In this document: in pieces, positions 1 to 54,176 of the stretch | Numbering within the stretch: position 1 is the first letter of the stretch | Layout of the letters: the number at the start of each line of letters is the position of its first letter | Source: a virus | Lineage: Duplodnaviria > Heunggongvirae > Uroviricota > Caudoviricetes | Length of the DNA: 54,176 bases | Strand: one strand, 5' to 3' | Virus record (IMG/VR): IMGVR_UViG_2563366830_000017 | Span: 1 to 54,176 of that record | Notes under the pieces: model-generated | The model's input: the letters and a program-made list of their open reading frames with translations, nothing else | What the model was told of the DNA's origin: nothing | Databases searched by the model: none | Made by a program: the position numbers and the translations under genes

Positions 1-1284
1 TTACTTCTTCGCCTCTGCAACCACTTTACTACCCACGCCGCGGTTATTGTATTCCCACATGCGGTTGTAGTTAGTGTCATTCAGATTGCGCTGTATTTCG
101 TCGTTATCATCTACGCTGCCGGTATTACCCGCAAACGGACGATTAGAGATCACCGCATCGGCCCACGGTTTAGCCGTGTTAAAACCTTCGTTGATGGCGC
201 TATCACGGATCACCACCTGACCGTTGGTATTGGCATCAACATCCAGCGAGCGGCCCAGTTGCGCCACACCATCACCGAAAGCATTGAAACGGCTGTTTAC
301 GGCGAGGAAACCGTAGTAAATGTTGGACAGCGTAGCCGGTGCAAACACATACGCTTCTTGCTGAGTACGTGAGTTCACCACGCGGAATTCGGTGTTATCG
401 AACACCACTGCGCCGCGACCAGAAACGATATCCACATCCCCTTCAATGTAGCTGTTGGTCACCAGCGTACGCGGCTGACGATTCGTTTCCAGACGGTTCT
501 GCACACCGCTGTTGGTGACAAAGAAGGTGTTCTGACGACCGAGAATGTTAACGTTGTTAATCTGTACCTGGTCACCATCAGTACGCAGTGCCACCGCCGG
601 ATGGTTACCTGCATCTACGCTATCGCCCAGCGTGTTTTCGATGGTCAGATTTTGCAGTTGCAGGCCATTGTTTTGTGACCAGAAGACCGCAGAGCAGAGA
701 ACACCGATACTGTCGCTGCGTTTGCTCTGGCAGCTATCGTACATATACCACGCTGGTTTACCTGGCATATATTTGCCGCGCGGGTTGACGTCGTGACGCC
801 AGTCGGCAGGGCTCATGCCACCATCAAGGGAAAGCCCAATCTTCACATCAATCGGTTTTTCACCTGTACCGTACAGAGTAATTCCACCCGGAGCGGCAGG
901 GACATATACCGTTCCCTGATACTCACCAGGCATCACGGCAATATACTGGCGCTTGTTGGTACGCTTGATAATTGCCGCATCTACCGCCGCCTGAATCGTG
1001 GTATGCGTTACACCTTGAGTGCCCGCCGGGCCGACAACAAAGTCAGGTTGCGCAGGCAGGGTAATCGGGGAAGGATTCCACGCTGCAGCACCTGGTGTCA
1101 GGGATGCAAAATAGTGTTGAGCATCGAAATTCTGCGCTTCTTTTGCCGACAGAATCGGGCGAGAAGAGGTACCAGGCGCGGTTTGATCAGAAGGACGTTG
1201 ATCGGGCGGGGTTGAGCTACAGGCGGTCAGCGTCACGCCAAAAGCCAATGCCAGCGCCAGACGGGAAACTGAAAATGTGTTCAC
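1..1284 (-). CDS. ybhC: Host gene: pectinesterase-like outer-membrane lipoprotein / acyl-CoA thioesterase YbhC, complete
   Basis: 427-aa ORF with lipoprotein-type signal peptide (MNTFSVSRLALALAFGVTLTAC); recognised as the gene flanking attB-lambda; sits immediately outside the att core. Confidence 0.85.
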   Translation of the reverse strand: MNTFSVSRLALALAFGVTLTACSSTPPDQRPSDQTAPGTSSRPILSAKEAQNFDAQHYFASLTPGAAAWNPSPITLPAQPDFVVGPAGTQGVTHTTIQAAVDAAIIKRTNKRQYIAVMPGEYQGTVYVPAAPGGITLYGTGEKPIDVKIGLSLDGGMSPADWRHDVNPRGKYMPGKPAWYMYDSCQSKRSDSIGVLCSAVFWSQNNGLQLQNLTIENTLGDSVDAGNHPAVALRTDGDQVQINNVNILGRQNTFFVTNSGVQNRLETNRQPRTLVTNSYIEGDVDIVSGRGAVVFDNTEFRVVNSRTQQEAYVFAPATLSNIYYGFLAVNSRFNAFGDGVAQLGRSLDVDANTNGQVVIRDSAINEGFNTAKPWADAVISNRPFAGNTGSVDDNDEIQRNLNDTNYNRMWEYNNRGVGSKVVAEAKK

Positions 1285-1330
1285 AGGTTGCTCCGGGCTA
1301 TGAAATAGAAAAATGAATCCGTTGAAGCCT

Positions 1331-1345
1331 GCTTTTTTATACTAA
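1331..1345. other. attL: Lambda-type attachment core GCTTTTTTATACTAA (attL junction)
   Basis: Exact 15-bp lambda att core read in sequence, between ybhC and int. Confidence 0.85.
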
Positions 1346-1418
1346 GTTGGCATTATAAAAAAGCATTGCTTATCAATTTGTTGCAACGAACAGGTCACTA
1401 TCAGTCAAAATAAAATCA

Positions 1419-2489
1419 TTATTTGATTTCAATTTTGTCCCACTCCCTGCCTCTGTCATCACGATACTGTGATGCCATGGTGTCCGACTTATGCCCGAGA
1501 AGATGTTGAGCAAACTTATCGCTTATCTGCTTCTCATAGAGTCTTGCAGACAAACTGCGCAACTCGTGAAAGGTAGGCGGATCCCCTTCGAAGGAAAGAC
1601 CTGATGCTTTTCGTGCGCGCATAAAATACCTTGATACTGTGCCGGATGAAAGCGGTTCGCGACGAGTAGATGCAATTATGGTTTCTCCGCCAAGAATCTC
1701 TTTGCATTTATCAAGTGTTTCCTTCATTGATATTCCGAGAGCATCAACATGCAATGCTGTTGGGATGGCAATTTTTACGCCTGTTTTGCTTTGCTCGACA
1801 TAAAGATATCCATCTACGATATCAGACCACTTCATTTCGCATAAATCACCAACTCGTTGCCCGGTAACAACAGCCAGTTCCATTGCAAGTCTGAGCCAAC
1901 ATGGTGATGATTCTGCTGCTTGATAAATTTTCAGGTATTCGTCAGCCGTAAGTCTTGATCTCCTTACCTCTGATTTTGCTGCGCGAGTGGCAGCGACAGG
2001 GTTTGTTGTTATATGGCCTTCAGCTATTGCCTCTCGGAATGCATCGCTCAGTGTTGATCTGATTAACTTGGCTGACGCCGCCTTGCCCTCGTCTATGTAT
2101 CCATTGAGCATTGCCGCAATTTCTTTTGTGGTGATGTCTTCAAGTGGAGCATCAGGCAGACCCCTCCTTATTGCTTTAATTTTGCTCATGTAATTTATGA
2201 GTGTCTTCTGCTTGATTCCTCTGCTGGCCAGGATTTTTTCGTAGCGATCAAGCCATGAATGTAACGTAACGGAATTATCACTGTTGATTCTCGCTGTCAG
2301 AGGCTTGTGTTTGTGTCCTGAAAATAACTCAATGTTGGCCTGTATAGCTTCAGTGATTGCGATTCGCCTGTCTCGGCCTAATCCAAACTCTTTACCCGTC
2401 CTTGGGTCCCTGTAGCAGTAATATCCATTGTTTCTTATATAAAGGTTAGGGGGTAAATCCCGGCGCTCATGACTTCGCCTTCTTCCCAT
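1419..2489 (-). CDS. int: Lambda-type tyrosine integrase Int
   Basis: 356-aa ORF; sequence matches my recollection of lambda Int (MGRRRSHERRDLPPNLYIRNNGYYCYRDPRTGKEF...); adjacent to att core. Confidence 0.95.
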   Translation of the reverse strand: MGRRRSHERRDLPPNLYIRNNGYYCYRDPRTGKEFGLGRDRRIAITEAIQANIELFSGHKHKPLTARINSDNSVTLHSWLDRYEKILASRGIKQKTLINYMSKIKAIRRGLPDAPLEDITTKEIAAMLNGYIDEGKAASAKLIRSTLSDAFREAIAEGHITTNPVAATRAAKSEVRRSRLTADEYLKIYQAAESSPCWLRLAMELAVVTGQRVGDLCEMKWSDIVDGYLYVEQSKTGVKIAIPTALHVDALGISMKETLDKCKEILGGETIIASTRREPLSSGTVSRYFMRARKASGLSFEGDPPTFHELRSLSARLYEKQISDKFAQHLLGHKSDTMASQYRDDRGREWDKIEIK

Positions 2490-2685
2490 TTCTGATCCTC
2501 TTCAAAAGGCTACCTGTTACTGGTCGATTTAAGTCAACCTTTACCGCTGATTCGTGGAACAGATATTCTCTTCCATCCTTAACCGGAGGAGGGAATATCC
2601 TGCATTCGCGCACCCATCGACGAACTGTTTCAAGGCTTCTTGGGCGTCGCTGGCGAGCGTTCCACTCCTGAAGTGTCAAGTACAT
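2467..2685 (-). CDS. xis: Excisionase Xis
   Basis: 72-aa ORF MYLTLQEWNARQRRPRSLETVRRWVRECRIFPPP... matching lambda Xis; overlaps int start as in lambda. Confidence 0.93.
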   Translation of the reverse strand: MYLTLQEWNARQRRPRSLETVRRWVRECRIFPPPVKDGREYLFHESAVKVDLNRPVTGSLLKRIRNGKKAKS

Positions 2686-2707
2686 CGCAAAGTCTCCGCA
2701 ATTACAC

Positions 2708-2733
2708 GCAAGAAAAAACCGCCATCAGGCGGC
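2708..2733 (-). terminator. Hairpin plus T-run on minus strand (rho-independent terminator-like)
   Basis: Minus-strand reading GCCGCC-TGAT-GGCGGT followed by TTTTTT; overlaps stop of small ORF 2725..2892. Confidence 0.4.
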
Positions 2734-2892
2734 TTGGTGTTCTTTCAGTTCTTCAATTCGAATATTGGTTACGTCTGCATGTGCTATCTGCGCCCACAGC
2801 ATCCAGTGGTTATAGCAGTCGCTGATGTTCTCGGCTTCGATAACTCTGTTGAATGGTTCTCCATTCCATTCACCTGTAACTCGGAAGTGCAT
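2725..2892 (-). CDS. Small hypothetical protein (55 aa), b-region
   Basis: ATG-initiated ORF MHFRVTGEWNGEPFNRVIEAENISDCYNHW... translated by hand; below ORF-track cutoff. Confidence 0.35.
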   Translation of the reverse strand: MHFRVTGEWNGEPFNRVIEAENISDCYNHWMLWAQIAHADVTNIRIEELKEHQAA

Positions 2893-3240
2893 TTATCATC
2901 GCCATAAAACAAAACTCGCCGTAGCGAGTTCAGATAAAAGAAAACCCGCACTCGGCGGGTTCGCATTCGTTCAAATTGCGTTTACTTCTTGGCGTTCTGT
3001 TCATCCATATCGATATACCATGGGTTGCTTCCCTTGGGCATGTTTAACGACTGCTCGCGATAGTATCTGATGCGCTCCATGAAATACTCGCGTGAGTGCT
3101 CAGGTTGCTCTCATGATACCTGCTCAGTGATAACAGGTATGTTAAGGCGCTCTCTGTACTCCATGCCTGATGCTGCAAGGTCAACGTTTACCTTGTTCTG
3201 TTTTTCTTTCGATTTCTCGGCGATGTTATGCCTGACATTG

Positions 3241-3525
3241 TCAACCCGCCTCCTTCTGAACATAACGGTTATAAATCAGTCCCTGAGGGCCATAAGGAAG
3301 CGGGATGTGCAACTCCTCTGGTTCAGAAACTATCCATTCCCCGGCCATCTCCGCTGGAGAGGTAATGATAAGTTGTTTGCTAATAAAAGGACCACTCCTC
3401 TCAACAACAAGCTTACCATCTTCATTAATAAAAGCTTGGATGTCAGGTGTGCTTCCACACTTGGTGATGCAGCGTTTGAACATTTTGTGTCCCCCCATTT
3501 TATGGACGGGGTAATTATAACACAT
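3241..3525 (-). CDS. Hypothetical b-region protein (start uncertain; internal Met candidates)
   Basis: 94-aa ORF in the position of lambda ea8.5; contains CxxC pair (CITKCG). Confidence 0.45.
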   Translation of the reverse strand: MCYNYPVHKMGGHKMFKRCITKCGSTPDIQAFINEDGKLVVERSGPFISKQLIITSPAEMAGEWIVSEPEELHIPLPYGPQGLIYNRYVQKEAG

Positions 3526-3609
3526 TGAAATATAGTAATATTTGACGTAGATTTCTTTTGATCTATAAGCGATTTTTTAATGCTTTTAAGTTATAAATAC
3601 TTGTTTTCA

Positions 3610-4185
3610 TCACCCATCTTGCTGCGGTGCTACTATTGAAAAGTACTCACACCCTTTAGCCCAAATAGTTTTGATAGTTGTCCAACTGACTGGAACCTTG
3701 ATTTCGATTCTTCCGCTGCCGTCACAAGTTTCGCAATCATCATCACCAAAGCATTCCGGGCAGCTTATAAACGTAGTTTCTGAAAATTCACCGGATAGCA
3801 CACCCTTAGCGCCGTTCTCAGCGGTTAGTTTCTTCGGCACTATAACCCAACCATCCGGAGTTACCGGAGAATTGCCATTTATATCGAAGTTTGGCTCTGC
3901 GTCCTGAACCAGGAGGATGTAACCATTCTTGGCAGTATCAAGTTCTAACGCCTCGGTGACGGTACCGAAATAGCGATTACCTAAATCCGCATCACAAGTG
4001 CTTACATCAATGGAAACCTCCATGCCTTCGATTAATTCTGGCAAGTTGTAAGTTTGGCTTACAGGTTCTGCTCCCAGTGATGCCAGTGCAATTCGTGCCA
4101 GTTCCATTTGTTCGCCACGAGTAAGCCCGTTTTCAAGCGGATTTTTAATGAACAATTCAATACGTTCTTTGGTAATAGTGGTCAT
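3610..4185 (-). CDS. Hypothetical protein with C-terminal Cys-rich motif (CPECFGDDDCETCDGSG)
   Basis: 191-aa ORF, tightly packed in minus-strand operon; zinc-ribbon-like CxxC...CxxC spacing seen in translation. Confidence 0.55.
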   Translation of the reverse strand: MTTITKERIELFIKNPLENGLTRGEQMELARIALASLGAEPVSQTYNLPELIEGMEVSIDVSTCDADLGNRYFGTVTEALELDTAKNGYILLVQDAEPNFDINGNSPVTPDGWVIVPKKLTAENGAKGVLSGEFSETTFISCPECFGDDDCETCDGSGRIEIKVPVSWTTIKTIWAKGCEYFSIVAPQQDG

Positions 4186-4195
4186 TTGTTAGTCC

Positions 4196-4993
4196 TTAAA
4201 CTGCTAGTTGCAATTGCATTTCAAAGCGGTCGCGTTGTTCACAATACGCAAGAGAACCAGGGCTATTGTGTGCCTCAATCCGTTCTACCATTAATGCTGC
4301 GCGTGTCTCTTTACTTGCAGGTGCATAAGCCCCAGACCAGGCTTTATCAATACCGATGTTTCGAGCGACGTTCGTACTATCTGCGCTGGCTAAGGGTAAT
4401 TTTGTGAATATCAGCGGATTTAACATGCGCAATCCATGTAGTTTCGTAACCGGCTGACCATGCCCATCAACAATGTGACGAATCAGGTCTTTCATTCTGG
4501 CTACCGCAAGAGTTGGGCGCTTTACGTCATAGTCGCCACAACTACCGATAGCCACTCGCGGAAACTCATTGCACAAATGAATAAATCGCTCGTCACTTTC
4601 ATTCATGTGCCACACTGGAACGCCAGCTAGTTTTCCGTGAGGCCACTCATTCAGAAGCGCATCATTTTCCTCCTCTCCGCCATCAATAACATCCGGGATA
4701 ATGGCAAAATCGAATCCTGGGTGATTCTTCCAGCGAGCAACAAACTCGTAGTAATCGCTCCAGTCGATTTTGTTTTTGCCAGCTGCTTTCCAGGCGGTGA
4801 ATGCACCGTTGTCCAGCGCGAACGACTGACAGTATTCAGTCGCGAGATTGATCTGGCCTGAATGCGCAAAACTGATAAACGCATGTCGCCCTTTCCATGC
4901 TCTCATTGCGCACGTATCAGGAGTAATAGGCCCACCGTGGTAGTGAATCATCTCACTCTCCTTTGATGCGAATGCCAGTAGCGCGGATTGCAT
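4196..4993 (-). CDS. Hypothetical protein (265 aa), b-region accessory gene
   Basis: Long ORF in operon with neighbours; no family confidently recognised. Confidence 0.55.
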   Translation of the reverse strand: MQSALLAFASKESEMIHYHGGPITPDTCAMRAWKGRHAFISFAHSGQINLATEYCQSFALDNGAFTAWKAAGKNKIDWSDYYEFVARWKNHPGFDFAIIPDVIDGGEEENDALLNEWPHGKLAGVPVWHMNESDERFIHLCNEFPRVAIGSCGDYDVKRPTLAVARMKDLIRHIVDGHGQPVTKLHGLRMLNPLIFTKLPLASADSTNVARNIGIDKAWSGAYAPASKETRAALMVERIEAHNSPGSLAYCEQRDRFEMQLQLAV

Positions 4994-5360
4994 CGATGAC
5001 TTCAGAAACTTTGTATGCCATTACCGTTTGGTAATCATCGTGAAAATCTGTTCGATGAAGCATGCTGCTACGTTCCGGGAGCAGTATTTCCCGCGCTTCC
5101 AGTTCTGCAATGCGCTTTTTTGCTGCTTCCAGTTCATCCAGTAATTCCAGCACGGTAGCCGGATTAGCCTTGGCAACAAAATCCCGGACTGGCTTACAAT
5201 CAATCTCCGCAATGGGTTGATACGATGTGTAGCCATGCTGTCTTGTATAACTACCGTGACGAATAACGAAAAAATCACCATTTATTTTTTTAGCCTGCCA
5301 CTTATCTTCACCGGCTTTCTCTGCCGCTTCACGCAGTGCCTGAGAGTTAATTTCGCTCAC
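4953..5360 (-). CDS. Ea22-like protein (Ead/Ea22 family)
   Basis: N-terminus MSEINSQALREAAE and C-terminus IRIKGE match my recollection of lambda Ea22 termini; coiled-coil-like middle. Confidence 0.6.
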   Translation of the reverse strand: MSEINSQALREAAEKAGEDKWQAKKINGDFFVIRHGSYTRQHGYTSYQPIAEIDCKPVRDFVAKANPATVLELLDELEAAKKRIAELEAREILLPERSSMLHRTDFHDDYQTVMAYKVSEVIDAIRATGIRIKGE

Positions 5361-5578
5361 GTCGAACCTCTCTGTTTACTGATAAGCTCCAGATCTTGCT
5401 GGCAACTGGCACAAGTCCGACAACCCTGAACGGCCAGTCGTCTTCGTTCATCTATCGGATCGCCACACTCACAACAATGAGTGGCAGATATAGCCTGGTG
5501 GTTCAGGCGGCGCATTTTTATTGCTGTGTTGCGCTGTAATTCTTCAATTTCTGATGCTGAATCAATTATGTCTGCCAT
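5357..5578 (-). CDS. TraR/DksA-family C4 zinc-finger protein (lambda orf73-like)
   Basis: 73-aa ORF with CCECGDPIDERRR...CRTCASCQ motif typical of TraR/DksA zinc finger. Confidence 0.75.
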   Translation of the reverse strand: MADIIDSASEIEELQRNTAIKMRRLNHQAISATHCCECGDPIDERRRLAVQGCRTCASCQQDLELISKQRGST

Positions 5579-5676
5579 CTTTCATTAATCCCTGAATTGT
5601 TGGTTAATACGCTTGAGGGTGAATGCGAATAATAAAAAAGGAGCCTGTAGCTCCCTGATGATTTTGCTTTTCATGT

Positions 5677-5892
5677 TCACCGTTCCTTAAAGACGCCGTT
5701 CAACATGCCGATCGCCAGGCTTAAATGAGTCGGTGTGAATCCCATCAGCGTTACCGTTTCGCGGTGCTTCTTTAGTACGCTACGGCAAATGTAATCGACG
5801 TTTTTATCCGGAAACTGCTGTCTGGCTTTTTTGATTTCAGAATTAGCCTGACGGGCAATGCTGCGAAGGGCGTTTTCTTGCTGAGGTGTCAT
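5677..5892 (-). CDS. Hypothetical small protein
   Basis: ORF track 5677..5958; internal Met (MTPQQENALRSIARQ...) chosen as likelier start. Confidence 0.35.
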   Translation of the reverse strand: MTPQQENALRSIARQANSEIKKARQQFPDKNVDYICRSVLKKHRETVTLMGFTPTHLSLAIGMLNGVFKER

Positions 5893-5968
5893 TGAACAAG
5901 CCCCATGTCGGCAAGCATAAGCACACAGAATATGAAGCCCGCTGCCAGAAAAATGCATTCAGTGGTTG

Positions 5969-6160
5969 TCATACCTGGTCTCTCTCATCTGCTTCTGCTT
6001 TCGCCACCATCATTTCCAGCTTTTGTGAAAGGGATGCGGCTAACGTATGAAATTCTTCGTCTGTTTCTACTGATATTGGCACAAACCTGACTCCAATTTG
6101 AGCGAGGCTATGTGCCATCTCGATACTCGTTCTTAACTCAACGGGAGATGCTTTGTGCAT
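5969..6160 (-). CDS. Hypothetical small protein (63 aa)
   Basis: ORF in operon context upstream of exo. Confidence 0.35.
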   Translation of the reverse strand: MHKASPVELRTSIEMAHSLAQIGVRFVPISVETDEEFHTLAASLSQKLEMMVAKAEADERDQV

Positions 6161-6311
6161 ACAGCTCCCCGTTTATTATTTATCTCCTCAGCCAGCCGCT
6201 GTGCTTTCAGGGGATTTCTGATAACAGAAAGGCCGGGAAATACCCAGCCTCGCTTTGTAATGGAGTAGACGAAAGTGATCGCGCCCACCCGGATATTATC
6301 GTGAGGATGCG

Positions 6312-6992
6312 TCATCGCCATTGCTCCCCAAATACAAAACCAATTTCAGCCAGTGCCTCGTCCATTTTTTCGATGAACTCCGGCACCATCTCGTCAAAAC
6401 TCGCCATGTACTTTTCATCCCGCTCAACCACGACATAATGCAGGCCTTCACGCTTCATACGCGGGTCATAGTTGGCAAAGTACCAGGCATCTTTTCGCGT
6501 CACCCACATGCTGTACTGCACCTGGGCCATGTAAGCCGACTTTATGGCCTCGAAACCACCGAGCCGGAACTTCATGAAATCCCGGGAGGTAAACGGGCAT
6601 TTCAGCTCAAGGCCATTGCCGTCACTGCATAAACCATCGGGAGAGCAGGCGGTACGCATACTTTCGTCGCGATAGATGATCGGGGATTCAGTAACATTCA
6701 CGCCGGAAGTGAATTCAAACAGAGTTCTGGCGTCGTTCTCGTACTGTTTTCCCCATGCCAGCGCCTTAGCATTAACTTCCGGAGCCACACCGGTGCAAAC
6801 CTCAGCCAGCAGGGTGTGGAAGTAGGACATTTTCATGTCAGGCCACTTTTTTCCGGAGCGGGGTTTTGCTATCACATTGTGAACTTCTGAAGCGGTGATG
6901 ACGCCGAGCCGTAATTTGTGCCACGCATCATCCCCCTGTTCGACAGCTCTCACGTCGATTCCGGTACGCTGCAGGATAATGTCCGGTGTCAT
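6312..6992 (-). CDS. exo: Lambda exonuclease (Red-alpha)
   Basis: 226-aa [43 protein letters not shown]... matches lambda Exo. Confidence 0.97.
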
Positions 6993-7774
6993 GCAGCCAC
7001 CTTCTGCTCAGTGGCTTTCTGTTTCAGGAATCCAAGAGCTTTCACTGCTTCGGCCTGTGTCAGTTCTGACGATGCGCGAATGTCGCGGCGAAATATCTGG
7101 GAACAGAGCGGCAATAAGTCGTCATCCCATGTTTTATCCAGGGCAATCAGCAGAGTGTTAATCTCCTGCATGGTTTCATCGTTAACCGGAGTGATGTCGC
7201 GTTCCGGCTGACGTTCTGCAGTGTATGCGGTATTTTCGACAATGCGCTCGGCTTCATCCTTGTCATAGATACCCGCAAATCCGAAGGCCAGACGGGCACA
7301 CTGAATCATGGCTTTATGCCGTAACATCCGTTTGGGATGCGACTGCCACGGCCCCGTAATTTCTCTGCCTTCGCGGGTTTTGAATGGTTCGCGGCGGCAT
7401 TCATCCATCCACTCGGTAACGCAGATCGGATGATTACGGTCCTTGCGGTAAATCCGGCATGTACAGGATTCATTGTCCTGCTCAAAGTCCATGCCATCAA
7501 ACTGCTGGTTTTCATTGATGATGCGGGACCAGCCATCAACGCCCACCACCGGAACGATGCCATTCTGCTTATCAGGAAAGGTGTAAATTTCTTTCGTCCA
7601 CGGATTAAGGCCGTACTGGTTGGCAACGATCAGTAATGCGATGAACTGCGCATCGCTGGCATCACCTTTAAATGCCGTCTGGCGAAGAGTGGTGATCAGT
7701 TCCTGTGGGTCGACAGAATCCATGCCGACACGTTCAGCCAGCTTCCCAGCCAGCGTTGCGAGTGCTGTACTCAT
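6989..7774 (-). CDS. bet: Recombination protein Bet (Red-beta)
   Basis: 261-aa [44 protein letters not shown]... matches lambda Bet. Confidence 0.97.
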
Positions 7775-7779
7775 CCGTT

Positions 7780-8076
7780 TTATACCTCTGAATCAATATC
7801 AACCTGGTGGTGAGCAATGGTTTCAACCATGTACCGGATGTGTTCTGCCATGCGCTCCTGAAACTCAACATCGTCATCAAACGCACGGGTAATGGCTTTT
7901 TTGCTGGCCCCGTGGCGTTGCAAATGATCGATGCATAGCGATTCAAACAGGTGCTGGGGCAGGCCTTTTTCCATGTCGTCTGCCAGTTCTGCCTCTTTCT
8001 CTTCACGGGCGATCTGCTGGTAGTGACGCGCCCAGCTCTGAGCCTCAAGACGATCCTGAATGTAATAAGCGTTCAT
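7780..8076 (-). CDS. gam: RecBCD inhibitor Gam (short 98-aa form only)
   Basis: [38 protein letters not shown]... matches lambda Gam; in-frame stop upstream prevents the 138-aa long form. Confidence 0.9.
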
Positions 8077-8151
8077 GGCTGAACTCCTGAAAATGGCTGT
8101 GAAAATATCGCCCGCGAAATGCCAGGCTGATTAGGAAAACAGGAAAGGGGA

Positions 8152-8442
8152 TTAGCGATTCAGGCCGTTACCGCGTCCGTCGAGAAAAACTTCCACGAGC
8201 AAATCACGGGTATAAGTGCGCTCGATGCCGCGATGCAGATAAAGCCGTCCGCGTAAATTAGCTGATGCAGTCCAGGTACCATCTTTGTGTTTGACCAGCA
8301 TTCCTGGCATGACCGCACCTCGATTAACGGTCTGCGTTCCGTAATGTTGATGAACCATAAAAACTCCTGCCCGTAAGCTGGGCTGCTGAACATATAGAGA
8401 CTTCTGCGCGTATTCAGGCGGTGGATGGCCGCCGGTTGTCAT
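8152..8442 (-). CDS. Hypothetical early-left protein (first ORF downstream of putative pL)
   Basis: ORF track 8152..8562 begins at a non-ATG codon; ATG with upstream GAGG at 8442 gives 96 aa. Confidence 0.4.
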
Positions 8443-8629
8443 AACTAAGTCGCCTCGTTGAAGCGACTGAGGTATGAAGTGTTGAGTTGATTTCAGCTGG
8501 TCACACCGACGTTCACGCGTCCGCTTCACCCCTCGCACTCCCCGAAGCCTGCTGAAATTCAAACTGCGGATCTAAGCGGTCATCGCAACGGTGAAACAGG
8601 TGGTTACCGTATCGTTGTGTCGTTGCGAT

Positions 8630-8720
8630 GAATTTATTTAAAACTATAGTTGTTTTATCGTCAACAACAAAAGTTGTTTTATCGGTTGTTTTAAATATAA
8701 CTGGTTGTATTTAGGATGGA
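8630..8720. promoter_or_regulatory. Putative oL/pL operator region: repeated GTTGTTTT motifs
   Basis: 13-bp direct repeat AGTTGTTTTATCG twice plus further TGGTTGT(T/A) copies; same motif family as the cI-cro intergenic region. Confidence 0.45.
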
Positions 8721-8800
8721 TTTATTTTGTGACTTGCATCGCATAGCGATAACTGAAGTGAGGTGTGGTGGTTTTTTGGACGGTATGAGTTATGAGGGGG

Positions 8801-8830
8801 AGGAAAAGAAAACCCGGCGCGGTTGCCGGG
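8801..8830 (-). terminator. Rho-independent terminator downstream of lipoprotein gene
   Basis: Minus-strand CCCGGC-AACC-GCGCCGGG hairpin followed by TTTTCTTTTC. Confidence 0.6.
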
Positions 8831-8838
8831 TATGATTA

Positions 8839-9219
8839 TCAGTCAGCCCAACCTGATTTCGAGTTTATTTGGGTTTCTGACATTGTGTATTTCTTAATCG
8901 TGTCATCGTTAAAAAGAATAGTAAGTTCTTTTTTCGTACCGTTCGTTCCATTATGGAATAATCCATAGAATGGAATAAAAGTGGTGCCATTAACTTTTAC
9001 TTTTGCAAAGGCGTACTTCCAGATCTCGTTTCCACTGTCAGTATATGAAACAGCATCAGGAGAACCAAAGTAAGATTTAACCTCATTCTTGGTTGTTTTA
9101 CCTTCCTGAAGTTTAGACTGGACACTAATTTCAGTTTCATTTTTGAGTTGCTGGTTGCCTGAAGAAGCACACCCAGCCAATACAGATGCCATCATGGCAG
9201 CGATTAGGATTTTTCTCAT
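8839..9219 (-). CDS. Lipoprotein (signal peptide plus lipobox Cys), moron between immunity gene and pL
   Basis: MRKILIAAMMASVLAGCASS lipoprotein signal; AT-rich relative to neighbours; own terminator. Confidence 0.7.
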   Translation of the reverse strand: MRKILIAAMMASVLAGCASSGNQQLKNETEISVQSKLQEGKTTKNEVKSYFGSPDAVSYTDSGNEIWKYAFAKVKVNGTTFIPFYGLFHNGTNGTKKELTILFNDDTIKKYTMSETQINSKSGWAD

Positions 9220-9448
9220 TTTATGTTTCCATTCATTATAATCAGAAACATCTTAACATAATGATTCGAAATAAAAACCGCTACGAGATAGGGGGACATT
9301 TTGCTGACAGTAGCAACAAATCTCAGCTAACAACGAGAATATTTACTGAAATATGCAAACAGATTTGGCGTTCTTATAGAGAATTTAGTGCAATATCTAA
9401 TCCGAGTGGTATAAACCTTAACCTTCGCTCCCTTAAGTCGTAGATAAA

Positions 9449-10138
9449 TTAACCATGCTTCCTGTACGTCTGCGGCATGCTTCCAATGACCTTACCGAAT
9501 ATGAACACCCGGTTCATCTCGTCTTTCTCGATCGGGTCCCACGGCGAGTAGCTCTTGTTATCAGAGATAACCAGCAGCTTATCCTTCATCATTTGAAGAC
9601 GTTTTACATGGGCAGTGTCGTCGTACAGAAACGCATAGATGCCATCACCGTCGAAAGATTTAACAGTGATATCAACGAACAGCAGGTCACCTGGTTCGAT
9701 CGTCCCTGACATGCTGTCACCTCGCACGTTAATGATGCGGATATTTTCCGCCTTCCTGCCATCGAACATGTGACGAGCATCGTCAAACGAGTACTCAACC
9801 GAGCGTAGAACTTCTACAAACTCACGGTTGATTACACCTGGCCCGGCACTGACTTCTATATCAAGAACGTCAATTTTGAAGTATTTGGAATGGCTGACAG
9901 TTGATTGTATTGGTTGCACTGTACTGTCTGACATATTTCCAACGCCAGAAGATAACCATTCTGCGCGCACACCCAAAGCGTTCGCGATCTCCACGATTTT
10001 AGTTGTTTGGTTAGCTTTCCCTGTTTCGATTTTCTGAATAGCAGCTTGGCTAACCCCGACCAAATCCCCAAGCGCCTTTTGTGTAAGGCCTCGCGCTAAT
10101 CTGGCTTCTTTAAGTCTTTCTGAGAGTGTTGTTTTCAT
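9449..10138 (-). CDS. cI: CI-type repressor (HTH-XRE N-domain plus LexA/S24 peptidase-like C-domain)
   Basis: 229-aa ORF; N-terminal LTQKALGDLVGVSQAAIQKIETGK HTH; C-terminal S24-like region; divergent from cro; not lambda immunity. Confidence 0.85.
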   Translation of the reverse strand: MKTTLSERLKEARLARGLTQKALGDLVGVSQAAIQKIETGKANQTTKIVEIANALGVRAEWLSSGVGNMSDSTVQPIQSTVSHSKYFKIDVLDIEVSAGPGVINREFVEVLRSVEYSFDDARHMFDGRKAENIRIINVRGDSMSGTIEPGDLLFVDITVKSFDGDGIYAFLYDDTAHVKRLQMMKDKLLVISDNKSYSPWDPIEKDEMNRVFIFGKVIGSMPQTYRKHG

Positions 10139-10242
10139 AGATCAAATGTACAACCAAGGTTTTATTCCATCAAACGAAAATGGTTGTTAACTAAAAACAA
10201 CCATAGTTTTAATCTTGATTCGGATTAACCACGGAGGTTGTT
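10139..10242. promoter_or_regulatory. oR/pR-pRM operator region
   Basis: Perfect inverted repeat ATGGTTGTT-N7-AACAACCAT plus a third ACAACCA copy in the cI-cro intergenic. Confidence 0.6.
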
Positions 10243-10473
10243 ATGAACCCAGCAATCAAAACAGCGATCAATATCGTTGGTTCACAAAAGAAACTAGGCG
10301 ATGCCTGCGAAGTTTCACAGCAGGCCGTCTATAAGTGGCTTCACAACAAAGCAAAGGTATCCCCTGAACATGTCGGCAGCATTGTTACGGCTACTGGTGG
10401 AGTTGTGAAGGCATACCAGATTCGCCCGGATCTTCCGAAGTTGTTTCCACACACCGAAAAGAACGCAGCTTAA
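10243..10473 (+). CDS. cro: Cro-like HTH regulator
   Basis: 76-aa ORF divergent from cI with HTH (QKKLGDACEVSQQAVYKWL). Confidence 0.75.
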   Translation: MNPAIKTAINIVGSQKKLGDACEVSQQAVYKWLHNKAKVSPEHVGSIVTATGGVVKAYQIRPDLPKLFPHTEKNAA

Positions 10474-10542
10474 ATTTCCATTTCACGCTCTTTAACAATA
10501 AGCAATCAACTTAACAGTCAATTCAAACTAAAGGAGTCAATT

Positions 10543-11082
10543 ATGCAACCACTTACATACCAACAGACTAGCGGATTTATTCCGACTGCGGTGATAAATC
10601 GTTCTCAAACAAAACAAGCTCCAGGCCACGAAAAAATCCGTGATGCCGTCCGCGCCTGGTCGGCTGTAGATAATCAGGATGTCGTTGCCGCACTCATTGT
10701 GAATGAGTATCGGGAGCAGGGCGACGGCACCATCGATTTCCCTGATGATGTCAGCCGTGCACGCCAGAAGCTGTTCCGCTTCCTCGATAACAAATTCGAT
10801 TCTGAAAAATACCGAAATAACGTGCGTGAACTGACCCCGGCAATTCTGGCGGTACTACCGCTGGAATATCGCGGTTACCTGGTTGAGCAGGATAGCTTCA
10901 TGACTCGGTTGGCTGAAATGGAAAAGGAACTCAGTGAGGCAAAACAGGCTGTCATTCTCAACGCACCACGCCACCAGAAACTGAAGGAAATGAGTGAAGG
11001 TATTGTGTCGATGTTTCGTGTGGACCCGGATCTGGCTGGTCCATTAATGGCGATGGTGACCACCATGCTGGGGGCAATATGA
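10543..11082 (+). CDS. Protein in cII position (179 aa), possible CII-analog/YdaT-like regulator
   Basis: Position between cro and O; not lambda CII by sequence; family assignment tentative. Confidence 0.5.
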   Translation: MQPLTYQQTSGFIPTAVINRSQTKQAPGHEKIRDAVRAWSAVDNQDVVAALIVNEYREQGDGTIDFPDDVSRARQKLFRFLDNKFDSEKYRNNVRELTPAILAVLPLEYRGYLVEQDSFMTRLAEMEKELSEAKQAVILNAPRHQKLKEMSEGIVSMFRVDPDLAGPLMAMVTTMLGAI

Positions 11083-11168
11083 CAGGTTCAGAAATGGCGA
11101 AAGTCGGTCTGCGGGAACAGAACCGACTTTCAGGTGCAAATCGTAACACACTCATTGCGGGAGGAATT

Positions 11169-12098
11169 ATGGCAAACACTGCTGAGATATTCAATTTTCC
11201 AGTGCCGGATGCGGCACAAAAGGAGCCGCGCGTGGCAGATCTCGATGATGGTTATACGCGCATTGCAAATGAGTTGCTGGAAGCTGTGATGCTGGCCGGA
11301 TTAACACAGCACCAGCTTCTGGTCTTCCTGGCTGTCATGCGCAAAACATATGGCTTTAATAAAAAACTGGATTGGGTGAGCAACGAGCAACTTTCCGAGT
11401 TGACCGGGATATTGCCGCACAAGTGTTCTGCTGCAAAAAGCGTTCTGGTAAAGCGTGGGATTCTTATTCAGAGCGGGCGGAATATCGGCATTAATAATGT
11501 GGTCAGTGAATGGTCAACATTCCCCGAATCAGGTAAGAAAAATAAAGTTTACCTGAAAGAGGTAAATTTACCTGAATCAGGTAAGAAAAGTTTACCCAAA
11601 TCAGGTAAAGGCGTTTACCCGAATCAGGTAAACACAAAAGACAAACTAACAAAAGACAATATAAAACCTTTTTCGTCCGAGAATTCTGGCGAATCCTCTG
11701 ACCAACCAGAAAACGATCTTCCTGTGGAGAAACCAGATGCTGCAATTCAGAGCGGCAGCAGGTGGGGGACAGCAGAAGACCTGACCGCCGCAGAGTGGAT
11801 GTTTGACATGGTGAAGACCATCGCGCCATCAGCCAGAAAACCGAATTTTGCAGGGTGGGCTAACGATATCCGCCTGATGCGTGAACGTGACGGACGTAAC
11901 CACCGCGACATGTGCGTGCTGTTCCGCTGGGCATGCCAGGACAACTTCTGGTCCGGTAACGTGCTAAGTCCGGCCAAACTCCGCGACAAGTGGACCCAAC
12001 TCGAAATCAACCGTAACAAGCAACAGGCTGGCGTGACAGCCGGAAAATCAAAACTCGACCTGACAAACACTGACTGGATTTATGGGGTGGATTTATGA
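11169..12098 (+). CDS. O: Replication initiator O (lambda O family)
   Basis: ATG with GGAGGA RBS; internal iterons; C-terminal region lambda-O-like; followed by P. Confidence 0.85.
   Translation: MANTAEIFNFPVPDAAQKEPRVADLDDGYTRIANELLEAVMLAGLTQHQLLVFLAVMRKTYGFNKKLDWVSNEQLSELTGILPHKCSAAKSVLVKRGILIQSGRNIGINNVVSEWSTFPESGKKNKVYLKEVNLPESGKKSLPKSGKGVYPNQVNTKDKLTKDNIKPFSSENSGESSDQPENDLPVEKPDAAIQSGSRWGTAEDLTAAEWMFDMVKTIAPSARKPNFAGWANDIRLMRERDGRNHRDMCVLFRWACQDNFWSGNVLSPAKLRDKWTQLEINRNKQQAGVTAGKSKLDLTNTDWIYGVDL
11520..11625. repeat. ori: Origin iterons inside O (four copies of GAATCAGGTAA-containing repeat)
   Basis: Direct repeats TCCCCGAATCAGGTAAGAAAA / TACCTGAATCAGGTAAGAAAAG / ACCCAAATCAGGTAAAGG / ACCCGAATCAGGTAAACAC read in sequence. 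Confidence 0.8.
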
Positions 12099-12796
12099 AA
12101 AACATCGCCGCACAGATGGTTAACTTTGACCGTGAGCAGATGCGCCGGATCGCCAACAACATGCCGGAACAGTACGACGAAAAGCCGCAGGTACAGCAGG
12201 TAGCGCGGATCATCAACGGTGTGTTCAGCCAGTTACTGGCAACTTTCCCGGCGAGCCTGGCTAACCGGGACCAGAACGAACTGAACGAAATCCGCCGCCA
12301 GTGGGTTCTGGCTTTCCGGGAAAACGGGATCACCACAATGGAACAGGTTAACGCAGGAATGCGCGTAGCCCGTCGGCAGAATCGACCATTCCTGCCATCA
12401 CCCGGGCAGTTTGTCGCCTGGTGCCGGGAAGAAGCATCCGTTACCGCCGGACTGCCAAACGCCAGCGAGCTGGTTGATATGGTTTACGAGTATTGCCGGA
12501 AGCGTGGCCTGTATCCGGACGCAGAGTCTTATCCATGGAAATCAAACGCGCACTACTGGTTGGTTACCAACCTGTACCAGAACATGCGGGCCAATGCGCT
12601 GACTGACGCGGAATTACGGCGTAAAGCTGCCGATGAGCTGACCTGTATGACCGCGCGAATTAACCGTGGTGAGGCGATACCTGAACCAGTAAAACAACTT
12701 CCTGTCATGGGCGGTAGGCCTCTAAATCGTGCACAGGCTCTGGCGAAGATCGCAGAAATCAAAGCGAAGTTCGGACTGAAAGGAGCAACTGTATGA
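12095..12796 (+). CDS. P: Replication protein P (DnaB helicase loader)
   Basis: 233-aa ORF MKNIAAQMVNFDREQMRRIANNMPEQYDEKPQVQQVA... matches lambda P. Confidence 0.97.
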   Translation: MKNIAAQMVNFDREQMRRIANNMPEQYDEKPQVQQVARIINGVFSQLLATFPASLANRDQNELNEIRRQWVLAFRENGITTMEQVNAGMRVARRQNRPFLPSPGQFVAWCREEASVTAGLPNASELVDMVYEYCRKRGLYPDAESYPWKSNAHYWLVTNLYQNMRANALTDAELRRKAADELTCMTARINRGEAIPEPVKQLPVMGGRPLNRAQALAKIAEIKAKFGLKGATV

Positions 12797-12966
12797 CGGG
12801 CAAAGAGGCAATTATTCATTATCTGGAGACGCACAAGAGCTTCTGTGCGCCGGACGTTGCTGCGACAACAGGTGTGACATTAACCAGCATAAATCAGGCT
12901 GCGGCAAAAATGGCGCGGGCAGGAATCCTGGTCATTGATGGTAAGGTCTGGCGAACGTTTGTTTAA
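12793..12966 (+). pseudogene. ren: ren, C-terminally truncated (57 aa versus 96 aa in lambda as I recall it)
   Basis: Hand translation MTGKEAIIHYLETHKSFCAPDVAATTGVTLTSINQAAAKMARAGILVIDGKVWRTFV-stop; lambda-like N-terminus then stop. Confidence 0.55.
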
Positions 12967-13112
12967 CGGTTAGCTACTCAGGATGATAGGGCGGGGCAAG
13001 TGAGTATGAAGCGGATTTTCAGGAATGCCATCAGAGTTTGGAAATAAAGTGGGTTTTCTAGTGGCAAGAGACTTGATAATATTTAGTTCTTTAAATCCAA
13101 GGAGATAGGGTT

Positions 13113-13607
13113 ATGAGAAAATTTATTATAGCCTTTGTCATAAGTGCCTCGTTTACTGCAAATGCTGGTGTAGAGAAGTTAGGGTCGTGGATAACAAAGT
13201 CTGAGATAAATAAAATGACTGACCAGACTGACTTTGTGGCTCTTAATTTATCACCAGATTCATATAACAAAGCAGGTACTGATCGTGCAACTTCACTGGT
13301 GTTGCGTTGTAGTGATAACAAAACAGATGCCTATTTATCATTCAATGATTATATGGGTTCGGACAACCCAAGAATTACAGTGCGGTTAGATGGCGGAAAG
13401 CCGGTCAAGAGTGCTTGGGGAGGTGGGGAAGGCGGTGATTCTGCATTTGCTCCACAACCAATACAATTTATAAAGACCTTGGCTAAGCATAAAAAAGCTA
13501 TTTTTGGGTTTGAACCTTATGGATCAACTATGCAAGTAGTTGAGTTTGACTTGTCTGAGATTGATAAGGTTGTGGAAAAAATTTCACAGTCTTGCAATTG
13601 GAAATGA
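13113..13607 (+). CDS. Secreted hypothetical protein (signal peptide), AT-rich moron
   Basis: MRKFIIAFVISASFTANA signal peptide; own downstream terminator; not part of canonical lambda nin region. Confidence 0.65.
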   Translation: MRKFIIAFVISASFTANAGVEKLGSWITKSEINKMTDQTDFVALNLSPDSYNKAGTDRATSLVLRCSDNKTDAYLSFNDYMGSDNPRITVRLDGGKPVKSAWGGGEGGDSAFAPQPIQFIKTLAKHKKAIFGFEPYGSTMQVVEFDLSEIDKVVEKISQSCNWK

Positions 13608-13624
13608 CAAAAAAATTTCATATG

Positions 13625-13651
13625 AACCCAGTTGGCGCTGGGTTTTTTATT
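13625..13651 (+). terminator. Rho-independent terminator
   Basis: AACCCAG-TTGGCG-CTGGGTT hairpin followed by TTTTTTATTT. Confidence 0.7.
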
Positions 13652-14244
13652 TCAGTAGCCAATAATGCATTCAAAATCTCTTACTTGAGAAACGGCCTAT
13701 TTGAGATTTCAGTCGTGGCAGGATGATCAGTTGATTCGAGTATTGACGCATTTGCGTTCGGAGCGATTACAGTAGATTGTAAATAATAATGAGAAACACA
13801 TAGCCACATAGCCACCCCGTGGTATTGAAACCATATAATGTTGGATTTGAAAACAGATCTTTTCCCATGTATTAATAACTACATCCCCGCGAGTGATTCA
13901 AAAAGGAGGGCCCAATTTTGTCCGAGTTTTTGTATTCCCCCGCATGCCGCTGCGGAGCACTACATCTGAGTGTCTGACTAGGGGATAAAATTAGACTGGA
14001 TAGTGAGAAGAAAGTGGCGCGCTAGGCTGTGCCGAGTGCTACCAGTACACCTTGGGGGTGTGCAGCTTTCGCCGAGACTGTAGTGGGTATCGGTTAATGC
14101 ACGAAAAACCGAGAGGTCAGACAACCAATTTGCCGTAGGATTGTTTCCGGTGCGATACCGGTCTACTAACTGAAAGCAATGCGAAAAAGCATAAACTCGG
14201 TCCTTCAGTCGCCCTACACACTATTTACTAAGAAGGGCTGAAGC

Positions 14245-14445
14245 ATGGATACAATTATTACATGGATGGGAGATCGTCTGTTGGGGGGGACACAAAAATC
14301 CGATCTGCAGCAGATGGCGATCACTGGATTAACTTCCGCGATTTGTTCAACAATTTTGTACACTGAAAAATTAAAACATGGTGAGCCTATTAACCCAAAC
14401 GAAGAAGAAAAACTTTATAGGCTTTGGTATGAAGGAAACGCTTGA
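14245..14445 (+). CDS. Hypothetical small ORF (66 aa), coding status doubtful
   Basis: Only ORF of 60 aa or more in a ~1-kb stretch; no recognised features. Confidence 0.25.
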   Translation: MDTIITWMGDRLLGGTQKSDLQQMAITGLTSAICSTILYTEKLKHGEPINPNEEEKLYRLWYEGNA

Positions 14446-14651
14446 AAGAATAAAGCACAATTAAAACCTTTGATTTGCGATAATCAACTTGCCATAATTA
14501 AGTAATCGGAGCCTGAACAACTCCGGTGACTTCTGCGCTAAACGGGGACGTTTATGCGCACATACAATCCAAACTATCTTCTCCTTTCACAGATGCAGAA
14601 ATGCACCTGCAATTCTTTGCATCTAGCGTTTGACCTCTGTGGAGGTGAAGC

Positions 14652-15107
14652 GTGAACCTCCCACAAGATGGCATCAAATTGCATCGCGGTAACTTCACCG
14701 CTATCGGTCAGCAGATCCAGCCTTATCTGGAAGACGGCAAATGCTTTCGCATGGTGCTTAAACCGTGGCGAGAGAGACGCAGTCTTTCCCAGAATGCACT
14801 CAGCCACATGTGGTACAGCGAAATCAGTGAATACCTCATCAGCAGGGGGAAATCGTTCGCTACCGCAGCATGGGTAAAAGATGCTCTCAAACACACATAC
14901 CTCGGTTATGAAACCAAGGACCTGGTTGATGTCGTAACCGGCGAAATCACTACTATCCAGTCGTTACGCCATACCTCCGATCTTGATACCGGAGAGATGT
15001 ATGTCTTCCTGTGTAAGGTTGAAGCCTGGGCGATGAATATTGGCTGCCACCTGACTATTCCGCAGAGCTGCGAGTTCCAGCTGCTGCGCGACAAGCAGGA
15101 GGCGTAA
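14652..15107 (+). CDS. ninB: NinB-like recombination protein (YbcN-like)
   Basis: 151 aa; [12 protein letters not shown] resembles NinB RSLDQN motif; position at start of nin region. Confidence 0.65.
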
Positions 15108-15277
15108 TGGCTACACCGCTTATTCGTGTCATGAACGGACACATCTACAAAGTACCAAATCGTCGTAAGCGTAAACCTGAGCTGAAGCCATCCGAAATAC
15201 CAACACTGCTCGGATATACCGCTAGCCTGGTTGATAAAAAATGGTTGCGACTGGCAGCAAGGAGGAATCATGGCTGA
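15107..15277 (+). CDS. ninE: NinE-like small protein
   Basis: Hand-translated 56-aa [33 protein letters not shown]...; start overlaps ninB stop (TAATG). Confidence 0.55.
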   Translation: MATPLIRVMNGHIYKVPNRRKRKPELKPSEIPTLLGYTASLVDKKWLRLAARRNHG

Positions 15278-15560
15278 TTTGAGAAAAGCAGCGCGTGGTC
15301 GGGAATGCCAGGTAAGAATCCCTGGCGTATGTAATGGCAACCCTGAAACGTCTGTACTGGCACATATCCGGCTGACTGGATTGTGCGGCACCGGTACGAA
15401 ACCGCCAGACCTGATTGCCACCATTGCATGTTCTGCCTGCCACGACGAAATCGACCGCCGCACGCATTTTGTTGACGCTGGATATGCAAAAGAATGCGCG
15501 CTGGAAGGTATGGCGAGAACGCAGGTTATCTGGCTGAAAGAGGGGGTAATTAAGGCGTGA
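15270..15560 (+). CDS. YbcO-like putative nuclease (DUF1364-type Cys-rich protein)
   Basis: [40 protein letters not shown]...[11 protein letters not shown]; matches DLP12 YbcO as I recall. Confidence 0.7.
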
Positions 15561-15919
15561 ATACTTACCACATCACACTACCCTGGCCGCCGAGCAATAA
15601 CCGCTACTACCGCCATAATCGAGGGCGCACGCACATCAGCGCAGAAGGGCAGGCATACCGCGATAACGTCGCCCGAATCATTAAAGGCTCAATGCTGGAT
15701 ATCGGTCTGGCTATGCCTGTGAAAATCCGCATTGAGTGCCACATGCCGGATCGCCGTCGCCGTGACCTGGATAATCTACAAAAAGCCTCTTTTGACGCAC
15801 TCACCAAAGCAGGTTTCTGGCTGGATGATGCTCAGGTCGTTGATTACCGCGTTGTGAAGATGCCTGTTACCAAAGGTGGGAGGCTGGAACTGACCATCAC
15901 CGAAATGGGGAATGAATGA
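15557..15919 (+). CDS. rusA: Holliday junction resolvase RusA
   Basis: 120-aa [39 protein letters not shown]... matches RusA. Confidence 0.92.
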
Positions 15920-16056
15920 TGTTTGAGTTTTATATGGCAGAACTTCTTCGCCACCGCTGGGGGCATCTGCGCTTATATCGTTTCCCCGGTTCTGTTTTGA
16001 CCGATTACCGAATACTGAAGAATTACGCCAAAACCCTGACAGGAGCAGGAGTATGA
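15916..16056 (+). CDS. YlcG-like small protein (46 aa)
   Basis: Hand translation [46 protein letters not shown]; overlaps rusA stop. Confidence 0.5.
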
Positions 16057-16141
16057 AGTCAGAGATAACAATCAACTAATACTGTTTTGTTGATTTTTGC
16101 TTGTAATTGGCGTTCTGGTCTGATTTTTGTGGAGTAAGTTG

Positions 16142-16525
16142 ATGCGTGATATTCAGATGGTTCTTGAGCGTTGGGGAGCGTGGGCGGCTAATAATCATGA
16201 AGATGTGACCTGGTCGTCCATTGCCGCCGGTTTTAAGGGATTAATTACTTCAAAAGTAAAATCTCGCCCGCAATGTTGTGACGATGACGCTATGATCATT
16301 TGCGGGTGCATGGCCCGTCTGAAAAAGAACAACAGCGATTTGCACGATTTATTAGTAGATTATTATGTAGTCGGTATGACATTCATGTCACTGGCAGGTA
16401 AGCATTGCTGCTCTGATGGTTATATCGGGAAAAGGTTACAGAAGGCTGAGGGCATAATTGAAGGGATGTTAATGGCATTAGATATCCAGTTAGAGATGGA
16501 TATCGTTGTTAATAACTCTAATTAA
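16142..16525 (+). CDS. Q: Late antiterminator Q (phage 82/DLP12 QuuD type)
   Basis: [34 protein letters not shown]... with Cys-rich zinc-binding region; GGAG RBS upstream. Confidence 0.9.
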
Positions 16526-16539
16526 TATGCCAATTGTTT

Positions 16540-16576
16540 ACTAAAAATTATTAAAAATGGGGCGTTGAGACGCCCC
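16540..16576 (-). terminator. Hairpin GGGGCGTTGAGACGCCCC with minus-strand T-run (candidate nmpC terminator)
   Basis: Perfect 7-bp stem; T-rich tract follows on minus strand. Confidence 0.4.
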
Positions 16577-16664
16577 CAAAAATAAAGGGTAATATATAAC
16601 AGAAGGTTTATATAGTTAGAAGCAAGGTTGTGCTTCTAAAGGAAGTGGCTTGAGGGAGCCACTT

Positions 16665-16705
16665 ATATGTTGGGGAGGCAACGCCTCCCGCAACATATCT
16701 TTTTC
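16665..16705 (+). terminator. Long hairpin followed by CTTTTT (candidate late-region tR-prime-like terminator)
   Basis: ATATGTTG-GGGAGGC-AACG-CCTCCC-G-CAACATAT stem-loop followed directly by CTTTTTCG. Confidence 0.45.
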
Positions 16706-16714
16706 GTAATCAGA

Positions 16715-17797
16715 TTAGAACTGGTAAACCAGACCTACAGCGACGATGTCGTCGGTATCAATACCAGCTGTTTTGGTAAACTTACTATCGTCAATTAAGT
16801 TGATTTTGTAATCAACAAAAGTGGACATGTTTTTATTAAAGTAGTAAGTAGCACCGACATCGACATACTTGACTAAGTCTCGGTCACCATGAACACCAAG
16901 GTCTTTACCTTTTGACTGAAGGTAAGCAACAGATGGGCGCAGACCGAAGTCAAACTGATATTGTGCTACTGCTTCAAAGTTTTGTGCTTTGTTTGCAATA
17001 TGGTTATTACCAAAAACGGTCATATTCTGAGTTTCAGAATATGTGGTAGCCAGATAGATATTGTTCGCATCATATTTCAGGCCTGCAGCCCATACTTCCG
17101 CATTTTTGCCGGAGGCATTGAATTTGCTCTTACCATAGGCGACCTGACCGTCAGTGCGATCTGATTTAGCATAGGTTGCACCCACGCCGAATCCTTCATA
17201 CTCATAAGTAGTGGAGAAACCGAAACCATCACCATTGGCTTCAGTTACGTCAGTGCGGTCATTTTTACCCTGATACTGAGCAGCAAAGTTCAGGCCATCG
17301 ACCAGACCAAAGAAGTCGTTGTTACGATAAGTTGCAACACCAGTAGTGCGACCAGTCATGAACACATCTGTTTGGGTCCAGGTATCACCACCGAATTCTG
17401 GCAGAACGTCAGTCCACGCACCGATGTCGTATGCTACACCGTAGTTACGGCCGTAATCGATTGAGCCGTAATCACCAAATTTCAGGCCTGCAAATGCAAG
17501 ACGGGTTTTGTCTTTGGAAGAACCTTGAGATTCAGCGCGGTTGCCTTTGAATTCATATTCCCACTGACCGAAACCAGTCAGTTGATCGTTGATTTGGGTT
17601 TCACCTTTGAAGCCAAGACGGGCATAAGTAGTATCACCATCATCTGCATCATTAGAGGAGAAGTAGTGCTTAGCATTAACTTTCCCGTACAGATCCAGCT
17701 TGTTACTGTCTTTATTATAAATTTCAGCTGCCTGAGCAGACATCGCCATCAGTACTGATGCAGCTACAGCAGAAATTGCCACTGTTAATTTTTTCAT
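16715..17797 (-). CDS. nmpC: Outer membrane porin NmpC/Lc-type (OmpC family), prophage moron
   Basis: Signal peptide [23 protein letters not shown], porin-like sequence ending in ...VGLVYQF; start set at MKKL. Confidence 0.9.
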
Positions 17798-18369
17798 CGT
17801 GAGCCCTTTTTTTGAACTATTATTAAAAAATGATGTCACTGCGCGATAAATATTCATCTAATCAATGTGATTATTTCAAGATGTAAGTTTTGGTTTCTCG
17901 TTTGATTTGTGAAGTAGATCTCTATTTTTATCTGAACTTTTTTCTATCGAATCCTATTCATGGCTCTTGGCTGAATAAAAATAAATCTATTAGCCAATTT
18001 ATATTAATGGCTGTTATTTATAAGTGCTCTATAATTTGAAGGTTCAATTTAAATCGGCTAAAAATAACGCTGGAAATTATTTGTTGGTTATTTGTTGAGA
18101 TTTGCTTATGTATTTGTAGTGGTGTTTTCAATACTCGGTAGCATTCTCGCAAATATCATTTAGTGGTTTACGTACGTAAAAAATTGGTTATGCTGTTAAG
18201 AGTGGTTACTTCGTCACACAGCTTAAACCCGCCGTCGAGCGGGTTTTTCCATTTTTTGAGTCTCGATATTAGCTGATAACCCAATACCTGAGTTATTCAC
18301 TGACTCCGAGTCTGTTACGTTTCGTAGTATTCCCTCAATTTACACCCGCTTTGTCTGCGAGGTGGGGTT

Positions 18370-18585
18370 ATGAAATCCATGGATAAGTTAACAACGGGTG
18401 TCGCCTATGGCACCTCAGCAGGTAGTGCCGGGTACTGGTTTTTACAGCTGCTAGATAAAGTCACGCCCTCACAGTGGGCGGCAATTGGAGTGCTGGGTAG
18501 CCTGGTATTTGGCCTGCTGACGTACCTGACAAACCTTTATTTCAAGATTAAAGAAGATAAGCGCAAGGCTGCGAGAGGTGAATAA
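18370..18585 (+). CDS. S: Pinholin (phage 21 S-type holin)
   Basis: 71 aa [31 protein letters not shown]... matches S21 class. Confidence 0.9.
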
Positions 18586-19082
18586 TGCCTCCATCATTAC
18601 GAAAAGCCGTTGCTGCTGCTATTGGTGGCGGAGCAATTGCTATAGCATCAGTGTTAATTACTGGCCCAAGTGGTAACGATGGTCTGGAAGGTGTCAGCTA
18701 CATACCATACAAAGATATTGTTGGTGTATGGACTGTATGTCACGGGCATACAGGAAAAGACATCATGCTCGGTAAAACGTATACCAAAGCAGAATGCAAA
18801 GCACTCTTGAATAAAGACCTTGCCACTGTCGCCAGACAAATTAACCCGTACATCAAAGTCGATATACCGGAAACAACGCGCGGCGCTCTTTACTCATTCG
18901 TTTACAACGTGGGTGCTGGCAATTTCAGAACATCGACGCTTCTTCGCAAAATAAACCAGGGCGATATCAAAGGCGCATGTGATCAGCTACGTCGCTGGAC
19001 ATATGCTGGCGGTAAGCAATGGAAAGGTCTCATGACTCGTCGTGAGATTGAGCGTGAAATCTGTTTGTGGGGTCAGCAATGA
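18585..19082 (+). CDS. R: SAR endolysin (lysozyme)
   Basis: 165 aa with N-terminal SAR hydrophobic segment [18 protein letters not shown] and lysozyme-like body. Confidence 0.9.
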
Positions 19083-19540
19083 ACAGAGTAACCGCGATTA
19101 TCTCCGCTCTGGTTATCTGCATCATCGTCTGCCTGTCATGGGCTGTTAATCATTACCGTGATAACGCCATTACCTACAAAGCCCAGCGCGACAAAAATGC
19201 CAGAGAACTGAAGCTGGCGAACGCGGCAATTACTGACATGCAGATGCGTCAGCGTGATGTTGCTGCGCTCGATGCAAAATACACGAAGGAGTTAGCTGAT
19301 GCGAAAGCTGAAAATGATGCTCTGCGTGATGATGTTGCCGCTGGTCGTCGTCGGTTGCACATCAAAGCAGTCTGTCAGTCAGTGCGTGAAGCCACCACCG
19401 CCTCCGGCGTGGATAATGCAGCCTCCCCCCGACTGGCAGACACCGCTGAACGGGATTATTTCACCCTCAGAGAGAGGCTGATCACTATGCAAAAACAACT
19501 GGAAGGAACCCAGAAGTATATTAATGAGCAGTGCAGATAG
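19079..19540 (+). CDS. Rz: Spanin inner-membrane subunit Rz
   Basis: [25 protein letters not shown] anchor followed by coiled-coil region. Confidence 0.85.
19299..19481 (+). CDS. Rz1: Spanin outer-membrane lipoprotein Rz1 (embedded in Rz, +1 frame)
   Basis: [22 protein letters not shown] lipobox and proline-rich body, nested within Rz. Confidence 0.7.
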
Positions 19541-19571
19541 AGCTGCCCATATCGATGGGCAACTCATGCAA

Positions 19572-19865
19572 TTATTGTGAGCAATACACACGCGCTTCCA
19601 GCGGAGTATAAATGCCTAAAGTAATAAAACCGAGAAATCCATTTACGAATGTTTGCTGGGTTTCTGTTTTAACAACATTTTCTGCGCCGCCACAAATTTT
19701 GGCTGCATCAACAGTTTTCTCCTGTCCAATTCCCGAAACGAAGAAATGATGGGTGATGGTTTCCTTTGGTGTTACTGCTGTCGGTTTGTTTCCAACAGTA
19801 AACGTCTGTTGAGCACATCCTGTAATAAGCATTGCCAGAGCGGCAGAAAACAACATTTTTTTCAT
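19572..19865 (-). CDS. bor: Bor lipoprotein (serum-resistance family)
   Basis: MKKMLFSAALAMLITGCAQQTFTV... matches lambda Bor; start set at MKKM. Confidence 0.9.
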   Translation of the reverse strand: MKKMLFSAALAMLITGCAQQTFTVGNKPTAVTPKETITHHFFVSGIGQEKTVDAAKICGGAENVVKTETQQTFVNGFLGFITLGIYTPLEARVYCSQ

Positions 19866-20226
19866 CTTATTATCCTGCATTGTTAAAAACGGCAGAATCC
19901 TATGTGACAACAATTAAACGATAGTTAAATGGATTGATGAAAATTAAAACTATATAGGTGGATGCTCAGCCTATTGGAGGAGGGGGGGGCACTCAGAATC
20001 CTGTGGAATGAAATAAACCGCTCTATCTGTCCATTACCCTTTTAGCTGCGCTGTATCGTCGCCGTATTCCCGCATTAACCATGACCGTAGCCCGACGGGG
20101 AATTCCTTCTGCGTGAGTGTGCGGGAATAATCAAAAACGATGCACACCGGGTTTTACTGTGCTGACAGACGCAGGGTTACCCTCATAGTCGCTTTTCCGG
20201 TGCGATGGTGGAAGAAACCGGGATGT

Positions 20227-20421
20227 TCATCCATCATCACTTTGGATTGATGTATATGCTCTCTTTTCTGACGTTAGTCTCCGACGGCAGGCTTCAATGA
20301 CCCAGGCTGAGAAATTCCCGGACCCTTTTTGCTCAAGAGCGATGTTAATTTGTTCAATCATTTGGTTAGGAAAGCGGATGTTGCGGGTTGTTGTTCTGCG
20401 GGTTCTGTTCTTTGTTGACAT
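20227..20421 (-). CDS. Small hypothetical protein between bor and cos (64 aa)
   Basis: ORF MSTKNRTRRTTTRNIRFPNQMIEQINIALEQKGSGNF...; conserved position at right end of lambda-like genomes. Confidence 0.45.
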   Translation of the reverse strand: MSTKNRTRRTTTRNIRFPNQMIEQINIALEQKGSGNFSAWVIEACRRRLTSEKRAYTSIQSDDG

Positions 20422-20590
20422 GAGGTTGCCCCGTATTCAGTGTCGCTGATTTGTATTGTCTGAAGTTGTTTTTACGTTAAGTTGATGCAGATCAATTAAT
20501 ACGATACCTGCGTCATAATTGATTATTTGACGTGGTTTGATGGCGTAGATGCACGTTGTGACATGTAGATGATAATTATTATCATTTTGC

Positions 20591-20800
20591 GGGTCCTTTC
20601 CGGCGATCCGACAGGTTACGGGGCGGCGACCTCGCGGGTTTTCGCTATTTATGAAAATTTTCCGGCTTAAGGCGTTTCCGTTCTTCTTCGCCGTAACTTC
20701 ATGTTTTTATTTAAAACACCCCCTAAAAAGAAAGGAAACGACAGGTGCTGAAAACGGGCTTTTTGGCCTCTGTCGTTTCCTTTCTCTGTTTTTGGCCGTG
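20591..20800 (+). other. cos: Prophage cos site (cosQ-cosN-cosB); cohesive-end sequence GGGCGGCGACCT at 20621..20632
   Basis: Sequence matches lambda cos as recalled; immediately upstream of Nu1. Confidence 0.9.
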
Positions 20801-20809
20801 GAATGAACA

Positions 20810-21329
20810 ATGGAAGTCAACAAAAAGCAGCTGGCTGACATTTTCGGTGCGAGTATCCGTACCATTCAGAACTGGCAGGAACAGGGAATGCCCGTTCTGC
20901 GAGGCGGTGGCAAGGGTAATGAGGTGCTTTATGACTCTGCCGCCGTTATAAAATGGTATGCCGAAAGGGATGCTGAAATTGAGAACGAAAAGCTGCGCCG
21001 GGAGGTTGAAGAACTGCGGCAGGCCCGCGAGGCAGATCTCCAGCCAGGGACTATTGAGTACGAACGCCATCGACTTACGCGTGCGCAGGCCGACGCACAG
21101 GAACTGAAGAATGCCAGAGACTCCGCTGAAGTGGTGGAAACCGCATTCTGTACTTTCGTGCTGTCGCGGATCGCAGGTGAAATTGCCAGTATTCTCGACG
21201 GGATCCCCCTGTCGGTGCAGCGGCGTTTTCCGGAACTGGAAAACCGACATGTTGATTTCCTGAAACGGGATATCATCAAAGCCATGAACAAAGCAGCCGC
21301 GCTGGATGAACTGATACCGGGGTTGCTGA

Positions 21330-21355
<26 letters not shown>
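20810..21355 (+). CDS. nu1: Terminase small subunit Nu1
   Basis: 181 aa MEVNKKQLADIFGASIRTIQNWQEQGMPVLRGGGKGNEVLYD... matches lambda Nu1. Confidence 0.97.
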
Positions 21356-25036
<3,681 letters not shown>

Positions 25037-25056
<20 letters not shown>

Positions 25057-26356
25057 TCTCCCGCATATTGCCAGCATGGCCTTTAATGAGCCGCTGATGC
25101 TTGAACCCGCCTATGCGCGGGTTTTCTTTTGTGCGCTTGCAGGCCAGCTTGGGATCAGCCGCCTGACGGATGCGGTGTCCGGTGACAGCCTGACTGCCGG
25201 AGAGGCACCCGCGACGCTGGCGTTATCCGTTAATGATGACGGACCACGACAGGCCCGCAGTTATCAGGTCATGAATGGCATCGCCGTGCTGCCGGTTTCC
25301 GGCACGCTGGTCAGCCGGACGCGGGCGCTGCAGCCGTATTCGGGGATGACCGGTTACAACGGCATTATCGCCCGTCTGCAACAGGCTGCCAGTGACCCGA
25401 TGGTGGACGGCATTCTGCTGGATATGGACACGCCAGGCGGAATGGTGGCGGGGGCATTTGACTGCGCTGACATCATCGCCCGTGTGCGTGACATAAAACC
25501 GGTATGGGCGCTGGCCAACGACATGAACTGCAGTGCAGGTCAGCTGCTTGCCAGTGCCGCCTCCCGGCGTCTGGTCACGCAGACCGCCCGGACAGGCTCC
25601 ATCGGCGTCATGATGGCTCACAGTAATTACGGTGCTGCCCTGGAGAAACAGGGTGTGGAAATCACGCTGATTTACAGCGGCAGCCATAAGGTGGATGGCA
25701 ATCCCTACAGCCATCTTCCGGATGACGTCCGGGAGACACTGCAGTCCCGGATGGACGCAACCCGCCAGATGTTTGCGCAGAAGGTGTCGGCATATACCGG
25801 CCTGTCTGTGCAGGCTGTGCTGGATACCGAGGCTGCAGTGTACAGCGGTCAGGAGGCCATTGATGCCGGACTGGCTGATGAACTTGTTAACAGCACCGAT
25901 GCGATCACCGTCATGCGTGATGCACTGGATGCGCGTAAATCCCGTCTCTCAGGAGGGCGAATGACCAAAGAGACTCAATCAACAACTGTTTCAGCCACTG
26001 CTTCGCAGGCTGACGTTACTGACGTGGTGCCAGCGACGGAGGGCGAAAACGCCAGCGTGGCGCAGCCGGACGTGAACGCGCAGATCACCGCAGCGGTTGC
26101 GGCAGAAAACAGCCGCATTATGGGGATCCTCAACTGTGAGGAGGCTCACGGACGCGAAGAACAGGCGCGCGTTCTGGCAGAAACCCCCGGAATGACCGTG
26201 GAAACGGCCCGCCGCATTCTGGCTGCAGCACCACAGAGTGCACAGGCGCGCAGTGACACTGCGCTGGATCGTCTGATGCAGGGGGCACCGGCACCGCTGG
26301 CTGCAGGTAACCCGGCATCTGATGCCGTTAACGATTTGCTGAACACACCAGTGTAA
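25037..26356 (+). CDS. C: Head protease/minor capsid protein C (GTG start)
   Basis: In-frame with ORF-track 24890..26356; lambda C begins at TAELRNLPHIASMAFNEPLML; GTG at 25037. Confidence 0.88.
25751..26356 (+). CDS. nu3: Scaffolding protein Nu3 (in-frame internal start within C)
   Basis: ATG (MDATRQMFAQ...) 714 nt into C, same offset as lambda Nu3. Confidence 0.75.
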   Translation: MDATRQMFAQKVSAYTGLSVQAVLDTEAAVYSGQEAIDAGLADELVNSTDAITVMRDALDARKSRLSGGRMTKETQSTTVSATASQADVTDVVPATEGENASVAQPDVNAQITAAVAAENSRIMGILNCEEAHGREEQARVLAETPGMTVETARRILAAAPQSAQARSDTALDRLMQGAPAPLAAGNPASDAVNDLLNTPV

Positions 26357-26365
26357 GGGATGTTT

Positions 26366-26698
26366 ATGACGAGCAAAGAAACCTTTACCCATTACCAGCC
26401 GCTGGGCAACAGTGACCCGGCTCATACCGCAACCGCGCCCGGCGGATTGAGTGCGAAAGCGCCAGCAATGACCCCGCTGATGCTGGACACCTCCACCCGT
26501 AAGCTGGTTGCGTGGGATGGCACCACCGACGGTGCTGCCGTTGGCATTCTGGCGGTTGCTGCTGACCAGACCAGCACCACGCTGACGTTCTACAAGTCCG
26601 GCACGTTCCGTTATGAGGATGTGCTCTGGCCGGAGGCTGCCAGCGACGAGACGAAAAAACGGACCGCGTTTGCCGGAACGGCAATCAGCATCGTTTAA
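26366..26698 (+). CDS. D: Head decoration protein D
   Basis: 110 aa [27 protein letters not shown]... matches lambda gpD. Confidence 0.95.
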
Positions 26699-26719
26699 CT
26701 TTACCCTTCATCACTAAAG

Positions 26720-26740
26720 GCCGCCTGTGCGGCTTTTTTT
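26720..26740 (+). terminator. Hairpin plus T-run between D and E (terminator/attenuator-like)
   Basis: GCCGC-CTGT-GCGGC followed by TTTTTTT. Confidence 0.45.
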
Positions 26741-26753
26741 ACGGGATTTTTTT

Positions 26754-27029
26754 ATGTCGATGTACACAACCGCCCAGCTGCTGGCGGCAAATGAGCAGAA
26801 ATTTAAGTTTGATCCGCTGTTTCTGCGTCTCTTTTTCCGTGAGAGCTATCCCTTCACTACGGAGAAAGTCTATCTCTCACAAATTCCTGGACTGGTAAAC
26901 ATGGCGCTGTACGTTTCGCCGATTGTTTCCGGTGAGGTTATCCGTTCCCGTGGCGGCTCCACCTCTGAATTTACGCCGGGATATGTCAAACCCAAGCACT
27001 TAGCATGGCTTTCTGAGGCTTTCGTGTAG
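26754..27029 (+). pseudogene. E: Major capsid protein E, 5-prime fragment (82 lambda-like codons then 10 foreign codons and stop) created by insertion
   Basis: MSMYTTAQLLAANEQKFKFDPLFLRLFFRESYPFTT...GYVKPKH matches lambda E; then LAWLSEAFV-stop. Confidence 0.9.
26989..26998. repeat. Left copy of 10-bp direct repeat AACCCAAGCA at island junction
   Basis: Identical 10-mer at 38323..38332; lambda-like E sequence ends here. Confidence 0.75.
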
Positions 27030-27110
27030 TTGCTGGTTTTTACACTTAATCTTTTGATAATAAAGAATAAGTTTATCTGGCGCTTTCACTGAATTTTCCT
27101 CGTTATCTGT

Positions 27111-27146
27111 GTGTTGCAATCATCTCTGTATTGCAGCTTGTATTGC
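27111..27146 (+). repeat. Candidate integrase arm-type sites: three copies of TGT(A/G)TTGC(A) near left end
   Basis: GTGTTGCA, TGTATTGCA, TGTATTGC read in sequence; two more TGTATTGCA copies at 38227..38247. Confidence 0.45.
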
Positions 27147-27161
27147 TTTTTGGGGCTAAAA

Positions 27162-28397
27162 ATGGCTGGCGAGAACAAACTGAGCGACAAAGCGCTTAAA
27201 GGATATCTGGGGAAACCCAGAGAAAAGCAGATCACCATTGCTGATGGAAAGGGGCTTTCTATTCGTGTGAGTACTAAAGGGGCTGTGAGCTTTGTTTTCT
27301 TCTACAGGTTAGCAGGTGGCCGGGCTGCTCCGGTCTGGCTAACGTTGGGTAAATATCCTGATATGTCACTCAAACAGGCAAGGGAAAAGCGCGACGAGTG
27401 CCGTGGTTGGTTGGCTGACAAACGTGATCCGCGTATCCAGATTAAGATTCAGGCTGAAGAACGCTTAAAGCCGGTCACAGTGGAGGATGCACTAAATTAC
27501 TGGTATGAAAACTACTGTAAGGTGCGTCGTAAAACTCATGCTGTAACGCTTGGCAGATTTCGAAAGCATATCTTTCCCTATATCGGTCATTTGCCCGTAA
27601 ATGACACTCACCTATATGAATGGCTGGACTGTTTTGACCGAATTAAACGTAATGCACCAGTTATGGCGGCGTATGTTTTTTCTGACACTAAATTAGCTCT
27701 TCGTTTTTGTCGGGTACGCCAGTACGCGACGTGTGATGCTTTAAAGGATTTGCGCATGAGTGATGTGGGGCAGATTGCAGGTAAGCGGGATCGGGTTCTG
27801 GATGAAGCCGAACTCGGCCAGCTCTGGAAGGCAATTTTTGTCGAGCCTGATTTAAAACTAATGTCTGAATACACGCGAAAAATGTTTGTGCTTTGTACAG
27901 TATTTGGATGTCGAATGAGTGAAGCCCGATTATCAGAATGGAGCGAATGGGATCTCGAAAGTTGGGTTTGGACTGTGCCAAAAGATCACTCAAAAACTGG
28001 TGTTGAAATCGTCAGACCAGTACCTGAAATTCTACGACAGTGGGTAACGGATGTTCACGAAGAGACAAAACATACTGGTTATGTGCTGGGAAGTCTGCGA
28101 ATTAGAGAAAGCGTAAGCAAGATTGGGGGGAAAATCGGTAAACGTTTGGGCCATGAAAAACAATGGTCACTACACGACCTTAGAAGAACGCTATCTACTC
28201 ATCTAAGTGATCTCGGTGTTGAATTTTATGTAGTAGAACAACTGTTAGGCCATGCGCTACCTGGCGTGGCAGGTGTTTACAACCGGAGTAAGTTTATGGC
28301 TAAAAAACTGGATGCTCTGGAACTCTGGACTACATATCTCAATAGCATCGCAGCTGCTGATTCAAAAGTGACAATCCTCAAACAAAAGGCTGGTTAG
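27162..28397 (+). CDS. Tyrosine integrase, P4-type (island-encoded)
   Basis: 411 aa from ATG; C-terminal HxLRxT...HxxxxxxxxY-like catalytic region (HELR...HDLRRT...LGHA...VY); adjacent to left junction. Confidence 0.85.
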   Translation: MAGENKLSDKALKGYLGKPREKQITIADGKGLSIRVSTKGAVSFVFFYRLAGGRAAPVWLTLGKYPDMSLKQAREKRDECRGWLADKRDPRIQIKIQAEERLKPVTVEDALNYWYENYCKVRRKTHAVTLGRFRKHIFPYIGHLPVNDTHLYEWLDCFDRIKRNAPVMAAYVFSDTKLALRFCRVRQYATCDALKDLRMSDVGQIAGKRDRVLDEAELGQLWKAIFVEPDLKLMSEYTRKMFVLCTVFGCRMSEARLSEWSEWDLESWVWTVPKDHSKTGVEIVRPVPEILRQWVTDVHEETKHTGYVLGSLRIRESVSKIGGKIGKRLGHEKQWSLHDLRRTLSTHLSDLGVEFYVVEQLLGHALPGVAGVYNRSKFMAKKLDALELWTTYLNSIAAADSKVTILKQKAG

Positions 28398-28398
28398 C

Positions 28399-28629
28399 AT
28401 GAAAAAAATGGCAATTGTTGATAAAAAGGGTCTGGAGTACATTCCTAACATTGACCGAATGATCCGTGAGAAAGAATGTCGGGAGCTAACTACTCTTGCG
28501 AACAGCACACGCTGGAAGCTGGAGAAGGAAGGAAAATTTCCTAAGCGGATCAAGATTGGTTCCACTGCTGTTGCATATCGTCTTTCAGAAGTGCAGGCAT
28601 GGATTCGAGGTGAGTGGGAAACAACTTAA
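28399..28629 (+). CDS. AlpA-family HTH regulator/excisionase-like protein
   Basis: 76 aa; placed immediately after integrase as in P4-like and PICI elements. Confidence 0.7.
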   Translation: MKKMAIVDKKGLEYIPNIDRMIREKECRELTTLANSTRWKLEKEGKFPKRIKIGSTAVAYRLSEVQAWIRGEWETT

Positions 28630-28636
28630 CTATTAG

Positions 28637-29467
28637 GTGGGCATTGTGGCTATATTTCATTATACAGATCTTTTTGGTTTGAAAGGTATATTAGACTCTA
28701 ATTCTTTATGGGCTACAAACATATATTTCTTAAATGATAAAGAGGAGTCTAACCATGGATGTGAATGCTTTCGAAATACAATTAAAATAGTTGATGACAA
28801 TATCATTCCAAAAGATAAGAAAACTATTTTGCTCAAGTCTCTTGACATGTATGAGAAAGGGAGGTTACAAAAAGAAAAAGGGATTGATAAACATGTTTAT
28901 AGCATCTCTTTTTGTAAGGAAAACGATAAGTTAAGTCAGTGGAGAGGTTACGGAAATAAACAGGGTGTTTGCATTGAGTTTGATGCGGATGAACTTGTGA
29001 GCTTTTCTCAAAATATTTATTTAAATTGTGTTGCACATGATGTTATATATTCAAATAATAACGATATTACTAAGATGAGTAAGGAGTTGGGAGAGTTTTT
29101 TTCTTGTAATGGTATTAACATTAAAGAAATGAATGATCATTTTGTAACAATGGTCTCTACGTATCAATTTATATCTAAATACATCCCATTTTTTAAACAT
29201 CCTAGTTTTATCGAAGAGAATGAATTTAGATTGGTATTTACTCCGTGGATGCAAATGCCAGATGTGCACTTCAGAATAAATAATAATGGAATCATCCCTT
29301 ATATCATCATTGATAATAAAGATAATAGAAAGTTACCAATTAAAAGCATTACAATTGGCCCGACAAACGATTATGATTTCATTGAGGCTGGTATAAAAAT
29401 GTTCTTGGATTCAAGAGGATTTAGTTCTGTGGAAATTAAATCCTCATCAATTCCATTCAGGGGGTAA
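28637..29467 (+). CDS. DUF2971-like protein (AT-rich cargo gene)
   Basis: N-terminal FHYTDLFGLKGILDSNSLWATNIYFLNDKEE resembles the DUF2971 signature as I recall it; GTG start; low GC. Confidence 0.55.
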   Translation: MGIVAIFHYTDLFGLKGILDSNSLWATNIYFLNDKEESNHGCECFRNTIKIVDDNIIPKDKKTILLKSLDMYEKGRLQKEKGIDKHVYSISFCKENDKLSQWRGYGNKQGVCIEFDADELVSFSQNIYLNCVAHDVIYSNNNDITKMSKELGEFFSCNGINIKEMNDHFVTMVSTYQFISKYIPFFKHPSFIEENEFRLVFTPWMQMPDVHFRINNNGIIPYIIIDNKDNRKLPIKSITIGPTNDYDFIEAGIKMFLDSRGFSSVEIKSSSIPFRG

Positions 29468-29598
29468 GGATTAACACTTTTAATCTGTGATATTATAAAA
29501 ATGGTGGATAAAGGCGACCAGAATTGGTCGCCAATGTGAGTATATAGTTAGCCTTAATCAGAATACGAGGTTATCGCCTGATAGGCAATGTGAACAGT

Positions 29599-29955
29599 TC
29601 AATATTTAGGTGGTTCAACAAGAGCGTTTATCATTGCTCTCAAATTATCGCGAACACTTATCCAAGTCTGTTCTGCTCGTTCTAACTCATCAGTGTACAA
29701 CTTTAATGTTTTATCTATGCCATATGTGGCTATTAAATTTATAGCTTCTTGTAATTTTTCAGGATTATTCCTTCTTGGGGGAGTGAATATACCACGGATT
29801 TTTCCGGTAATTAAAGCTTTACGGTGTCTACATAGAATACCTTTACTTCCTGCTGGACAATTACAAGTCATGATTAGCGAGCCAGAATCGTTTGATACAG
29901 TGACTATGTATACATCCAAACTACTGCTACTTGTTGCGAAGAATTCGTATTTCAT
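29599..29955 (-). CDS. SWIM-type zinc-finger protein (CxCx8CxH), AT-rich cargo gene
   Basis: Motif CNCPAGSKGILCRH seen in translation; convergent with DUF2971-like gene. Confidence 0.5.
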   Translation of the reverse strand: MKYEFFATSSSSLDVYIVTVSNDSGSLIMTCNCPAGSKGILCRHRKALITGKIRGIFTPPRRNNPEKLQEAINLIATYGIDKTLKLYTDELERAEQTWISVRDNLRAMINALVEPPKY

Positions 29956-29982
29956 GTGTTAGCTCCTTGACTTCAATTATTC

Positions 29983-30114
29983 TTATCCTTTTGGTTCAAT
30001 ACCGCGCCGTAGCAGCTCTTTGCGCCCTAATTCTTTAAGCCAGTTGGCTAGGCTTATGCCGTCGCTCTGCGCTTCTTTGTCGAATTGCTCTTTTAGCTCT
30101 GGAGAAATTCGCAT
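29983..30114 (-). CDS. Small basic protein, possible ribbon-helix-helix repressor (43 aa from ATG)
   Basis: MRISPELKEQFDKEAQSDGISLANWLKELGRKELLRRGIEPKG; divergent from downstream plus-strand operon. Confidence 0.4.
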   Translation of the reverse strand: MRISPELKEQFDKEAQSDGISLANWLKELGRKELLRRGIEPKG

Positions 30115-30313
30115 TCTGAATTGTGGAGATTGCCCATCACCCTTAGGACTTTTATCGCGTTTGATCGTTGACAAGTGACCACCTATTGAATTAGCCTTTT
30201 CATTGTTAGGTGGCCACCTTAACACGGGGGCACTTAAAAAAGCAAAGCCCGAAGGTGCTGGGAACACCAACGGGCTTCTAACCACCAACGATAGCAACAG
30301 TATCGAGGTAGCT

Positions 30314-30517
30314 ATGAGAAATCATACCACACACCCGCAAGGGCGGGACCCGCACAACCTGAATAAATACATCTGGCGTTTTATCGCCTTGAGTACGGCA
30401 CAACCGCGCATGATTACCATCGAGGCCATCAGCGAACAGGAAGCCCGCCAGCAATCCCCAACTGGCTGCGTGATGGTATTCGCCGCCCGTATTCGTCAGG
30501 AGGTGTGCCGTGCTTAA
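30314..30517 (+). CDS. Hypothetical small protein, first gene of island early operon
   Basis: ORF track 30203..30517; ATG at 30314 chosen. Confidence 0.4.
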   Translation: MRNHTTHPQGRDPHNLNKYIWRFIALSTAQPRMITIEAISEQEARQQSPTGCVMVFAARIRQEVCRA

Positions 30518-30695
30518 AACCTTCCGTGTATTTGCCCGAGCTGTTAACCCACTGGGCCACACAATTGGTATCACTCAGAACGTGAAGGCTGTTAATGTTC
30601 AGACGGCTATTGCTGCGGTGAGAAGCGAATCATCAGAATATGGCTTATCACAAGTCATTATTTCAGCAGTGTATGAATTAAAAGAGGTGCATTAA
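30510..30695 (+). CDS. Hypothetical small protein
   Basis: 61-aa ORF, overlapping starts/stops in operon. Confidence 0.45.
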   Translation: MLKTFRVFARAVNPLGHTIGITQNVKAVNVQTAIAAVRSESSEYGLSQVIISAVYELKEVH

Positions 30696-30886
30696 TGCAG
30701 GAAATCACATTACACGAAGCCGCTGAACGTGCGCACCAGACAGAAATTATTTGCCGCCTTCTTGAGGTATACCCGAACAAAATTACAGATGCTGATATAT
30801 CCGCGCTGGCGAGCCTACTGGCGCGCCTTTCGGGAAGTGTCGCTAGTTTCCTGATTGAGGAAGAAAGTAAGCTGGTGGGGGATTAA
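30695..30886 (+). CDS. Hypothetical small protein
   Basis: 63-aa ORF, translationally coupled in operon. Confidence 0.45.
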   Translation: MQEITLHEAAERAHQTEIICRLLEVYPNKITDADISALASLLARLSGSVASFLIEEESKLVGD

Positions 30887-31108
30887 ATGAATACAGAACG
30901 GGAAGTCTTTTTTAAATTGTTAGCATGTGCAGAAAGTCCATTAACTTTAAATAATTCAGCAAAAGCAATATTAAATATGTGGCTTGATTGCATAAATGAC
31001 AATGAAGATGCAAATATTGCTTATGGCCTGTTGTCACTTATTGATGAATCAGCAGAAAAACTCAATGACGCAATAAATAGTGCCCTGCTATCAAATAAGT
31101 CGAGTTAA
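30887..31108 (+). CDS. Hypothetical small protein
   Basis: 73-aa ORF in operon. Confidence 0.45.
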   Translation: MNTEREVFFKLLACAESPLTLNNSAKAILNMWLDCINDNEDANIAYGLLSLIDESAEKLNDAINSALLSNKSS

Positions 31109-31125
31109 GTCGAGGAATAAATAAT

Positions 31126-31425
31126 ATGGAAATGAAAAATTCTGGCTTTATTGCCAGCGGCCCCGCTCGGCCTGAATTTATGAACGGCGATATTTACCGC
31201 GATAAATACGGCGGCACGGTAACGATTAAAGGCGTGGCAGAACGGCGCATCACTTACCGCCGTGAGGGGTATAGCTATGACTGCGTGATGCCTGTTTATC
31301 AGTTCCGGCGTGATTTTTCCCTGGTATATGCCGCACCCCGCAGTAAGCCCATCAGCAGGGAAAAAGCGCGGGGAAACATCCAGAAAATGAAAAGCATGAT
31401 TAACGCATTCAGGGGCAAAAAATGA
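31126..31425 (+). CDS. Hypothetical protein (99 aa)
   Basis: ORF immediately upstream of and overlapping primase start. Confidence 0.5.
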   Translation: MEMKNSGFIASGPARPEFMNGDIYRDKYGGTVTIKGVAERRITYRREGYSYDCVMPVYQFRRDFSLVYAAPRSKPISREKARGNIQKMKSMINAFRGKK

Positions 31426-33173
31426 AACTGGCACCGAACTTAAAAAAACAGCCACGCGACAGACTGACAGAGGTAATCATCTTTGCAGGTAGTGATGCGT
31501 GGAGCCATGCGAAAGAGTGGCGGGAATGGGCGGGTAAACATATTGCCGCCGACGATGTGCCGCCTGTCGTGCTGGCTGATGAGCAACTGAAAAATATCAC
31601 CGATTACCGGATCATTGATGAAGATCGTCAGTGTGTGCGTGTTTACCGCGCAGGACATATCACAGAGCACAGCATGACGCAGATTGTTACGTTACTGGCT
31701 GTGGCTGGAGTGAAGACCGTACACGAATACGCGGGGATTACTGACACCAGCCCAGTGGATTTATCCGAGCAGTTGCCGCGACTCAAAGAGGAATGCGAGC
31801 GTGGGGAAAGTCTGGTGCTTAATCTTCCGACGAAGCAAAAGGCGCAACTTTCACAGATGGCAGACAGTGAACGTGCACAACTACTTGCCGATCGCTTTGA
31901 TGGTGTGTGTGTTCATGCAGAAAGTGAAATCGTCCACGTATGGCGCGGCGGGGTATGGTGTCCGGTCAGCACAATGGAGCTGAGCCGCGAAATGGTGGCG
32001 ATCTATTCAGAGCACAGGGCCACGTTCAGCAAACGTGTAATCAATAACGCCGTGGAAGCGTTAAAAGTTATTGCCGACCCCATGGGGGAGCCGTCCGGTG
32101 ATTTGCTACCGTTCACTAATGGTGTGCTTAACCTGAAAACGGGGGAATTTTCTCCGCACTCGCCGGAGCACTGGAGCACCACGCACAATGGCATTGAGTA
32201 CACGCCACCAGTAGCAGGGGAAAACATCCGCGATAATGCGCCAAATTTCCATAAATGGCTTGAACATGCCGCAAGAAAAGACCCGCGCAAGATGATGCGT
32301 ATATGTGCCGCGTTATACATGATTATGGCGAACCGCTACGACTGGCAGATGTTCATTGAGGCCACCGGAGACGGGGGAAGCGGTAAGAGTACATTTACCC
32401 ATATTGCCACCCTGCTTGCTGGCAAACAGAACACCGTAAGCGCGGAGATGACATCACTCGATGATGCAGGAGGGCGCGCGCAGGTTGTCGGGAGTCGTCT
32501 TATCGTCCTTGCCGATCAGCCGAAATATACGGGGGAAGGCACGGGCATCAAGAAAATCACGGGAGGCGATCCCGTTGAAATTAACCCGAAATATGAGAAG
32601 CGATTCACGACGATAATAAGGGCGGTGGTACTGGCAACCAATAACGACCCGATGATCTTTACCGAACGGGCCGGAGGTGTGTCACGCCGTCGGGTGATTT
32701 TCCGGTTCGACAACATTGTAAGGGAGGACGAAAAAGACAAGGAATTACCGGAAAAGATAGCGGCAGAAATCCCCGTAATTATCCGCCGCTTGCTGGCTAA
32801 TTTTGCTGACCCTGAAAAGGCACGGGCTTTATTACTGGAACAGCGTGACGGTGATGAAGCTCTGGCAATAAAGCAGCAAACGGATCCGGTTGTTGAGCTT
32901 TGCGCGGCGCTGGAGTTTCTGGAGGAAGCTCGTGGGCTAATGATGGGCGGTGGTGGTGACACCGTGAAGTACACGACCAGAAACAGCCTTTACCGTGTCT
33001 ATATGGCCTTCATGGCATACACAGGAAAGGGGAAATGTTTGAGCGTGAATGAGTTCGGAAAGGCTATGAGGTCAGCGGCGAAAGTTTACGGATATGAATA
33101 TATTACGCGAAAAGTTAAGGGAGTCACGCAGACCAACGCAACGACTACTGATGATTGCGATGCGTTTTTATAA
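31422..33173 (+). CDS. Primase/replication protein (P4-alpha C-terminal-like, with Walker A GDGGSGKST)
   Basis: 583 aa; P-loop GDGGSGKS seen; followed by iteron array. Confidence 0.8.
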   Translation: MKLAPNLKKQPRDRLTEVIIFAGSDAWSHAKEWREWAGKHIAADDVPPVVLADEQLKNITDYRIIDEDRQCVRVYRAGHITEHSMTQIVTLLAVAGVKTVHEYAGITDTSPVDLSEQLPRLKEECERGESLVLNLPTKQKAQLSQMADSERAQLLADRFDGVCVHAESEIVHVWRGGVWCPVSTMELSREMVAIYSEHRATFSKRVINNAVEALKVIADPMGEPSGDLLPFTNGVLNLKTGEFSPHSPEHWSTTHNGIEYTPPVAGENIRDNAPNFHKWLEHAARKDPRKMMRICAALYMIMANRYDWQMFIEATGDGGSGKSTFTHIATLLAGKQNTVSAEMTSLDDAGGRAQVVGSRLIVLADQPKYTGEGTGIKKITGGDPVEINPKYEKRFTTIIRAVVLATNNDPMIFTERAGGVSRRRVIFRFDNIVREDEKDKELPEKIAAEIPVIIRRLLANFADPEKARALLLEQRDGDEALAIKQQTDPVVELCAALEFLEEARGLMMGGGGDTVKYTTRNSLYRVYMAFMAYTGKGKCLSVNEFGKAMRSAAKVYGYEYITRKVKGVTQTNATTTDDCDAFL

Positions 33174-33179
33174 AAAATG

Positions 33180-33430
33180 GCAATGGTTATCTACCTTGTC
33201 TACCTGACTGAAAGAAAATACTTTTATTTCAATGTATTAATGCAGGTAGATAACTATTTTTCACTGTCTACCTGTTATCTACCTTATCTACCCATTTTTG
33301 TAGACAGGTAAGGAGACGGGTAGAGATGAGGTAGACAGCTATTTGGGGCTGTCTACCTCCCTGAAACCCGCGCCATTACTGGCCTGATAACTAATCAGGT
33401 AGACAAGGTAGACAAGGTGGTGGTGCACAA
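33180..33430. repeat. ori: Island replication-origin iterons (GGTAGACA / TGTCTACC family, both orientations)
   Basis: At least 10 copies of (A)GGTAGAC(A) or its complement within 250 bp directly after primase gene. Confidence 0.75.
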
Positions 33431-33462
33431 AAAACTTTTTAAACGAGGGGGTAAAAATAAAA

Positions 33463-33720
33463 ATGCACACATCAGGAAAACTGAACAAACATATAAAGCC
33501 ACATTACCGCGCCCTTGATATGGCTGAACACTGGCTAAGGGTGGCGATTAAGGCAATAGACCGCAACGCCGGGGAAGGATACGCGAAAGCACATCCCGAA
33601 CTGATAAGCGCATTCATGACAACGGCGGCTGCAAACTTTGCCACGCTGACCGAACGGGAGATTGCTGAAGCGGAGGAAGTGACAACAATCAATATTAAGT
33701 CCGGAGAGCAGGCAGCATGA
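33463..33720 (+). CDS. Hypothetical protein (85 aa)
   Basis: ORF overlapping ssb start. Confidence 0.45.
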   Translation: MHTSGKLNKHIKPHYRALDMAEHWLRVAIKAIDRNAGEGYAKAHPELISAFMTTAAANFATLTEREIAEAEEVTTINIKSGEQAA

Positions 33721-34166
33721 CGGCGCAAATATCAGTTTACGGGCGGTTGGTGGACGACCCGCAGACAAAACAGACCAGCAAGGGCACCCCCATGACGCTG
33801 GCGCGTATGGCGGTATCACTGCCCTGCAGTCAGTCGGATGACGGTCTGGCGACGTTGTGGTTATCTGTCCTGGCGTTTGGCAGACAAGCCGACGCGCTGG
33901 CAAAGCATCACAAAGGCGAACTCCTGAGCGTGGCGGGTAACATGCAGATGAGCCAGTGGACTGGACAGAACGGCGAAACGCGGCAGGGCTGGCAGGTTAT
34001 CGCAGACAGCGTAATCAGTGCGCGATCGGTGCGACCGGGCGGCAAAAAAGGCCAACAGGGGCAGGCTACTGACGCACTGAACAGAGCAAAACAACAGGCA
34101 GATCAGCAAGGAAGCCAGCCACCAGAGGGAGATAATGAGCAATGGGGAGATGATATCCCGTTTTAA
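33717..34166 (+). CDS. ssb: Single-stranded DNA-binding protein
   Basis: OB-fold-like N-region, Gln/Gly-rich linker and acidic C-terminal tail ending DDIPF. Confidence 0.85.
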   Translation: MTAQISVYGRLVDDPQTKQTSKGTPMTLARMAVSLPCSQSDDGLATLWLSVLAFGRQADALAKHHKGELLSVAGNMQMSQWTGQNGETRQGWQVIADSVISARSVRPGGKKGQQGQATDALNRAKQQADQQGSQPPEGDNEQWGDDIPF

Positions 34167-34382
34167 ATATTGCCAATAAAAAAAGCCGGAAAAAATAAAT
34201 TTTCCGGCATGCTACATAAATCCCGACCAAAGGGAGTGAAGATATTAACACTAATTGTCCGCACTGAAGTTGTCACCCCAAAACTTTATACAACATTGCA
34301 CTCGGTTGCATGTGTTCGCATGACAAATATCGGTGATAGCATATATCCACAATTATTTTTAATGAATGCAAAGAGGATGCGT

Positions 34383-35423
34383 ATGGTTGATTTATATTCG
34401 CCTACTCAGCTTGTACAGGTAGTTAATGCTGTAGATGTACAAAAACAACTAAATGCGTTATTTACCAGTTTGTTTTTTACTCGCTCGGTAATGTTTGAAT
34501 CGCGCGATATTATTCTTGATACAATCGACGATCCAAATATCCCAATTGCAGCGTTTTGTTCTCCTATGGTGGGTAGTAAAGTTTCACGTGACGAAGGGTA
34601 CGAATCAAAAACAATTCGTCCAGGCTATATGAAGCCGAAAAGCAGCATTGATCCAAATAAGTTAGCTGTGCGCCCTGCTGGTGTGTCACCTGAGCAATAC
34701 AATGCTTTTGGGGCGCGTAATATTAAAGTTAAACAGGCGATTGTAAATCAGGCTAAAGCTATTCGTGCACGTATTGAATGGCTTGCTGTTCAGGCAATCA
34801 CAACGGGGAAAAATATCATTGAGGGCGATGGTATTGAACGTTATGAGCTGGACTGGAATATAAAACCACAAAATATCATCACTCAGTCTGGCGGTACTGA
34901 GTGGTCAGGTAAGGATAAAGAAACTTTTGATCCAAATGATGATATTGAGAGCTACGCAGAATTTAGTGAGGGCGTCACTAATATCATCATTATGGGTGGT
35001 AATGTATGGAAGAAATACCGTTCATTCAGAGCGATAAAAGAGGCTTTGGATACCCGTCGTGGTTCTAATTCCGAACTGGAAACGGCCCTTAAAGACCTTG
35101 GTGATTCGGTGAGTTTTAAAGGGTATATGGGCGATGTTGCGATTGTTGTTTACAGCGGGCGTTATACCGACGAGGACGGAACAGAAAAACATTTCCTTGA
35201 TCCTGATTTGATGGTGCTTGGCAATACGGCTCTTCAGGGGATTGTCGCCTATGGCGGTATTCAGGATCCGGAGCTAATCCGAATGGGGCTGACTAAAGCC
35301 GAACTTGCACCGAAAAACTATATTGTGCCTGGTGATCCGGCTATTGAATATGTGCAGACACATTCAGCACCACAGCCAATACCGGCCCGCATCAATCGTT
35401 TTGTTACCGTTCGCATTGGCTAA
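34383..35423 (+). CDS. Island-encoded major capsid protein, diverged homolog of lambda E
   Basis: Blocks shared with prophage E: NIITQSGGTEWSGKDKETFDPNDDIESYA, LDTRRGSNSELETALKDLG, YMGDVAIVVYSGRY, MVLGNT; ORF track 34170 start is upstream. Confidence 0.85.
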   Translation: MVDLYSPTQLVQVVNAVDVQKQLNALFTSLFFTRSVMFESRDIILDTIDDPNIPIAAFCSPMVGSKVSRDEGYESKTIRPGYMKPKSSIDPNKLAVRPAGVSPEQYNAFGARNIKVKQAIVNQAKAIRARIEWLAVQAITTGKNIIEGDGIERYELDWNIKPQNIITQSGGTEWSGKDKETFDPNDDIESYAEFSEGVTNIIIMGGNVWKKYRSFRAIKEALDTRRGSNSELETALKDLGDSVSFKGYMGDVAIVVYSGRYTDEDGTEKHFLDPDLMVLGNTALQGIVAYGGIQDPELIRMGLTKAELAPKNYIVPGDPAIEYVQTHSAPQPIPARINRFVTVRIG

Positions 35424-35432
35424 GGGGGAGCA

Positions 35433-35774
35433 ATGGCTACTCATTACACTGAACTCATGGCTGGCACTGAAGCACTGGTGACTACGCTGGGGATATTTTC
35501 AGCTAATAAAGGGGTAATTCCTGCATTTACGCCACTGATGCAGGAAGATGCAACAGGTGCACTGGTGGTATGGGATGGTTCGAGCGTAGGTAAAGCGGTT
35601 TATGTTTCCGCTGTACAAATCGACACCGCGAAAAAAACACAGGCTCAGGTCTATAAGACAGGTGTCTTAAATGTTGATGCTCTGAACTGGCCTGAGTCTG
35701 TTAAAGAACTGTCAGTAAAGATTGCAGCGTTTGTTGGCTCAGGTATTTCTGTTCAGCCGCTGGCTCGTGTGTAA
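35433..35774 (+). CDS. Island-encoded decoration protein, diverged homolog of lambda D
   Basis: THYTEL, FTPLMQEDATGALVVWDGSSVGKAV, YKTGVLNVDALNWPE, AAFVGSGISV align with prophage D motifs. Confidence 0.8.
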   Translation: MATHYTELMAGTEALVTTLGIFSANKGVIPAFTPLMQEDATGALVVWDGSSVGKAVYVSAVQIDTAKKTQAQVYKTGVLNVDALNWPESVKELSVKIAAFVGSGISVQPLARV

Positions 35775-35785
35775 AGGGGGATACA

Positions 35786-36169
35786 ATGCAGAATGATTAC
35801 AATGACCTTAAGCCAATTGCCGAAATGATGTACCCGAATCCAGCTGTAGAGGAATTAAAAGCTATCGCTGACAAAATGTGTTTAAGCGAGCGCCTTGTTG
35901 ATATGAATCAGGTGATGGAAATTACAACCCTGAGTCGTCGTACACTGCTAAACCTTGAGGCTAGTGGAGAGTTCCCGGAGCGTGTGCAGGTTACGGAAGG
36001 GCGTAAGGCCTGGTATTTAAGTGAAGTGATCGACTGGATAAATAATATTCCTCGCGCTTCTGAATATTGCCGCGTACCTGTCCCAAAAAAGCCAGATGCG
36101 GCGCTATGCCTCAAGATTGAGCGTGTACGCCGCAATGCACGGGATGGTCGCTATAAGCTGATTGGTTGA
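35786..36169 (+). CDS. HTH protein (AlpA/MerR-like C-terminal half) immediately upstream of island cos
   Basis: 127 aa; segment MNQVMEITTLSRRTLLNLEASGEFPERVQVTEGRKAWYLSEVIDWI looks like AlpA-type HTH. Confidence 0.55.
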   Translation: MQNDYNDLKPIAEMMYPNPAVEELKAIADKMCLSERLVDMNQVMEITTLSRRTLLNLEASGEFPERVQVTEGRKAWYLSEVIDWINNIPRASEYCRVPVPKKPDAALCLKIERVRRNARDGRYKLIG

Positions 36170-36194
36170 TGAAATTAGGGCCCGCTCTGGCTGG

Positions 36195-36400
36195 CGGGTC
36201 CTTTCCGGTGATCCAGAACGTTACGGGGCGTCAGGCGCGCAGATTCTTGCTATTTATGACAATTTTCTGCGATTTGCCGTTTCCGTTCTTCTTCCTTGTA
36301 ACTTATTGTTTTTACTAGAAATACCCTCTAAAAAGAAAGGAAATGACAGGTGCTGAAAACAGGCTTTTGGGTCTCCGTCATTTCCTTTCTCATTTTTATC
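36195..36400 (+). other. cos: Island cos-like site, same orientation as prophage cos
   Basis: GGGTCCTTTCCGGTGATCC...ACGTTACGGGGCG...CGCG...GCTATTTATGA...AAAAAGAAAGGAAATGACAGGTGCTGAAAAC aligns block-by-block with 20591..20800. Confidence 0.8.
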
Positions 36401-36652
36401 TAAAAGTAAGCATCGAGGCCACCCCAAATGCTTATAGAGGTTATTGTGTCACTATGCGTACTGTTCAGGATTTAAAGTAGCAAGACATCTAGTTGCTTGC
36501 AGTTTTGGCGAATGATGTGAGGTTCTCTATAACAGATAATGTAACAAGTTACTGATATATTCTGTTATGGTTGACTTTAAATTTTGTTGCTCCTTCAATG
36601 AATTATTGAGGGGTAAAAATTAGGCGTGATAAGAATCGATCACGCCTATTGT

Positions 36653-37969
36653 TTATCTTGAAGAAATTTTAGGCAGGCTTTTTAAAAATAAATCTTTATT
36701 TCTACTTGCATCAGTTAAAAGTGTTAGGAATATTTTATCTGTAGGAGTGCATGTGCTCTTGTTTAACAGTAATTCACCAAGTTTCTGTAATCGAGAGAAT
36801 TGCCCATCCTCTTGGATTCTGTGACGAAGTGTACTATCATTTTTAATAACATCAACAAATGCAGAAACCATATTAATATCAAAGTGTTCAAACATTTCCA
36901 ATATTAAAGGTGCAGCCCCATTTGAATAAAAATTCTTCCTTCCATACTGATAGCTGAAACCACGATGGCCAACATAAGTTTTTGTAATGGCTGAAACAAA
37001 TTCAACAATATTATCTTCAGGGACGAAACTCGAGAATGGTAATAATTGGGTTACGATTTTTTCCTCTTCTGACCAATTATCTAAAGACTCGGTGAGTTTA
37101 TTAATGAGAGGCTCAATAATAACTTTTCGGGATGCAGGGCTAATATACATCAGTCCATCTACCAATAGTATGAATTGTTGTGCCTTCTCTATCTTATTGT
37201 TGTTTCCTGAAACTAAATACTTGTCAAATTGTTGGCCGACTTTACGTCGGTCGTCTTTTGAAAGTAATGTCCATAAAATAGGTGCGCAAAATTCAATGTT
37301 GTTTCTGAGTTCACTTGATATATTGGATGAGCAGTATGTGCCAAAAAAACGAGAGGATAATTCACTGATATAAATTGCAGGTAGATCTGAAAAGGCTTGC
37401 TTAACTGCCAGACTATTTTTATTAAATGTTGCCGAATCCATTTCTGAAAGATATGTAGTTATATCTATGATGGCTGGTGGAAACTCTTTAGAAAGAACGT
37501 ATTTATTACAATCATTAATCAGGTTCACTACTTTGATTAAATCAGGGTCGCTACTTTGTGGATGTCCACCAAATAGATTCCTGGTTTCTCTAGCTTGTTG
37601 TAATAGTTTCTGACCTTCTCGATCGATAACTCCTATTTTAAATGCTCCATCTATTAAATCAAAGTCGCTCACATAATCCTGAAAATCTTCATACGTTTTA
37701 ATTTCTTTTTTTTGTTTACACTCTTTGTTGAATAGATCTAGGCTACGATGAATTATCTTTTGACGTAAATCATCAACTACAGCATTCCAGTAAGCAGTGA
37801 TGGCACTTCTATAACCTTTTACAGGAAGAACTCTTATTGCTTCTGAAATATATGGGCAGTCAACTACATCATGCCTCACAGTTGAGAGCGCAGTTTGTAA
37901 CAATGTAACTTCTGTAGAGTCTAGTGGAGTTGGCTGCACTAAATGAGAACTTATCTCTGTACCCTTCAT
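36653..37969 (-). CDS. Hypothetical 438-aa protein, AT-rich cargo gene between island cos and right junction
   Basis: Low GC; contains R-x5-H motif (RNLFGGH); no family confidently assigned. Confidence 0.6.
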   Translation of the reverse strand: MKGTEISSHLVQPTPLDSTEVTLLQTALSTVRHDVVDCPYISEAIRVLPVKGYRSAITAYWNAVVDDLRQKIIHRSLDLFNKECKQKKEIKTYEDFQDYVSDFDLIDGAFKIGVIDREGQKLLQQARETRNLFGGHPQSSDPDLIKVVNLINDCNKYVLSKEFPPAIIDITTYLSEMDSATFNKNSLAVKQAFSDLPAIYISELSSRFFGTYCSSNISSELRNNIEFCAPILWTLLSKDDRRKVGQQFDKYLVSGNNNKIEKAQQFILLVDGLMYISPASRKVIIEPLINKLTESLDNWSEEEKIVTQLLPFSSFVPEDNIVEFVSAITKTYVGHRGFSYQYGRKNFYSNGAAPLILEMFEHFDINMVSAFVDVIKNDSTLRHRIQEDGQFSRLQKLGELLLNKSTCTPTDKIFLTLLTDASRNKDLFLKSLPKISSR

Positions 37970-38322
37970 TTCAGGATTTTCCTATTCTTTTCCATTTTTC
38001 TACTCTATTGAATTTGAAAAAGATATCAAGTTCGTTCTTGCCAGTTTTAAGTGGAAAATTTGATGTTACCTTATTGAGATAAGGCAGTTCTCTATAACCT
38101 ATTGTTATTAATTATTTTTATTTTTTTCCAATTCAGATGTTTAGGGCTAAGAAGTTAAGTGAGAGTTCACAGCAAAACTGCTTCTAGTTCCTCACCGAGG
38201 AGCAAAAGGTTAAGACAGCGTACTTTGTATTGCACAATGTATTGCAGAACCTTCTTTCGAAAGCTACAACAATCAATTTTATATTGAAAATTCAATCATA
38301 TCCTTTCGATATTGACTCATAT

Positions 38323-38332
38323 AACCCAAGCA
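38323..38332. repeat. Right copy of 10-bp direct repeat AACCCAAGCA at island junction
   Basis: Identical to 26989..26998; lambda-like E sequence resumes here. Confidence 0.75.
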
Positions 38333-39113
38333 TGAAGTGAATCCGCAGATGACCCTGCGTCGCCTGCCGGATGAAGATCCGCAGAATCTGGCGGACCCGG
38401 CTTACCGTCGCCGTCGCATCATCATGCAGAACATGCGTGACGAAGAGCTGGCCATTGCCCAGGTGGAAGAGATGCAGGCAGTTTCTGCCGTGCTTAAGGG
38501 CAAATACACCATGACCGGTGAAGCCTTCGATCCGGTTGAGGTGGATATGGGCCGCAGTGCGGCCAACAACATCACGCAGTCCGGCGGCACGGTGTGGAGC
38601 AAGCGTGACAAGTCCACGTATGACCCGACCGACGATATCGAAGTCTACGCGCTGAACGCCAGCGGCGTGGTGAATATCATCGTGTTTGATCCGAAAGGCT
38701 GGGCGCTGTTCCGTTCCTTCAAGGCCGTCAGGGAGAAGCTGGATACCCGTCGCGGCTCTCATTCCGAGCTGGAGACAGCGGTAAAAGACCTGGGCAAAGC
38801 GGTGTCTTATAAGGGAATGTATGGCGATGTGGCCATCGTCGTGTATTCCGGACAGTACGTGGAAAACGGCGTCAAAAAGAACTTCCTGCCGGACAACACG
38901 ATGGTGCTGGGTAACACTCATGCACGCGGTCTGCGCACCTATGGCTGCATTCAGGATGCGGATGCATTGAGTGAGGGTATTAATGCGTCTCCCCGTTATC
39001 CGAAAAACTGGAAGACATCCGGCGATCCGGCGCGTGAGTTCACCATGATTCAGTCAGCACCGCTGATGCTGCTGGCTGACCCTGATGAGTTCGTTTCCGT
39101 ACAACTGGCGTAA
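38323..39113 (+). pseudogene. E: Major capsid protein E, 3-prime fragment (codons ~80-341)
   Basis: PKHEVNPQMTLRRLPDEDPQNLADPAYRRRRIIMQNM...EFVSVQLA matches lambda E C-terminal 260 aa. Confidence 0.9.
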
Positions 39114-39154
39114 TCGTGGCCCTTCGGGGCCATTTTCTCTCTGTGGAGGAGTTC

Positions 39155-39541
39155 ATGACGAAAGATGAACTGATTGCCCGTCTCCGGTCGCTGGGTGAGC
39201 AACTGAACCGCGATGTCAGTTTGACGGGAACGAAAGAAGAACTGGCGCTCCGTGTGGCAGAGCTGGAAGAGGAGCTTGATGACACTACCGATCAGGATAC
39301 CCCTATCAGCCCGGAAAATGCGCTGACCGGACATGAAAATGAGGTTGTATCAGCGCAGCCGGATACCGTGACTGATACGGCTGATCTGGTCACGGTTGTG
39401 GCACTGGTGACGCTGCATACTGATGCACTTCACGCCACGCGGGATGAACCTGTGGCATTTGTGCTGCCGGGAACGGCGTTTCGTGTCTCTGCCGGTGTGG
39501 CAGCTGAAATGACAGAGCGTGGCCTGGCCAGAATGCAATAA
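39155..39541 (+). CDS. FI: Head assembly/DNA-packaging protein FI
   Basis: MTKDELIARLRSLGEQLNRDVSLTGTKEELALRVAELEEEL... matches lambda FI. Confidence 0.9.
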   Translation: MTKDELIARLRSLGEQLNRDVSLTGTKEELALRVAELEEELDDTTDQDTPISPENALTGHENEVVSAQPDTVTDTADLVTVVALVTLHTDALHATRDEPVAFVLPGTAFRVSAGVAAEMTERGLARMQ

Positions 39542-39552
39542 CGGGAGGCGCT

Positions 39553-39906
39553 GTGGCTGATTTCGATAACCTGTTCGATGCTGCCATTGCCCGCGCCGAT
39601 GAAACGATACGCGGGTACATGGGAACGTCAGCCACCATGACATCCGGTGAGCAGTCCGGTGCTGTGATACGTGGTGTTTTTGATGACCCTGAAAATATCA
39701 GCTATGCCGGACAGGGCGTGCGCGTTGAAGGCTCCAGCCCGTCCCTGTTTGTCCGGACTGATGAGGTGCGGCAGCTGCGGCGTGGAGACACGCTGACCAT
39801 CGGTGAGGAAAATTTCTGGGTAGATCGGGTTTCGCCGGATGATGGCGGAAGTTGTCATCTCTGGCTTGGACGGGGCGTACCGCCTGCCGTTAACCGTCGC
39901 CGCTGA
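39553..39906 (+). CDS. FII: Head-tail connector protein FII
   Basis: 117 aa matching lambda FII. Confidence 0.93.
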   Translation: MADFDNLFDAAIARADETIRGYMGTSATMTSGEQSGAVIRGVFDDPENISYAGQGVRVEGSSPSLFVRTDEVRQLRRGDTLTIGEENFWVDRVSPDDGGSCHLWLGRGVPPAVNRRR

Positions 39907-39917
39907 AAGGGGGATGT

Positions 39918-40496
39918 ATGGCCATAAAAGGTCTTGAGCAGGCCGTTGAAAACCTCAGCCGTATCAGCAAAACGGCGGTGCCCGGTGCCGCCGCAATGGC
40001 CATTAACCGCGTTGCTTCATCCGCGATATCGCAGTCTGCGTCACAGGTTGCCCGTGAGACAAAGGTACGCCGGAAACTGGTAAAGGAAAGGGCCAGGCTG
40101 AAAAGGGCCACGGTCAAAAATCCGCAGGCCAGAATCAAAGTTAACCGGGGGGATTTGCCCGTAATCAAGCTGGGTAATGCGCGGGTTGTCCTGTCCCGCC
40201 GCAGGCGTCGTAAAAAGGGGCAGCGTTCATCCCTGAAAGGTGGCGGCAGCGTGCTTGTGGTGGGTAACCGTCGTATTCCCGGCGCGTTTATTCAGCAACT
40301 GAAAAACGGCCGGTGGCATGTTATGCAGCGTGTGGCCGGGAAAAACCGTTACCCCATTGATGTGGTGAAAATCCCGATGGCGGTGCCGCTGACCACGGCG
40401 TTTAAACAGAATATTGAGCGGATACGGCGTGAACGTCTTCCGAAAGAGCTGGGCTATGCGCTGCAGCATCAACTGAGGATGGTAATAAAGCGATGA
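39918..40496 (+). CDS. Z: Tail completion protein Z
   Basis: 192 aa matching lambda Z. Confidence 0.93.
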   Translation: MAIKGLEQAVENLSRISKTAVPGAAAMAINRVASSAISQSASQVARETKVRRKLVKERARLKRATVKNPQARIKVNRGDLPVIKLGNARVVLSRRRRRKKGQRSSLKGGGSVLVVGNRRIPGAFIQQLKNGRWHVMQRVAGKNRYPIDVVKIPMAVPLTTAFKQNIERIRRERLPKELGYALQHQLRMVIKR

Positions 40497-40888
40497 AACA
40501 TACTGAACTCCGTGCAGCCGTACTGGATGCACTGGAGAAGCATGACACCGGGGCGACGTTTTTTGATGGTCGCCCCGCTGTTTTTGATGAGGCGGATTTT
40601 CCGGCAGTTGCCGTTTATCTCACCGGCGCTGAATACACGGGCGAAGAGCAGGACAGCGATACCTGGCAGGCGGAGCTGCATATCGAAGTTTTCCTGCCTG
40701 CTCAGGTGCCGGATTCAGAGCTGGATGCGTGGATGGAGTCCCGGATTTATCCGGTGATGAGCGATATCCCGGCACTGTCAGATTTGATCACCAGTATGGT
40801 GGTCAGTGGCTATGACTACCGGCGCGACGATGATGCGGGCCTGTGGAGTTCAGCCGATATGACTTATGTCATTACCTATGAAATGTGA
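40493..40888 (+). CDS. U: Tail terminator protein U
   Basis: 131 aa matching lambda U. Confidence 0.93.
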
Positions 40889-40895
40889 GGACGCT

Positions 40896-41636
40896 ATGCC
40901 TGTACCAAATCCTACAATGCCGGTGAAAGGTGCCGGGACCACCCTGTGGGTTTATAAGGGGAGCGGTGACCCTTATGCGAATCCGCTTTCAGACGTTGAC
41001 TGGTCGCGTCTGGCAAAAGTTAAAGACCTGACGCCCGGCGAACTGACCGCTGAGTCCTATGACGACAGCTATCTCGATGATGAAGATGCAGACTGGACTG
41101 CGACCGGGCAGGGGCAGAAATCTGCCGGAGATACCAGCTTCACGCTGGCGTGGATGCCCGGAGAGCAGGGGCAGCAGGCGCTGCTGGCGTGGTTTAATGA
41201 AGGCGATACCCGTGCCTATAAAATCCGCTTCCCGAACGGCACGGTCGATGTGTTCCGTGGCTGGGTCAGCAGTATCGGTAAGGCGGTGACGGCGAAGGAA
41301 GTGATCACCCGCACGGTGAAGGTCACCAATGTGGGCCGTCCGTCGATGGCAGAAGATCGCAGCACGGTAACAGCGGCAACCGGCATGACCGTGACGCCTG
41401 CCAGCACCTCGGTGGTGAAAGGGCAGAGCACCACGCTGACCGTGGCCTTCCAGCCGGAGGGCGTAACCGACAAGAGCTTTCGTGCGGTGTCTGCGGATAA
41501 AACAAAAGCCACCGTGTCGGTCAGTGGTATGACCATCACCGTGAACGGCGTTGCTGCAGGCAAGGTCAACATTCCGGTTGTATCCGGTAATGGTGAACTT
41601 GCTGCGGTTGCAGAAATCACCGTCACCGACAGTTAA
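40896..41636 (+). CDS. V: Major tail protein V
   Basis: [31 protein letters not shown]... matches lambda V; ORF-track start 40866 is upstream of real ATG. Confidence 0.93.
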
Positions 41637-41651
41637 TCCGGAGAGTCAGCG

Positions 41652-42074
41652 ATGTTCCTGAAAACCGAATCATTTGAACATAACGGCGTGACCGTCACGC
41701 TTTCTGAACTGTCAGCCCTGCAGCGTATTGAGCATCTTGCCTGGTTGAAAGAGCAGGAAAAAAAGGCTGAATCCAGTGGCAACCTGCAGGTGTCTGTAGA
41801 GGCGCTTATCAGAGGCGGGGCGTTTCTGGTGGCGATGTCTCTGTGGCATAACCATCCACAGAAGACAAAGCTGCCGTCCATGAATGAAGCCATTACGCAG
41901 ATTGAGCAGGAAGTGCTTACCACCTGGCCCACGGAGGCAATTGCTCAGGCTGAAAACGTGGTGTTACGTCTGTCCGGAATGTCTGAGTTTGTGGTGAATA
42001 ATGCCCCTGAACAGGCAGAGGACGCCGGGCCTGCAGAGCCTGTTTCTGCGGGAAAGTGTTCGACGGTGAGCTGA
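41652..42074 (+). CDS. G: Tail assembly chaperone G
   Basis: 140 aa matching lambda G. Confidence 0.93.
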   Translation: MFLKTESFEHNGVTVTLSELSALQRIEHLAWLKEQEKKAESSGNLQVSVEALIRGGAFLVAMSLWHNHPQKTKLPSMNEAITQIEQEVLTTWPTEAIAQAENVVLRLSGMSEFVVNNAPEQAEDAGPAEPVSAGKCSTVS

Positions 42075-42490
42075 GTTTTGCCCTGAAACTGGCGCGTGAG
42101 ATGGGGCGACCCGACTGGCGCGCCATGCTTGCCGGGATGTCATCCACGGAGTATGCCGACTGGCACCGCTTTTACAGTACCCATTATTTTCATGATGTTC
42201 TGCTGGATATGCACTTTTCCGGGCTGACGTACACCGTACTCAGCCTGTTTTTCAGCGATCCGGATATGCATCCGCTGGATTTCAGTCTGCTGAACCGGCG
42301 CGAGGCTGACGAAGAGCCTGAAGATGATGTGCTGATGCAGAAAGCGGCAGGGCTTGCCGGAGGCGTTCGTTTTGGCCCGGACGGGAATGAAGTTATCCCC
42401 GCTTCCCCGGATGTGGCGGGCATGACGGAGGATGACGTAATGCTGATGACAGTATCAGAAGGGATCGCAGGAGGAGTCCGGTATGGCTGA
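42056..42490 (+). CDS. T: Tail assembly chaperone T reading frame (expressed as G-T fusion by -1 frameshift)
   Basis: Overlapping -1 frame ORF; slippery GGGAAAG at ~42049..42055 near end of G. Confidence 0.8.
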   Translation: MFDGELSFALKLAREMGRPDWRAMLAGMSSTEYADWHRFYSTHYFHDVLLDMHFSGLTYTVLSLFFSDPDMHPLDFSLLNRREADEEPEDDVLMQKAAGLAGGVRFGPDGNEVIPASPDVAGMTEDDVMLMTVSEGIAGGVRYG

Positions 42491-45044
42491 ACCGGTAGGC
42501 GATCTGGTCGTTGATTTGAGTCTGGATGCGGCCAGATTTGACGAGCAGATGGCCAGAGTCAGGCGTCATTTTTCCGGTACGGAAAGTGATGCGAAAAAAA
42601 CAGCGGCAGTCGTTGAACAGTCGCTGAGCCGACAGGCGCTGGCTGCACAGAAAGCGGGGATTTCCGTCGGGCAGTATAAAGCCGCCATGCGTATGCTGCC
42701 TGCACAGTTCACCGACGTGGCCACGCAGCTTGCAGGCGGGCAAAGTCCGTGGCTGATCCTGCTGCAACAGGGTGGTCAGGTTAAGGACTCCTTCGGCGGG
42801 ATGATCCCCATGTTCAGGGGGCTTGCCGGTGCGATCACCCTGCCGATGGTGGGGGCCACCTCGCTGGCGGTGGCGACCGGTGCGCTGGCGTATGCCTGGT
42901 ATCAGGGCAACTCAACCCTGTCCGATTTCAACAAAACGCTGGTCCTTTCCGGCAATCAGGCGGGACTGACGGCAGATCGTATGCTGGTCCTGTCCAGAGC
43001 CGGGCAGGCGGCAGGGCTGACGTTTAACCAGACCAGCGAGTCACTCAGCGCACTGGTTAAGGCGGGGGTAAGCGGTGAGGCTCAGATTGCGTCCATCAGC
43101 CAGAGTGTGGCGCGTTTCTCCTCTGCATCCGGCGTGGAGGTGGACAAGGTCGCTGAAGCCTTCGGGACGCTGACCACAGACCCGACGTCGGGGCTGACGG
43201 CGATGGCACGCCAGTTCCATAACGTGACGGCGGAGCAGATTGCGTATGTTGCTCAGTTGCAGCGTTCCGGCGATGAAGCCGGGGCATTGCAGGCGGCGAA
43301 CGAGGCCGCAACGAAAGGGTTTGATGACCAGACCCGCCGCCTGAAAGAGAACATGGGCACGCTGGAGACCTGGGCAGACAGGACAGCGCGGGCATTCAAA
43401 TCCATGTGGGATGCGGTGCTGGATATTGGTCGTCCTGATACCGCGCAGGAGATGCTGATTAAGGCAGAGGCTGCGTTTAAGAAAGCAGACGACATCTGGA
43501 ATCTGCGCAAGGATGATTATTTTGTTAACGATGAAGCGCGGGCGCGTTACTGGGATGATCGTGAAAAGGCCCGTCTTGCGCTTGAAGCCGCCCGAAAGAA
43601 GGCTGAGCAGCAGACTCAACAGGACAAAAATGCGCAGCAGCAGAGCGATACCGAAGCGTCACGGCTGAAATATACCGAAGAGGCGCAGAAGGCTTACGAA
43701 CGGCTGCAGACGCCGCTGGAGAAATATACCGCCCGTCAGGAAGAACTGAACAAGGCACTGAAAGACGGGAAAATCCTGCAGGCGGATTACAACACGCTGA
43801 TGGCGGCGGCGAAAAAGGATTATGAAGCGACGCTGAAAAAGCCGAAACAGTCCGGCGTGAAGGTGTCTGCGGGCGATCGTCAGGAAGACAGTGCTCATGC
43901 TGCCCTGCTGACGCTTCAGGCAGAACTCCGGACGCTGGAGAAGCATGCCGGAGCGAATGAGAAAATCAGCCAGCAGCGCCGGGATTTGTGGAAGGCAGAA
44001 AGTCAGTTCGCGGTACTGGAGGAGGCGGCACAACGTCGCCAGCTGTCCGCACAGGAGAAATCCCTGCTGGCGCATAAAGATGAGACGCTGGAGTACAAAC
44101 GCCAGCTGGCTGCACTTGGCGATAAGGTCACGTATCAGGAGCGCCTGAACGCGCTGGCGCAGCAAGCGGATAAATTCGCACAGCAGCAACGGGCAAAACG
44201 GGCCGCTATTGATGCGAAAAGCCGGGGGCTGACTGACCGGCAGGCAGAACGGGAAGCCACGGAACAGCGCCTGAAGGAACAGTATGGCGATAATCCTCTG
44301 GCGCTGAATAACGTCATGTCAGAGCAGAAAAAGACCTGGGCGGCTGAAGACCTGCTTCGCGGGAGCTGGATGGCAGGCCTCAGGTCCGGCTGGAGCGAGT
44401 GGAAAGAGAGTGCCACGGACAGTATGTTGCAGGTTAAAAGTGCAGCCACGCAGACCTTTGATGGTATTGCGCAGAATATGGCGGCGATGCTGACCGGCAG
44501 TGAGCAGAACTGGCGCAGCTTCACCCGTTCCGTGCTGTCCATGATGACAGAAATTCTGCTTAAGCAGGCAATGGTGGGGATTGTCGGGAGTATCGGCAGC
44601 GCCATTGGCGGTGCTGTTGGTGGCGGCGAATCCGCGTCAGGCGGTACAGCCATTCAGGCAGCTGCGGCGAAATTCCATTTTGCGACCGGAGGATTTACGG
44701 GAACCGGCGGCAAATATGAGCCAGCGGGGATTGTTCATCGTGGTGAATTTGTCTTCACGAAGGAGGCTACCAGCCGGATTGGTGTCGGCAACCTGTACCG
44801 CCTGATGCGGGGCTATGCGGAAGGTGGTTATGTGGGCGGTGCCGGAAGTCCGGCGCAGATGCGGCGGGCTGAAGGCATTAATTTTAATCAGAACAATCAC
44901 GTGGTGATTCAGAACGACGGTACGAATGGTCTGCCAGGTCCACAGATGATGAAGGCAGTGTATGACATGGCCCGCAAGGGTGCCCGTGATGAAATTCAGA
45001 CACAGATGCGTGATGGTGGCCTGTTCTCCGGAGGTGGACGATGA
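42483..45044 (+). CDS. H: Tail tape-measure protein H
   Basis: 853 aa matching lambda H. Confidence 0.95.
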   Translation: MAEPVGDLVVDLSLDAARFDEQMARVRRHFSGTESDAKKTAAVVEQSLSRQALAAQKAGISVGQYKAAMRMLPAQFTDVATQLAGGQSPWLILLQQGGQVKDSFGGMIPMFRGLAGAITLPMVGATSLAVATGALAYAWYQGNSTLSDFNKTLVLSGNQAGLTADRMLVLSRAGQAAGLTFNQTSESLSALVKAGVSGEAQIASISQSVARFSSASGVEVDKVAEAFGTLTTDPTSGLTAMARQFHNVTAEQIAYVAQLQRSGDEAGALQAANEAATKGFDDQTRRLKENMGTLETWADRTARAFKSMWDAVLDIGRPDTAQEMLIKAEAAFKKADDIWNLRKDDYFVNDEARARYWDDREKARLALEAARKKAEQQTQQDKNAQQQSDTEASRLKYTEEAQKAYERLQTPLEKYTARQEELNKALKDGKILQADYNTLMAAAKKDYEATLKKPKQSGVKVSAGDRQEDSAHAALLTLQAELRTLEKHAGANEKISQQRRDLWKAESQFAVLEEAAQRRQLSAQEKSLLAHKDETLEYKRQLAALGDKVTYQERLNALAQQADKFAQQQRAKRAAIDAKSRGLTDRQAEREATEQRLKEQYGDNPLALNNVMSEQKKTWAAEDLLRGSWMAGLRSGWSEWKESATDSMLQVKSAATQTFDGIAQNMAAMLTGSEQNWRSFTRSVLSMMTEILLKQAMVGIVGSIGSAIGGAVGGGESASGGTAIQAAAAKFHFATGGFTGTGGKYEPAGIVHRGEFVFTKEATSRIGVGNLYRLMRGYAEGGYVGGAGSPAQMRRAEGINFNQNNHVVIQNDGTNGLPGPQMMKAVYDMARKGARDEIQTQMRDGGLFSGGGR

Positions 45045-45370
45045 AAACCTTCCGCTGGAAAGTGAAACCCGGTATGGATGTGGCTTCGGCCCCTTCTGTA
45101 AGAAAGGTGCGCTTTGGTGATGGCTATTCCCAGCGAGCGCCTGCCGGGCTGAATGCCAACCTGAAAACGTACAGCGTGACGCTTTCTGTCCCCCGTGAGG
45201 AGGCCACGGTACTGGAGTCGTTTCTGGAAGAGCACGGGGGCTGGAAAGCCTTTCTGTGGACGCCGCCTTATGAGTGGCGGCAGATAAAGGTGACCTGCGC
45301 AAAATGGTCGTCGCGGGTCAGTATGCTGCGTGTTGAGTTCAGCGCAGAGTTTGAACAGGTGGTGAACTGA
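45041..45370 (+). CDS. M: Tail tip protein M
   Basis: 109 aa matching lambda M. Confidence 0.93.
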   Translation: MKTFRWKVKPGMDVASAPSVRKVRFGDGYSQRAPAGLNANLKTYSVTLSVPREEATVLESFLEEHGGWKAFLWTPPYEWRQIKVTCAKWSSRVSMLRVEFSAEFEQVVN

Positions 45371-46068
45371 TGCAGGATATCCGGCAGGAAACACTGAATG
45401 AATGCACCCGTGCGGAGCAGTCGGCCAGCGTGGTGCTCTGGGAAATCGACCTGACAGAGGTCGGTGGAGAACGTTATTTTTTCTGTAATGAGCAGAACGA
45501 AAAAGGTGAGCCGGTCACCTGGCAGGGGCGACAGTATCAGCCGTATCCCATTCAGGGGAGTGGTTTTGAACTGAATGGCAAAGGCACCAGTACGCGCCCC
45601 ACGCTGACGGTTTCTAACCTGTACGGTATGGTCACCGGTATGGTGGAAGATCTGCAGAGTCTGGTCGGCGGAACGGTGGTCCGGCGTAAGGTTTACGCCC
45701 GTTTTCTGGATGCGGTGAACTTCGTCAACGGAAACAGTGACGCCGATCCGGAGCAGGAGGTGATCAGCCGCTGGCGCATCGAGCAGTGCAGCGAACTGAG
45801 CGCGGTGAGTGCCTCCTTTGTACTGTCCACGCCGACGGAAACGGATGGCGCTGTTTTTCCGGGGCGTATCATGCTGGCCAACACCTGCACCTGGACCTAT
45901 CGCGGCGATGAGTGCGGTTATCACGGTCCGGCAGTCGCTGATGAATATGACCAGCCGACGTCCGATATCACGAAGGATAAATGCAGCAAATGCCTGAGCG
46001 GCTGTAAGTTTCGCAATAACGTCGGCAATTTTGGCGGCTTCCTTTCCATTAACAAACTTTCGCAGTAA
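45370..46068 (+). CDS. L: Tail tip protein L
   Basis: 232 aa matching lambda L. Confidence 0.93.
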   Translation: MQDIRQETLNECTRAEQSASVVLWEIDLTEVGGERYFFCNEQNEKGEPVTWQGRQYQPYPIQGSGFELNGKGTSTRPTLTVSNLYGMVTGMVEDLQSLVGGTVVRRKVYARFLDAVNFVNGNSDADPEQEVISRWRIEQCSELSAVSASFVLSTPTETDGAVFPGRIMLANTCTWTYRGDECGYHGPAVADEYDQPTSDITKDKCSKCLSGCKFRNNVGNFGGFLSINKLSQ

Positions 46069-46217
46069 ATACCATGACAGAGACAGAATCAGCGATTCTG
46101 GCGCACGCCCGGCGATGTGCGCCAGCGGAGTCGTGCGGCTTCGTGGTGAGAGCGCCGGAGGGGGAAAGATATTTTCCCTGCGTGAATATTTCCGGTGAGC
46201 CGGAGGATTATTTCCGG

Positions 46218-46817
46218 ATGGCTCCGGAGGACTGGCTGCAGGCAGAGATGCAGGGTGAGATTGTGGCGCTGGTCCACAGCCACCCCGGTGGTCTGCCCTG
46301 GCTGAGTGAGGCTGACCGGCGGCTGCAGGTGCAGAGTGATTTGCCGTGGTGGCTGGTCTGCCGGGGGACGATTCATAAATTCCGCTGTGTGCCGCATCTC
46401 ACCGGGCGGCGCTTTGAGCACGGGGTGACGGACTGTTACACGCTGTTCCGGGATGCTTATCATCTGGCGGGGATTGAGATGCCGGATTTTCATCGCGAGG
46501 ATGACTGGTGGCGTCACGGTCAGAATCTCTATCTGGATAATCTGGAGGCCACAGGGCTGTATCAGGTGCCGTTGTCATCAGCACAACCGGGCGATGTGCT
46601 GCTGTGCTGTTTTGGTTCATCGGTGCCGAATCATGCCGCCATTTACTGTGGTGATGGCGAGCTGTTGCACCATATTCCTGAACAACTGAGCAAACGAGAG
46701 AGGTATACCGACAAATGGCAGCGACGCACACACTCCCTCTGGCGTCACCAGGCATGGCACGCATCTGCCTTTACGGGGATTTACAACGATTTGTCCGCCG
46801 CATCGATCTGCGTGTGA
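46218..46817 (+). CDS. K: Tail tip assembly protein K (JAB/MPN plus NlpC/P60-like)
   Basis: ATG with GGAGGA RBS gives 199 aa as in lambda annotation; reading frame is open upstream to 46074. Confidence 0.85.
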   Translation: MAPEDWLQAEMQGEIVALVHSHPGGLPWLSEADRRLQVQSDLPWWLVCRGTIHKFRCVPHLTGRRFEHGVTDCYTLFRDAYHLAGIEMPDFHREDDWWRHGQNLYLDNLEATGLYQVPLSSAQPGDVLLCCFGSSVPNHAAIYCGDGELLHHIPEQLSKRERYTDKWQRRTHSLWRHQAWHASAFTGIYNDLSAASICV

Positions 46818-47356
46818 AAACGGGGGCCGAAGCCATCCGGGCGCTGGCCATGCAGATCCCGGCGTTTCGTCAGAAGCTGAGCGACGGCTGGTATCAGGTA
46901 CGCATTGCCGGGCGTGATACAGGTGAAACGGAATTATCAGCCCGTCTGAATGAACCGCTGGCAAATGGTGCTGTGATCCATATCGTGCCGCGTCTGGCAG
47001 GAGCCAAAAGTGGCGGTGTGTTTCAGGCTGTGCTGGGGGCGGCTGTTATGGCGGTTGCTATATGGATGCCGGGGGTAGGAATTATGGCGAGTAATCTGCT
47101 GTTTTCTCTCGGTGCCAGTATGACGCTTGGCGGTGTTGCACAGATGCTGGCCCCTAAACCCAAAACCCCCCGCACACAGACAACGGATAACGGCAAACAG
47201 AACACCGATTTTTCTTCACTGGATAATATGGTTGCCCAGGGCAATGTTCTGCCCGTTCTGTACGGTGAAATGCGCGTGGGATCACGTGTGGTATCTCAGG
47301 AGATCAGCACAGCAGATGAAGGTGATGGTGGTCAGGTTGTGGTGATTGGTCGCTGA
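46715..47356 (+). CDS. I: Tail tip assembly protein I
   Basis: Overlaps K 3-prime end by ~100 nt as in lambda; conserved C-terminal MLAPK...TTDNGKQNT...GEMRVGSRVVSQEIS. Confidence 0.88.
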   Translation: MAATHTLPLASPGMARICLYGDLQRFVRRIDLRVKTGAEAIRALAMQIPAFRQKLSDGWYQVRIAGRDTGETELSARLNEPLANGAVIHIVPRLAGAKSGGVFQAVLGAAVMAVAIWMPGVGIMASNLLFSLGASMTLGGVAQMLAPKPKTPRTQTTDNGKQNTDFSSLDNMVAQGNVLPVLYGEMRVGSRVVSQEISTADEGDGGQVVVIGR

Positions 47357-47416
47357 TGAAAAACGTTTTATGTGAAACCGCCTCCGGGCGGTTTTATCGT
47401 TTATGGAGCATGACGA

Positions 47417-50400
47417 ATGGGTAAAGGCAGCAGTAAGGGGCATACCCCGCGCGAAGCGAAGGACAACCTGAAATCCACGCAGCTGCTGAGTGTGATTGAT
47501 GCCATCAGCGAAGGGCCGATTGAAGGTCCGGTGGATGGATTAAAAAGCGTGCTGCTGAACAGTACGCCGGTGCTGGACAGTGAGGGGAATACCAATATAT
47601 CCGGCGTCACGGTGGTGTTCCGGGCAGGTGAGCAGGAGCAGTCACCGCCGGAGGGATTTGAATCCTCCGGCTCCGAGACGGTGCTGGGTACGGAAGTGAA
47701 ATATGACACGCCGATCACCCGCACCATTACGTCGGCAAACATCGACCGTCTGCGCTTTACCTTCGGTGTACAGGCACTGGTGGAAACCACCTCAAAGGGT
47801 GACAGGAATCCGTCGGAAGTCCGTCTGCTGGTTCAGATACAGCGTAATGGTGGCTGGGTGACGGAAAAAGACATCACCATTAAGGGCAAAACCACCTCGC
47901 AGTATCTGGCCTCGGTGGTGGTGGGTAACCTGCCGCCGCGCCCGTTCAATATACGGATGCGCAGGATGACGCCGGACAGCACCACAGACCAGCTGCAGAA
48001 CAAAACGCTCTGGTCGTCATACACCGAAATCATCGATGTGAAACAGTGCTACCCGAACACGGCACTGGTCGGCGTGCAGGTGGATTCGGAGCAGTTCGGC
48101 AGCCAGCAGGTGAGCCGTAATTATCATCTGCGCGGGCGCATTCTGCAGGTGCCGTCGAACTATAACCCGCAGACGCGGCAATACAGCGGTATCTGGGACG
48201 GAACGTTTAAACCGGCATACAGCAACAACATGGCCTGGTGTCTGTGGGATATGCTGACCCATCCGCGCTACGGCATGGGGAAACGTCTTGGTGCAGCGGA
48301 TGTGGATAAATGGGCGCTGTATGTCATCGGCCAGTACTGCGACCAGTCAGTGCCGGACGGCTTTGGCGGCACGGAGCCGCGCATCACCTGTAATGCGTAC
48401 CTGACCACACAGCGCAAGGCGTGGGATGTGCTCAGTGATTTTTGCTCGGCGATGCGCTGTATGCCGGTATGGAACGGGCAGACGCTGACGTTCGTGCAGG
48501 ACCGACCGTCAGATAAGGTGTGGACCTACAACCGCAGTAATGTGGTGATGCCGGATGATGGCGCGCCGTTCCGCTACAGCTTCAGCGCCCTGAAGGACCG
48601 CCATAATGCCGTTGAGGTGAACTGGATTGACCCGAACAACGGCTGGGAGACGGCGACAGAGCTTGTGGAGGACACGCAGGCCATTGCCCGTTACGGTCGT
48701 AACGTCACGAAGATGGATGCTTTTGGCTGTACCAGCCGGGGGCAGGCACACCGCGCCGGGCTGTGGCTGATTAAAACAGAACTGCTGGAAACGCAGACCG
48801 TGGACTTCAGCGTGGGTGCCGAAGGGCTTCGCCATGTACCGGGCGATGTCATTGAAATCTGCGATGATGACTATGCCGGTATCAGCACCGGCGGGCGCGT
48901 GCTGGCGGTAAACAGCCAGACCCGGACGCTGACGCTCGACCGTGAAATCACGCTGCCATCTTCCGGCACCACGCTGATAAGCCTGGTTGACGGGCAGGGG
49001 AGTCCGGTCAGCGTGGAGGTTCAGTCCGTCACCGACGGCGTGAAGGTAAAAGTGAGCCGTGTTCCTGACGGTGTTGCTGAATACAGCGTATGGGGGCTGA
49101 AGCTGCCGACGCTGCGCCAGCGACTGTTCCGCTGCGTGAGTATCCGTGAGAACGACGACGGCACGTATGCCATCACCGCCGTGCAGCATGTGCCGGAAAA
49201 AGAGGCCATCGTGGATAACGGGGCGCACTTTGACGGCGAACAGAGTGGCACGGTGAATGGTGTCACGCCGCCAGCGGTGCAGCACCTGACCGCAGAAGTC
49301 ACTGCAGACAGCGGGGAATATCAGGTGCTGGCGCGATGGGACACACCGAAGGTGGTGAAGGGCGTGAGCTTCCTGCTTCGCCTGACCGTGGCAGCGGATG
49401 ACGGCAGTGAGCGGCTGGTCAGCACGGCCCGGACGACGGAAACCACATACCGCTTCACGCAACTGGCGCTGGGAAACTACAGGCTGACAGTCCGGGCGGC
49501 AAATGCCTGGGGGCAGCAGGGCGATCCGGCATCGGTATCGTTCCGTATTGCCGCACCGGCAGCGCCGTCGCGGATTGAGCTGACGCCGGGCTATTTTCAG
49601 ATAACCGCCACGCCCCATCTTGCCGTTTATGATCCGACGGTACAGTTTGAGTTCTGGTTCTCGGAAAAGCGGATTGCGGATATCAGGCAGGTTGAAACCA
49701 CAGCCCGCTATCTTGGCACGGCGCTGTACTGGATAGCTGCCAGTATCAATATCAAACCGGGCCATGATTATTATTTTTACATCCGCAGTGTGAACACCGT
49801 TGGCAAATCGGCATTTGTGGAGGCTGTTGGCCAGCCGAGTGATGATGCATCCGGCTATCTGGATTTTTTCAAAGGCGAGATAGGGAAAAGCCATCTGGCT
49901 CAGGAGCTGTGGACGCAGATTGATAACGGTCAGCTTGCGCCTGACCTGGCTGAAATCAGGACGTCCATTACGGATGTCAGCAATGAAATCACGCAGACCG
50001 TCAATAAGAAACTGGAAGACCAGAGTGCGGCAATTCAGCAGATACAGAAGGTTCAGGTTGATACAAATAATAACCTGAACAGCATGTGGGCTGTGAAGCT
50101 GCAGCAGATGCAGGACGGACGCCTTTATATCGCGGGTATTGGTGCCGGTATTGAGAACACCCCTGACGGCATGCAGAGTCAGGTGCTGCTGGCGGCGGAC
50201 AGGATTGCGATGGTTAATCCTGCGAATGGCAACACAAAGCCGATGTTTGTTGGTCAGGGCGATCAGATATTTATGAATGAAGTGTTCCTGAAATATCTGA
50301 CGGCTCCCACCATTACCAGCGGCGGTAATCCTCCGGCATTTTCCCTGACACCGGACGGGCGGCTGACGGCGAAAAATGCCGATATCAGCGGTAACGTGAA

Positions 50401-50896
50401 TGCGAACTCCGGGACGCTCAACAACGTCACGATTAACGAGAACTGCCGGGTTCTGGGAAAACTGTCCGCGAACCAGATTGAAGGCGATCTCGTTAAAACA
50501 GTGGGCAAAGCTTTCCCCCGGGACTCCCGTGCACCGGAACGGTGGCCATCAGGGACCATTACCGTCAGGATTTATGACGATCAGCCGTTTGACCGGCAGA
50601 TTGTTATTCCGGCGGTGGCATTCAGCGGCGCTAAACATGAGAGAGAGCATACTGATATTTACTCCTCATGCCGTCTGATAGTGCGGAAAAACGGTGCTGA
50701 AATTTATAACCGTACCGCGCTGGATAATACGCTGATTTACAGTGGCGTTATTGATATGCCTGCCGGTCACGGTCACATGACGCTGGAGTTTTCGGTGTCA
50801 GCATGGCTGGTAAATGACTGGTATCCCACAGCAAGTATCAGCGATTTGCTGGTTGTGGTGATGAAGAAAGCCACCGCAGGCATCAGTATCAGCTGA
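47417..50896 (+). CDS. J: Central tail fibre/host specificity protein J (divergent C-terminal receptor-binding region)
   Basis: 1159 aa; first ~800 aa lambda-J-like, C-terminal third diverges. Confidence 0.93.
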
Positions 50897-50963
50897 ATTT
50901 TATAACCCCAATACGGGCGTCAGAAATGACGCCTTTTTTATTGCAGAAAAGCGAGAGGTAATT

Positions 50964-51563
50964 ATGCGTAAATTATGTGCTGTTATTCTGTCCGCAGTAG
51001 TCTGGCTGGTTGCCGCTGGTACGCCAGCGAGCGCAGCAGAGCATCAGTCCACACTAAGCGCCGGGTATCTTCAGACCCATACTGATATGCCAGGCAGTGA
51101 TGACCTGAAGGGCATTAACGTGAAATACCGTTATGAATTTACGGACACGCTGGGGCTGGTGACGTCATTCAGTTATGCCAATGCCAAAGATGAGCAAAAA
51201 ACGCATTACAGCGATACCCGCTGGCATGAAGATTCAGTGCGTAACCGCTGGTTCAGCATGATGGCGGGGCCGTCTGTACGCGTGAATGAATGGTTCAGTG
51301 CTTATGCGATGGCAGGTGTGGCTTACAGCCGTGTTTCAACGTTCTCCGGGGATTATCTCCGCGTAACTGACAGCAAGGGGAAAACGCACGATGTGCTGAC
51401 TGGAAGTGATGACGGTCGCCACAGCAACACGTCTCTGGCGTGGGGGGCTGGCGTGCAGTTTAACCCGACCGAATCCGTGGCCATTGATATTGCTTATGAA
51501 GGCTCCGGCAGTGGTGACTGGCGCACTGACGGTTTCATCGTGGGTGTCGGTTATAAATTCTGA
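50964..51563 (+). CDS. lom: Outer membrane protein Lom (Ail/Lom family)
   Basis: 199 aa with signal peptide, beta-barrel ending GVGYKF; matches lambda Lom. Confidence 0.9.
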   Translation: MRKLCAVILSAVVWLVAAGTPASAAEHQSTLSAGYLQTHTDMPGSDDLKGINVKYRYEFTDTLGLVTSFSYANAKDEQKTHYSDTRWHEDSVRNRWFSMMAGPSVRVNEWFSAYAMAGVAYSRVSTFSGDYLRVTDSKGKTHDVLTGSDDGRHSNTSLAWGAGVQFNPTESVAIDIAYEGSGSGDWRTDGFIVGVGYKF

Positions 51564-51590
51564 TTAGCCAGGTAACACAGTGTTATGACA

Positions 51591-51617
51591 GCCCGCCGGT
51601 TCAGGCGGGCTTTTTTG
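51591..51617 (+). terminator. Rho-independent terminator after lom
   Basis: GCCCGCC-GGTTCAG-GCGGGC followed by TTTTTTG. Confidence 0.7.
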
Positions 51618-51627
51618 TGGAGTGGAT

Positions 51628-54027
51628 ATGGCAGCAGTAAAAATCTCAGGTGTGCTGAAAGATTGTGCGGGAAAACCAATACAGAACTGCACTATTCAAC
51701 TGAAGGCAAAGCGTAACAGCACCACGGTACTGGTGAACACGGTGGCCTCTGAAAATCCGGATGAAGCCGGGCGTTACAGCATGGATGTTGAGCATGGCCA
51801 GTACAGCGTCATCCTGCTGGTTGAAGGTTTTCCGCCTTCACATGCCGGGACCATTACCGTCTATGAAGGCTCCAGACCAGGTACGCTGAATGATTTTCTC
51901 GGTGCCATGACGGAAGATGATGTCATGCCGGAGGCATTGCGTCGTTTTGAGGAAATGGTGGAAGAAGCGGCACGCAACGCCGAAGCCGCCTCTCAGAGCG
52001 CAGCGGCGGCAAAGAAATCCGAAACTGCAGCGGCATCATCGAAGAACGCGGCGAAAACCTCAGAAACGAATGCAGCTAATAGTGCACAGGCGGCAGCGAC
52101 CTCACAGACTGCATCAGAAAACTCCGCGACAGCAGCCAAAAAATCAGAAACCAACGCGAAAAATAGCGAGACAGCCGCAAAGACGAGCGAAACCAACGCA
52201 AAGTCCAGCCAGACGGCAGCGAAAACCAGCGAAACGAATGCCAAAGCCAGTGAAACTGCGGCAAAAAACAGCCAGGTTGCAGCAGCCCAAAGCGAGAGCG
52301 CGGCAGCCGGTTCTGCGACTTCAGCAGCTGGATCAGCAACTGCTGCGGCTAACAGCCAGAAAGCTGCGAAGACGAGTGAAACTAACGCAAAGTCCAGCCA
52401 GACGGCAGCGAAGACCAGCGAAACGAATGCCAAAGCCAGCGAAACTGCGGCGAAAAACAGCCAGGTTGCAGCAGCCCAAAGCGAGAGCGCGGCAGCTGGT
52501 TCTGCAAGCGCGGCGGCTGCTTCTGCCACTGCATCAGCCAACAGTCAAAAAGCGGCAAAAACCAGTGAAACCAATGCAAAGACAAGCGAGACTGCAGCGG
52601 CGAACTCGGCGAAAGCATCGGCAGCAAGCCAGACAGCAGCTAAAGCAAGTGAAGACGCAGCCAGAGAGTATGCAAGTCAGGCAGCAGAGCCGTATAAATA
52701 TGTCTTACAGCCACTGCCTGATGTGTGGATACCGTTTAACGATTCACTGGATATGATTACGGGCTTTTCGCCGTCATATAAAAAAATTGTTATTGGTGAT
52801 GATGAAATAACGATGCCTGGCGACAAGGTTGTTAAGTTTAAACGCGCATCAACTGCCACATATATCAATAAATCAGGCGTATTTAGTGTTGCTAAAATTG
52901 ATGAGCCACGATTTGAAAAAGAAGGTTTATTGATTGAAGGACAGCGCACTAACTATTTTGTTAAATCCAATACTCCCGCTGAATGGACGAGTACCAGCAA
53001 TATCGATAAAACTAATAATGGTGTTGATGAATTTGGTTTTTCATATGCCAAAATGCGAACAAAAGATAATATGACAGGACAATCATCTGCACTTAGTCTG
53101 CATACATGCAGTGCATCCCGGGGGATTGATGTTAGTGGCGATAATAAGTATTGCACTGTTTCATGCAGGGTTAAAGCTCCTGATGGTCTTCGTTGTCGTT
53201 TGCGTTTTGAAAAATACGATGGGTCGGTTTATACATTTTTAGGAGATGCTTATTTAACTTTCGGAACTCTGATAATAGAAAAAACTGGCGGAGCAGCCAA
53301 TAGAATAGCAGCTACTGCAACTAAAGATCCGGTTACAGGGTGGATTTTCTATGAGGCAACTATAGAAGCTGTTGAAGGTGAAACCTTAATTGGCGCAATG
53401 ATTCAGTATGCGCCGAAAAAAGGTGGTATAACTGAAGCGGGAGATTATATTTACCTTGCAACACCACAATTTGAAAACGGCGGATGTGCTTCATCTTTTG
53501 TTATTACGACAACTGCACCCGCAACCCGCTCCAGTGATATGGTGACGATCCCAACTGAAAATAATATCTATAATAGACCGCTTACGTGTCTTGTCGAGGT
53601 TAATAGAAATTGGGGCGATATTCCTCCTAATGTAGCACCGCGTATTTTTGATTTTTCTGGTGTGCCACCTATTGAGTCAATTACATACGCTTTTAACACA
53701 ACTGAGAAATATTACGGTCAGCTTTATATGCAAACTTATAAAGCGTCGACAAGTACTTACGTTTCTAGTGTGTTTGCTGGTCGAACTGATGTTCGAAAAT
53801 TCATTGGTGGTTTTAATATTTATTCTGATGGTACTAAACGAGTAGTTTCTAACGGTGAGGCTACTAAAACTATGAAAACGGAGTGGACGGGCGTAAAAAC
53901 ACGGACCTTTATTCGAATTGGAGGTCAAGCCACATCGGGAACTCGTCATCTATTCGGCCATTTGAGAAATCTTCGTCTCTGGCATAAAGAATTAACTGAT
54001 GCGCAAATGGGGGAGAGTATTAAATGA
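51628..54027 (+). CDS. stf: Side tail fibre protein Stf (lambda-like N-terminus, repeat-containing shaft, divergent AT-rich C-terminal domain)
   Basis: MAAVKISGVLKDCAGKPIQNCTIQLKAKRNSTTVLVNTV... matches lambda Stf N-terminus; Ala/Ser/Thr-rich repeats. Confidence 0.85.
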   Translation: MAAVKISGVLKDCAGKPIQNCTIQLKAKRNSTTVLVNTVASENPDEAGRYSMDVEHGQYSVILLVEGFPPSHAGTITVYEGSRPGTLNDFLGAMTEDDVMPEALRRFEEMVEEAARNAEAASQSAAAAKKSETAAASSKNAAKTSETNAANSAQAAATSQTASENSATAAKKSETNAKNSETAAKTSETNAKSSQTAAKTSETNAKASETAAKNSQVAAAQSESAAAGSATSAAGSATAAANSQKAAKTSETNAKSSQTAAKTSETNAKASETAAKNSQVAAAQSESAAAGSASAAAASATASANSQKAAKTSETNAKTSETAAANSAKASAASQTAAKASEDAAREYASQAAEPYKYVLQPLPDVWIPFNDSLDMITGFSPSYKKIVIGDDEITMPGDKVVKFKRASTATYINKSGVFSVAKIDEPRFEKEGLLIEGQRTNYFVKSNTPAEWTSTSNIDKTNNGVDEFGFSYAKMRTKDNMTGQSSALSLHTCSASRGIDVSGDNKYCTVSCRVKAPDGLRCRLRFEKYDGSVYTFLGDAYLTFGTLIIEKTGGAANRIAATATKDPVTGWIFYEATIEAVEGETLIGAMIQYAPKKGGITEAGDYIYLATPQFENGGCASSFVITTTAPATRSSDMVTIPTENNIYNRPLTCLVEVNRNWGDIPPNVAPRIFDFSGVPPIESITYAFNTTEKYYGQLYMQTYKASTSTYVSSVFAGRTDVRKFIGGFNIYSDGTKRVVSNGEATKTMKTEWTGVKTRTFIRIGGQATSGTRHLFGHLRNLRLWHKELTDAQMGESIK
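52130..52560 (+). repeat. Tandem duplication within stf (~190-bp unit encoding SETNAKSSQTAAKTSETNAKASETAAKNSQVAAAQSESAAAGSA)
   Basis: Near-identical nucleotide blocks 52190..52330 and 52380..52510; explains spurious overlapping ORFs in other frames. Confidence 0.75.
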
Positions 54028-54176
54028 AAGATTTAACACTCAAATTTGCAGACAGGGTCGACTTTTCGGCCTTTATGGAGAGCATTGGCTATTATGATGA
54101 CGAGTCGATGCAGGATGATATTCTTATTGACGTGATAGGTAATGTGTACAAAGAAACCGGAGAACTGACTGAAGAT
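54024..54176 (+). CDS. Partial ORF (5-prime end only), likely tail fibre assembly/chaperone gene following stf
   Basis: ATG overlapping stf stop (AAATGA); MKDLTLKFADRVDFSAFMESIGYYDDES...; runs off window. Confidence 0.4.
   Translation, partial: MKDLTLKFADRVDFSAFMESIGYYDDESMQDDILIDVIGNVYKETGELTED

Follow-up and report, generated by a model that had tools for sequence, protein, structure and literature searches.

The DNA considered here (the window, 54,176 nucleotides in all) carries a lambdoid prophage in which the lambda-type major capsid gene, gene E, is split by an island of 11,334 bp. The 5′ fragment of gene E (MSMYTTAQLL...GYVKPKH) lies at 26754..26998 on the + strand, the same junction being annotated in RefSeq as an incomplete ‘major capsid protein’, and the 3′ part (…EVNPQMTLRRLPDED…; EVNPQMTLRRL...) follows at 38333..39113, also on the + strand. 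A head decoration gene is found upstream of the split gene, and in the matching stretch of a sister locus, L001, gene FI and tail genes are found downstream. Judging from the reading frame followed by eye across the reconstructed attB, precise excision would rejoin gene E in frame. A tRNA target was considered and rejected, since no tRNA gene is present in the window and the target is a protein-coding gene.

Within the island, int (27162..28397, + strand) encodes a tyrosine integrase (Int) with an N-terminal arm-type DNA-binding domain at residues ~7-93, and is followed by alpA (28399..28629, +), the product of which is recognized by a domain match as an AlpA/Vis-type helix-turn-helix protein, regulator or excisionase. 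Directly after alpA, a DUF2971 protein is encoded at 28637-29467 (+) and a SWIM zinc-finger protein at 29599-29955 (−), each a weak match to the PADLOC candidate systems PDC-S31 (E 1e-4) or PDC-S62 (E 5e-5); the pair is possibly defence cargo. The + strand further encodes a DUF4222 protein, a D5_N/P4-alpha-like primase (31422), an SSB, a lambda-E-like major capsid protein of the island itself (ORF 34170-35423, the start being likely at ~34383, as in the 346-aa annotation of L001), a gpD-like decoration protein (35433-35774) and, after the decoration gene, a second and longer AlpA-family protein of 127 aa (35786-36169; phrog_2790, E 1e-49). That a satellite with its own capsid gene should interrupt gene E of its helper has been described for the element 11capE (PMC10111431). 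An ORF of 438 aa on the − strand (36653-37969) and the small ORFs belong to no Pfam or PADLOC family; the cargo of the right end (36170-38220) differs between copies of the island, L001 having another gene there.

The order int-alpA ... primase and a size within the ~10-20 kb range are those of the helper-embedded PICIs (HE-PICIs) defined by Tommasini, Mageeney & Williams (2023, NAR Genom Bioinform 5:lqad036; PMC10111431), with Eco567.11capE as the type element, and the island is a HE-PICI of the 11capE type. The latter shares with it the doubled motif described below and its co-orientation, the gene E target and an ~11-kb int-alpA-pri island with its own capsid gene; no essential difference is seen, and the window holds another copy of that element type. 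For 11capE, the gene E target and the same 10-bp identity block were reported, and excision was shown experimentally (PMC10111431).

The identity block, AACCCAAGCA, is present on the + strand at 26989..26998 (attL core, crossover region) and at 38323..38332 (attR core). It tracks the synonymous variants of the K-P-K codons of the helper: in L001 it reads AGCCGAAGCA (1370-1379 and 12540-12549), in Kosakonia (L002) and Cedecea (L003) it is shorter (AGCCAAA/AACCAAA), and the local variant is in each case present in both junction copies. The part that these variants have in common, CCNAA(G/A)CA, is probably where crossover takes place. Two bp before the right core, TTGACTCAT (38312..38320, +) is a candidate core-type Int site. 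Midway between the left core and the repeats upstream of int, a match to the IHF consensus WATCARNNNNTTR lies on the − strand at 27047..27059; it is retained in Kosakonia and with one mismatch in Cedecea, with a window-wide count of such matches near chance, and it can be regarded as a putative bending site, inferred only from the match. A promoter scan returned a single sigma-70-like site, at 27039-27068, which is weak (9/12) and lies upstream of the repeats. A promoter made by the repeats themselves, with TTGCAG as the −35 element, was rejected by eye on account of a poor −10 and the absence of space for a ribosome-binding site (RBS).

The repeats of interest are copies of TGTATTGC, which direct reading and searching resolve into two tandem pairs, one per arm of the island, with 12 bp from start to start. 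On the left (P′) arm, the doubled motif TGTATTGCAgctTGTATTGCT (27127..27147) starts 133 bp from the core centre and is made of TGTATTGCA at 27127-27135 and TGTATTGCT at 27139-27147, its end being 15 nt from the int ATG (27162); on the right (P) arm, the doubled motif TGTATTGCAcaaTGTATTGCA (38226..38246), with TGTATTGCA at both 38226-38234 and 38238-38246, ends 82 bp before the core centre. A degenerate copy with one mismatch, TGTGTTGCA, is found at 27110-27118, 17 bp before the P′ pair. The left-arm copies occupy the stretch 112-149 bp in from the left core copy, and the right-arm copies the stretch 77-97 bp before the right one; all five are on the + strand, and the arm word differs from the core sequence. 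The initial annotation, which had described repeats of one orientation on both arms of the island, is borne out on this point. Its three left copies before int are likewise all present, the third being a weak, subclade-specific extra, and its two exact right copies exist, one base lower than the 38227..38247 given there. The functional unit is the two tandem pairs, i.e. four sites.

Exact TGTATTGCA occurs three times in the window (0.56 expected), every time in the arms, and four of the seven exact copies of TGTATTGC in the window are arm copies. The word TGTRTTGC is found 11 times, a number that no shuffle reached, as compared with 5.2 expected; at the shuffle rate, ~0.03 copies would be expected in 2 x 150 bp of arms, where five are observed, for which a post hoc Poisson estimate by hand arithmetic is of the order of 1e-10. 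The motif is real beyond chance, although the stronger evidence for this is its conservation. Copies with one mismatch are at chance level in the window as a whole (51 observed, 54.5 expected) and were for this reason rejected as further sites. The copy at 27110 is not significant alone, its sole support being positional conservation: in three HE-PICI subclades the position is kept as nnYGTTRCR, with the GTTRC core 17 bp upstream of the pair, while the portal-gene subclade has an exact third copy 42 bp downstream and the other HE-PICI subclades have no extra copy. On this basis, it may be a candidate weak third P′ arm site.

Of 5,426 complete E. coli genomes, 174 have this left junction together with int, and the right-end cargo of the island is shared by just 12 of these. 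A single-protein locus search of species genomes returned only three close relatives, suited to the alignment of right ends and not as an outgroup. When the right ends of the window, L001 (E. coli), L002 (Kosakonia) and L003 (Cedecea) are aligned, both right-arm 8-mers and their 12-bp spacing are invariant in all four within flanks that are barely alignable, and the only other conserved block of these diverged ends is the equally invariant TTGACTCAT by the core. When IMG/VR was scanned without bias for TGTATTGC-N4-TGTATTGC, ~10 distinct P′ contexts were recovered, together with many distinct P-arm contexts. In the former, 12-25 nt separate the pair from the start of int, or 50-65 nt if the pair is followed by a third exact copy. 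In the attP sites reconstructed for the HE-PICIs examined, which use several late-gene cores, the two pairs are 231-235 bp apart from motif start to motif start. The motif is found in every homologous element examined; its absence from the att regions of homologues had been named at the outset as one of the observations that would refute the arm-site reading.

Much of this was known. For the HE-PICIs, a doubled motif, tgTGTATTGCantgTGTATTGCa, has been reported on both sides of the attP centre, upstream at 81 ± 2 bp and downstream at 132 ± 2 bp (PMC10111431), distances with which the 82 and 133 bp of the copy in the window agree. Both the motif and its interpretation as a candidate set of arm sites were already published in 2023, the possible binders being given as the arm domain of Int, AlpA or an unknown protein; the motif was stated to be absent from other island types (PMC10111431). 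A literature search for an AlpA operator, a follow-up on the HE-PICI motif or a later paper on its binder found nothing. The motif itself being published, no new biology is claimed for it; what is new here is the finding of different doubled 8-10-mers, of the same period and at the same position upstream of int, outside the HE-PICI clade, and what is added is a comparative argument for the Int arm domain over AlpA, i.e. a cheap and testable answer as to the binder. The doubled motif is thereby seen to belong to a set of arm-site words that runs through the whole family.

The N-terminal domain (NTD) of the island integrase belongs to PF13356 (Arm-DNA-bind_3; Pfam, E 3.6e-19, residues 7-93), and a phmmer search with the N-terminal 120 residues matches 3JU0 (HAI7; E 3e-6) and 3JTZ/3RMP (HPI), which were deposited as arm-type binding domains. 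An AlphaFold2 model of Int (mean pLDDT 80, NTD 85-90) predicts for this part a helix (9-15), four strands (24-27, 32-36, 42-48 and 58-65) and a second helix (70-85). Full-length lambda Int is the top Foldseek match of the model, and the modelled NTD superposes on 3JTZ with a TMt of 0.87 (rmsd 1.5 Å) and on 3JU0 with a TMt of 0.78 (rmsd 1.6 Å); the HPI/HAI7 arm domains share fold and family with Int residues ~17-98 at ~30% identity. In the N-domains of Tn916 Int and lambda Int, the beta-sheet is the DNA-reading surface.

Integrases related to that of the island were found with other words in the place of TGTATTGC. An alignment search of viral contigs (A3) gave nearly only capE-type elements and a further search (A4) put the non-HE integrases first; the larger set comprises ~290 loci, which reduce to 90 unique Int-NTD/AlpA combinations. 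Six motif classes are found in this 90-combination set and a seventh comes from three extra look-ups; they were assigned on the basis of the P′ arm, and the far arm was covered for the HE class and those of TGTATCAC, TGYAGTCAGT and TGTATAAACA. The seven classes correspond one-to-one to seven signatures of the Int NTD beta-strands: (i) TGTATTGC, with ..RVS..G..SFVFFYR; (ii) TGTATCAC, with ..R[LV][LFS]..G..SW[IVM][FY][AS]YR; (iii) TGYAGTCAGT, with ..KVS..G..TWYFT[FY]R; (iv) TGTAGTCW, with ..KVT..G..TW[FV]FAYR; (v) TGTATAAACA, with ..K[VA][TS]..G..SWVFTYR; (vi) TGGAACAA, which repeats with an 11-bp period, with ..RIT..G..SWFFRYR; and (vii) GGGTACTC, with ..RVT..G..SW[TL]FKYR. The class-specific residues sit in the predicted strands b2 (32-36), b3 (42-48) and b4 (58-65). 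The seven classes are spread over related enterobacterial genera, those named being Klebsiella, Serratia, Yersinia and Rouxiella; most loci are unassigned IMG/VR contigs.

The two-arm layout recurs with these other words. In a Klebsiella PICI inserted at fis (L130; Int 51% identical), TATATCAC and TGTATCAC immediately precede int at an interval of 12 bp, and on the far arm, which adjoins fis, TGTATCAC occurs twice at the same interval; a Yersinia fis PICI has TGTAGTCT twice just upstream of int. In four further fis-type relatives with other words (L265, L280, L244 and L218), the pairs are 233-234 bp apart, which is the geometry of the HE-PICIs. In these four IMG/VR contigs, the P pair, a fis-derived core and the P′ pair are contiguous upstream of int (L265:2934-3190, L280:3200-3455, L244:4382-4640 and L218:4723-4980), and such attP-like junctions represent either tandem islands or assembled circular forms.

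Which of the two recurrent DNA-binding proteins the word follows can be judged by comparing elements in pairs. There is no pair of elements with different motifs in which the Int beta region is at least 80% identical, whereas 51 different-motif pairs have an AlpA core at least 90% identical and, conversely, 114 same-motif pairs have an AlpA helix region less than 50% identical. Thus L268 and L262, with TGGAACAA and TGTATAAACA, respectively, have AlpA proteins 96.8% identical and Int C-terminal domains (CTDs) 82% identical, while their Int NTDs are only 54% identical; L216 and L224, with TGTATCAC and TGTAGTCAGT, show corresponding values of 91, 79 and 58%. The opposite case is that of L001 compared with L049, L071, L020 and L092, all of which have TGTATTGC: here AlpA is 46-49%, the CTD 42-47% and the NTD 63-69% identical. 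Within a motif class, no part of Int is better conserved than the NTD, and between classes none has diverged further; in these comparisons, the motif class follows the NTD beta-sheet and not AlpA.

These observations, together with the arm-type NTD of Int and the conserved two-arm geometry, support the arm-site reading of the initial annotation, and we regard the copies of TGTATTGC as integrase arm-type sites with a probability of roughly 0.8. The co-variation has to be read with some caution, since simple linkage during module exchange would also produce it: the DNA encoding the NTD is ~30 bp from the P′ arm and, in the circle, ~250 bp from the P arm, so that co-inheritance contributes, and the independent events that decouple NTD and motif from the rest are few, roughly four.

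That the doubled motifs are instead sites for AlpA, acting as the recombination directionality factor (RDF) and/or as an activator of the int-alpA operon, is improbable, although it is the alternative that fares best. AlpA belongs to the excisionase family of DNA-binding proteins, nearly all of these elements encode it, just after int, and RDF sites are typically tandem direct repeats. RDF sites are, at the same time, usually confined to one arm, as are those of lambda Xis, and a word read by the RDF should follow the sequence of the RDF, while the TGTATTGC elements compared above keep one motif with AlpA proteins that are less than half identical. The putative recognition helix of AlpA varies widely within the TGTATTGC class (NSTRWKLEKEG, KSTRAFMEKKG, RRHRALLEKEG, ASTRHYMIKMG and QAGLYRAEKEG). 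On the other side, the 97%-identical AlpA proteins with TGGAACAA and TGTATAAACA are joined by a third word, GGGGTACTC, the AlpA of which is 87-88% identical to theirs, and the AlpA proteins of the TGTATCAC and TGYAGTCAGT classes are 91% identical; that a near-identical protein cannot read three unrelated words is a strong argument against AlpA. The second, longer AlpA-like protein is found in L125 and is missing from the motif-bearing HE-PICIs L127 and L129 and, therefore, is not a universal binder. AlpA is among the possible binders considered for the HE-PICIs (PMC10111431), but in the related PICI EcCICFT073 it activates PalpA and not Pint (PMC6092414).

Slightly less probable still is binding by some other factor, be it a nucleoid or bending protein of the host or a further regulator encoded by the island, for which the repeats would be an operator or an architectural element. 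A location just upstream of int would suit an operator and ‘some unknown DNA binding protein’ is allowed for in PMC10111431; however, one conserved host factor cannot read seven words, int and alpA are, among the called genes with a recognized DNA-binding domain, the only ones that recur in all loci examined, and the far arm has an identical pair, always equally distant from the core, for which a simple promoter operator would have no need. The doubled motif was rejected as an IHF site, there being no match to WATCARNNNNTTR, as is also stated in PMC10111431. That the repeats are a chance similarity or functionless remnants of a duplication would be compatible with the lone one-mismatch copy at 27110, but is refuted for the four core copies by conservation, given the excess of copies in the 300 bp of arms, the 8-mers invariant within diverged flanks in four right ends, a spacing and core distance constant across the HE-PICI subclades examined and the occurrence of the motif in each of the 492 HE-PICIs analysed in PMC10111431.

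If the arm-site reading is taken further, we lean, with distinctly less assurance than for the arm sites themselves, towards a modular arm-site code in the integrase family that includes the HE-PICI clade. In such a code, every one of ~7 and probably more variants of the NTD beta-sheet would recognize an 8-10-bp word of its own, the words being always arranged around the core in two tandem pairs separated by ~234 bp. The NTD and both arms would move together as a single cassette, without regard to the catalytic domain, core specificity or AlpA. The fis-type PICIs (L130, L216-L259) are a case in point: between the TGTATCAC and TGYAGTCAGT integrases, the C-terminal part of Int is 72-79% identical and the N-terminal beta region 38-50% identical, and this mosaic structure suggests exchange of an NTD-plus-arms cassette with a boundary inside int. 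A modular code, if true, would provide natural orthogonal arm/NTD pairs and would settle the question of the binder raised in 2023; the pairs found here are candidate orthogonal NTD/arm-site pairs for integrase design.

As integrase arm-type sites, the four copies of TGTATTGC would serve a heterobivalent tyrosine integrase of the P4/lambda type. In the excised circle, ~235 bp would separate the two pairs, and the 10-bp core would sit between them, at a distance of 82 bp from P and of 133 bp from P′. Each of four Int protomers would place its NTD beta-sheet domain on one arm site while its C-terminal domains engage and cleave the core, and the arms would fold back onto the core, probably with the help of bending proteins, to form an intasome able to insert the island into gene E of the helper and to remove it precisely. 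Int binding, the use of the sites in integration versus excision, bending and autoregulation are all inferred.

Lambda Int, with its P1, P2, P′1, P′2 and P′3 sites, is one comparison, the shared features being an integrase of the heterobivalent type and sites in direct repeat that lie well away from the core on either side, two on one arm and two or three in tandem on the other. The site sequence is, however, unrelated, the NTD of the island integrase is of the P4/DUF4102 type (PF13356), the int gene of the island faces inward with its 5′ end beside P′, and each arm of the island is a tight tandem pair, whereas in lambda Xis/Fis sites lie between P1 and P2. In lambda, four Int bridges are formed per reaction (PMC4880445).

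A further comparison is with KplE1 (CPS-53; IntS/TorI) and P4 (Int/Vis), which likewise have P4-like integrases with an arm-binding domain. These elements target tRNA genes, while the island targets a late gene of a prophage, and their modules have mapped RDF sites. The IntS arm sites share TAAA, unlike TGTATTGC, and were rejected as a template, as no recognition rule can be transferred from words without resemblance. In KplE1, the arm-type P′ sites of Int overlap the int promoter and mediate repression, int being repressed by Int and the RDF (PMC2951348); repression of int by P4 Int is attributed to Piazzolla (2006), as cited in the same paper. In the island, the P′ pair lies between the sole promoter-like site (27039-27068) and the int RBS, and by analogy Int bound to the P′ pair probably damps int transcription; such autoregulation is speculative because the promoter call is weak (9/12). 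In the integrated state, helper late transcription running through the 5′ fragment of gene E could also reach int, as proposed in PMC10111431.

Arm sites set the geometry of the intasome and its directionality, and in helper-embedded satellites the timing of excision decides when the helper capsid gene is restored. Anyone wishing to understand or engineer this switch must, therefore, first know which protein reads the doubled motif.

Two of the motif-bearing groups show additional features. In a Rouxiella element (L295:3870-4000), the annotated int start is preceded at ~107-130 nt by a GGGGTACTC-type pair, and one more copy lies at ~−46. This layout is unlike that of the other classes, and the start codon or the arrangement of the sites may differ in this element. 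In the TGTATAAACA class (L258-L293), TTATGC is repeated twice, 8 bp apart, before the doubled motif, and could be a site for another protein.

Follow-up and report, generated by a model that had tools for sequence, protein, structure and literature searches.

The AT-rich locus at positions 28,637–29,955 of the window (the whole 54,176-nucleotide stretch of viral DNA analyzed here) is, in the reading we think probable, the 5′ accessory hot spot of a helper-embedded PICI, in which two independent cargo genes occupy adjacent sub-slots and the first of them, ORF-A, is a DUF2971/DarT-like defence candidate. By analogy with known systems, ORF-A is best read as an Aristaios-like, DarT-like single-gene defence candidate, with an antiphage phenotype and an expression timing that are predicted. 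A first-pass annotation of the sequence had placed two convergent open reading frames here, and both are present:

28646–29467, + strand: ORF-A, DUF2971 protein of 273 aa, cargo of sub-slot 1a
29599–29955, − strand: ORF-B, stand-alone SWIM zinc-finger protein of 118 aa, sub-slot 1b

The locus lies in a capsid-gene satellite with variable cargo slots

The surrounding island (approximately 26999–38332) is a helper-embedded PICI that interrupts a lambdoid prophage's major capsid gene and belongs to the published type "11capE" (PMC10111431). PGAP coordinates of the island genes were carried over from an identical locus (L001).

26754–27029: 5′ fragment of the prophage major capsid gene (PGAP annotates the island flanks as partial major capsid pseudogenes)
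26989–26998, no strand: attL identity block AACCCAAGCA, left junction of the satellite within the prophage major capsid gene
27162–28397, + strand: satellite tyrosine integrase (Pfam Arm-DNA-bind_3 and Phage_integrase)
28399–28629, + strand: AlpA-family regulator/excisionase (Pfam Phage_AlpA, E 3e-15)
30314–36169, + strand: satellite backbone (Pfam and PHROG matches, PGAP annotation of L001), including an Icd-like gene, small ORFs, DUF4222, SSB and a second AlpA-like HTH gene
31422–33173, + strand: D5-type primase of the backbone
34383–35423, + strand: the satellite's own major capsid gene
35433–35774, + strand: decoration gene of the satellite
36170–38332: 3′-terminal variable slot, also AT-rich (GC 0.355), ending with attR at 38323–38332
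36653–37969, − strand: 438-aa hypothetical gene in the 3′ slot (phrog_27609 the sole match)

The 10-bp attL repeat has an exact second copy at 38323–38332 (the attR block), and alpA is the final constant gene ahead of sub-slot 1a. GC content was 0.307 for ORF-A and 0.361 for ORF-B, against 0.471 for the island backbone and 0.57 for the flanking prophage. The two genes are therefore more AT-rich than the rest of the island and lie between int/alpA (27162–28629) and the regulatory and replication genes, both as first described. In the 3′ slot, Pfam and PADLOC searches with the 438-aa gene gave zero matches; relatives carry a DUF2971 gene or a TIR gene there. An Rfam scan of the whole island at a permissive threshold revealed no C4/isrK-type immunity RNA and nothing else.

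The int-alpA segment was found at a nucleotide identity of at least 96% in 175–179 E. coli genomes, this DUF2971 gene in only 36. Alternative occupants of the slot were a CAP12/Pycsar-type TIR protein (PADLOC PDC-S35, 7e-67), putAbiC and proteins of 467, 265, 273 and 178 aa, among which PADLOC matched nothing beyond TIR/PDC-S35 and weak AbiC/AbiP. The SWIM position was also variable: among relatives with the same RHH gene (described below), some have putAbiC there, others a membrane protein, and others no gene at all. Because near-identical islands carry a TIR protein or other genes after alpA, these variable contents support the idea of a hot spot. They also agree with the earlier view that the two genes are cargo that the satellite does not need, as near-identical islands hold TIR/PDC-S35, putAbiC or other genes in their place. 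The position had further been described as one where satellites commonly carry defence cargo; consistent with this, PMC11364771 treats the PICI 5′ end as an immune hot spot, both the 5′ and 3′ ends being known immune regions (Fillol-Salom et al., 2022, as cited in PMC11364771).

ORF-A is a conserved DUF2971 protein

The open frame of ORF-A extends from 28637 to 29467 on the + strand, and its likely true start is the GTG at 28646, which is preceded by the ribosome-binding site AGGTGGG and matches the 273-aa protein of PGAP. This start lies 16 nt past alpA in the same orientation, and a crude promoter scan of the gap found no promoter-like site. ORF-A belongs to Pfam DUF2971 (PF11185), with a score of 46.2 bits (cut-off 22, E 1.2e-11) and the complete 89-position model aligned to residues 101–199. 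The first-pass annotation had named the same family from an N-terminal segment (FHYTD...NDKEE). The family assignment stands and the segment is conserved, as full-length homologues never vary at T10, N33, D34 and E37 and rarely do at H8 and Y9, although the Pfam model covers residues 101–199 instead. Across 62 homologues, the invariant or nearly invariant residues were H8, Y9, T10, N33, D34, E37, W102, R103, Y105, E193, E194, E196 and R198, and PF11185 was carried by all but one of the 120 homologues listed for ORF-A.

A dN/dS of 0.11–0.40 indicated purifying selection on ORF-A; some copies are broken up by IS elements. One homologue (39.7% identity) lies on an IncI plasmid beside an Abi_C protein, and others occur in many non-satellite genomes (for DUF2971 outside satellites, see also PMC12522546). 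NCBIfam matched neither ORF-A nor ORF-B. PADLOC (2023) did not recognize ORF-A: its match to PDC-S31 was local and below threshold (1.3e-4, 19.9 bits, residues 70–146 against profile positions 93–165 of 259), short of membership, and a literature search for 'PDC-S31' found nothing relevant. Of the profile searches proposed as a check on the first annotation, Pfam returned DUF2971 and SWIM, and PADLOC sub-threshold local matches only.

The predicted structure of ORF-A resembles DarT

The AF2 model of ORF-A was confident (pLDDT 91.7), and its nearest solved structures were the DarT DNA ADP-ribosyltransferases (PDB codes: 7omv, 7yk3, 7omu, and 8baq). The model contains a predicted ADP-ribosyltransferase (ART) core fold, onto which putative catalytic residues were assigned by conservation and secondary structure. 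Motif I is represented by H8 (nearly invariant) and T10 (invariant) in the predicted strand 5–11, and Tox-ART-HYD1 gave a weak match to residues 7–25. Candidates for motif II are Y88 (majority consensus, strand 88–93) and the invariant Y105 and Y138. For motif III, the invariant E194 and E196 and the nearly invariant E193 stand directly before and at strand 196–203; this E194-x-E196 is in line with the ExE motif published for DUF2971 (PMC12522546). The same study predicted that DUF2971 is an H-Y-E-clade ART resembling DarT and AbiGi (PMC12522546). When a HMMER profile of the ORF-A homologues was searched against PDB sequences, no relative was found, the only matches being chance ones to GABA receptors on 'FLNDK'. 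On the strength of the model, we conclude that ORF-A is an ART-fold protein whose fold is nearest to DarT, with predicted enzymatic activity and a presumed target.

ORF-B ends the operon of a constant RHH gene

29514–29533: hairpin GGCGACCA-gaat-TGGTCGCC in the 131-bp spacer of the convergent ORF-A and ORF-B, read from the sequence
29983–30174, − strand: small ribbon-helix-helix (RHH) gene of 63 aa, Arc/HicB/YlcI-YnfO-like, with a TTG start and AGGTGG upstream
30175–30313: control region from which the RHH gene and the Icd-like/replication operon diverge, likewise read from the sequence

ORF-B belongs to Pfam SWIM (PF04434; 24.1 bits, cut-off 19.6, E 2.6e-5) and matched phrog_13130 at 1e-82. 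The CxCx8CxH zinc finger recognized previously was confirmed, its ligands C31, C33, C42 and H44 being invariant in two alignments, one of them of 48 family members. The protein is laid out as three strands, the CxCx8CxH motif and a long C-terminal helix; its AF2 model was of low confidence (pLDDT 66.8), and a Foldseek search with this model gave nothing usable. Compared with a 95.8%-identical allele, the SWIM gene showed 15 synonymous and 0 non-synonymous differences, indicating purifying selection. PADLOC PDC-S62 matched ORF-B locally and below threshold (4.9e-5, 20.1 bits, the SWIM region of a 566-position model), which does not amount to membership.

The RHH gene matched Pfam HicB (1.4e-3) and the Arc-like repressor phrog_228 (4.5e-6), and its orthologues in locus L028 match HicB and RHH_1; its start codon was chosen by inspecting the sequence alongside L002 and L028. 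This gene heads a leftward operon that the SWIM gene ends. The SWIM gene follows 27 nt downstream on the same strand (27–30 nt across loci), and the two were adjacent in every enterobacterial satellite locus examined. From this arrangement, the SWIM gene is predicted to share a transcript with the constant RHH gene of the satellite and not with ORF-A. The hairpin at 29514–29533, followed by a T-rich run on the minus strand, is a probable terminator of the RHH-SWIM transcript; a scan for consensus terminators did not call it. The control region contains a palindrome (GGTGGCCACC, 30209–30218) and a hairpin at 30245–30277 that leads into a minus-strand T-run, and no Rfam family matches the region. 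The SWIM gene is probably expressed in the lysogen.

In lambdoid prophage contigs, homologues of the SWIM protein are encoded antisense, with a cII-like gene on one side and an O-like gene on the other, which supports SWIM as an accessory gene in its own right. Of the more diverse relatives, only a distant subgroup was located, and in a distant branch, found in at least four phyla, the gene stands in an operon directly behind ligA (NAD+-dependent DNA ligase). No match was obtained when genome contigs were scanned with a profile of the close SWIM alignment or when deposited phage genomes were searched by tblastn. A literature search on SWIM and anti-phage or satellite functions returned nothing relevant, and no characterized member of the small SWIM family was found. 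The SWIM domain is generally held to bind DNA or proteins, and ORF-B probably binds DNA or a protein of DNA transactions. It is conceivable, if distinctly unlikely, that the family comprises DNA-transaction factors captured repeatedly by temperate phages and satellites, acting on replication or ligation (e.g. as an exclusion or replication-control factor). NAD+ is used by LigA as well as by the adjacent DarT-like enzyme, and on that account SWIM might even modulate ORF-A where the two co-occur, a still more speculative extension.

ORF-A and SWIM are independent cargo, and other roles are less probable

The first-pass annotation had joined the two genes into one candidate anti-phage system and proposed that conservation of the pair be followed across genomes. 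This did not bear it out: each gene occurs without the other, the two are on opposite strands in separate operons, and among complete E. coli genomes SWIM was present in 53 and this DUF2971 gene in 36, with varied neighbours. SWIM was found with four unrelated occupants of sub-slot 1a or with none; its neighbour was a Bro-N protein, a protein of 273 aa, an unrelated one of 265 aa or alpA itself. SWIM without DUF2971 was seen in L002, L004, L005, L006, L007, L043 and L047, and DUF2971 without SWIM in L008/L009, L022, L023/L024, L025, L051 and L052. In satellites of four lineages (K. aerogenes, E. ludwigii, E. kobei and K. pneumoniae), DUF2971 proteins of 33–60% identity follow int-alpA with SWIM absent, and DUF2971 without SWIM is also found on plasmids. 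A single two-gene system, for example with SWIM as sensor or modulator of an ART effector, would account for the adjacent, convergent and AT-rich arrangement and for the finding that SWIM accompanies this DUF2971 gene in each of its 36 E. coli genomes. However, these 36 share a single block of 96–100% identity, and the co-occurrence is therefore linkage by descent; PADLOC also matched no known two-gene system. The arrangement recurs in a deeply diverged Buttiauxella satellite (60% and 32% identity for DUF2971 and SWIM, respectively), and some functional interplay may therefore exist. The pattern expected of an obligate system, independent co-occurrence with neither gene alone, was not observed. 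ORF-A and SWIM are thus two independent cargo genes, not a pair, and we regard a joint system as improbable.

Other roles can be proposed for each gene. ORF-A may be a life-cycle or interference factor, an ART made with int-alpA on helper induction that would modify host or helper components to the satellite's benefit, in the manner of T4 Alt/Mod. The proximity of ORF-A to alpA, the missing promoter-like site and its co-orientation with the interrupted helper late operon, for which read-through activation has been proposed (PMC10111431), fit such a role. So does the persistence of DUF2971 as the first gene after alpA across satellites, with int/alpA equally diverged (53–61% vs 59–60%). However, approximately 80% of near-identical islands carry TIR, Abi or other genes instead of ORF-A, which is therefore dispensable for the satellite cycle; homologues reside on conjugative plasmids beside Abi_C and in many non-satellite genomes (PMC12522546), and the sole tested DUF2971 member is a defence gene (PMC11381338). 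We consider this role unlikely. Somewhat less unlikely is that SWIM belongs to the satellite's own regulatory or replication control (e.g. as an RHH co-factor or a modulator of replication initiation) and is neither cargo nor defence. It always lies 27–30 nt downstream of RHH and divergent from the Icd-like/primase operon, its lambdoid prophage homologues mark the boundary of the immunity and replication modules, the ligA-linked branch in several phyla points to DNA transactions, and purifying selection is strong. Yet only approximately 46 of approximately 179 capE-type islands carry SWIM, close relatives that keep RHH have putAbiC, a membrane protein or nothing at its position, and it is as AT-rich as other cargo. 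Finally, the DarT toxins as nearest structural relatives and the nearby RHH/HicB-like gene might suggest that ORF-A is the toxin of an addiction module stabilizing the satellite, with RHH or SWIM as antitoxin. This is very improbable: no DarG-like macrodomain protein is adjacent, ORF-A homologues exist without SWIM, and the RHH gene neither adjoins ORF-A nor shares its transcript. RHH as a dedicated antitoxin of ORF-A was rejected because the RHH gene is constant over all cargo variants.

A proposed mode of action and its significance

In the preferred reading of ORF-A as a single-gene defence candidate, the protein would be expressed or activated on phage infection or on induction of the satellite or helper. 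It would then transfer ADP-ribose from NAD+ to a target that is either nucleic acid (as for DarT) or protein, and this modification would stall phage transcription or replication, an abortive-infection defence as with Aristaios. As no macrodomain antitoxin lies nearby, control would have to operate through expression (the alpA promoter or helper late read-through) or through autoinhibition by two large helical inserts. Without a promoter of its own and co-oriented with the helper late operon, ORF-A may be expressed only on induction, which would suit a role in satellite or helper manipulation as well as defence. ORF-B would be a cargo gene riding on the RHH repressor operon and not a partner of ORF-A.

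An antiphage member of DUF2971, the hot spots at PICI ends and 11capE are all known already; ORF-A adds a member to that family, and neither gene overturns current understanding. If active, ORF-A would be the first enterobacterial, satellite-borne DUF2971 (Aristaios-type) ADP-ribosyltransferase defence and would give a manageable E. coli model in which to seek the target and trigger of this family, which spans thousands of species. The two sub-slots of the 5′ hot spot, with their differing expression logic (alpA transcript versus RHH regulator transcript), are useful for defence-gene mining; the unannotated slot proteins (265, 273, 467, 178 and 438 aa) are further candidates, and the small SWIM proteins could be followed up separately at little cost.

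Comparison with known systems

The island matches 11capE in its insertion in a lambda-E-like major capsid gene (E:Phage_cap_E site group) of a lambdoid prophage, in the 10-bp att identity block described for that type, and in the order int-alpA, dynamic zone, primase/SSB and own capsid gene (PMC10111431). The ORF-A/ORF-B locus falls in the dynamic or 'Bro' zone, which holds mostly Bro-network proteins and immunity RNAs (PMC10111431), whereas the present island has no Rfam C4/isrK match. A search through the main text of that paper turned up neither SWIM nor any treatment of the zone's cargo or defence content.

As in other PICIs and in P4, variable AT-rich accessory genes adjoin int/alpA and also occupy the satellite's opposite end, with recognizable defence genes (TIR/PDC-S35, putAbiC) there in close relatives. 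The 5′ hot spot here differs in comprising two opposite-strand sub-slots, post-alpA (1a) and post-RHH (1b). The P4 hot spots were reportedly described by Rousset et al. in 2022, and the SWIM zinc-finger domain, reportedly, by Makarova, Aravind and Koonin in 2002. ORF-B shares with PF04434 the CxCxnCxH zinc ligands following a small beta sheet, but it is a stand-alone type of approximately 115 aa with a C-terminal coiled helix, unfused to SNF2 helicases, transposases or kinases.

Although its predicted fold is nearest to DarT, ORF-A has no DarT/DUF4433 Pfam match, shares approximately 9–13% identity with DarT, and contains the two large helical inserts (residues ~34–77 and ~144–185), which are absent from DarT. 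Unlike in DarTG, no DarG macrodomain antitoxin is adjacent, the neighbours being alpA and the SWIM gene, and the absence of any macro-domain or DarT Pfam match at the locus argues against a DarTG system. The closer parallel is Aristaios, a single-gene, Abi-like DUF2971 antiphage system of the Lactococcus plasmid pUCCL641_199 that acts on phage transcription (PMC11381338; PMC13064643) and is the one validated antiphage member of the family and its sole tested one (PMC11381338). Both are single proteins of approximately 270–320 aa with DUF2971/PF11185 and a predicted ADP-ribosyltransferase fold, carried as mobile-element cargo without a partner gene. They differ in phylum and element (a lactococcal plasmid versus an enterobacterial helper-embedded PICI), and the likeness is drawn by Pfam family and single-gene architecture.

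An AT-rich cargo block in a satellite island

The DUF2971 gene (ORF-A) and the SWIM zinc-finger gene (ORF-B) lie convergently at the location given by the first-pass annotation, within an 11.3-kb island that interrupts a lambdoid helper prophage in its lambda-E-like major capsid gene and carries a 10-bp direct repeat at both junctions. The island begins with int, alpA, the two cargo genes and a small ribbon-helix-helix (RHH) gene; continues with an Icd-like gene, DUF4222, a D5-type primase, SSB, and major capsid and decoration genes of its own; and ends with a second AlpA-like gene and a second AT-rich slot containing a 438-aa hypothetical gene. It matches the helper-embedded PICI (HE-PICI) type '11capE', a satellite within the helper's major capsid gene, and the two cargo genes fall in the dynamic 'Bro zone' of this type (PMC10111431). 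Therefore, their genomic context is already known.

Features of the island (window coordinates, strand, description)
26989-26998 and 38323-38332: att identity block AACCCAAGCA, exact repeat
28646-29467, +: ORF-A, 273 aa, GTG start at 28646 behind the RBS AGGTGGG (28634-28640)
29514-29533: hairpin between the convergent ends of ORF-A and SWIM
29599-29955, -: ORF-B (SWIM), 118 aa
29983-30174, -: RHH gene, TTG start behind AGGTGG
30175-30313: divergent control region separating the RHH gene from the Icd-like gene
36170-38330: 3' slot, AT-rich (GC 0.355), with gene 36653-37969 (-) for the 438-aa protein, phrog_27609

ORF-A was initially listed from a GTG at 28637; 28646-29467 was adopted because an RBS precedes the GTG at 28646 and the PGAP annotation of an identical locus (L001) gives the identical 273-aa gene. 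The AT-richness claimed for both genes was evident, with a GC content of 0.307 for ORF-A and 0.361 for ORF-B versus 0.471 for the remaining island (prophage flanks, 0.57). Pfam DUF2971 matched ORF-A at 46.2 bits (cut-off 22), which upholds the family call, but the match covers residues 101-199 and not the N-terminal segment on which that call was based. The proposed CxCx8CxH finger of ORF-B was borne out by the Pfam SWIM match (24.1 bits; cut-off 19.6) and by the ligands C31-x-C33-x8-C42-x-H44, which do not vary in either of two alignments (8 and 48 relatives). The dN/dS of ORF-A was 0.11-0.40 against 96-97% identical alleles, and SWIM differed from a 95.8% identical allele by 15 synonymous and 0 non-synonymous changes; both genes are under purifying selection.

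In some E. coli genomes the cargo block is broken (NZ_OW968288/124/975, NZ_CM136148, NZ_CM192142, NZ_CP100930; hits H1-H3, H22, H23, H154): the SWIM 3' end is removed by IS1414, an IS3 element interrupts the DUF2971 gene near nt 230, or, in one copy, the DUF2971 gene is split. The control region (30175-30313) contains a perfect 10-bp palindrome, GGTGGCCACC, at 30209-30218 and a GC-rich hairpin (30245-30277) that lies upstream of the RHH gene with a minus-strand T-run after it. These elements may represent an operator and an attenuator or small RNA; the region matched no Rfam family.

DUF2971 and SWIM genes occur independently

The two genes had been proposed as one anti-phage system. Among 5,426 complete E. 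coli genomes, SWIM was found in 53 and an ORF-A-type DUF2971 gene in 36, all 36 of which also carry SWIM, as one block at 96-100% identity. In the SWIM-bearing islands inspected beyond that block (L numbers denote comparison loci from other genomes or contigs), the DUF2971 place holds another gene or none: an unrelated 265-aa protein, to which ORF-A showed no similarity by BLASTP (L002), a 273-aa protein (L005, L007), or a Bro-N protein (L004, an island in a terminase gene); in L006, an island whose integrase, site and replication protein all differ, alpA adjoins SWIM directly. DUF2971 homologues with 33-60% identity occupy the same first-after-alpA place in satellites that lie within prophage head genes of K. 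aerogenes (L008/L009), Buttiauxella (L010), E. ludwigii (L022), E. kobei (L023/L024, one extra gene in between) and K. pneumoniae (L025). Among these five lineages, SWIM accompanies the homologue in the Buttiauxella island only, and it is absent from the plasmid DUF2971 loci examined. This recurrence of DUF2971 after alpA across diverged helper-embedded satellites is new here.

On the plus strand, ORF-A starts 16 nt after alpA; on the minus strand, SWIM comes after the RHH gene. The latter arrangement, a co-oriented SWIM gene 27-30 nt downstream of RHH, recurs in each enterobacterial satellite examined and places ORF-A and SWIM in different transcription units. As SWIM and DUF2971 homologues each occur without the other across genomes and the transcription units are separate, the two-gene system was rejected.

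Satellites L008, L010, L022 and L025 (Klebsiella, Buttiauxella, Enterobacter) are inserted in other prophage head genes, around portal/protease/capsid, and carry near their 3' end a ClpP-protease/capsid fusion gene that seems homologous to the gene each of them disrupts. L009 (K. aerogenes CP142848.1, 10,541 bp; also H155) was deposited as a separate 10.5-kb 'plasmid' with int, alpA, a DUF2971 gene (59% identical), primase and protease-capsid fusion; the same assembly also has this related satellite integrated in the chromosome, and the 'plasmid' is probably its excised circular form.

The cargo hot spot has two sub-slots

int-alpA was found at a nucleotide identity of at least 96% in 175-179 genomes, only about a fifth of which carry ORF-A. 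Published work already covers the island type and the idea of a hot spot; its division into two sub-slots is new.

Occupants of the sub-slots seen among close relatives
Sub-slot 1a, after alpA, +: TIR protein (L026, L027), 467 aa (L029), 265 aa, 273 aa, Bro-N
Sub-slot 1b, after the constant RHH gene, -: SWIM, putAbiC (PF16872) protein (L028), 178-aa membrane protein (L003), empty

The TIR protein is of CAP12/Pycsar type (PADLOC PDC-S35, 7e-67). Immune systems are located at the 5' or 3' ends of PICIs (PMC11364771), which, together with the known defence genes in close relatives' slots, supports the suggestion that the locus is a cargo/defence position. The 3' slot is also variable. Its 438-aa protein matched phrog_27609 alone, with no Pfam, NCBIfam or PADLOC match, and is another defence candidate because relatives carry a DUF2971 or TIR gene there.

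Further hot-spot occupants are unassigned (L002 7216-8013, L005 2776-3597, L029 5027-6430, L003 8298-8834, L023 5207-5974). The 265-, 273-, 467- and 255-aa proteins of near-identical islands had no Pfam or PADLOC assignment, and the 178-aa protein gave weak transmembrane-like matches; all five are candidates for unknown defence genes.

ORF-A resembles ADP-ribosyltransferases

The AlphaFold2 model of ORF-A (62 homologues as input) was confident, with a pLDDT of 91.7 and a pTM of 0.88. In an independent Foldseek search the top six hits were DarT chains (probability 0.82-0.97; E 4e-3 to 3e-2), and Tpt1 came next. In the family alignment and the model, H8-Y9-T10 is conserved on the first strand and E193-E194-x-E196-x-R198 leads into strand 196-203; N33, D34, E37, W102, R103, Y105 and Y138 are invariant across the family. 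These positions fit an ADP-ribosyltransferase (ART). Since Pfam Tox-ART-HYD1 matched residues 7-25 weakly, the N-terminal motif noticed earlier is best read as ART motif I. Both observations agree with the bioinformatic placement of DUF2971 in the H-Y-E ART clade, as a DarT/AbiGi-like group with two large helical inserts (PMC12522546).

Relatives of ORF-A are common cargo of mobile elements: with a permissive limit of E <= 1, tblastn matched it to 608 plasmid records, 188 with at least 80% query coverage. An IncI plasmid copy adjoins an Abi_C protein and a DUF3800 gene, and a Streptococcus satellite carries a distant relative at its end.

SWIM belongs to a family of small proteins

The low-confidence SWIM model (pLDDT 66.8) showed three strands and the zinc knuckle, then a short helix and, at the C terminus, a long one, and a fold search with it returned nothing informative. 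A whole-library HMM search recovered 187 representatives, nearly all of 105-125 aa and matching end to end; they form a family of small stand-alone SWIM proteins, a new lead from the present analysis. Homologues with 35-43% identity (also phrog_13130) lie in lambdoid prophage contigs (L043 5001-5342, L047 5001-5342) antisense to the early operon, between a cII-like gene and an O-like replication initiator and in cI orientation; this position resembles that of lambda oop and is a typical one for accessory 'moron' genes with expression in the lysogen. Members of a distant branch (23-29% identity) are found directly downstream of ligA, the gene for NAD-dependent DNA ligase, on the same strand at 6 of 12 loci from at least four phyla (L030, L032, L033, L034, L035, L039; in most, the SWIM match is near 6001). 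The six loci come from Pontiellaceae, Desulfobacterota, Ignavibacteria and a Pseudomonadota MAG, and four of them have spacing from a 4-nt overlap to 51 nt. The preserved gene order suggests that this branch functions in DNA metabolism. Given the prophage and ligA contexts and the sub-slot 1b position, we read SWIM as an independent accessory gene that may act on DNA or a DNA-transaction protein; a role in the satellite's own regulation is a real alternative.

Discussion

We consider it moderately probable that the locus holds two independent cargo genes and that ORF-A is a defence candidate of the Aristaios-like or DarT-like kind. The likeliest mechanism is that ORF-A acts as a stand-alone NAD+-dependent ADP-ribosyltransferase that would modify nucleic acid, in the fashion of DarT, or protein, and so arrest transcription or replication of the phage. 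The locus has no macrodomain antitoxin and no promoter-like site was found between alpA and ORF-A, so expression probably limits its activity, whether driven from the alpA promoter or by helper late read-through as proposed for 11capE (PMC10111431); alternatively, the helical inserts may be autoinhibitory. Such restraint would also suit a less probable rival, that ORF-A works for the satellite at induction and not in defence of the resting lysogen, a reading that accords poorly with its dispensability (it is missing from about 80% of near-identical islands), with the TIR or Abi genes standing in for it in relatives, and with the occurrence of the family on plasmids.

Among known systems, DarT is structurally closest to ORF-A, and a likeness in action is predicted; ORF-A is set apart from DarTG by the lack of DarT sequence membership and of DarG. 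Aristaios, a 316-aa DUF2971 protein of a lactococcal plasmid, is experimentally a single-gene Abi-like antiphage system that disturbs phage transcription (PMC11381338, PMC13064643); it shares the Pfam family with ORF-A, a likeness at the family level.

Follow-up and report, generated by a model that had tools for sequence, protein, structure and literature searches.

The induction of Gram-positive satellites is accounted for by a master repressor, which a helper protein inactivates; for Gram-negative phage-inducible chromosomal islands (PICIs) the only such regulator that we know of is an activator, AlpA. The c4 RNA of P1 is encoded upstream of icd, and both P1 c4 and P4 CI RNAs are cut from the sense transcript and act at repeated target sites. 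Published genetics describe AlpA as the master activator of Gram-negative PICIs and report no repressor (PMC6092414). A recent account mentions C4/isrK-type RNAs (P4-type CI and seqA RNAs) for only a subset of PICIs and describes the annotated genes as unidirectional (Mageeney et al. 2023, PMC10111431). In Escherichia coli K-12, the promoter of the antisense RNA gene symR has an experimentally mutated -10 box, CATTCT, within the first codons of symE, and symE itself has a LexA binding site (Kawano 2007, PMC1891008). Our literature search, whose coverage of subscription journals was small, found no account of a switch that joins a ribbon-helix-helix (RHH) protein, its operators and an RNA.

The locus described here lies in a stretch of 54,176 nucleotides (the window) that contains a PICI; this island interrupts a lambdoid prophage in its gpE-like capsid gene. 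The island carries int and alpA, followed by primase and SSB and then by late genes, all co-oriented over ~11 kb, and it is inserted in a late gene of the prophage; this arrangement supports its assignment to the satellites of Gram-negative PICI type and, among these, to the helper-embedded PICIs. A search of the two island ends for an att direct repeat of 12 nt or more gave none; the published identity block is 10 bp. Searches of phage databases returned nearly nothing (three weak DNA matches and one protein match). We consider it likely that the region ahead of the primase is a two-layer immunity switch heading the replication operon of this Gram-negative PICI, on comparative evidence that comprises the protein with its class of fold, the co-variation of the operators with that protein, the conserved promoter elements, the RNA structure and its strand, and kinship with SymR. 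The earlier note on this DNA had proposed a regulatory switch; its divergent operon stands and its repressor very probably does too, while it had missed the putative operators, the predicted promoter at the repressor start codon and the predicted antisense RNA, which would give the switch its two layers, protein and RNA.

The operon under control comprises the following genes:

30314-30517, plus strand: Icd-like gene, 67 aa (NF033153, 67.8 bits against a cut-off of 25, 6e-19; dN/dS 0.30-0.41)
30510-30695, plus strand: 61-aa ORF of phrog_3672, overlapping icd by 8 nt (dN/dS 0.31)
30695-30886, plus strand: 63-aa ORF of phrog_1478, with a 1-nt overlap, TAATG (dN/dS 0.23)
30887-31108, plus strand: 73-aa ORF of phrog_2196, abutting the preceding stop codon (dN/dS 0.56)
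31126-31425, plus strand: DUF4222 protein gene, 99 aa (PF13973, 9e-24; dN/dS 0.25-0.50)
31422-33173, plus strand: primase gene of the P4 family (TIGR01613, 9e-30; phrog_864, 3e-161), where the controlled operon ends

The divergent layout claimed previously, with five plus-strand ORFs of 67, 61, 63, 73 and 99 aa leading into the primase gene, was confirmed to the coordinate, and the claimed translational coupling is compatible with their junctions (the 8-nt overlap, TAATG, the abutment, a 17-nt gap before the DUF4222 ORF and its 4-nt ATGA overlap onto the primase gene). The description of these ORFs as all unannotatable no longer holds, given the NF033153 match of the first (6e-19), the DUF4222 match of the fifth (9e-24) and the PHROG families matched by all five (1e-28 to 1e-45). 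The Icd-like gene is the first of the rightward operon, receives the same annotation from PGAP in an identical locus and is the presumed target of the antisense RNA. The 61-aa ORF is 95% identical to its copy in the island EcCIEDL933. A role for the middle three ORFs in helper sensing or interference is unsupported. These three have no matches in Pfam, NCBIfam or PADLOC; PADLOC gave no match for any of the six small proteins, the divergent one included. All six behave as coding sequence, since dN/dS is 0.05-0.11 for the divergent gene and 0.23-0.56 for the plus-strand five. Toxicity of the Icd-like protein is assumed here from its family name and from one preprint, in which an Icd-like protein of ECOR61, with linked genes including a primase, is the likely effector of phage-triggered cell death (10.1101/2023.04.06.535777).

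The RHH gene and the predicted RNA form a cassette that, across Enterobacterales, is found ahead of various genes, Icd-like and SymE-like ones among them, and a packaged satellite carries it as well. EcCICFT073 has an RHH gene, an RNA matched by R1 (our covariance model of the RNA) at 43 bits and an Icd-like gene. Its RHH protein matches NF041551 (YlcI/YnfO) at 7.9e-19, a family to which the window protein has no match at E up to 1; the two proteins have position and fold class in common, with an identity of only 18%. EcCIEDL933 also carries the cassette, although its RNA copy reaches only 25 bits with R1. In sister loci the cassette stands before a SymE gene (PF08845, 8e-17), and there the antisense -10 box (CATTCT/TAGAAT) is identical to the K-12 symR box; elsewhere it stands before a 176-aa protein. 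Neither of these two settings has a primase operon. The unrelated first genes have a common N-terminus, MA-x-x-HST, which would be explained by the predicted antisense promoter embedded in their codons.

This distribution bears on the strongest alternative, that the locus serves chiefly for abortive infection or as a type I toxin-antitoxin module, with an Icd-like toxin, a SymR-like antitoxin and the RHH protein as an extra lock, which would kill or arrest a cell whose transcription or RNA turnover is disturbed by a phage and would not be the induction switch of the island. The occurrence of the cassette before bona fide SymE toxins and the 176-aa protein, outside primase operons, speaks for such a module, as does the ECOR61 Icd-like gene, which is linked to a primase and is needed for growth arrest triggered by a phage gene (10.1101/2023.04.06.535777). 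In satellites, however, small ORFs, overlapping or abutting, lead from the icd-like gene into the primase gene, and because the operon is continuous, control of icd transcription is control of the replication operon. We regard a module of this kind without a switching role as rather unlikely; cell killing or arrest and the two-layer switch are mutually compatible.

The protein layer of the proposed switch and its putative sites of action are as follows:

29599-29955, minus strand: SWIM zinc-finger gene (PF04434, 2.6e-5), 27 nt downstream of the repressor gene
29983-30174, minus strand: gene of the probable Arc-like RHH repressor, 63 aa, with a TTG start at 30174 and its stop at 29985-29983
30168-30197, plus strand: predicted promoter P_icd, with -35 TTGACA (30168-30173), an 18-nt spacer and -10 TAGCCT (30192-30197)
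30173-30184: predicted operator O1, AAGTGACCACCT, an imperfect palindrome in the P_icd spacer, over the repressor start codon and Shine-Dalgarno sequence
30208-30219: predicted operator O2, AGGTGGCCACCT, perfectly palindromic over 12 bp, with its centre 35 bp from O1
30216-30224, minus strand: predicted promoter P_RHH, an extended -10 (TGtTAAGGT) overlapping the left half of O2

The minus-strand protein had been read as 43 aa, from the ATG at 30114. This is too short and gives the C-terminal two thirds of a 63-aa protein, as judged by homologues of 63-64 aa from many genera across Enterobacterales, which are conserved from MSTIKRDKSPKGDG (residue 2) onward; the TTG start has a GGTGG Shine-Dalgarno sequence upstream, and the dN/dS of 0.05-0.11 indicates strong purifying selection. 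The RHH fold suggested for it has been borne out, with Arc of P22 as the top match both by family profile (E 0.011 against the PDB) and by Foldseek (1myl/1par, probability 1.0, TMt 0.77-0.88). Almost all of the best Foldseek matches are RHH proteins, with Arc, AmrZ and CopG on top. The AlphaFold model (pLDDT 82.6) has helices at residues 25-37 and 42-56, the beta-strand not being formed in this monomer, and the protein as a whole conforms to the beta-alpha-alpha fold of the Arc/MetJ RHH repressors. It matches PHROG 228, 'Arc-like repressor', at 1.2e-6, and stays under the Pfam cut-offs for Arc (PF03869, 12.5 versus 20.4 bits) and HicB (PF05534, 20.3 versus 21). The idea of a satellite with a divergent repressor is supported, and very probably it is the RHH protein that represses the divergent operon leading to the primase gene. 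In RefSeq records of an identical genome and of related islands (L001, L002, L003), the repressor gene is covered by annotated pseudogenes or shadow ORFs of the plus strand, and none of the records annotates the RNA. In related loci the plus strand opposite the RHH gene holds long ORFs (247-403 aa; a PGAP pseudogene in L001), which we judged to be shadow ORFs because their ends are unconserved and the RHH frame has the low dN/dS given above.

The 140-nt gap between the repressor gene and icd holds the two putative operators, the predicted rightward promoter and the predicted antisense RNA. Paired palindromes occur at equivalent positions in ~75 loci, and across 74 loci their cores co-vary with repressor residues 18 and 20, the Arc-type base-contacting positions (TQ with ACGT, QR with GACC, QK with GGCC, AQ with ACAC and M/L-N with ATAG); the purity of this association is 0.92, reached in none of 10000 permutations, in a statistic that, like those for the RNA below, ignores phylogeny among loci many of which are related. 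The family-profile alignment places PQFRMR of the repressor on PQFNLR of Arc, and residues 18 and 20 on Arc Q9 and N11, which we take, from the Arc-operator structure, to be base-contacting residues. By this likeness O1 and O2 would be bound through the beta-strand of the 63-aa protein. The -35 of P_icd overlaps the repressor start codon: all 64 loci with Ser as second residue of the RHH protein encode it by TCA, and it is this codon that yields TTGACA on the opposite strand in 64 of 70 loci. At a distance of 16-18 nt from TTGACA, a -10 with A2 and T6 is found in 66/70 loci; the box is weak in the window (TAGCCT), and transcription would start near 30204. For the putative repressor promoter P_RHH, TAnnnT stands at the corresponding position in 55 of 70 loci (46 with TG), compared with ~20% in shuffles. 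A scan for consensus promoters and terminators found nothing in the repressor-icd intergenic region. The -10 boxes there are either weak or of the extended type, and an internal loop interrupts the terminator stem.

Those operators lie on the promoter of the divergent operon, which argues against the notion that the RHH protein is a type II antitoxin with the SWIM protein downstream as its toxin. The near miss to Pfam HicB (just below the cut-off), the name 'HicB family antitoxin' that NCBI gives to homologues and the co-directional gene 27 nt downstream would suit such a pair. The SWIM gene is probably co-transcribed with the repressor gene and is specific to this lineage. There is no HicA, and the protein corresponds to the DNA-binding part only, without the N-terminal domain of HicB fold. 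A co-directional ORF of at least 50 aa is nearby in only 23 of 82 loci, with no family among them, and in the absence of a conserved partner gene after the RHH gene in these 82 loci we rejected a type II toxin-antitoxin system as very improbable.

The RNA layer consists of the following predicted elements:

30236-30313, minus strand: SymR-like cis-antisense RNA of ~78 nt, matched by covariance model R1 (ends approximate)
30313-30279, minus strand: hairpin H1
30277-30245, minus strand: hairpin H2, an intrinsic terminator
30244-30236, minus strand: U-run
30321-30329, minus strand: predicted antisense promoter, an extended -10 (TGGTATGAT) inside icd codons 3-5

This RNA is complementary to the icd-like leader, including its Shine-Dalgarno sequence GAGGT (30305-30309). 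Both its transcription start and its 3' end are predicted. In the window R1 has a single match (58.8 bits, E 2.8e-13). Across 57 aligned loci the T, A and T of the antisense -10 hexamer (TAnnnT) never vary, and the box falls in the opening codons of targets that are unrelated. No -35 can be recognised for this promoter in the window, where it would depend on its extended -10. All 57 of 57 homologous RNAs take a common fold of two hairpins (median -33.9 kcal/mol, mean z -4.6). In an alignment made with MAFFT, pairing holds in 88.7% of cells and double changes occur in 21 of 28 pairs, versus 31-50% and 5-8 pairs with slid partners, and in a model-fitted alignment of 75 sequences 89.9% pair and 22/28 pairs are compensatory. 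RNAalifold on the first MAFFT alignment recovered hairpin 1 alone, having lost H2 because the terminator arms were misaligned between subtypes, which was fixed with a subtype-consistent seed and the covariance model.

R1, although built only from RHH-linked loci, matches E. coli K-12 symR over its full length (26.9 bits, E 1.5e-6; 6 kb, filters off), and the layout of the RNA (two hairpins, the second an intrinsic terminator, ~77 nt, with covariation) is that of the Rfam symR consensus structure. The Rfam symR model (RF01809), which scores 95 bits on K-12 SymR, had no match in the window at its gathering threshold, nor on 29900-30700 at E up to 10; neither of these Rfam scans gave any other relevant match, and an Rfam scan of 14 related loci returned only tRNAs and an int-alpA RNA, and no symR. 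As the Rfam model does not reach the window RNA, the kinship with SymR rests on R1, by which the homology to K-12 SymR is detectable. Esr41, a known EHEC sRNA, was set aside as a candidate: it belongs to another island (OI-43), and its own Rfam model has no match here.

The strand of this RNA matters, because the region also lies within the predicted 5' leader of the operon and a structure on either strand is mirrored on the other, so that the hairpins might instead act in cis within the leader of the sense icd-like mRNA, for instance as an attenuator, a thermometer or a site for protein binding, with no separate antisense RNA. We give this little credence. The minus strand, which is that of the repressor, is the more stable in 57 of 57 RNAs (by a mean of 12.3 kcal/mol, with 17.5% G-U pairs), and the sense strand is correspondingly less stable in every one (mean 12 kcal/mol), with 17.5% of its pairs being A-C mismatches. 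A U-run follows the hairpin on the minus strand only, the conserved -10 points leftward, and the RNA family includes SymR, which is experimentally proven. Least plausible of all, to the point of near exclusion, is immunity of P4/P1 type, in which a sense RNA (CI/c4) processed from the operon leader would pair with targets upstream of icd, a reading that the position of c4 before icd in P1 and the P4-type CI and seqA RNAs of some PICIs favour but that we rejected on the C4/isrK and R1 scans: Rfam C4 (RF01695; 74.9 bits on P4 as positive control) and isrK find the P4 RNAs and nothing in the window at E up to 10, R1 has no match on P4, and the structured RNA of the window is encoded on the other strand. 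By BLASTP, the P4 'cI ORF' and the Icd-like protein did not match each other.

We infer the following scheme for the two-layer switch, in which the transcription starts, binding, repression, Icd-like toxicity and the inducing signal are all proposed. In the first layer, the 63-aa Arc-like RHH protein would bind O1, in the P_icd spacer, and O2, just downstream of the P_icd start; from this placement it would repress the operon of the icd-like gene, four small ORFs and primase, and it would repress its own gene because O2 overlaps the extended -10 of P_RHH. In the second layer, the ~78-nt antisense RNA would be made constitutively from the extended -10 in icd codons 3-5, end at its intrinsic terminator and pair with the icd-like leader and Shine-Dalgarno sequence, so blocking Icd translation as SymR does on SymE; the downstream ORFs would probably be dampened as well, through the overlapping stop/start junctions. 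Were rightward transcription to rise, through lost repression, AlpA or, in this embedded island, late read-through from the helper, the sense RNA could outrun the antisense RNA and the operon would be expressed.

The locus offers, at the place where a regulator is expected, a candidate made of an Arc-like repressor with matched operators and a SymR-type RNA before a replication operon, and both parts are present in two experimental model islands, EcCICFT073 and EcCIEDL933. Judged by R1, the SymR family would extend well beyond the narrow Rfam model, and its members could guard Icd-like genes. RefSeq annotation at this spot is often wrong, with the repressor often unannotated or mis-annotated. 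More tentatively, and with less confidence than in the switch itself, we suggest that the cassette may be the master immunity switch that has so far been missing for Gram-negative PICIs, EcCICFT073 and the capsid-forming EcCIEDL933 among them. The helper would override it (by AlpA, an anti-repressor or late read-through), and the Icd-like protein would double as an abortive-infection effector. The cassette might then be a portable 'toxin lock', placed by recombination before unrelated toxins across Enterobacterales, with matched repressor-operator classes giving each element a private immunity.

Among the closest described elements is Eco567.11capE, which like the window island is an 11-kb island in capsid gene E of a lambdoid prophage, with int, alpA, primase and SSB genes and with capsid and decoration genes of its own; the accessible part of its account does not describe an RHH gene, operators or an antisense RNA (Mageeney et al. 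2023, PMC10111431). The Stl/Rpr repressors of SaPIs are likewise encoded divergently from a satellite excision/replication operon, but they are unrelated proteins, whereas the window has a 63-aa Arc-like RHH protein and an antisense RNA as second layer. We know of no helper anti-repressor for the window switch. In P1 c4-icd-ant and P4 CI, as in the window, a small RNA acts over an operon that starts with an Icd- or kil-type gene and targets the leader/ribosome-binding region, although the window RNA would be transcribed separately, in antisense and from a predicted promoter of its own. With Arc and Mnt of P22 (immI), the window protein has in common its small RHH form, an N-terminal arm, the PQF-x-x-R beta-strand, paired operators (putative in the window) over promoters and probable autoregulation. 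Arc, its top match by both profile and fold, is only 23-26% identical, has other operators and controls the ant gene, while the window repressor would control a satellite operon; unlike Arc, its family has specificity variants with matched operators. SymR/SymE of K-12 resembles the window in its RNA, with the -10 box in the first codons of the target, two hairpins of which the last is a terminator, UGGUUAG/UGAUUAG in common and a repressor-controlled sense promoter just past the RNA 3' end. The two differ in what is controlled and by which protein: SymE and a sense promoter with a LexA site in K-12, and in the window an Icd-like gene (NF033153) at the head of a satellite replication operon, with a probable dedicated Arc-like repressor and its own putative operators.

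The window DNA is from E. coli, and an identical stretch is present in strain TO73 (locus L001). An island of ~11 kb (roughly 27030 to 38325) sits within the major capsid gene (gpE-like) of a lambdoid prophage resembling Qin. It is of the published 'helper-embedded PICI' (phage-inducible chromosomal island) type, Eco567.11capE (Mageeney et al. 2023, PMC10111431). The island gene order is int, alpA, a DUF2971 gene, a SWIM gene (minus strand), the region studied here, primase, an 85-aa ORF, SSB, the island's own capsid and decoration genes (32-45% identical to their prophage counterparts) and a second AlpA-like gene. The features that matter for the switch and its setting are as follows.

Features of the island and its control region
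26727-27029 and about 38337-39113: split gpE-like capsid gene flanking the island
29983-30174, minus: repressor gene, 63-aa Arc-like ribbon-helix-helix (RHH) protein
30173-30184: O1, AAGTGACCACCT, predicted operator
30208-30219: O2, AGGTGGCCACCT, perfect palindrome, predicted operator
30329-30321, minus: TGGTATGAT, invariant TAnnnT inside icd codons 3-5, predicted -10 of an antisense RNA
30314-31425, plus: five small ORFs (ORF1-ORF5)
34383-35423 and 35433-35774: the island's own capsid gene and decoration gene

Other parts of the island were also inspected. A DUF2971 gene (28637-29467, plus) and a SWIM zinc-finger gene (29599-29955, minus), both between alpA and the repressor, have weak PADLOC matches to candidate defence systems (PDC-S31, 1e-4; PDC-S62, 5e-5) and may be defence cargo of the island's variable zone; PADLOC gave no match for a 438-aa ORF on the opposite strand near the right end (36653-37969, minus). 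The iteron TRTCTACCT/AGGTAGAYA, in at least 10 copies and both orientations from the primase stop to the 85-aa ORF (33186-33415), probably forms the replication origin. Beyond the island's own capsid and decoration genes lies the second AlpA-like gene (35786-36169; PF05930, 7.6e-9); for EcCIMP1, PMC11773190 describes a second copy of AlpA that works on helper excision and not on the island.

The small minus-strand ORF proposed in the earlier note is real, but the 43 aa given for it were too few, as related loci encode a 63-aa protein beginning MSTIKRDKSPKGDG. Most of the 55 relatives found by database search (in Providencia, Proteus, Morganella, Xenorhabdus, Erwinia, Dickeya, Serratia and other genera) have 63-64 aa and share invariant S2, R6, D7, G12, G14, P17 and F19, and the start was therefore placed at TTG 30174, four bases downstream of a GGTGG. 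The gene has a dN/dS of 0.05-0.11 (against the model island EcCIEDL933 and two other loci). Its family profile matches P22 Arc (E 0.011), with kGdGksPqFkiR aligned to Arc KGMSKMPQFNLR, and an AlphaFold model (pLDDT 82.6, two helices) finds Arc (prob 1.0, TMt 0.77-0.88), AmrZ, CopG and RHH antitoxins as best PDB matches. The NCBI name of homologues, 'HicB family antitoxin', was rejected, as only the RHH part is present and no next gene is conserved in 82 loci. RefSeq places a plus-strand pseudogene over the repressor site in L001 (L001 22985-23251), and long plus-strand ORFs lie antisense to the gene in L002 (5561-6304; annotated as protein WP_001304194.1), L003 (5854-6531; pseudogene) and L004 (2323-3534). 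The ends of such ORFs are not conserved among related islands, and they look like antisense shadow ORFs masking the true repressor gene and RNA.

Across the 79 fetched loci encoding repressor relatives, the 130-140 nt from the repressor start to the first divergent gene have one architecture in almost all. O1 and O2, 35 bp apart in the window, keep constant outer AGGT/ACCT sequences between loci around a variable core, which follows repressor residues 18 and 20 (aligned with Arc Q9 and N11).

Repressor residues 18 and 20 and the operator core
T, Q: ACGT
Q, R: GACC
Q, K: GGCC
A, Q: ACAC
M/L, N: ATAG

The mapping has a purity of 0.92 over 74 loci, reached in 0 of 10000 permutations, a statistic that ignores phylogeny. 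A plus-strand TTGACA overlaps the first two repressor codons, and the Ser2 codon is TCA in all 64 loci having Ser there, which argues for constraint beyond the protein. A predicted -10 with A2 and T6 follows 16-18 nt after TTGACA in 66 of 70 loci; thus O1 fills the spacer of a predicted rightward promoter (P_icd), with O2 directly past its predicted start. O2 is also overlapped by a minus-strand extended -10 (TGnTAAGGT), present in 55 of 70 loci versus ~20% in shuffles, which suggests that the repressor is autoregulated.

The earlier note described the plus-strand ORFs and the way they join correctly (ORF1 overlaps ORF2 by 8 nt and ORF2 overlaps ORF3 by 1 nt, ORF3 directly abuts ORF4, 17 nt separate ORF4 from ORF5, and ORF5 overlaps the primase gene by 4 nt), but its statement that all are unannotatable did not hold: NF033153 identifies ORF1 as Icd-like (67.8 bits), ORF5 is DUF4222 (9e-24), and all five match PHROG families. 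Their dN/dS is 0.23-0.56 (against EcCIEDL933 and two other loci). The Icd-like families PHROG 6196 and 1743 (window 30314-30517) are labelled 'transcriptional repressor', at odds with the NCBIfam name; this label may derive from the P4 record, where a 137-aa 'cI gene product' annotated as a transcriptional repressor overlies the CI RNA.

Which gene comes first in the divergent direction varies by locus (it encodes an Icd-like, a SymE-like or a 176-aa protein), but a start of the form MA-x-x-(H/S)-(S/T)-T is common to all, and conservation extends to the DNA immediately upstream. Read on the repressor strand, this DNA gives a long hairpin bearing a Shine-Dalgarno complement, then a G+C-rich hairpin and a T-run, a fold found in 57 of 57 non-identical sequences (median -33.9 kcal/mol, mean z -4.6). 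In all 57 the repressor strand folds more stably than the icd strand (mean difference 12.3 kcal/mol; 17.5% G-U pairs), and the RNA was assigned to the minus strand on this basis. Aligning 29 sequences with MAFFT gave 88.7% paired cells versus 31-50% with slid partners, and double changes in 21 of 28 pairs versus 5-8, values equalled in 0 of 500 shuffles. A covariance model of these RNAs (R1) has exactly one match in the window (30316-30232, minus; 58.8 bits, E 2.8e-13) and one beside nearly every repressor gene; in the 75-sequence alignment fitted to R1, pairing holds in 89.9% of cells, with compensatory change at 22 of 28 pairs. The RNA would start at about 30313, by analogy with K-12, and it would be roughly 78 nt long, its U-run ending at ~30236. 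The icd leader is complementary to the predicted RNA, including GAGGT at 30305-30309.

Of 5426 complete E. coli genomes, 1361 have matches to parts of 29983-30335, most of them covering the RNA and icd start, and in 209 the match spans at least 80% of the query. At the cspD site, islands combine the RNA and an Icd-like gene with a different RHH protein, of 59 aa and from the YlcI/YnfO family. The prototype EcCICFT073 has a YlcI/YnfO-type RHH protein (7.9e-19), two GTGGGCCACACCT repeats flanking a TTGACG promoter and the RNA (43.4 bits), together with an Icd-like gene, four small ORFs, a DUF4222 gene and a primase gene. The RNA is also in a packaged 16.5-kb satellite and in EcCIEDL933, which has the 63-aa RHH gene. 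SymE-type and 176-aa-type cassettes adjoin tRNA-Sec in Citrobacter, Enterobacter and Atlantibacter (L046, L050, L054, L059, L080, L049; about 0.9-2.5 kb from the RHH gene), which suggests island remnants at the selC site, and L056 (Superficieibacter) has two repressor-plus-RNA cassettes ~1.9 kb apart (4866-4952 and 6785-6871).

These comparative data give good support to reading the region as a putative two-layer switch; the earlier observation is partly confirmed and its interpretation partly right. The repressor would close P_icd and its own promoter via O1 and O2, while a constitutive antisense RNA would act at the ribosome-binding site to neutralise icd-like mRNA from leaky transcription, an effect probably spreading downstream through the overlapping or abutting junctions that link most ORFs. 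Strong rightward transcription would overcome both layers; in this embedded island it could be plain helper late read-through, which, building on PMC10111431, would also collide with the two leftward promoters. An Icd-like gene and linked genes including primase are reported to cause phage-triggered growth arrest (preprint 10.1101/2023.04.06.535777), and the cassette may therefore double as a defence module.

Among known systems, a P4/P1 mechanism was ruled out: the Rfam models C4 and isrK match the P4 CI and seqA RNAs while finding nothing in the window, and R1 does not match those two RNAs. Rfam 15 had no match at the antisense RNA site in the window and related loci, although R1 matches authentic K-12 SymR, the antisense RNA to symE, full length (26.9 bits, E 1.5e-6), and the two-hairpin consensus under which Rfam scores SymR (95 bits) is that of the window RNA. 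Mutating CATTCT inside symE abolished symR (Kawano et al., PMC1891008); SymE-type sister loci, which encode true SymE homologues (PF08845, 8e-17), share the identical CATTCT/TAGAAT box, and the window TATGAT box aligns at the homologous position. Given the R1 match, the shared -10 position and SymE in sister loci, the predicted window RNA is a distant SymR relative. It differs in guarding an Icd-like gene, and where the window has O2, K-12 has a LexA-box-like sequence, in keeping with the LexA site reported in the symE promoter (Kawano 2007, PMC1891008). The founding PICI paper identified only the activator AlpA and left the global repressor of Gram-negative elements unclear (PMC6092414), and our literature search, largely of openly available papers, found no description of an RHH-operator-antisense-RNA switch. 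The parts are of known kinds, an Arc-like repressor and a SymR-type antisense RNA; their combination, its target and its presence in model Gram-negative PICIs all appear not to have been described before.

Follow-up and report, generated by a model that had tools for sequence, protein, structure and literature searches.

A probable initiator-helicase and iteron origin in the replication zone of a helper-embedded PICI from an Escherichia coli lambdoid prophage

Among the PICIs of Gram-negative bacteria, EcCICFT073 has been demonstrated to undergo helper-induced excision, replication, packaging and transfer at high frequency (Fillol-Salom et al. 2018, ISME J, PMC6092414). Its rep-ori segment, in which ori lies directly 3' of rep, allows a thermosensitive plasmid to persist at 44 °C; in this test a rep mutant gave no colonies and an ori deletion gave significantly fewer (PMC6092414). 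A second relative, Eco567.11capE of E. coli NRG857c (hereafter 11capE), is the founding helper-embedded PICI (Tommasini, Mageeney & Williams 2023, PMC10111431). Upon its induction, so far the one such study of a PICI embedded in capE, excision was seen and no particles were recovered, and the helper-satellite composite replicated before 11capE excised, helper-driven replication passing passively to the satellite (PMC10111431). After excision of this island, which has another type of Rep and ori, two of the three repeats gave an attP:attB ratio of about 1 and the remaining one gave 1.6-1.9 (PMC10111431); from these values we take autonomous replication there to be weak at best. In satellite P4, crr is situated directly 3' of the alpha gene and carries 'ori type 1 repeats' in both orientations, and the alpha protein begins with a Zn-ribbon and Toprim primase of about 320 aa. 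In the SaPIs, each Rep is cognate to its own ori, and the pairs differ from island to island.

The replication module described here was found in a window of 54,176 nucleotides (the whole stretch analysed, IMG/VR record IMGVR_UViG_2563366830_000017) and belongs to a helper-embedded PICI in the capsid gene of an E. coli lambdoid prophage. The satellite spans positions 26989-38332 (+ strand; 11,344 bp, 43% GC), within the 10-20 kb typical of PICIs, and its ends are defined by a 10-bp att core, AACCCAAGCA, directly repeated within a lambda-E-like capsid gene (26989-26998 and 38323-38332). That gene is split into 26754-26999 and 38325-39113, with terminase, portal, protease and gpD genes flanking one part and FI and tail genes flanking the other, and joining the parts at the att core yields ...GYVKPKHEVNPQ..., the continuous frame expected of an intact capsid gene. 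The island encodes its own tyrosine integrase with an arm-binding domain (int, 27162-28397, +), beside which lies alpA (28399-28629, +; Phage_AlpA, E=3e-15). Between this first AlpA gene and the satellite's own capsid gene (34383-35423, +) come a variable zone and then the replication zone, and the remainder consists of a gpD-like gene (35433-35774, +), a second AlpA-like gene (35786-36169), a cos-like site (36194-36397) and a cargo ORF of 438 aa (36653-37969, − strand). The core genes run in one direction, with int, alpA, rep, ssb, capsid and gpD all on the + strand and two cargo ORFs as the only occupants of the − strand. No tail, lysis or terminase genes are present in the annotated island, and its late genes comprise capsid and decoration only. 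The cos-like site shares 80% identity with the cos region of the prophage (20589-20792), and its 12-nt cosN differs from that of the prophage at 5 positions. The island also contains at least one pseudogene (29984-30250).

The island is a mosaic variant of 11capE. The two elements share the insertion point in a lambda-E-like capsid gene and the same att core; they are 99.3% identical in nucleotide sequence from att through int to AlpA, by which we judge the integrase to belong to the cap_E subclade of the late-gene-targeting clade, and 97% identical across ssb-capsid-gpD-AlpA2-cos. The variable zone and cargo differ, with HEPN/DUF262 genes in 11capE and the 438-aa ORF here, and the host prophage here has Qin-type genes, whereas the 11capE prophage lies at icd. 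The N-terminal domain of Rep is similar in both (64% at the amino acid level), but beyond residue 135 the 606-aa Rep of 11capE is only 35-57% identical to the present protein. Its ori contains 8-9 copies of CTGTTCAC(C), which is the P4 type-1 repeat as read from the annotated P4 record, and no GGTAGA.

The match to EcCICFT073 is distributed differently. The gene order is alike (DUF4222, rep, an iteron region of ~288 bp, an 85-aa ORF and ssb), and its pri-rep protein (584 aa, against 583 aa here) is 80% identical overall, with 93, 95 and 83% identity over residues 136-300, 301-480 and 481-583, respectively. Only 43% identity is found over the N-terminal 135 aa, because the domain here is of the 11capE type. 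The ori regions are 75% identical, with diverged spacers and 10 of the 12 octamer positions in register, and have in common the GGTAGA core, an AT-rich stretch after the first iteron pair, the CCGCGCCATTACTG block and the downstream leader. EcCICFT073 resides in the chromosome between roxA and phoQ, unlike the island here, embedded in a prophage capsid gene. Because the module is directly homologous to this experimentally tested one, we are confident in reading the segment as the replication zone belonging to a Gram-negative PICI, comprising an initiator-helicase and an iteron origin. The same homology vindicates an earlier note, made from the sequence alone, that had proposed a satellite rep-ori arrangement, a kind of module already described and tested in close relatives.

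The rep ORF (31422-33173, +) agrees with the RefSeq call, which is annotated 'DNA primase family protein', and encodes the 583-aa protein with a GDGGSGKST P-loop that the note had reported. Its ATG start overlaps the stop codon of the DUF4222 gene (31126-31425, +) in an ATGA, so that the two are translationally coupled, and a DUF4222 gene lies directly 5' of rep in 11 of 11 related annotated loci examined. On the other side of the origin, the 85-aa ORF (phrog_1231; 33463-33720, +) overlaps the start of ssb (33717-34166, +; 149 aa; Pfam SSB, 2e-15; TIGR00621), whose product ends in the acidic tip GDDIPF. An SSB gene had been said to follow the repeats; it is present, with the 85-aa ORF intervening. 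A short ORF separates ori from ssb in 9 of the 11 loci, the exceptions being L003, in which neither a short ORF nor an SSB is annotated, and L004, in which a second short ORF precedes ssb.

Rep is full length and retains every helicase motif. Pfam and NCBIfam place D5_N at aa 152-281 (Pfam, 1.3e-15) and DUF5906, the P-loop helicase core, at aa 315-416 (Pfam, 6.2e-10); within and beyond the latter are Walker A, GDGGSGKS(T), at residues 316-324, a Walker B-like LIVLAD at 360, VLATNN at 403 and RRR at 422. The score against TIGR01613, 103.5 bits, falls slightly below the 108.7-bit cut-off. A winged-helix origin-binding domain is assigned by sequence match to aa 487-578: the C-terminal region matches PDB 1KA8 (E=2e-7), deposited as 'putative P4-specific DNA primase' and which we take to be the origin-binding domain of P4 alpha, and also gives a Pox_D5 match. 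Rep residues 137-578 align with P4 alpha residues 321-762 at 41% identity over 443 aa, and the two proteins share the D5_N and SF3 helicase domains and, by sequence match, the C-terminal winged helix. The helicase further matches PDB 7OLA (E=5e-15), the homologous SF3 core of the self-loading helicase PriRep of a Staphylococcus aureus SaPI (PDB 7OLA/7OM0). The match is confined to this core; the 797-aa 7OLA chain has about 430 residues before it, a region that presumably includes a primase domain. SaPIs differ in bacterial lineage and transcriptional layout, and their origin-binding domain and iterons have no similarity to those here. When full-length Rep was predicted with AF2 from only 15 aligned sequences, the model was usable for residues 1-127 only; the helicase and winged-helix parts stayed below pLDDT 50 because the alignment is shallow, and their assignment is therefore drawn from sequence matches alone. 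A search for homologous proteins returned relatives at ≥80% identity only and did not deepen the alignment. Rep relatives in genome contigs were mostly P4-alpha-like proteins of 770-800 aa and not PICI Reps. Rep belongs to the P4-alpha/D5 lineage of SF3 helicases; it is probably self-loading and would bind the origin.

The description of Rep as primase-like in the earlier note finds no support in its domains. No primase domain was detectable in Rep by Pfam and NCBIfam domain scans, the Zn-ribbon and Toprim of its P4-alpha-like relatives are absent, and hhalign of the Rep N-terminal domain family against P4-alpha-type N-terminal regions revealed neither a relationship nor a remnant. The P-loop is the Walker A of an SF3 helicase, and 'primase' appears to be only an annotation label inherited from P4 alpha. 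In place of the P4 alpha Zn-ribbon and Toprim, Rep has an unrelated, family-specific domain of 135 aa (31422-31826, +), which is variable and is swapped independently of the remaining Rep. Foldseek comparison of the AF2 model of residues 1-127 with the PDB returned meaningless matches, and AF2 of the domain by itself (pLDDT 40) gave no usable model. The domain is possibly Toprim-like and devoid of the catalytic acidic residues; from the missing domains and residues we infer that Rep lacks primase activity. That Rep is a genuine primase-helicase whose N-terminal 135 residues form a minimal, active Toprim-type primase is unlikely. A broader proposal, somewhat less likely than not, is one in which the 'Pri' proteins of Gram-negative PICIs would be P4-alpha-derived initiator-helicases and not primases, the replacement domain, possibly a dead Toprim, would be an independently recombining, exchangeable adaptor, and the cassette from about residue 130 to ori would fix origin specificity.

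Directly after rep, the origin of replication (33188-33414, 227 bp) contains 12 GGTAGAYA-like iterons, six on the minus strand (33188, 33197, 33265, 33276, 33285 and 33350) and six on the plus strand (33245, 33299, 33319, 33330, 33398 and 33407). The array had been described as some 250 bp holding at least 10 copies of one octamer in both orientations and starting within 10 bp of the gene. The array is real and has copies in both orientations, but the first repeat begins 15 bp after the stop codon, the span is shorter, and the count applies to the degenerate octamer GGTAGAYA (10 copies) and not to exact GGTAGACA (6 copies). All of these copies lie within 33188-33414 and no second GGTAGAYA cluster occurs elsewhere in the window, for which 0.73 exact and 1.78 degenerate copies are expected; none of 100 shuffles reached the observed counts. 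Allowing one mismatch adds TGTAGACA at 33299 and GGTAGAGA at 33319 and brings the total to 12 in 289 bp, against about 0.01 expected. The hexamer GGTAGA, with 11 copies, constitutes the conserved iteron core. Each end of the array bears two tandem copies at 9-bp spacing, which together form a 21-nt inverted repeat with 95% complementarity, and two 30-nt units of inverted copies lie in the array as well.

Between the first iteron pair and the remaining array is an AT-rich stretch of 38 bp (33206-33243), of which 33212-33241 is 87% AT over 30 nt, compared with 61% across the whole intergenic region. All E. coli variants have an AT-rich stretch at this place while its sequence drifts, and it is presumed to be the DNA-unwinding element. 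The locus thus has the PICI arrangement of pri/rep followed directly by an ori with iteron sets flanking an AT-rich region. A conserved non-iteron block, CTGAAAsCCGCGCCATTACTGGC (33360-33383), separates the last minus-strand iteron from the terminal tandem pair and is almost invariant among 8 E. coli ori variants; its exact 14-mer CCGCGCCATTACTG is also found 3' of a P4-alpha-like gene in Aeromonas tecta. We considered whether this block folds into a conserved hairpin that might serve as a single-strand initiation signal, and rejected the idea, since the palindromes differ in register among variants and compensation is inconsistent. The leader at 33421-33462 (+), which consists of an A-tract/T-tract, AAAAAACTTTTT, and then the ribosome-binding site for the ORF that comes next, is invariant among the E. 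coli variants. Scanning the ori region revealed neither promoter-like sites, sigma-70-like promoters included, nor terminator-like ones, and when seven ori variants were searched for DnaA boxes, IHF sites and GATC clusters, nothing conserved emerged.

By the earlier note, its reading would fall if the repeats were not conserved in related elements, and they proved to be conserved. An alignment of 8 E. coli variants shows 89-99% identity in the iteron columns, versus 60-70% in the other columns (permutation p=2e-4), and multiple repeats beside an AT-rich element, better conserved than their spacers, are what an iteron-type origin is expected to show. A Rep from E. ruysiae that is only 44% identical still precedes 11 GGTAGA hexamers, mostly GGTAGAC. 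When 61 distinct Rep/ori pairs are compared, the class of iteron (GGTAGA, TGTTCACC, GGTATACA or ATGAACAC) tracks the last ~45-100 residues of Rep and does not track the N-terminal domain, whose types recombine freely, nor the integrase or AlpA; because rep adjoins ori, this co-inheritance may partly reflect linkage and not recognition. Two residue positions in the recognition region of Rep (VNxFG vs VAxFS) vary together with the eighth iteron position (A vs G), which we keep as a lead only, as linkage and recognition are inseparable for adjacent rep and ori in these data. At ≥95% identity, the stretch from rep to ssb (31000-34300) occurs in 138 complete E. coli genomes, and identical copies are found in IMG/VR contigs; among 5,426 complete E. 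coli genomes, the capsid-gene junction with integrase is present in 174 and the rep-to-ssb stretch in 189. A search of a phage collection with the replication module gave no match, and annotation was therefore taken from E. coli genomes.

An intact rep-ori need not be an autonomous one, and the satellite could be copied only passively with its helper, the module being a dispensable or decaying leftover. Such a history is suggested by the replication of the 11capE composite prior to excision, through which helper-driven synthesis extends to the satellite (PMC10111431), and by the pseudogene in the island. Yet rep is intact, the iterons are better conserved than the spacers, the stretch persists at ≥95% identity in the 138 genomes and in identical IMG/VR copies, the third 11capE repeat exceeded an attP:attB ratio of 1, and the EcCICFT073 homologue is functional; we regard purely passive copying as improbable. 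The likeness to P4 raises the further prospect that the island is a P4-like satellite with a strict alpha-crr module, that is, a primase-helicase and a cis-required region served by a second, distant ori. Beyond the 41% identity to alpha and the 1KA8 match, the repeats stand directly after the gene in the octamer layout of crr, and terminal tandem iterons at 9-10 bp spacing followed by an A/T tract are common to P4 crr units and this array. The iterons themselves differ (TGTTCACC in P4, GGTAGAYA here; a literature search for the P4 string returned unrelated primer matches only), and P4 has two separated iteron regions, ori and crr, against the single cluster in this window. The Zn-ribbon and Toprim are missing without a remnant, and no Psu, Sid, Delta or Epsilon was found by Pfam, NCBIfam or PHROGs among the island ORFs examined. 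An Rfam scan of the island (E≤0.1) returned no match at all, and hence no P4-type immunity RNA (C4/isrK) was detected. With a host element that is lambdoid and not P2-like, and with 97-99% identity to a published PICI in int, the late zone and att, this assignment is very improbable.

It is harder still to credit that the repeats are operators, and not an origin, through which AlpA or another HTH regulator of the island controls the ORF85-ssb-capsid genes. Two gene blocks of like orientation do flank the array, the next start codon follows 49 bp after its end, and the island encodes two AlpA-family proteins. However, the AlpA genes and int lie in segments 97-99% identical to those of 11capE, yet the 11capE repeat (CTGTTCACC) is completely different; the repeat type changes together with the Rep C-terminus, the region has no sigma-70-like promoter, and the homologous region of EcCICFT073 behaves as an ori.

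For the rep-ori module, the following mechanism is proposed. The C-terminal winged helix of Rep would recognize the GGTAGAYA iterons directly 3' of its own gene, and Rep bound on either side of the 38-bp AT-rich stretch would assemble and open it, melting being expected there. The hexameric Rep helicase would load at the opened stretch and the satellite SSB would coat the single strands, its GDDIPF tip being of a kind that can recruit host replisome proteins. Priming would most likely be carried out by host DnaG or by the helper and not by Rep, and the products would be packaged via the cos-like site of the satellite. The present copy is presumed to be active.

Because EcCICFT073 has been validated, 11capE has been published and the element recurs in E. 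coli genomes, the analysis adds little to the biology and mainly confirms that a satellite replicon can be spotted from sequence alone. Three modest, testable points emerge: natural domain swaps suggest that iteron specificity lies in the final ~100 residues of Rep; the Rep core and ori seem to travel between PICI lineages as a cassette; and the 'primase' label is unsupported. With no primase domain detectable in the Rep family, the question arises of who primes PICI replication. If the adaptor proposal is true, the N-terminal domain of Rep might recruit host DnaG or a component of the helper replisome, or might set helper or host specificity.

The 289-bp intergenic region 3' of rep holds six exact copies of GGTAGACA and ten of GGTAGAYA, against window-wide expectations of 0.73 and 1.78, respectively; none of the shuffles reached these counts, and neither sequence occurs outside the array across the 54 kb. 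With one mismatch permitted, 12 copies, six per strand, lie within 33188–33414, and the invariant core of the iteron is GGTAGA. Each end of the array carries one tandem pair with 9-bp spacing, the two pairs together making a 21-nt inverted repeat, and two 30-nt units each contain two copies facing in opposite directions. After the first tandem pair comes an AT-rich stretch, with 87% AT over 33212–33241. The earlier note had described at least ten octamer copies in both orientations, within 10 bp of the gene and followed by an SSB gene. Ten copies are present as GGTAGAYA, the exact octamer in six only; the array does follow rep, with its first repeat 15 bp past the stop codon; and the SSB gene is there, preceded by an 85-aa ORF (ORF85). 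A non-iteron block, CTGAAAsCCGCGCCATTACTGGC (33360–33383), is almost invariant in E. coli GGTAGA-type origins; a conserved hairpin within it is unsupported. Its 14-mer CCGCGCCATTACTG also lies 3' of a P4-alpha-like gene of Aeromonas tecta (L013 4104–4117), where the local array consists of TTACTGGCACTG-like repeats. In IMG/VR loci with GGTAGA-type origins (L107–L110), the array halves seem reversed in order relative to the window, and a perfect 13-bp palindrome (GCTGAATCCCTTG CGCCA CAAGGGATTCAGC) takes the place of the block.

The rep ORF (31422–33173, plus strand) encodes 583 aa, in agreement with the RefSeq gene call taken from an E. coli chromosome identical across the rep stretch. The P-loop noticed earlier is present as Walker A GDGGSGKS(T) at residues 316–324 and, with a Walker-B-like LIVLAD at residue 360, VLATNN at 403 and RRR at 422, makes up what are, judged by motif, the usual SF3 helicase signatures. 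Pfam returned only D5_N, DUF5906 and Pox_D5, and the NCBIfam model 'primase_Cterm' scored 103.5 bits, slightly under its 108.7-bit cut-off. Residues 487–578 resemble PDB 1KA8 (E = 2e-7), a chain deposited as 'putative P4-specific DNA primase', which is the origin-binding winged-helix domain of alpha, the replication protein of satellite phage P4.

The designation of Rep as a primase is doubtful. The PHROG 'DNA primase' families, made up of longer proteins, align by their C-terminal halves, and only from approximately residue 136 of Rep. In P4 alpha and its 770–800-aa relatives from other genera, Zn_Ribbon_Prim and Toprim_3 domains stand ahead of the shared part, whereas neither was found in PICI Reps. 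The N-terminal 135 residues of Rep instead belong to a narrow family, which accounts for 87 clusters in a set of 1.8 billion representatives, sits almost always at the N-terminus of its proteins and, compared by profile, is not similar to the primase region of alpha-type proteins. The Ala of FAGSDAW, a family-invariant sequence past strand 1, would occupy the position of the catalytic Glu of Toprim, and a DxD after strand 3 is absent. Primase activity of Rep is thus unsupported and rather unlikely; the simplest alternative would be that host DnaG makes the primers, possibly with help from the satellite SSB (33717–34166), which ends in a GDDIPF tip.

The proposal of a satellite rep-ori module was right in substance, and a very close, experimentally characterised homologue exists in EcCICFT073, the Gram-negative PICI of E. 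coli CFT073. The window repeat region matches the intergenic DNA 3' of EcCICFT073 pri-rep with 75% identity across 98% of its length, the two Reps are 80% identical, the iterons fall in register on alignment, and both islands have the order DUF4222, rep, ∼288 bp, 85-aa ORF and ssb. On a thermosensitive plasmid, the EcCICFT073 rep-ori segment allowed colonies to form at 44°C; no colonies arose with the rep mutant, and significantly fewer with ori deleted (Fillol-Salom et al., PMC6092414). The window region matches the layout described in that study, with ori directly 3' of rep and iteron sets around an AT-rich region. Both the module and the element that carries it are of known kinds. The repeats, whose lack of conservation in related elements would, by the earlier note, have refuted the proposal, are kept there: the 66 iteron-core columns of eight E. 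coli variants have a mean pairwise identity of 0.89–0.99 and the other 181 columns one of 0.60–0.70, a difference never matched when the same number of hexamers was placed at random (p = 2e-4). Even in an E. ruysiae element with a Rep only 44% identical, the stop codon is followed directly by 11 GGTAGA hexamers (GGTAGAC for the most part), arranged differently from the window array.

Comparison with Eco567.11capE (11capE), the founding helper-embedded PICI, found in the NRG857c chromosome, narrows down the iteron-binding protein. Both islands have int, two AlpA-like genes, ssb and late genes, and their Rep N-terminal domains are alike (64% identity); over residues 136–583, however, the Reps are only 35–57% identical, and the 11capE ori has eight to nine CTGTTCAC(C) and lacks GGTAGA. 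In this natural swap experiment, 11capE shares the integrase and AlpA and has a similar Rep N-terminal domain but differs in its iterons and in Rep 136–583, so that none of the three is the iteron binder. We assembled 61 distinct Rep-C-terminus/ori pairs from IMG/VR and E. coli genomes, in which N-terminal and C-terminal domain types occur in several combinations and the iteron class tracks the last ∼45 Rep residues. The C-terminal motifs ...YITRKVKGVTQTN and ...YLTRGFKGRTQTN accompany GGTAGA, ...YMKRKTKHGLRSN accompanies TGTTCACC, ...YRKERRARGMVTN accompanies GGTATACA, and ...YRKERKTRGVVTN accompanies ATGAACAC. Within the GGTAGA class, VNxFG occurs with A at iteron position 8 in 30/30 pairs and VAxFS with G in 26/27. 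These associations are consistent with recognition without proving it, and linkage contributes to them because rep and ori adjoin. Homology lends independent support to C-terminal iteron recognition: residues 487–578 match 1KA8, and in the annotated P4 genome the repeat region crr, with 'ori type 1 repeats' (GGTGAACA/TGTTCACC) facing both ways, lies directly 3' of the alpha gene. The 11capE iteron is the same octamer. In its right half, the window ori is built much like a crr unit (minus-strand iteron, CTGAAA, spacer, two tandem plus-strand iterons, A/T tract). The Reps of IMG/VR loci L116–L125 fall into two sets a few C-terminal wing residues apart (RKARGMVTN and RKTRGVVTN), and different iterons follow them (GGTATACA and ATGAACAC, respectively). 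The L116 origin has both kinds of iteron and may therefore represent an intermediate stage between the two specificities.

By blastn, both ends of the window island are those of 11capE, and the part from ∼31810 to 34045 is EcCICFT073-like (84% nucleotide identity). Over Rep residues 1–135, 136–300, 301–480 and 481–583, the window protein is 43%, 93%, 95% and 83% identical to that of CFT073, and 64%, 35%, 57% and 35% identical to that of NRG857c. Rep from approximately residue 130, ori and the first ORF85 codons therefore behave as an exchangeable cassette, which fits a cognate initiator–origin pair.

The island itself (11,344 bp) is bounded by a 10-bp direct repeat, AACCCAAGCA, at 26989–26998 and 38323–38332, and lies in a lambdoid prophage, where it interrupts a lambda-E-like major capsid gene (halves 26754–26999 and 38325–39113). 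Joined at AACCCAAGCA, the halves give ...GYVKPKHEVNPQ..., the continuous frame expected of an intact capsid gene, so that excision would restore the helper gene. The arrangement is that of the HE-PICI '11capE', published as a 'helper-embedded PICI' by Tommasini, Mageeney and Williams (PMC10111431). The island runs from int and AlpA through a variable zone (DUF2971, SWIM, Icd-like and small ORFs) to DUF4222, rep, ori, ORF85 (33463–33720) and ssb, then a complete capsid gene of its own (34383–35423), a gpD-like decoration gene (35433–35774), a second AlpA-like gene, a cos-like site and a 438-aa ORF (36653–37969, minus strand) in a low-GC stretch (35–39% GC) at the cargo position. The 11capE att core is the same; the int-AlpA zone is 99.3% identical, and the zone from the 3' part of ORF85 through ssb, capsid, gpD and AlpA2 to cos is 97% identical. 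Genes of the Qin type (rem, ydfU, cspB, essD, rrrQ, nohA) are present in the prophage around the window island, whereas that of 11capE lies at icd. The 438-aa ORF has no Pfam, NCBIfam or PADLOC match and matches only phrog_27609, for which no function is given; because HEPN and DUF262 genes occupy its position in NRG857c, the data suggest a defence-type cargo slot. The capsid-junction-plus-integrase segment is present in 174 of 5,426 complete E. coli genomes, and 80% or more of the rep-to-ssb stretch (31000–34300) in 189. Strain EC4 (NZ_CP060974) is 100% identical to the window over 31000–34300 and 99.8% over the att-int segment (26940–28400), which rules out this exact record as the origin of the window.

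The int-adjacent AlpA-family protein (28399–28629) has a Pfam E-value of 3e-15; the second (35786–36169), between the decoration gene and the cos-like site, is longer (127 aa, E = 8e-9). The cos-like region (36194–36397) and the cos region of the prophage (20589–20792) share 80% identity; in the former the cohesive-end 12 nt read GGGCGTCAGGCG, and those of the prophage (20621–20632) are the exact lambda cosN, GGGCGGCGACCT, exact copies of which also occur in EcCICFT073 (L002 12557 and 13296). Direct copies of TGTATTGCA lie just within the island ends (27110–27147 and 38226–38246): an exact copy and two copies with a single mismatch near attL, and two exact copies near attR. The window has no further exact copy. 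These direct copies probably serve the integrase as arm-type binding sites.

Three other accounts of the module were weighed. Were the array a set of operator sites for AlpA, 11capE, which shares the AlpA-like genes, should not have CTGTTCAC(C) without GGTAGA in its ori; promoter-like sites are also absent from the ori region, and this account is contradicted. A strict P4-type alpha-crr module is likewise contradicted: Rep lacks the primase domains, the window has one iteron cluster only, the helper is lambdoid, and no P4 hallmark gene or RNA appeared in Pfam, NCBIfam and PHROG scans of the island ORFs examined or in an Rfam scan of the island.

That the module is silent or dispensable, the island being copied passively with its helper only, is improbable. 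In the published induction experiment, the attP:attB ratio of excised 11capE was ∼1 in two repeats and 1.6–1.9 in one (PMC10111431). The Rep motifs are intact and the iterons selectively conserved, features that argue for use of the module. With the rep-ori module itself of a known kind, secondary interest lies in the doubtful primase identity of Rep, in an N-terminal domain that is shuffled independently, and in residue-level leads on iteron recognition.

Follow-up and report, generated by a model that had tools for sequence, protein, structure and literature searches.

The nesting of a satellite inside its helper prophage, including a capsid gene belonging to the element itself, was already described in 2023, when Tommasini, Mageeney and Williams reported the helper-embedded PICI (HE-PICI) Eco567.11capE (here 11capE) of E. 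coli NRG857c, in site group E:Phage_cap_E_80 (PMC10111431). On induction the 11capE composite excises and replicates and the satellite excises afterwards, precisely and to 42–98% by 2–3 h, with E restored; virions could not be recovered from the 11capE/50icd pair (PMC10111431). Homologues of E and D in Gram-negative PICIs had been reported in 2018 by Fillol-Salom et al. (PMC6092414). In EcCICFT073, deletion of c1499 (capsid) or c1500 (decoration) left both the transfer of the island and its interference with lambda unchanged; packaged DNA was all phage-sized, so that small capsids were not made, and the size of the island influenced its transfer (PMC6092414). SaPIbov5 resembles the locus described below: it too is a satellite packaged by cos and codes for a protein homologous to the HK97-fold capsid protein of its helper. 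This protein (Ccm) belongs to another MCP family, has no decoration partner and makes small capsids; small-capsid activity of the Ccm kind was sought in EcCICFT073, the nearest tested E. coli PICI, and was not found (PMC6092414). A search for literature after 2023 that deals with HE-PICIs, or with what capsid and decoration genes do in PICIs, returned none. The cf-PICIs of Alqurainy et al. (2023) are said to be satellites that combine their own capsid proteins with a complete head and packaging module, reportedly made up of portal, protease, connectors and their own terminase.

In the window (the entire 54,176-nt stretch analysed, from IMG/VR record IMGVR_UViG_2563366830_000017), a helper prophage located at ybhC (lambda attB) carries an island of 11,334 bp inserted after codon 83 of its E gene. 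A 10-bp direct repeat, AACCCAAGCA, bounds the island on both sides, as attL (26989..26998, + strand, within helper E codons 80–83) and attR (38323..38332, + strand). The 5' fragment of helper E (codons 1–83, 26754..26998, + strand) continues for nine codons into the island as far as a stop at 27029, and the 3' fragment (codons 84–341) occupies 38333..39113 on the + strand. Joined at the 10-bp core, the fragments yield an E of 341 aa with 96.5% identity to lambda E; precise rejoining at the identity block restores the target gene, as expected of the HE-PICI site group. The helper D gene (110 aa, 26366..26698, + strand) encodes a protein 98.2% identical to lambda D. Integration of the island into its own capsid gene is unlikely, the homologous stretch there being GAAGCCGAAAAGCAGC and not AACCCAAGCA, a point that the 2023 paper makes as well (PMC10111431).

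Sequence comparison identifies the island as a mosaic variant of 11capE. Both share the insertion point in a lambda-type E gene, the 10-bp block and co-orientation with the late genes (here, the + strand carries the genes of the island as well as the late genes of the helper), and integration at codon ~80 of a lambdoid late gene E agrees with the HE-PICI site group. The sizes are similar (11,334 bp vs 11,077 bp for 11capE), as are the capsid protein (345/346 residues identical, 99.7%), the decoration protein (113/113, 100%), an AlpA-like protein (127/127, 100%) and the integrase (409/411, 99.5%), the last placing the element in the HE-PICI clade. Its primase, in contrast, is only 49% identical to that of 11capE, hence the description as a mosaic, and the genes of the Icd/Bro zone also differ. 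Cargo consists of DUF2971, SWIM and 438-aa ORFs, whereas 11capE carries HEPN and DUF262, and the helper sits at ybhC, compared with icd in NRG857c; in strain XSLGL-2 the helper prophage is Qin-like. PADLOC gave only weak candidate-family matches for the DUF2971 and SWIM ORFs and no match for the 438-aa ORF or the capsid and decoration genes. Rfam families, among them the C4/isrK immunity RNAs that certain PICIs are reported to encode, gave no match in the island at E <= 0.1.

Integration and replication genes follow the Gram-negative PICI plan. A tyrosine integrase of 411 aa (27162..28397, + strand; Pfam Arm-DNA-bind_3 and Phage_integrase) is followed in the integration zone by a 76-aa AlpA protein (28399..28629, + strand; Phage_AlpA, E = 3e-15), a candidate excisionase or activator; both genes are intact. 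Further along lie a 583-aa primase/helicase (31422..33173, + strand; D5_N, DUF5906 and Pox_D5 domains) and a 149-aa SSB (33717..34166, + strand; Pfam SSB, E = 2.1e-15), with a hairpin at 34185–34208 located 3' of the SSB gene. The element thus has int, alpA and pri in a mostly unidirectional arrangement, falls at 11.3 kb within the 10–20 kb range of the class, carries no lysis or tail genes and possesses a cos related to that of its helper. No ORF for portal, protease/scaffold or terminase was present between 26989 and 38332, as the first-pass annotation of this DNA had held; the island brings shell and cement proteins only, which sets it apart from the cf-PICIs.

These two proteins, here E' and D', are encoded side by side. 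E' (346 aa, 34383..35423, + strand) is a major capsid protein of the lambda-E family, with a full-length match to Pfam Phage_cap_E (PF03864; E = 1.1e-41, 143 bits against a gathering cut-off of 22.9) and PDB sequence matches to 3BQW (E = 2.7e-121) and lambda gpE 7VI9 (E = 4.7e-77). Its likely start is the ATG at 34383, which has GAGGA 5 nt upstream and is used by RefSeq in identical islands; the start at 34377 given in the first-pass annotation is an in-frame ATG, but lies two codons upstream of this likelier one. Global alignment of E' with the rejoined prophage E gave 143/338 identical residues (42.3%, z = 125 vs shuffles), and identity to lambda E was 43.5%. The AF2 model (pLDDT 83) superposes on 3BQW, which is the crystal structure of c1499, with TM 0.94 and on gpE 7SJ5 with TM 0.90; the predicted protein carries a complete HK97 fold and, relative to full-size lambda gpE, has neither gained nor lost a domain. 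Divergence from helper E is greatest in the N-terminal half (N-arm, E-loop and spine helix), where only 15–35% of residues are identical, and the C-terminal core blocks are conserved. Site by site, constraint on E' follows a phage-like profile (correlation with phage E proteins, rho = 0.49), which, with the purifying selection described below, is an indirect sign that E' may assemble into an icosahedral shell.

D' (113 aa, 35433..35774, + strand) is a head decoration protein of the gpD/SHP family, matching Pfam HDPD (PF02924; E = 4.4e-15, score 56.3 bits with the gathering threshold at 29.1), phage 21 SHP 1TD0 (E = 6e-16) and lambda gpD 1C5E (E = 1e-11); 40 of 104 residues are identical to prophage D (38.5%, z = 24 against shuffles in global alignment). 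Compared with lambda gpE and gpD (7VI9, 7SJ5, 1C5E) and phage 21 SHP (1TD0), the satellite pair belongs to the same Pfam families and shares the fold (TM 0.90), but is only 36–44% identical, stands in reversed order and has a GC content 10–15 points lower; relative to lambda gpE, the N-arm, E-loop and spine helix of E' are strongly diverged and the C-terminal core blocks are kept. The first-pass annotation had proposed that an inserted satellite brings diverged lambda-type genes of its own for capsid and decoration, and the profile matches above cut-off and the global alignments bear this out. All sequence blocks it had listed are present, both for E (ITQSGGT.WS, DP.DDIE.YA, LDTRRGS.SELETA.KDLG, GDVAIVVYSG, MVLGNT and GDPA.E) and for D (TPLM, WDG, YK.G, WPE and AF.G..IS). 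It was also right that the genes are diverged and not recent duplicates, although its estimate of roughly half identity was slightly too high (42% and 38.5%). The resident helper can be rejected as a recent source of the pair, whether by duplication or by capture, on these identities, the GC difference of 10–15 points and the reversed gene order.

Directly 3' of D' lies a second AlpA-like HTH gene (127 aa, 35786..36169, + strand; Phage_AlpA, E = 7.6e-09), which occupies the same place in satellites L003, L004 and L007. It is followed by a cos site (36194..36397, + strand) with cosQ-like, cosN and cosB R3/R2/R1-like elements. A search of the island for the exact lambda cosN found none at <=2 mismatches; alignment to the prophage cos (20589–20792) then revealed a diverged but clear site with 80% identity over 204 bp, the 12-nt cos end being GGGCGTCAGGCG in the satellite and GGGCGGCGACCT in the helper. 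Four island copies (4 x 11.3 kb = 45.3 kb) correspond to 93.5% of the lambda genome. EcCICFT073 has the same PICI architecture, with SSB followed by E', D', a small gene and cos in common order, and its capsid and decoration genes fall in the same satellite E/D clade. It sits, however, at the chromosomal site roxA/phoQ and not inside a prophage E gene, and it uses Rpp and lacks a phage-type cosB, whereas the present island retains cosB boxes of the lambda kind but lacks any Rpp- or TerS-like gene.

Beyond the published arrangement, our analysis adds a satellite-only lineage, a reversed gene order, low GC content, strong purifying selection and an adjoining helper-like cos. Homologues at 52–99% identity form a clade apart from phage E proteins and as deep as the phage clade. 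Among 50,697 phage records no close donor was found for either gene, the best match reaching 42.3% identity with E' and 40% with D'. All seven inspected contexts, spanning Escherichia, Serratia, Edwardsiella and Lelliottia, were satellites with integrase, AlpA, a replication gene (primase or helicase), E' and D'; the E' and D' reading frames were intact in each, and the order was E then D in 7/7, compared with D then E in phages. On present sequence records, the lineage is thus found only in Enterobacterales satellites and is absent from sequenced phages. GC content was 43–47% in E'/D' vs 55–60% in helper D and E. At unsaturated distances, dN/dS was 0.04–0.08 in E' and about 0.10 in D', which indicates that the pair is under strong purifying selection. 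The island backbone recurs at 97–99.9% identity in at least 60 complete genomes of E. coli, and in all of these a fragment of the helper capsid gene is annotated next to the capsid gene of the island itself; ~7% of complete E. coli genomes bear this island type.

The separate lineage, the gene order, the composition, the selection signal and the neighbouring cos together indicate that E' and D' therefore have a function. A past capture of helper late genes, now decaying and serving nothing, would accord with the deletions without phenotype in EcCICFT073 (PMC6092414) and with the fact that PICIs do capture late-gene clusters. Such a relic is nevertheless hard to reconcile with dN/dS of 0.04–0.10, with frames kept open across several genera, and with a satellite clade of this depth for which phages offer no close donor; it appears extremely improbable, the selection signal bringing it close to refutation.

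Our preferred reading, to which we give a probability of about 0.5, is that the E'/D' region is the late zone of an 11capE-type HE-PICI, with a shell gene, a cement gene, the AlpA-like gene and cos, and that E' and D' act as an accessory supply or in determining helper range. Both proteins would be made late, their genes being expressed together with the packaging region; while the island is embedded, read-through from the antiterminated late transcript of the helper would add to this expression, given the shared orientation of island and transcript. E' and D' would assemble on helper portal, protease and scaffold into, or beside, helper-sized T=7 shells, with D' probably cementing E', as suggested by the divergence of the contact elements (E N-arm, E-loop and D N-terminus) from those of the helper, and the heads would take about four cos-to-cos island copies (45.3 kb). 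The function would be redundant in laboratory conditions, and the pair would be neither a size-redirection device nor a permanent stand-in for helper E, which the helper would regain on satellite excision as with the near-identical 11capE (PMC10111431). The absence of a phenotype on deletion of c1499 or c1500 in EcCICFT073 counts against this scheme (PMC6092414), and for that reason the capsid contribution of E'/D' is offered as a proposal; since those genes are just 54–55% identical to E'/D', the deletion results may not transfer in either direction. How well E' would fit the helper scaffold and portal is uncertain given its 42% identity to helper E and 15–35% in the N-terminal half. That E' and D' actually build the heads carrying these PICIs on helper portal, protease and scaffold we regard as unlikely, and island-type capsids may occur in particles of this satellite/helper pair. 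Conservation of the N-arm is lower in satellites than in phages, and no sigma-70 promoter was found on the + strand 5' of E', two further points against the preferred reading.

Smaller island-built capsids, as envisaged in the first-pass annotation, would have E' with D' forming shells on the helper portal that fit one 11.3-kb genome and exclude that of the helper. The SaPIbov5 capsid-protein homologue does this, and PmCI172, which has a capsid homologue, makes small heads (PMC6092414); the island measures about a quarter of its helper, the most diverged part of E' is the N-arm, E-loop and spine helix, and E' is just 54% identical to the tested c1499. Against this, EcCICFT073 packages only phage-sized DNA with its homologous cassette and retains interference when c1499 or c1500 is deleted (PMC6092414), a lambda head fits four island copies almost exactly, and the E' model superposes on full-size gpE with no domain added or missing, all of which leaves size redirection improbable. 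Interference, in which E' and/or D' co-assemble or compete with phage E and D and so poison the heads of the helper or of unrelated lambdoid invaders, would be in keeping with the common tendency of satellites to hinder their helpers and with diverged contact elements on a conserved core, as a poison subunit would need, and in EcCICFT073 such an effect could be hidden by Rpp, the dominant interference factor (PMC6739421). Deletion of c1499 or c1500 did not, however, restore lambda plaquing (PMC6092414), and a poison has no need of a matched decoration protein under purifying selection of its own; the probability of such a role seems low.

It had also been suggested that the insertion may leave the helper unable to make heads of its own. 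Helper E is indeed split as long as the island is integrated, and in every copy, but the loss would not be lasting, as rejoining gives an intact E and excision of 11capE to 42–98% by 2–3 h restores the gene (PMC10111431). E' (with D') could still replace the interrupted E in heads made before or without satellite excision, an idea also raised by Tommasini et al., and co-orientation with the late operon means that helper late transcription should enter the island. Yet excision of 11capE is efficient (PMC10111431), and an unexcised composite would be too long for packaging, prophage and island exceeding 52 kb in the window alone. Moreover, this E'-D' cassette is also carried by PICIs integrated at ordinary sites in the chromosome, which interrupt nothing related to phages, and by an Edwardsiella satellite that splits the portal gene yet brings no portal gene of its own. 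The cassette is therefore not a device bound up with disruption of E, and we place little weight on a backup role.

The puzzle is why strong selection should maintain an intact capsid/decoration pair in hundreds of Gram-negative PICIs when its deletion gave no laboratory phenotype. An answer would tell whether these satellites merely steal heads or help to build them, which matters for helper range, for the transfer of genes between Enterobacterales and for designing delivery particles based on PICIs. If E' and D' do build heads, the null phenotype of EcCICFT073 would reflect redundancy with helper E and D rather than functionless genes, and this large group of Enterobacterales PICIs would be intermediate between classical, capsid-stealing PICIs and capsid-forming ones. 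The Lelliottia relative, an E'-D' satellite that also carries an S49 protease, represents a partial step towards a cf-PICI.

The window holds a lambda-like prophage adjoining ybhC, the lambda attB region, with its integrase gene on the minus strand (1419–2489, flank region 1–2489) and a gene series running from cos (cosN at 20621) through Nu1, A, portal, S49 protease and D (98.2% identical to lambda D) to an E gene interrupted after codon His83 by the satellite island. A Bor/Iss-type lipoprotein gene of this helper lies between the lysis genes and cos (19572–19913). The sequence is ...GTCAAACCCAAGCAC/TTAGC at the left island junction and ...TATAACCCAAGCAT/GAAGTG at the right one; both island ends therefore carry the 10-bp direct repeat AACCCAAGCA (26989–26998 and 38323–38332), and the island measures 11,334 bp. 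Rejoining E at the repeat restored a 341-aa protein with 96.5% identity to lambda E. In the embedded state, a truncated E (26754–27029) is predicted from the helper late transcript, with 83 native residues, comprising the N-arm and the N-terminal residues that follow it, and nine island-encoded ones (LAWLSEAFV).

The island starts with genes for an integrase and AlpA (76 aa), followed by DUF2971 and SWIM cargo genes, an Icd-like gene with several small genes, a DUF4222 gene, a D5_N/DUF5906 primase gene, a small ORF and SSB, and then by its own capsid and decoration genes (E′ and D′), a second AlpA-like gene (127 aa), a cos site and a 438-aa ORF on the opposite strand. Genes for portal, protease/scaffold and terminase were all missing from this list, as the first-pass annotation had reported. 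That annotation had begun E′ at 34377, which is indeed an in-frame ATG but lies two codons before the best start, ATG 34383, which lies five bases after a GAGGA and is used by RefSeq for identical islands. E′ thus spans 34383–35423 on the plus strand (346 aa) and is followed by D′ (35433–35774, plus strand, 113 aa).

E′ matched Phage_cap_E in Pfam (E = 1.1e-41, residues 12–343 of 346) and D′ matched HDPD, the lambda gpD family (E = 4.4e-15), both above the curated cut-offs. Identity to the prophage proteins was 42.3% for E′ versus E (143/338, z = 125 against shuffles) and 38.5% for D′ versus D (40/104, z = 24), and identity to reference lambda (NC_001416) was 43.5% and 36.5%, respectively. All conserved blocks earlier listed as shared by E′ and E and by D′ and D were recovered in the alignments. 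The descriptive part of the first-pass annotation, an island with its own diverged capsid and decoration genes, was right. The best PDB match of E′ was 3BQW (E = 2.7e-121), the crystal structure of c1499, and its AlphaFold model (pLDDT 83) gave TM scores of 0.94 to 3BQW and 0.90 to lambda gpE (7SJ5). The D′ sequence matched structures of phage 21 SHP and lambda gpD.

Both the element and its E′/D′ gene pair are already published: 11capE, an 11-kb phage-inducible chromosomal island (PICI) of E. coli NRG857c, was described by Tommasini, Mageeney & Williams in 2023, with a 10-bp attL/attR identity block and 201 instances at its site among a total of 491 helper-embedded PICIs (PMC10111431). We retrieved the NRG857c locus (L012) and aligned it with the window. 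Integrase (409/411 residues), E′ (345/346), D′ (113/113) and the AlpA-like protein (127/127) were 99.5–100% identical, and the att 10-mer was the same at both junctions, whereas the primases (31422–33173 versus L012:13229–15049) were 49% identical and the cargo differed. The window island is therefore a mosaic variant of 11capE that shares its integration and late modules, and the comparison shows a satellite put together from exchangeable modules. The island was at least 80% covered in 29 complete E. coli genomes, and its backbone was found at 97–99.9% identity in at least 60, all of which have an annotated fragment of the helper capsid gene next to the capsid gene of the island itself; satellites of the window type occurred in approximately 395 of 5,426 complete E. 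coli genomes. The helper varied by strain, being the ybhC prophage in the window, a Qin-like prophage in XSLGL-2 and a prophage at icd in NRG857c.

In a set of 50,697 phage records, nothing came closer to E′ than lambda itself (42.3%), and matches to D′ reached 40% at best. A search of 5.8 billion proteins divided E′ homologues into a group at 99–52% identity, with hosts in Escherichia, Salmonella, Cedecea, Scandinavium, Serratia, Edwardsiella and Lelliottia, and a phage-type group at ~42%. A neighbour-joining tree set the satellite clade apart from the phage clade, with a minimum identity of 49% inside the former and a maximum of 47% between the two. All seven inspected contexts were satellites of the form int–AlpA–replication gene (primase or helicase)–E′–D′, inserted either in the chromosome (abgR/smrA, cspD/clpS, roxA/phoQ, fis) or within a prophage gene. 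E preceded D in all seven (window 34383–35774; L003, L004, L006, L007, L008 and L009), while D preceded E in lambda, the window helper, the CFT073 prophage and the Edwardsiella helper. GC content was 43% for E′ and 47% for D′, versus 55% and 60% for helper E and D. Judged from the phage records, these seven contexts and the tree, E′/D′ form a satellite-only lineage. The cassette is not tied to interrupting E: in Edwardsiella tarda the satellite splits the portal gene of a lambdoid prophage (L008:765–1625 and 11908–12681), carries E′/D′ and no portal gene, and has an E′ 46% identical to the E of its own helper. The Lelliottia PICI (L009:10001–12752) shows the order E–D–S49 protease, a full reverse of the phage C–D–E. 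Two proteins, P0005 (463 aa) and P0080 (470 aa), combine Phage_cap_E and HDPD in one polypeptide; these apparent E–D fusions may be read-through or frameshift assembly artefacts, or real.

At unsaturated distances, dN/dS lay at 0.04–0.08 in E′ and near 0.10 in D′, values no higher than those of phage genes (0.21–0.28), and both genes are under purifying selection. Per-site constraint was correlated between the satellite clade and phage E proteins (rho = 0.49), except over the first ~33 residues, where conservation is lower in satellites. Identity to helper E was 15–35% in the N-arm, E-loop and spine helix of E′ and 50–75% in the C-terminal core. The lambda gpD N-terminus joins the E-loop of one gpE subunit and the N-arm of the adjacent subunit in a four-stranded sheet (PMC5701804), and in the alignment the D′ N-terminus was likewise unlike that of helper D; shell and cement have therefore changed in concert at their contact elements, in keeping with a matched E′/D′ pair. 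Against the PICI at the cspD/clpS site (L004:8996–10387), E′ was 84% identical (dS 1.26) and D′ 94% (dS 0.27), a contrast that implies a recombination breakpoint between the genes and hence a single D′ type able to function with E′ variants differing by 16%.

The island cos (36194–36397), directly after the AlpA-like gene, shared 80% identity with the helper cos (20589–20792) along 204 bp and comprised a cosQ-like sequence, the left cosN half and cosB-like R3/R2/R1 boxes, with the 12-nt cohesive end GGGCGTCAGGCG compared to GGGCGGCGACCT in the helper. Relatives (L002–L004) have a Nu1-like 'terminase small subunit' gene after cos; in the window island no Nu1-like/Rpp gene follows cos, and the 438-aa ORF stands there instead. 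This arrangement suggests packaging by the helper's own Nu1–A terminase without redirection, unlike in EcCICFT073, the PICI of CFT073, which keeps only the cosQ/cosN part, in agreement with its published lack of cosB and use of Rpp (PMC6739421). Four island copies would measure 45.3 kb, 93.5% of the lambda genome, a length consistent with the packaging of concatemers into heads of full size, which has been reported for EcCICFT073.

E′ and D′ belong to satellites as a matched pair that is intact and under selection, and the remaining interest lies in the function of so widespread a capsid/cement pair under strong selection. The first-pass annotation had proposed island-type, possibly smaller capsids and a helper that may be unable to build its own heads once its E is inactivated. 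This mechanism was not supported. The helper is not left without E for good: 11capE excises precisely (42–98% by 2–3 h post induction; PMC10111431) and the att sites, integrase and AlpA of the window are intact. Redirection of capsid size was addressed in the nearest tested PICI, EcCICFT073, whose 'putative capsid protein (c1499)' and 'head decoration protein (c1500)' (Fillol-Salom et al. 2018; PMC6092414) were, once located in the CFT073 genome, 54% identical to E′ and 55% to D′, with the same order and context. Small island-specific capsids were sought there and not found, and the two genes were dispensable, single deletions leaving island transfer and lambda interference unchanged (PMC6092414). 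We rate the proposal as unlikely, and no lower, because the tested proteins are only 54–55% identical, virions of the 11capE/helper pair were never recovered (PMC10111431) and a Pasteurella PICI with a capsid homologue makes small heads (PMC6092414).

Most likely, E′ and D′ would be late genes expressed along with the packaging region; while the island is embedded, read-through from the helper late transcript would drive them. They would assemble on the helper portal, protease and scaffold into helper-sized shells or alongside such shells, each shell holding about four cos-to-cos island copies, and would provide an accessory capsid supply or a role in helper range that laboratory conditions make redundant. 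Rivals to this accessory-supply reading are the redirection of capsid size, a backup for the interrupted helper E and an interference role in which E′/D′ poison head assembly; the selection signal (dN/dS 0.04–0.10) comes close to refuting a further rival, a functionless relic.

Island cargo was concentrated in two low-GC (33–39%) hot spots, one (28646–29955) with the DUF2971 and SWIM zinc-finger genes and the other (36653–37969) with the minus-strand 438-aa ORF, which had no Pfam or PADLOC match; PADLOC gave weak hits only (PDC-S31, PDC-S62), for the DUF2971 and SWIM genes. Equivalent positions hold HEPN and DUF262 genes in 11capE, TerS-like and DUF2971 genes in L002 and a TIR-domain protein in XJ6.1, and the hot-spot genes are probably swappable anti-phage defence cargo.

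Follow-up and report, generated by a model that had tools for sequence, protein, structure and literature searches.

An 11capE-type helper-embedded PICI carries a lambda-type cos site that is probably read by the terminase of its resident prophage

A phage satellite within gene E of a lambda-like prophage

The window, by which we mean the whole stretch of 54,176 nucleotides that was analysed, holds a lambda-like prophage with portal, protease and D genes and with tail genes from 39 kb onwards. This prophage, referred to below as the helper, carries a lambda-type integrase (1419-2489; Arm-DNA-bind_1) and adjoins a pectinesterase-like (ybhC-like) gene (window 1-2489). Its site therefore appears to be the classical attachment region of lambda, unlike that of the published 61icd composite, which is at icd. 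Its cos site (20589..20793, plus strand) is near-identical to the ends of lambda (NC_001416), with cosQ at 20591-20597, the overhang GGGCGGCGACCT at 20621-20632, R3 at 20673-20688, R2 at 20728-20740 and R1 at 20774-20785. Downstream on the same strand are nu1 (20810..21355), whose small terminase product is 99% identical to lambda Nu1 and has PDB hits to 6hn7_B and 1j9i, and gene A (21330..23255), in which the 641-aa ORF of the large terminase gpA is intact. The major capsid gene E is split. The N-terminal fragment (26754..26998, plus strand) corresponds to lambda E nt 1-245 and is 98% identical to it in blastn (Pfam Phage_cap_E), and the C-terminal part (38323..39113, plus strand) corresponds to lambda E nt 238-1026 and includes the attR core, with lambda-E nt 238 resuming at window position 38325.

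The element that interrupts gene E at lambda-E nt 238-245 is an island of 11,334 bp, counting one core copy (26999..38332, plus strand). It is bounded by a 10-bp identity block, the att core AACCCAAGCA, at 26989-26998 (attL) and 38323-38332 (attR). Its GC content is below that of the flanking late genes and its main genes all lie on the late-operon strand. A tyrosine integrase gene (27111..28397, plus strand; Pfam Arm-DNA-bind_3 and Phage_integrase; PGAP-equivalent start at about 27162) is directly followed by alpA, a predicted excision and regulatory gene (28399..28629, plus strand; Pfam Phage_AlpA, 3e-15). Further downstream are a primase/replicase gene (31422..33173, plus strand; D5_N, DUF5906) and, 3′ of it, iteron-like direct repeats of families D1 and D15 (33186..33358), a putative origin of replication. 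The repeat units are GTTATCTACCTTrTCTACC, present twice, and a 30-nt unit AGGTAGAyAnCTATTT...CTGTCTACCT, also present twice. The origin of PICIs has been described as lying just downstream of the primase gene (PMC6092414).

The late zone of the island encodes an E-like major capsid protein of 346 aa that is 42% identical to lambda E (34383..35423, plus strand) and a D-like head decoration protein that is 38% identical to helper D (35433..35774, plus strand). The open frame of the capsid homologue reaches back to a TTG at 34170 (417 aa), while the PGAP start in equivalent genomes corresponds to 34383. These two homologues are the only virion-type genes of the island. They are followed by a gene for a 127-aa winged-HTH protein of the AlpA family (35786..36169, plus strand; Pfam Phage_AlpA), which stops 25 bp 5′ of the cos site described below and whose product is identical in other island variants (WP_001178671.1 in L001, L004 and L006). 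The island also encodes DUF2971, SWIM and DUF4222 proteins and an SSB. In its variable zone, the DUF2971 protein (28637-29467) and the opposite-strand SWIM zinc-finger protein (29599-29955) gave weak candidate-defence hits in PADLOC (PDC-S31 at 1e-4 and PDC-S62 at 5e-5).

Between cos and attR lies a cargo gene on the minus strand (36653..37969) with a low GC content (about 35-39%), for whose 438-aa product no family match was found in Pfam or PADLOC. In relatives the same slot is occupied by a gene for a TIR-domain protein (L179, 17469-18611), a DUF2971 protein (L006, 11274-12032) or a 311-aa hypothetical protein (L178, 17797-18732). The slot looks like a variable hotspot for accessory or defence genes.

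Compared with the gram-negative PICIs (Fillol-Salom 2018), the island has co-directional int and alpA genes at one end and a primase/replicase gene with iteron-like repeats, the putative origin, immediately 3′ of it. Its size falls within the 10-20 kb of PICIs and it has no lysis, tail or large-terminase genes. Its gene list is the full gram-negative PICI set with terminase genes absent. A scan of the window with Rfam for C4/isrK-type satellite RNAs gave no family at all at gathering thresholds. The island with its junctions was found at ≥ 80% in 29 complete E. coli genomes, and it is 99.7% identical to the best of these copies, which occupy the same site in other genomes.

The island is a PICI of the helper-embedded class (HE-PICI), of the 11capE type described by Tommasini, Mageeney and Williams in 2023. 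The founding HE-PICI is Eco567.11capE, which E. coli NRG857c carries within its prophage 50icd, and 201 elements were reported at the capE site (PMC10111431). In that work a cos-like segment common to satellite and helper was noted and packaging by the helper was presumed, excision and replication were shown for 11capE/50icd, and virions of the helper were not detectable by the authors. Our island resembles Eco567.11capE in its size of about 11 kb, in its position in and co-orientation with a lambdoid gene E, in the 10-bp identity block, in int-alpA, primase, its own capsid homologue and the lack of terS, and in a helper-shared cos-like segment at the usual cos position of PICIs. The shared segment measures 258 bp at 90% in the Eco567.11capE pair and 207 bp at 81.6% in the island and helper studied here. 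The two also differ in that our helper is not at icd and in the cargo gene after cos, which varies among copies. Both the element type and its cos-like segment were thus already published in 2023, and the finding of the cos site is a re-discovery. What is added here is modest: a dissection of the cos elements, the absence of a detectable Rpp and a polymorphism of the cohesive ends. Neither a cosQ/cosN/cosB dissection nor a variant cohesive end was found in the passages of PMC10111431 that were searched.

Anatomy of the island cos site

An earlier note on this DNA had claimed that a segment of about 200 bp in the island aligns block by block with the prophage cos. We searched window positions 36150-36450 against the whole window with blastn, and the single non-self match was the helper cos. 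Island positions 36194-36397 matched 20589-20793 on the plus strand at 81.6% over 207 columns (E 6.6e-44), and the runner-up matches (E > 0.03) represented the internal inverted repeat of R2 and R1. In a three-way MAFFT alignment with the authentic lambda cos, the match between island and helper was co-linear and far from random, and the block-by-block correspondence was thereby borne out. The individual sequences quoted in support of it were also recovered: GGGTCCTTTCCGG at 36196-36208 and 20591-20603, the nicking-region pair ACGTTACGGGGCG and AGGTTACGGGGCGGCGACCTCGCG, and AAAAAGAAAGGAAA(T/C)GACAGGTGCTGAAAAC in both cos regions.

The island cos (36194..36397, plus strand) is the only one of the island and consists of cosQ, cosN and cosB, as delimited by blastn and the three-way alignment. 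The cosQ heptamer GGGTCCT (36196..36202, plus strand; lambda counterpart 48473-48479 in NC_001416) is identical to that of the helper, lies 30 bp 5′ of the overhang start as in lambda, and is unchanged in every aligned island and phage variant. The 22-bp cosN (36221..36242, plus strand) reads TTACG|GGGCGTCAGGCG|CGCAG when aligned with the helper and lambda. Its left half-site TTACG (36221-36225, plus strand) is the same as in the helper and lambda, whereas the right half differs. The predicted 12-nt 5′ overhang (36226-36237, plus strand) is GGGCGTCAGGCG instead of the GGGCGGCGACCT of the helper and lambda, with 7 of 12 positions identical. A difference in detail between the two nicking regions had been claimed as well, and it amounts to five positions of the overhang (6, 8, 9, 10 and 12). 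In lambda, cosN has five rotationally symmetric pairs. The island retains the three that flank both nick positions (-2/14, -1/13 and 2/11). It has lost the pairs 3/10 and 6/7 and has acquired 4/9 and -4/16.

In cosB, R3 (CGTTTCCGTTCTTCTT; 36278..36293, plus strand) starts 52 bp from the overhang start and is identical in island, helper and lambda. The A/T-rich spacer between R3 and R2 (36294..36332, plus strand) is I1-like and about 72% identical to that of the helper (23 of 32 positions over lambda positions 69-100). From its position we infer that it is the counterpart of the IHF-site region of lambda and may bind IHF. The inverted R2 (AAGAAAGGAAATG; 36333..36345, plus strand) and R1 (CATTTCCTTTCT; 36379..36390, plus strand) each carry a single change compared to the helper, C to T and G to A, respectively. 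These are equivalent substitutions on opposite strands (GGAAACG to GGAAATG in R2, 36339-36345; CGTTTCC to CATTTCC in R1, 36379-36385), and in most relatives the R2 substitution is present alone, so that the covariation of R2 and R1 is not consistent. All spacings are the same in island and helper (cosQ to cosN 30, cosN to R3 52, R3 to R2 55 and R2 to R1 46 bp). The similarity ends just past R1, where the helper runs on into nu1. The island cos shares with lambda the cosQ, left cosN half-site, R3, spacings and orientation, with R2 and R1 one change away, and is unlike lambda in its overhang, in the I2 and I1 spacers (about 72-75% identical) and in the lack of nu1 after R1.

The two cos sites lie on the same strand with their overhang starts 15,605 bp apart, in agreement with the 15.6 kb given in the earlier note. 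That note had called this arrangement the hallmark of a cos-type satellite packaged by the helper terminase. The reading as a satellite that the helper would package finds support in the sequence and in what has been published on this family. The co-orientation as a general hallmark did not stand: because the island is inserted in gene E of the helper, the sites are co-oriented and just 15.6 kb apart, and this is a consequence of embedding in the late operon of the helper.

Cohesive-end alleles and mosaic cos modules

We scanned IMG/VR with a cos pattern that left overhang positions 6, 8, 9, 10 and 12 free. Among the 120 matches listed, 107 had GGGCGGCGACCT, nine GGGCGGCGTCCG and two GGGCGTCAGGCG, and two were singletons. 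A complete IMG/VR scan for GGGCGNNAGGCG gave 51 contigs. The island overhang GGGCGTCAGGCG occurred in 26 IMG/VR contigs; in 25 of these the island HTH gene lay upstream of it, and the remaining one had a phage context. GGGCGGAAGGCG occurred in 25, about 21 of them directly upstream of Nu1 and gpA and three in islands. The variant GGGCGTCAGGCG is thus nearly confined to islands; it was present in one of about 125 phage-context cos sites sampled, among the matches listed. As a strict statement, a satellite-only cosN was rejected, as one prophage carries the same allele and about 21 carry the sister allele GGGCGGAAGGCG. No phage record matched the island cos as a whole above about 82%, and the three variant overhang strings had no occurrences in the searchable literature.

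The prophages with variant alleles include L148, which is lambdoid and complete, having lysis genes, cos, nu1, A and an intact E, and which carries GGGCGGAAGGCG at 9800-9811. The prophage with the island allele is L039, which is 97.5% identical to the helper of the window from cos to E (L039:1234-11337). Its E gene is intact, leaving the att site of the island empty, its overhang is GGGCGTCAGGCG (1264-1275), and its Nu1 and gpA are 98-99% identical to those of lambda. L039 is possibly the product of a cos exchange between island and helper. Prophages with variant alleles could themselves be defective.

The gpA encoded beside GGGCGGAAGGCG prophage sites is about 99% identical to lambda gpA. Among 58 full-length (641-aa) gpA sequences beside typed cos sites, no residue tracked the overhang allele. 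Only S/T151 differed in majority between the allele groups, with both residues present in both groups, and a change of gpA specificity following the overhang allele was therefore rejected. Since one lambda-type terminase evidently serves several overhangs, these sequence comparisons make it plausible that the resident helper could nick the cosN of the island. The lambda-like cohesive end itself is polymorphic, with at least four alleles (GGGCGGCGACCT, GGGCGGAAGGCG, GGGCGGCGTCCG and GGGCGTCAGGCG). The neighbouring gpA is about 99% identical to that of lambda beside GGGCGGCGACCT, GGGCGGAAGGCG and GGGCGTCAGGCG and about 89% identical in the GGGCGGCGTCCG group. The loci on which the polymorphism was observed are L148, L039, the IMG/VR loci L030-L044 and L132, and the two overhangs of the window.

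Relatives from E. coli genomes and IMG/VR revealed a mosaic cos module. In the type represented by L010, L012 and L018, the R2-R1 spacer is unrelated yet equally long, and all three R elements are still present. Such retention of R elements beside a diverged spacer points to selection on the Nu1 sites, as far as can be judged from the alignments; conservation among the island copies stems partly from recent common descent. L006, L014 and L024 combine the variant overhang with a phage-type cosB and a chimeric TerS. In L015 and L020, the variant overhang lies between phage-type immediate flanks that are followed by an EcCICFT073-like cosB. Because the variant overhang occurs with such differing flanks and cosB types, its five substitutions behave as a discrete allele. 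The 25 island contigs all have the same overhang, although they represent at least four different cosB or downstream contexts. The chimeric TerS is encoded right after cos in some capE islands (L006:10616-11167; also in L014, L023, L024 and L180) and is absent from the island of the window. Its first ~100 aa, the DNA-binding domain, are nearly identical to lambda Nu1, and its divergent C-terminal half is similar to a TerS-like protein encoded by L005, a chromosomal PICI.

Packaging by the helper terminase and alternative readings

For the related chromosomal PICI EcCICFT073, cos function has been demonstrated (PMC6092414). This element combines a phage-like cosQ and cosN with a private cosB, which is bound by a heterodimer of RppA (c1503) and the helper TerS (PMC6739421, PMC6092414). 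We searched for an Rpp in our island by phmmer against a copy of the PDB in which RppC (6hlk) is present. The queries were the 127-aa HTH protein, the concatenated functionally unassigned plus-strand ORFs (≥ 50 aa) and the two minus-strand ORFs beside cos. No match to RppC was found in this search, whose sensitivity is limited to sequence similarity with RppC. The island ORFs likewise gave no match to the Nu1 DNA-binding domain in the PDB, where an AlpA structure alone was matched. The 127-aa HTH protein was rejected as an Rpp, as it belongs to the AlpA family, has AlpA 8c3t as best PDB hit and did not hit RppC. The island thus departs from the EcCICFT073 type in having the phage R3, R2 and R1 with identical spacing and no detected rpp gene. 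Since its cosB is of the helper type and no Rpp-like ORF was found, the simplest mechanism would be direct recognition by Nu1 and cleavage by gpA.

Like EcCICFT073, the island has the late-zone order capsid, decoration, HTH and cos, a lambda-family cos, a predicted dependence on helper TerS and TerL and, probably, packaging as phage-length multimers. The combination of cos parts is the reverse of that in EcCICFT073, with a phage cosB, a private overhang and no detectable Rpp. Moreover, EcCICFT073 has two cos sites and is chromosomal, while the island has a single cos and is embedded in its helper. A second parallel is provided by the cos SaPIs of the SaPIbov5 type (PMC6092414), which are Gram-positive PICIs and also satellites with the cos of their helper that rely wholly on the helper terminase and have a capsid-protein homologue of their own. 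In contrast to the island, SaPIbov5 is chromosomal, and its sequences and hosts are unrelated. It forms small capsids via Ccm, whereas no sign of size redirection was seen for the island.

We consider it likely that the segment is the packaging site of this 11capE-type HE-PICI and is read directly by the terminase of the resident lambda-like prophage. The island cos is real, probably functional and of a known kind. A packaging role is supported by the gene content, as the island lacks terS, terL and a detectable Rpp and the helper has an intact Nu1 and gpA ORF. Upon induction, the composite of helper and satellite would excise and replicate, after which the island would excise via Int and AlpA and thereby restore gene E, as was shown for 11capE/50icd (PMC10111431) and is presumed for this copy. 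Its own primase and origin would then produce island concatemers with a cos every 11.3 kb. Judged by sequence, helper Nu1 would bind R3, R2 and R1 without the need for an Rpp-type adaptor, and gpA would nick the conserved CG|GG and CG|CG half-sites to leave 12-nt ends GGGCGTCAGGCG. Packaging would proceed rightward and end at a cosQ-bearing cos once the head is full. In a new host, the ends would anneal with their own kind only and Int would target the gene E of a resident lambdoid prophage.

Relative to the lambda chromosome, one island unit amounts to 23%, three units to 70% and four units (45.3 kb) to 93% of the length. According to work attributed to Cue and Feiss in 1997, termination of lambda packaging reportedly depends on head filling. 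The DNA in EcCICFT073 particles is phage-sized (PMC6092414). On these grounds the expected product would be a full-size head filled with a concatemer of four units, unless the E and D paralogues of the island redirect capsid size. Public contigs contained embedded copies: the attP-junction 32-mer had no hits in IMG/VR and the JGI metagenomes (exact match, by which a variant attP is missed), and these two collections yielded no excised or particle-derived, cos-ended island copies. The island-sized IMG/VR contigs were embedded copies with E flanks, as were the five metagenome contigs with an island-type cosN, and every IMG/VR or metagenome contig that had an island-type cosN and matched the window outside the cos module was embedded.

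Two other readings of the segment are both improbable in our view. The cos might be a relic without function, left behind when the island recombined with a helper phage or captured its late genes, with an altered cosN that cannot be nicked, so that the island is not packaged via cos. The overhangs of island and helper disagree at five of 12 bases, relatives show an obvious mosaicism of the cos region, IMG/VR and the JGI metagenomes yielded no excised or packaged forms, and helper DNA is known to be taken up by the late zones of PICIs (PMC10111431). However, divergence of the spacers has left cosQ, the R elements and every spacing intact, the overhang has stayed identical across its different contexts, intact prophages with the same gpA make use of related alleles, and the island has no other packaging signal. 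Alternatively, the site could be functional and matched to another helper, namely a lambdoid phage that has a GGGCGTCAGGCG end like L039, in which case the resident prophage would not be the helper. L039 is lambda-like, with an intact E and exactly this end, and the overhang of the resident helper differs from that of the island in all four composites examined. Against this reading stand the rarity of the allele in phage contexts, the match of the island cosB to the Nu1 sites of the resident helper, and the close identity of Nu1 and gpA of L039 to those of lambda, which together with the lack of a correlating gpA residue leaves no distinct enzyme specificity evident.

Still less probable is a terminase decoy, in which a good cosB would bind Nu1 and gpA and be poorly cut, lowering packaging of the helper more than it serves transfer of the island. 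The pairing of a strong cosB with a divergent cosN fits such a role, and satellites typically interfere with helper packaging (PMC6739421), but the island would then lack any means of entering particles, cosQ is conserved although a termination signal is useless to a decoy, and the variant alleles appear functional in prophages. We give hardly any credence to redirection of the Rpp type, where an island protein would heterodimerise with the helper TerS and retarget it to a private island cosB. This mechanism is known from EcCICFT073, the closest experimental model (PMC6739421), and the gene immediately upstream of cos codes for a conserved winged-HTH protein. Yet the cosB of the island consists of the R3, R2 and R1 of the helper and is not private, no island ORF matched RppC (6HLK) or the Nu1 DNA-binding domain in the PDB, and the HTH protein is of the AlpA family, while among the cloned genes of the EcCICFT073 region only c1503 (RppA) blocked lambda (PMC6739421). 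Direct reading by the resident terminase therefore remains the preferred explanation. With such a cos, a terminase-less element could leave the cell, and the site supports the reading of this locus as a satellite nested in its helper's capsid gene.

In the four composites, the island always carried GGGCGTCAGGCG, and the helper carried GGGCGGCGACCT in the window, L178 and L179 and GGGCGGAAGGCG in L177. As these copies are closely related, the mismatch could stem from descent and is not necessarily adaptive. A more speculative idea, which we regard as unlikely, is that capE satellites keep a private end that is deliberately mismatched to the resident helper and still cut by its terminase, which would block annealing between the two. 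If so, the mismatch would prevent viable hybrid chromosomes and keep the DNA pools of satellite and helper separate. An example of such a hybrid is the stretch from island cos to helper cos of an unexcised composite, which at about 45.4 kb (calculated with the published 61-kb composite size) would be packageable. Irrespective of its role, a polymorphic 12-nt end beside a near-unchanged gpA bears on what the lambda terminase reads at cosN.

The packaging module varies within one PICI family. A helper-type cosB without adaptor is present in the window and a chimeric TerS in L006, while in other forms a private cosB is accompanied by Rpp, as in EcCICFT073, or by a divergent TerS-like protein, as in L005. 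L005 is a chromosomal EcCICFT073-like PICI near yejO with the lambda overhang and an unrelated cosB. Its TerS-like protein (L005:2722-3264) is full-length and 40% identical to Nu1. This protein had no match in the PDB, RppC included, and was rejected as an Rpp, since it resembles a TerS of full length whose DNA-binding domain has diverged. L005 seems to represent a third type of packaging module beside the Rpp-dependent and the adaptor-free islands.
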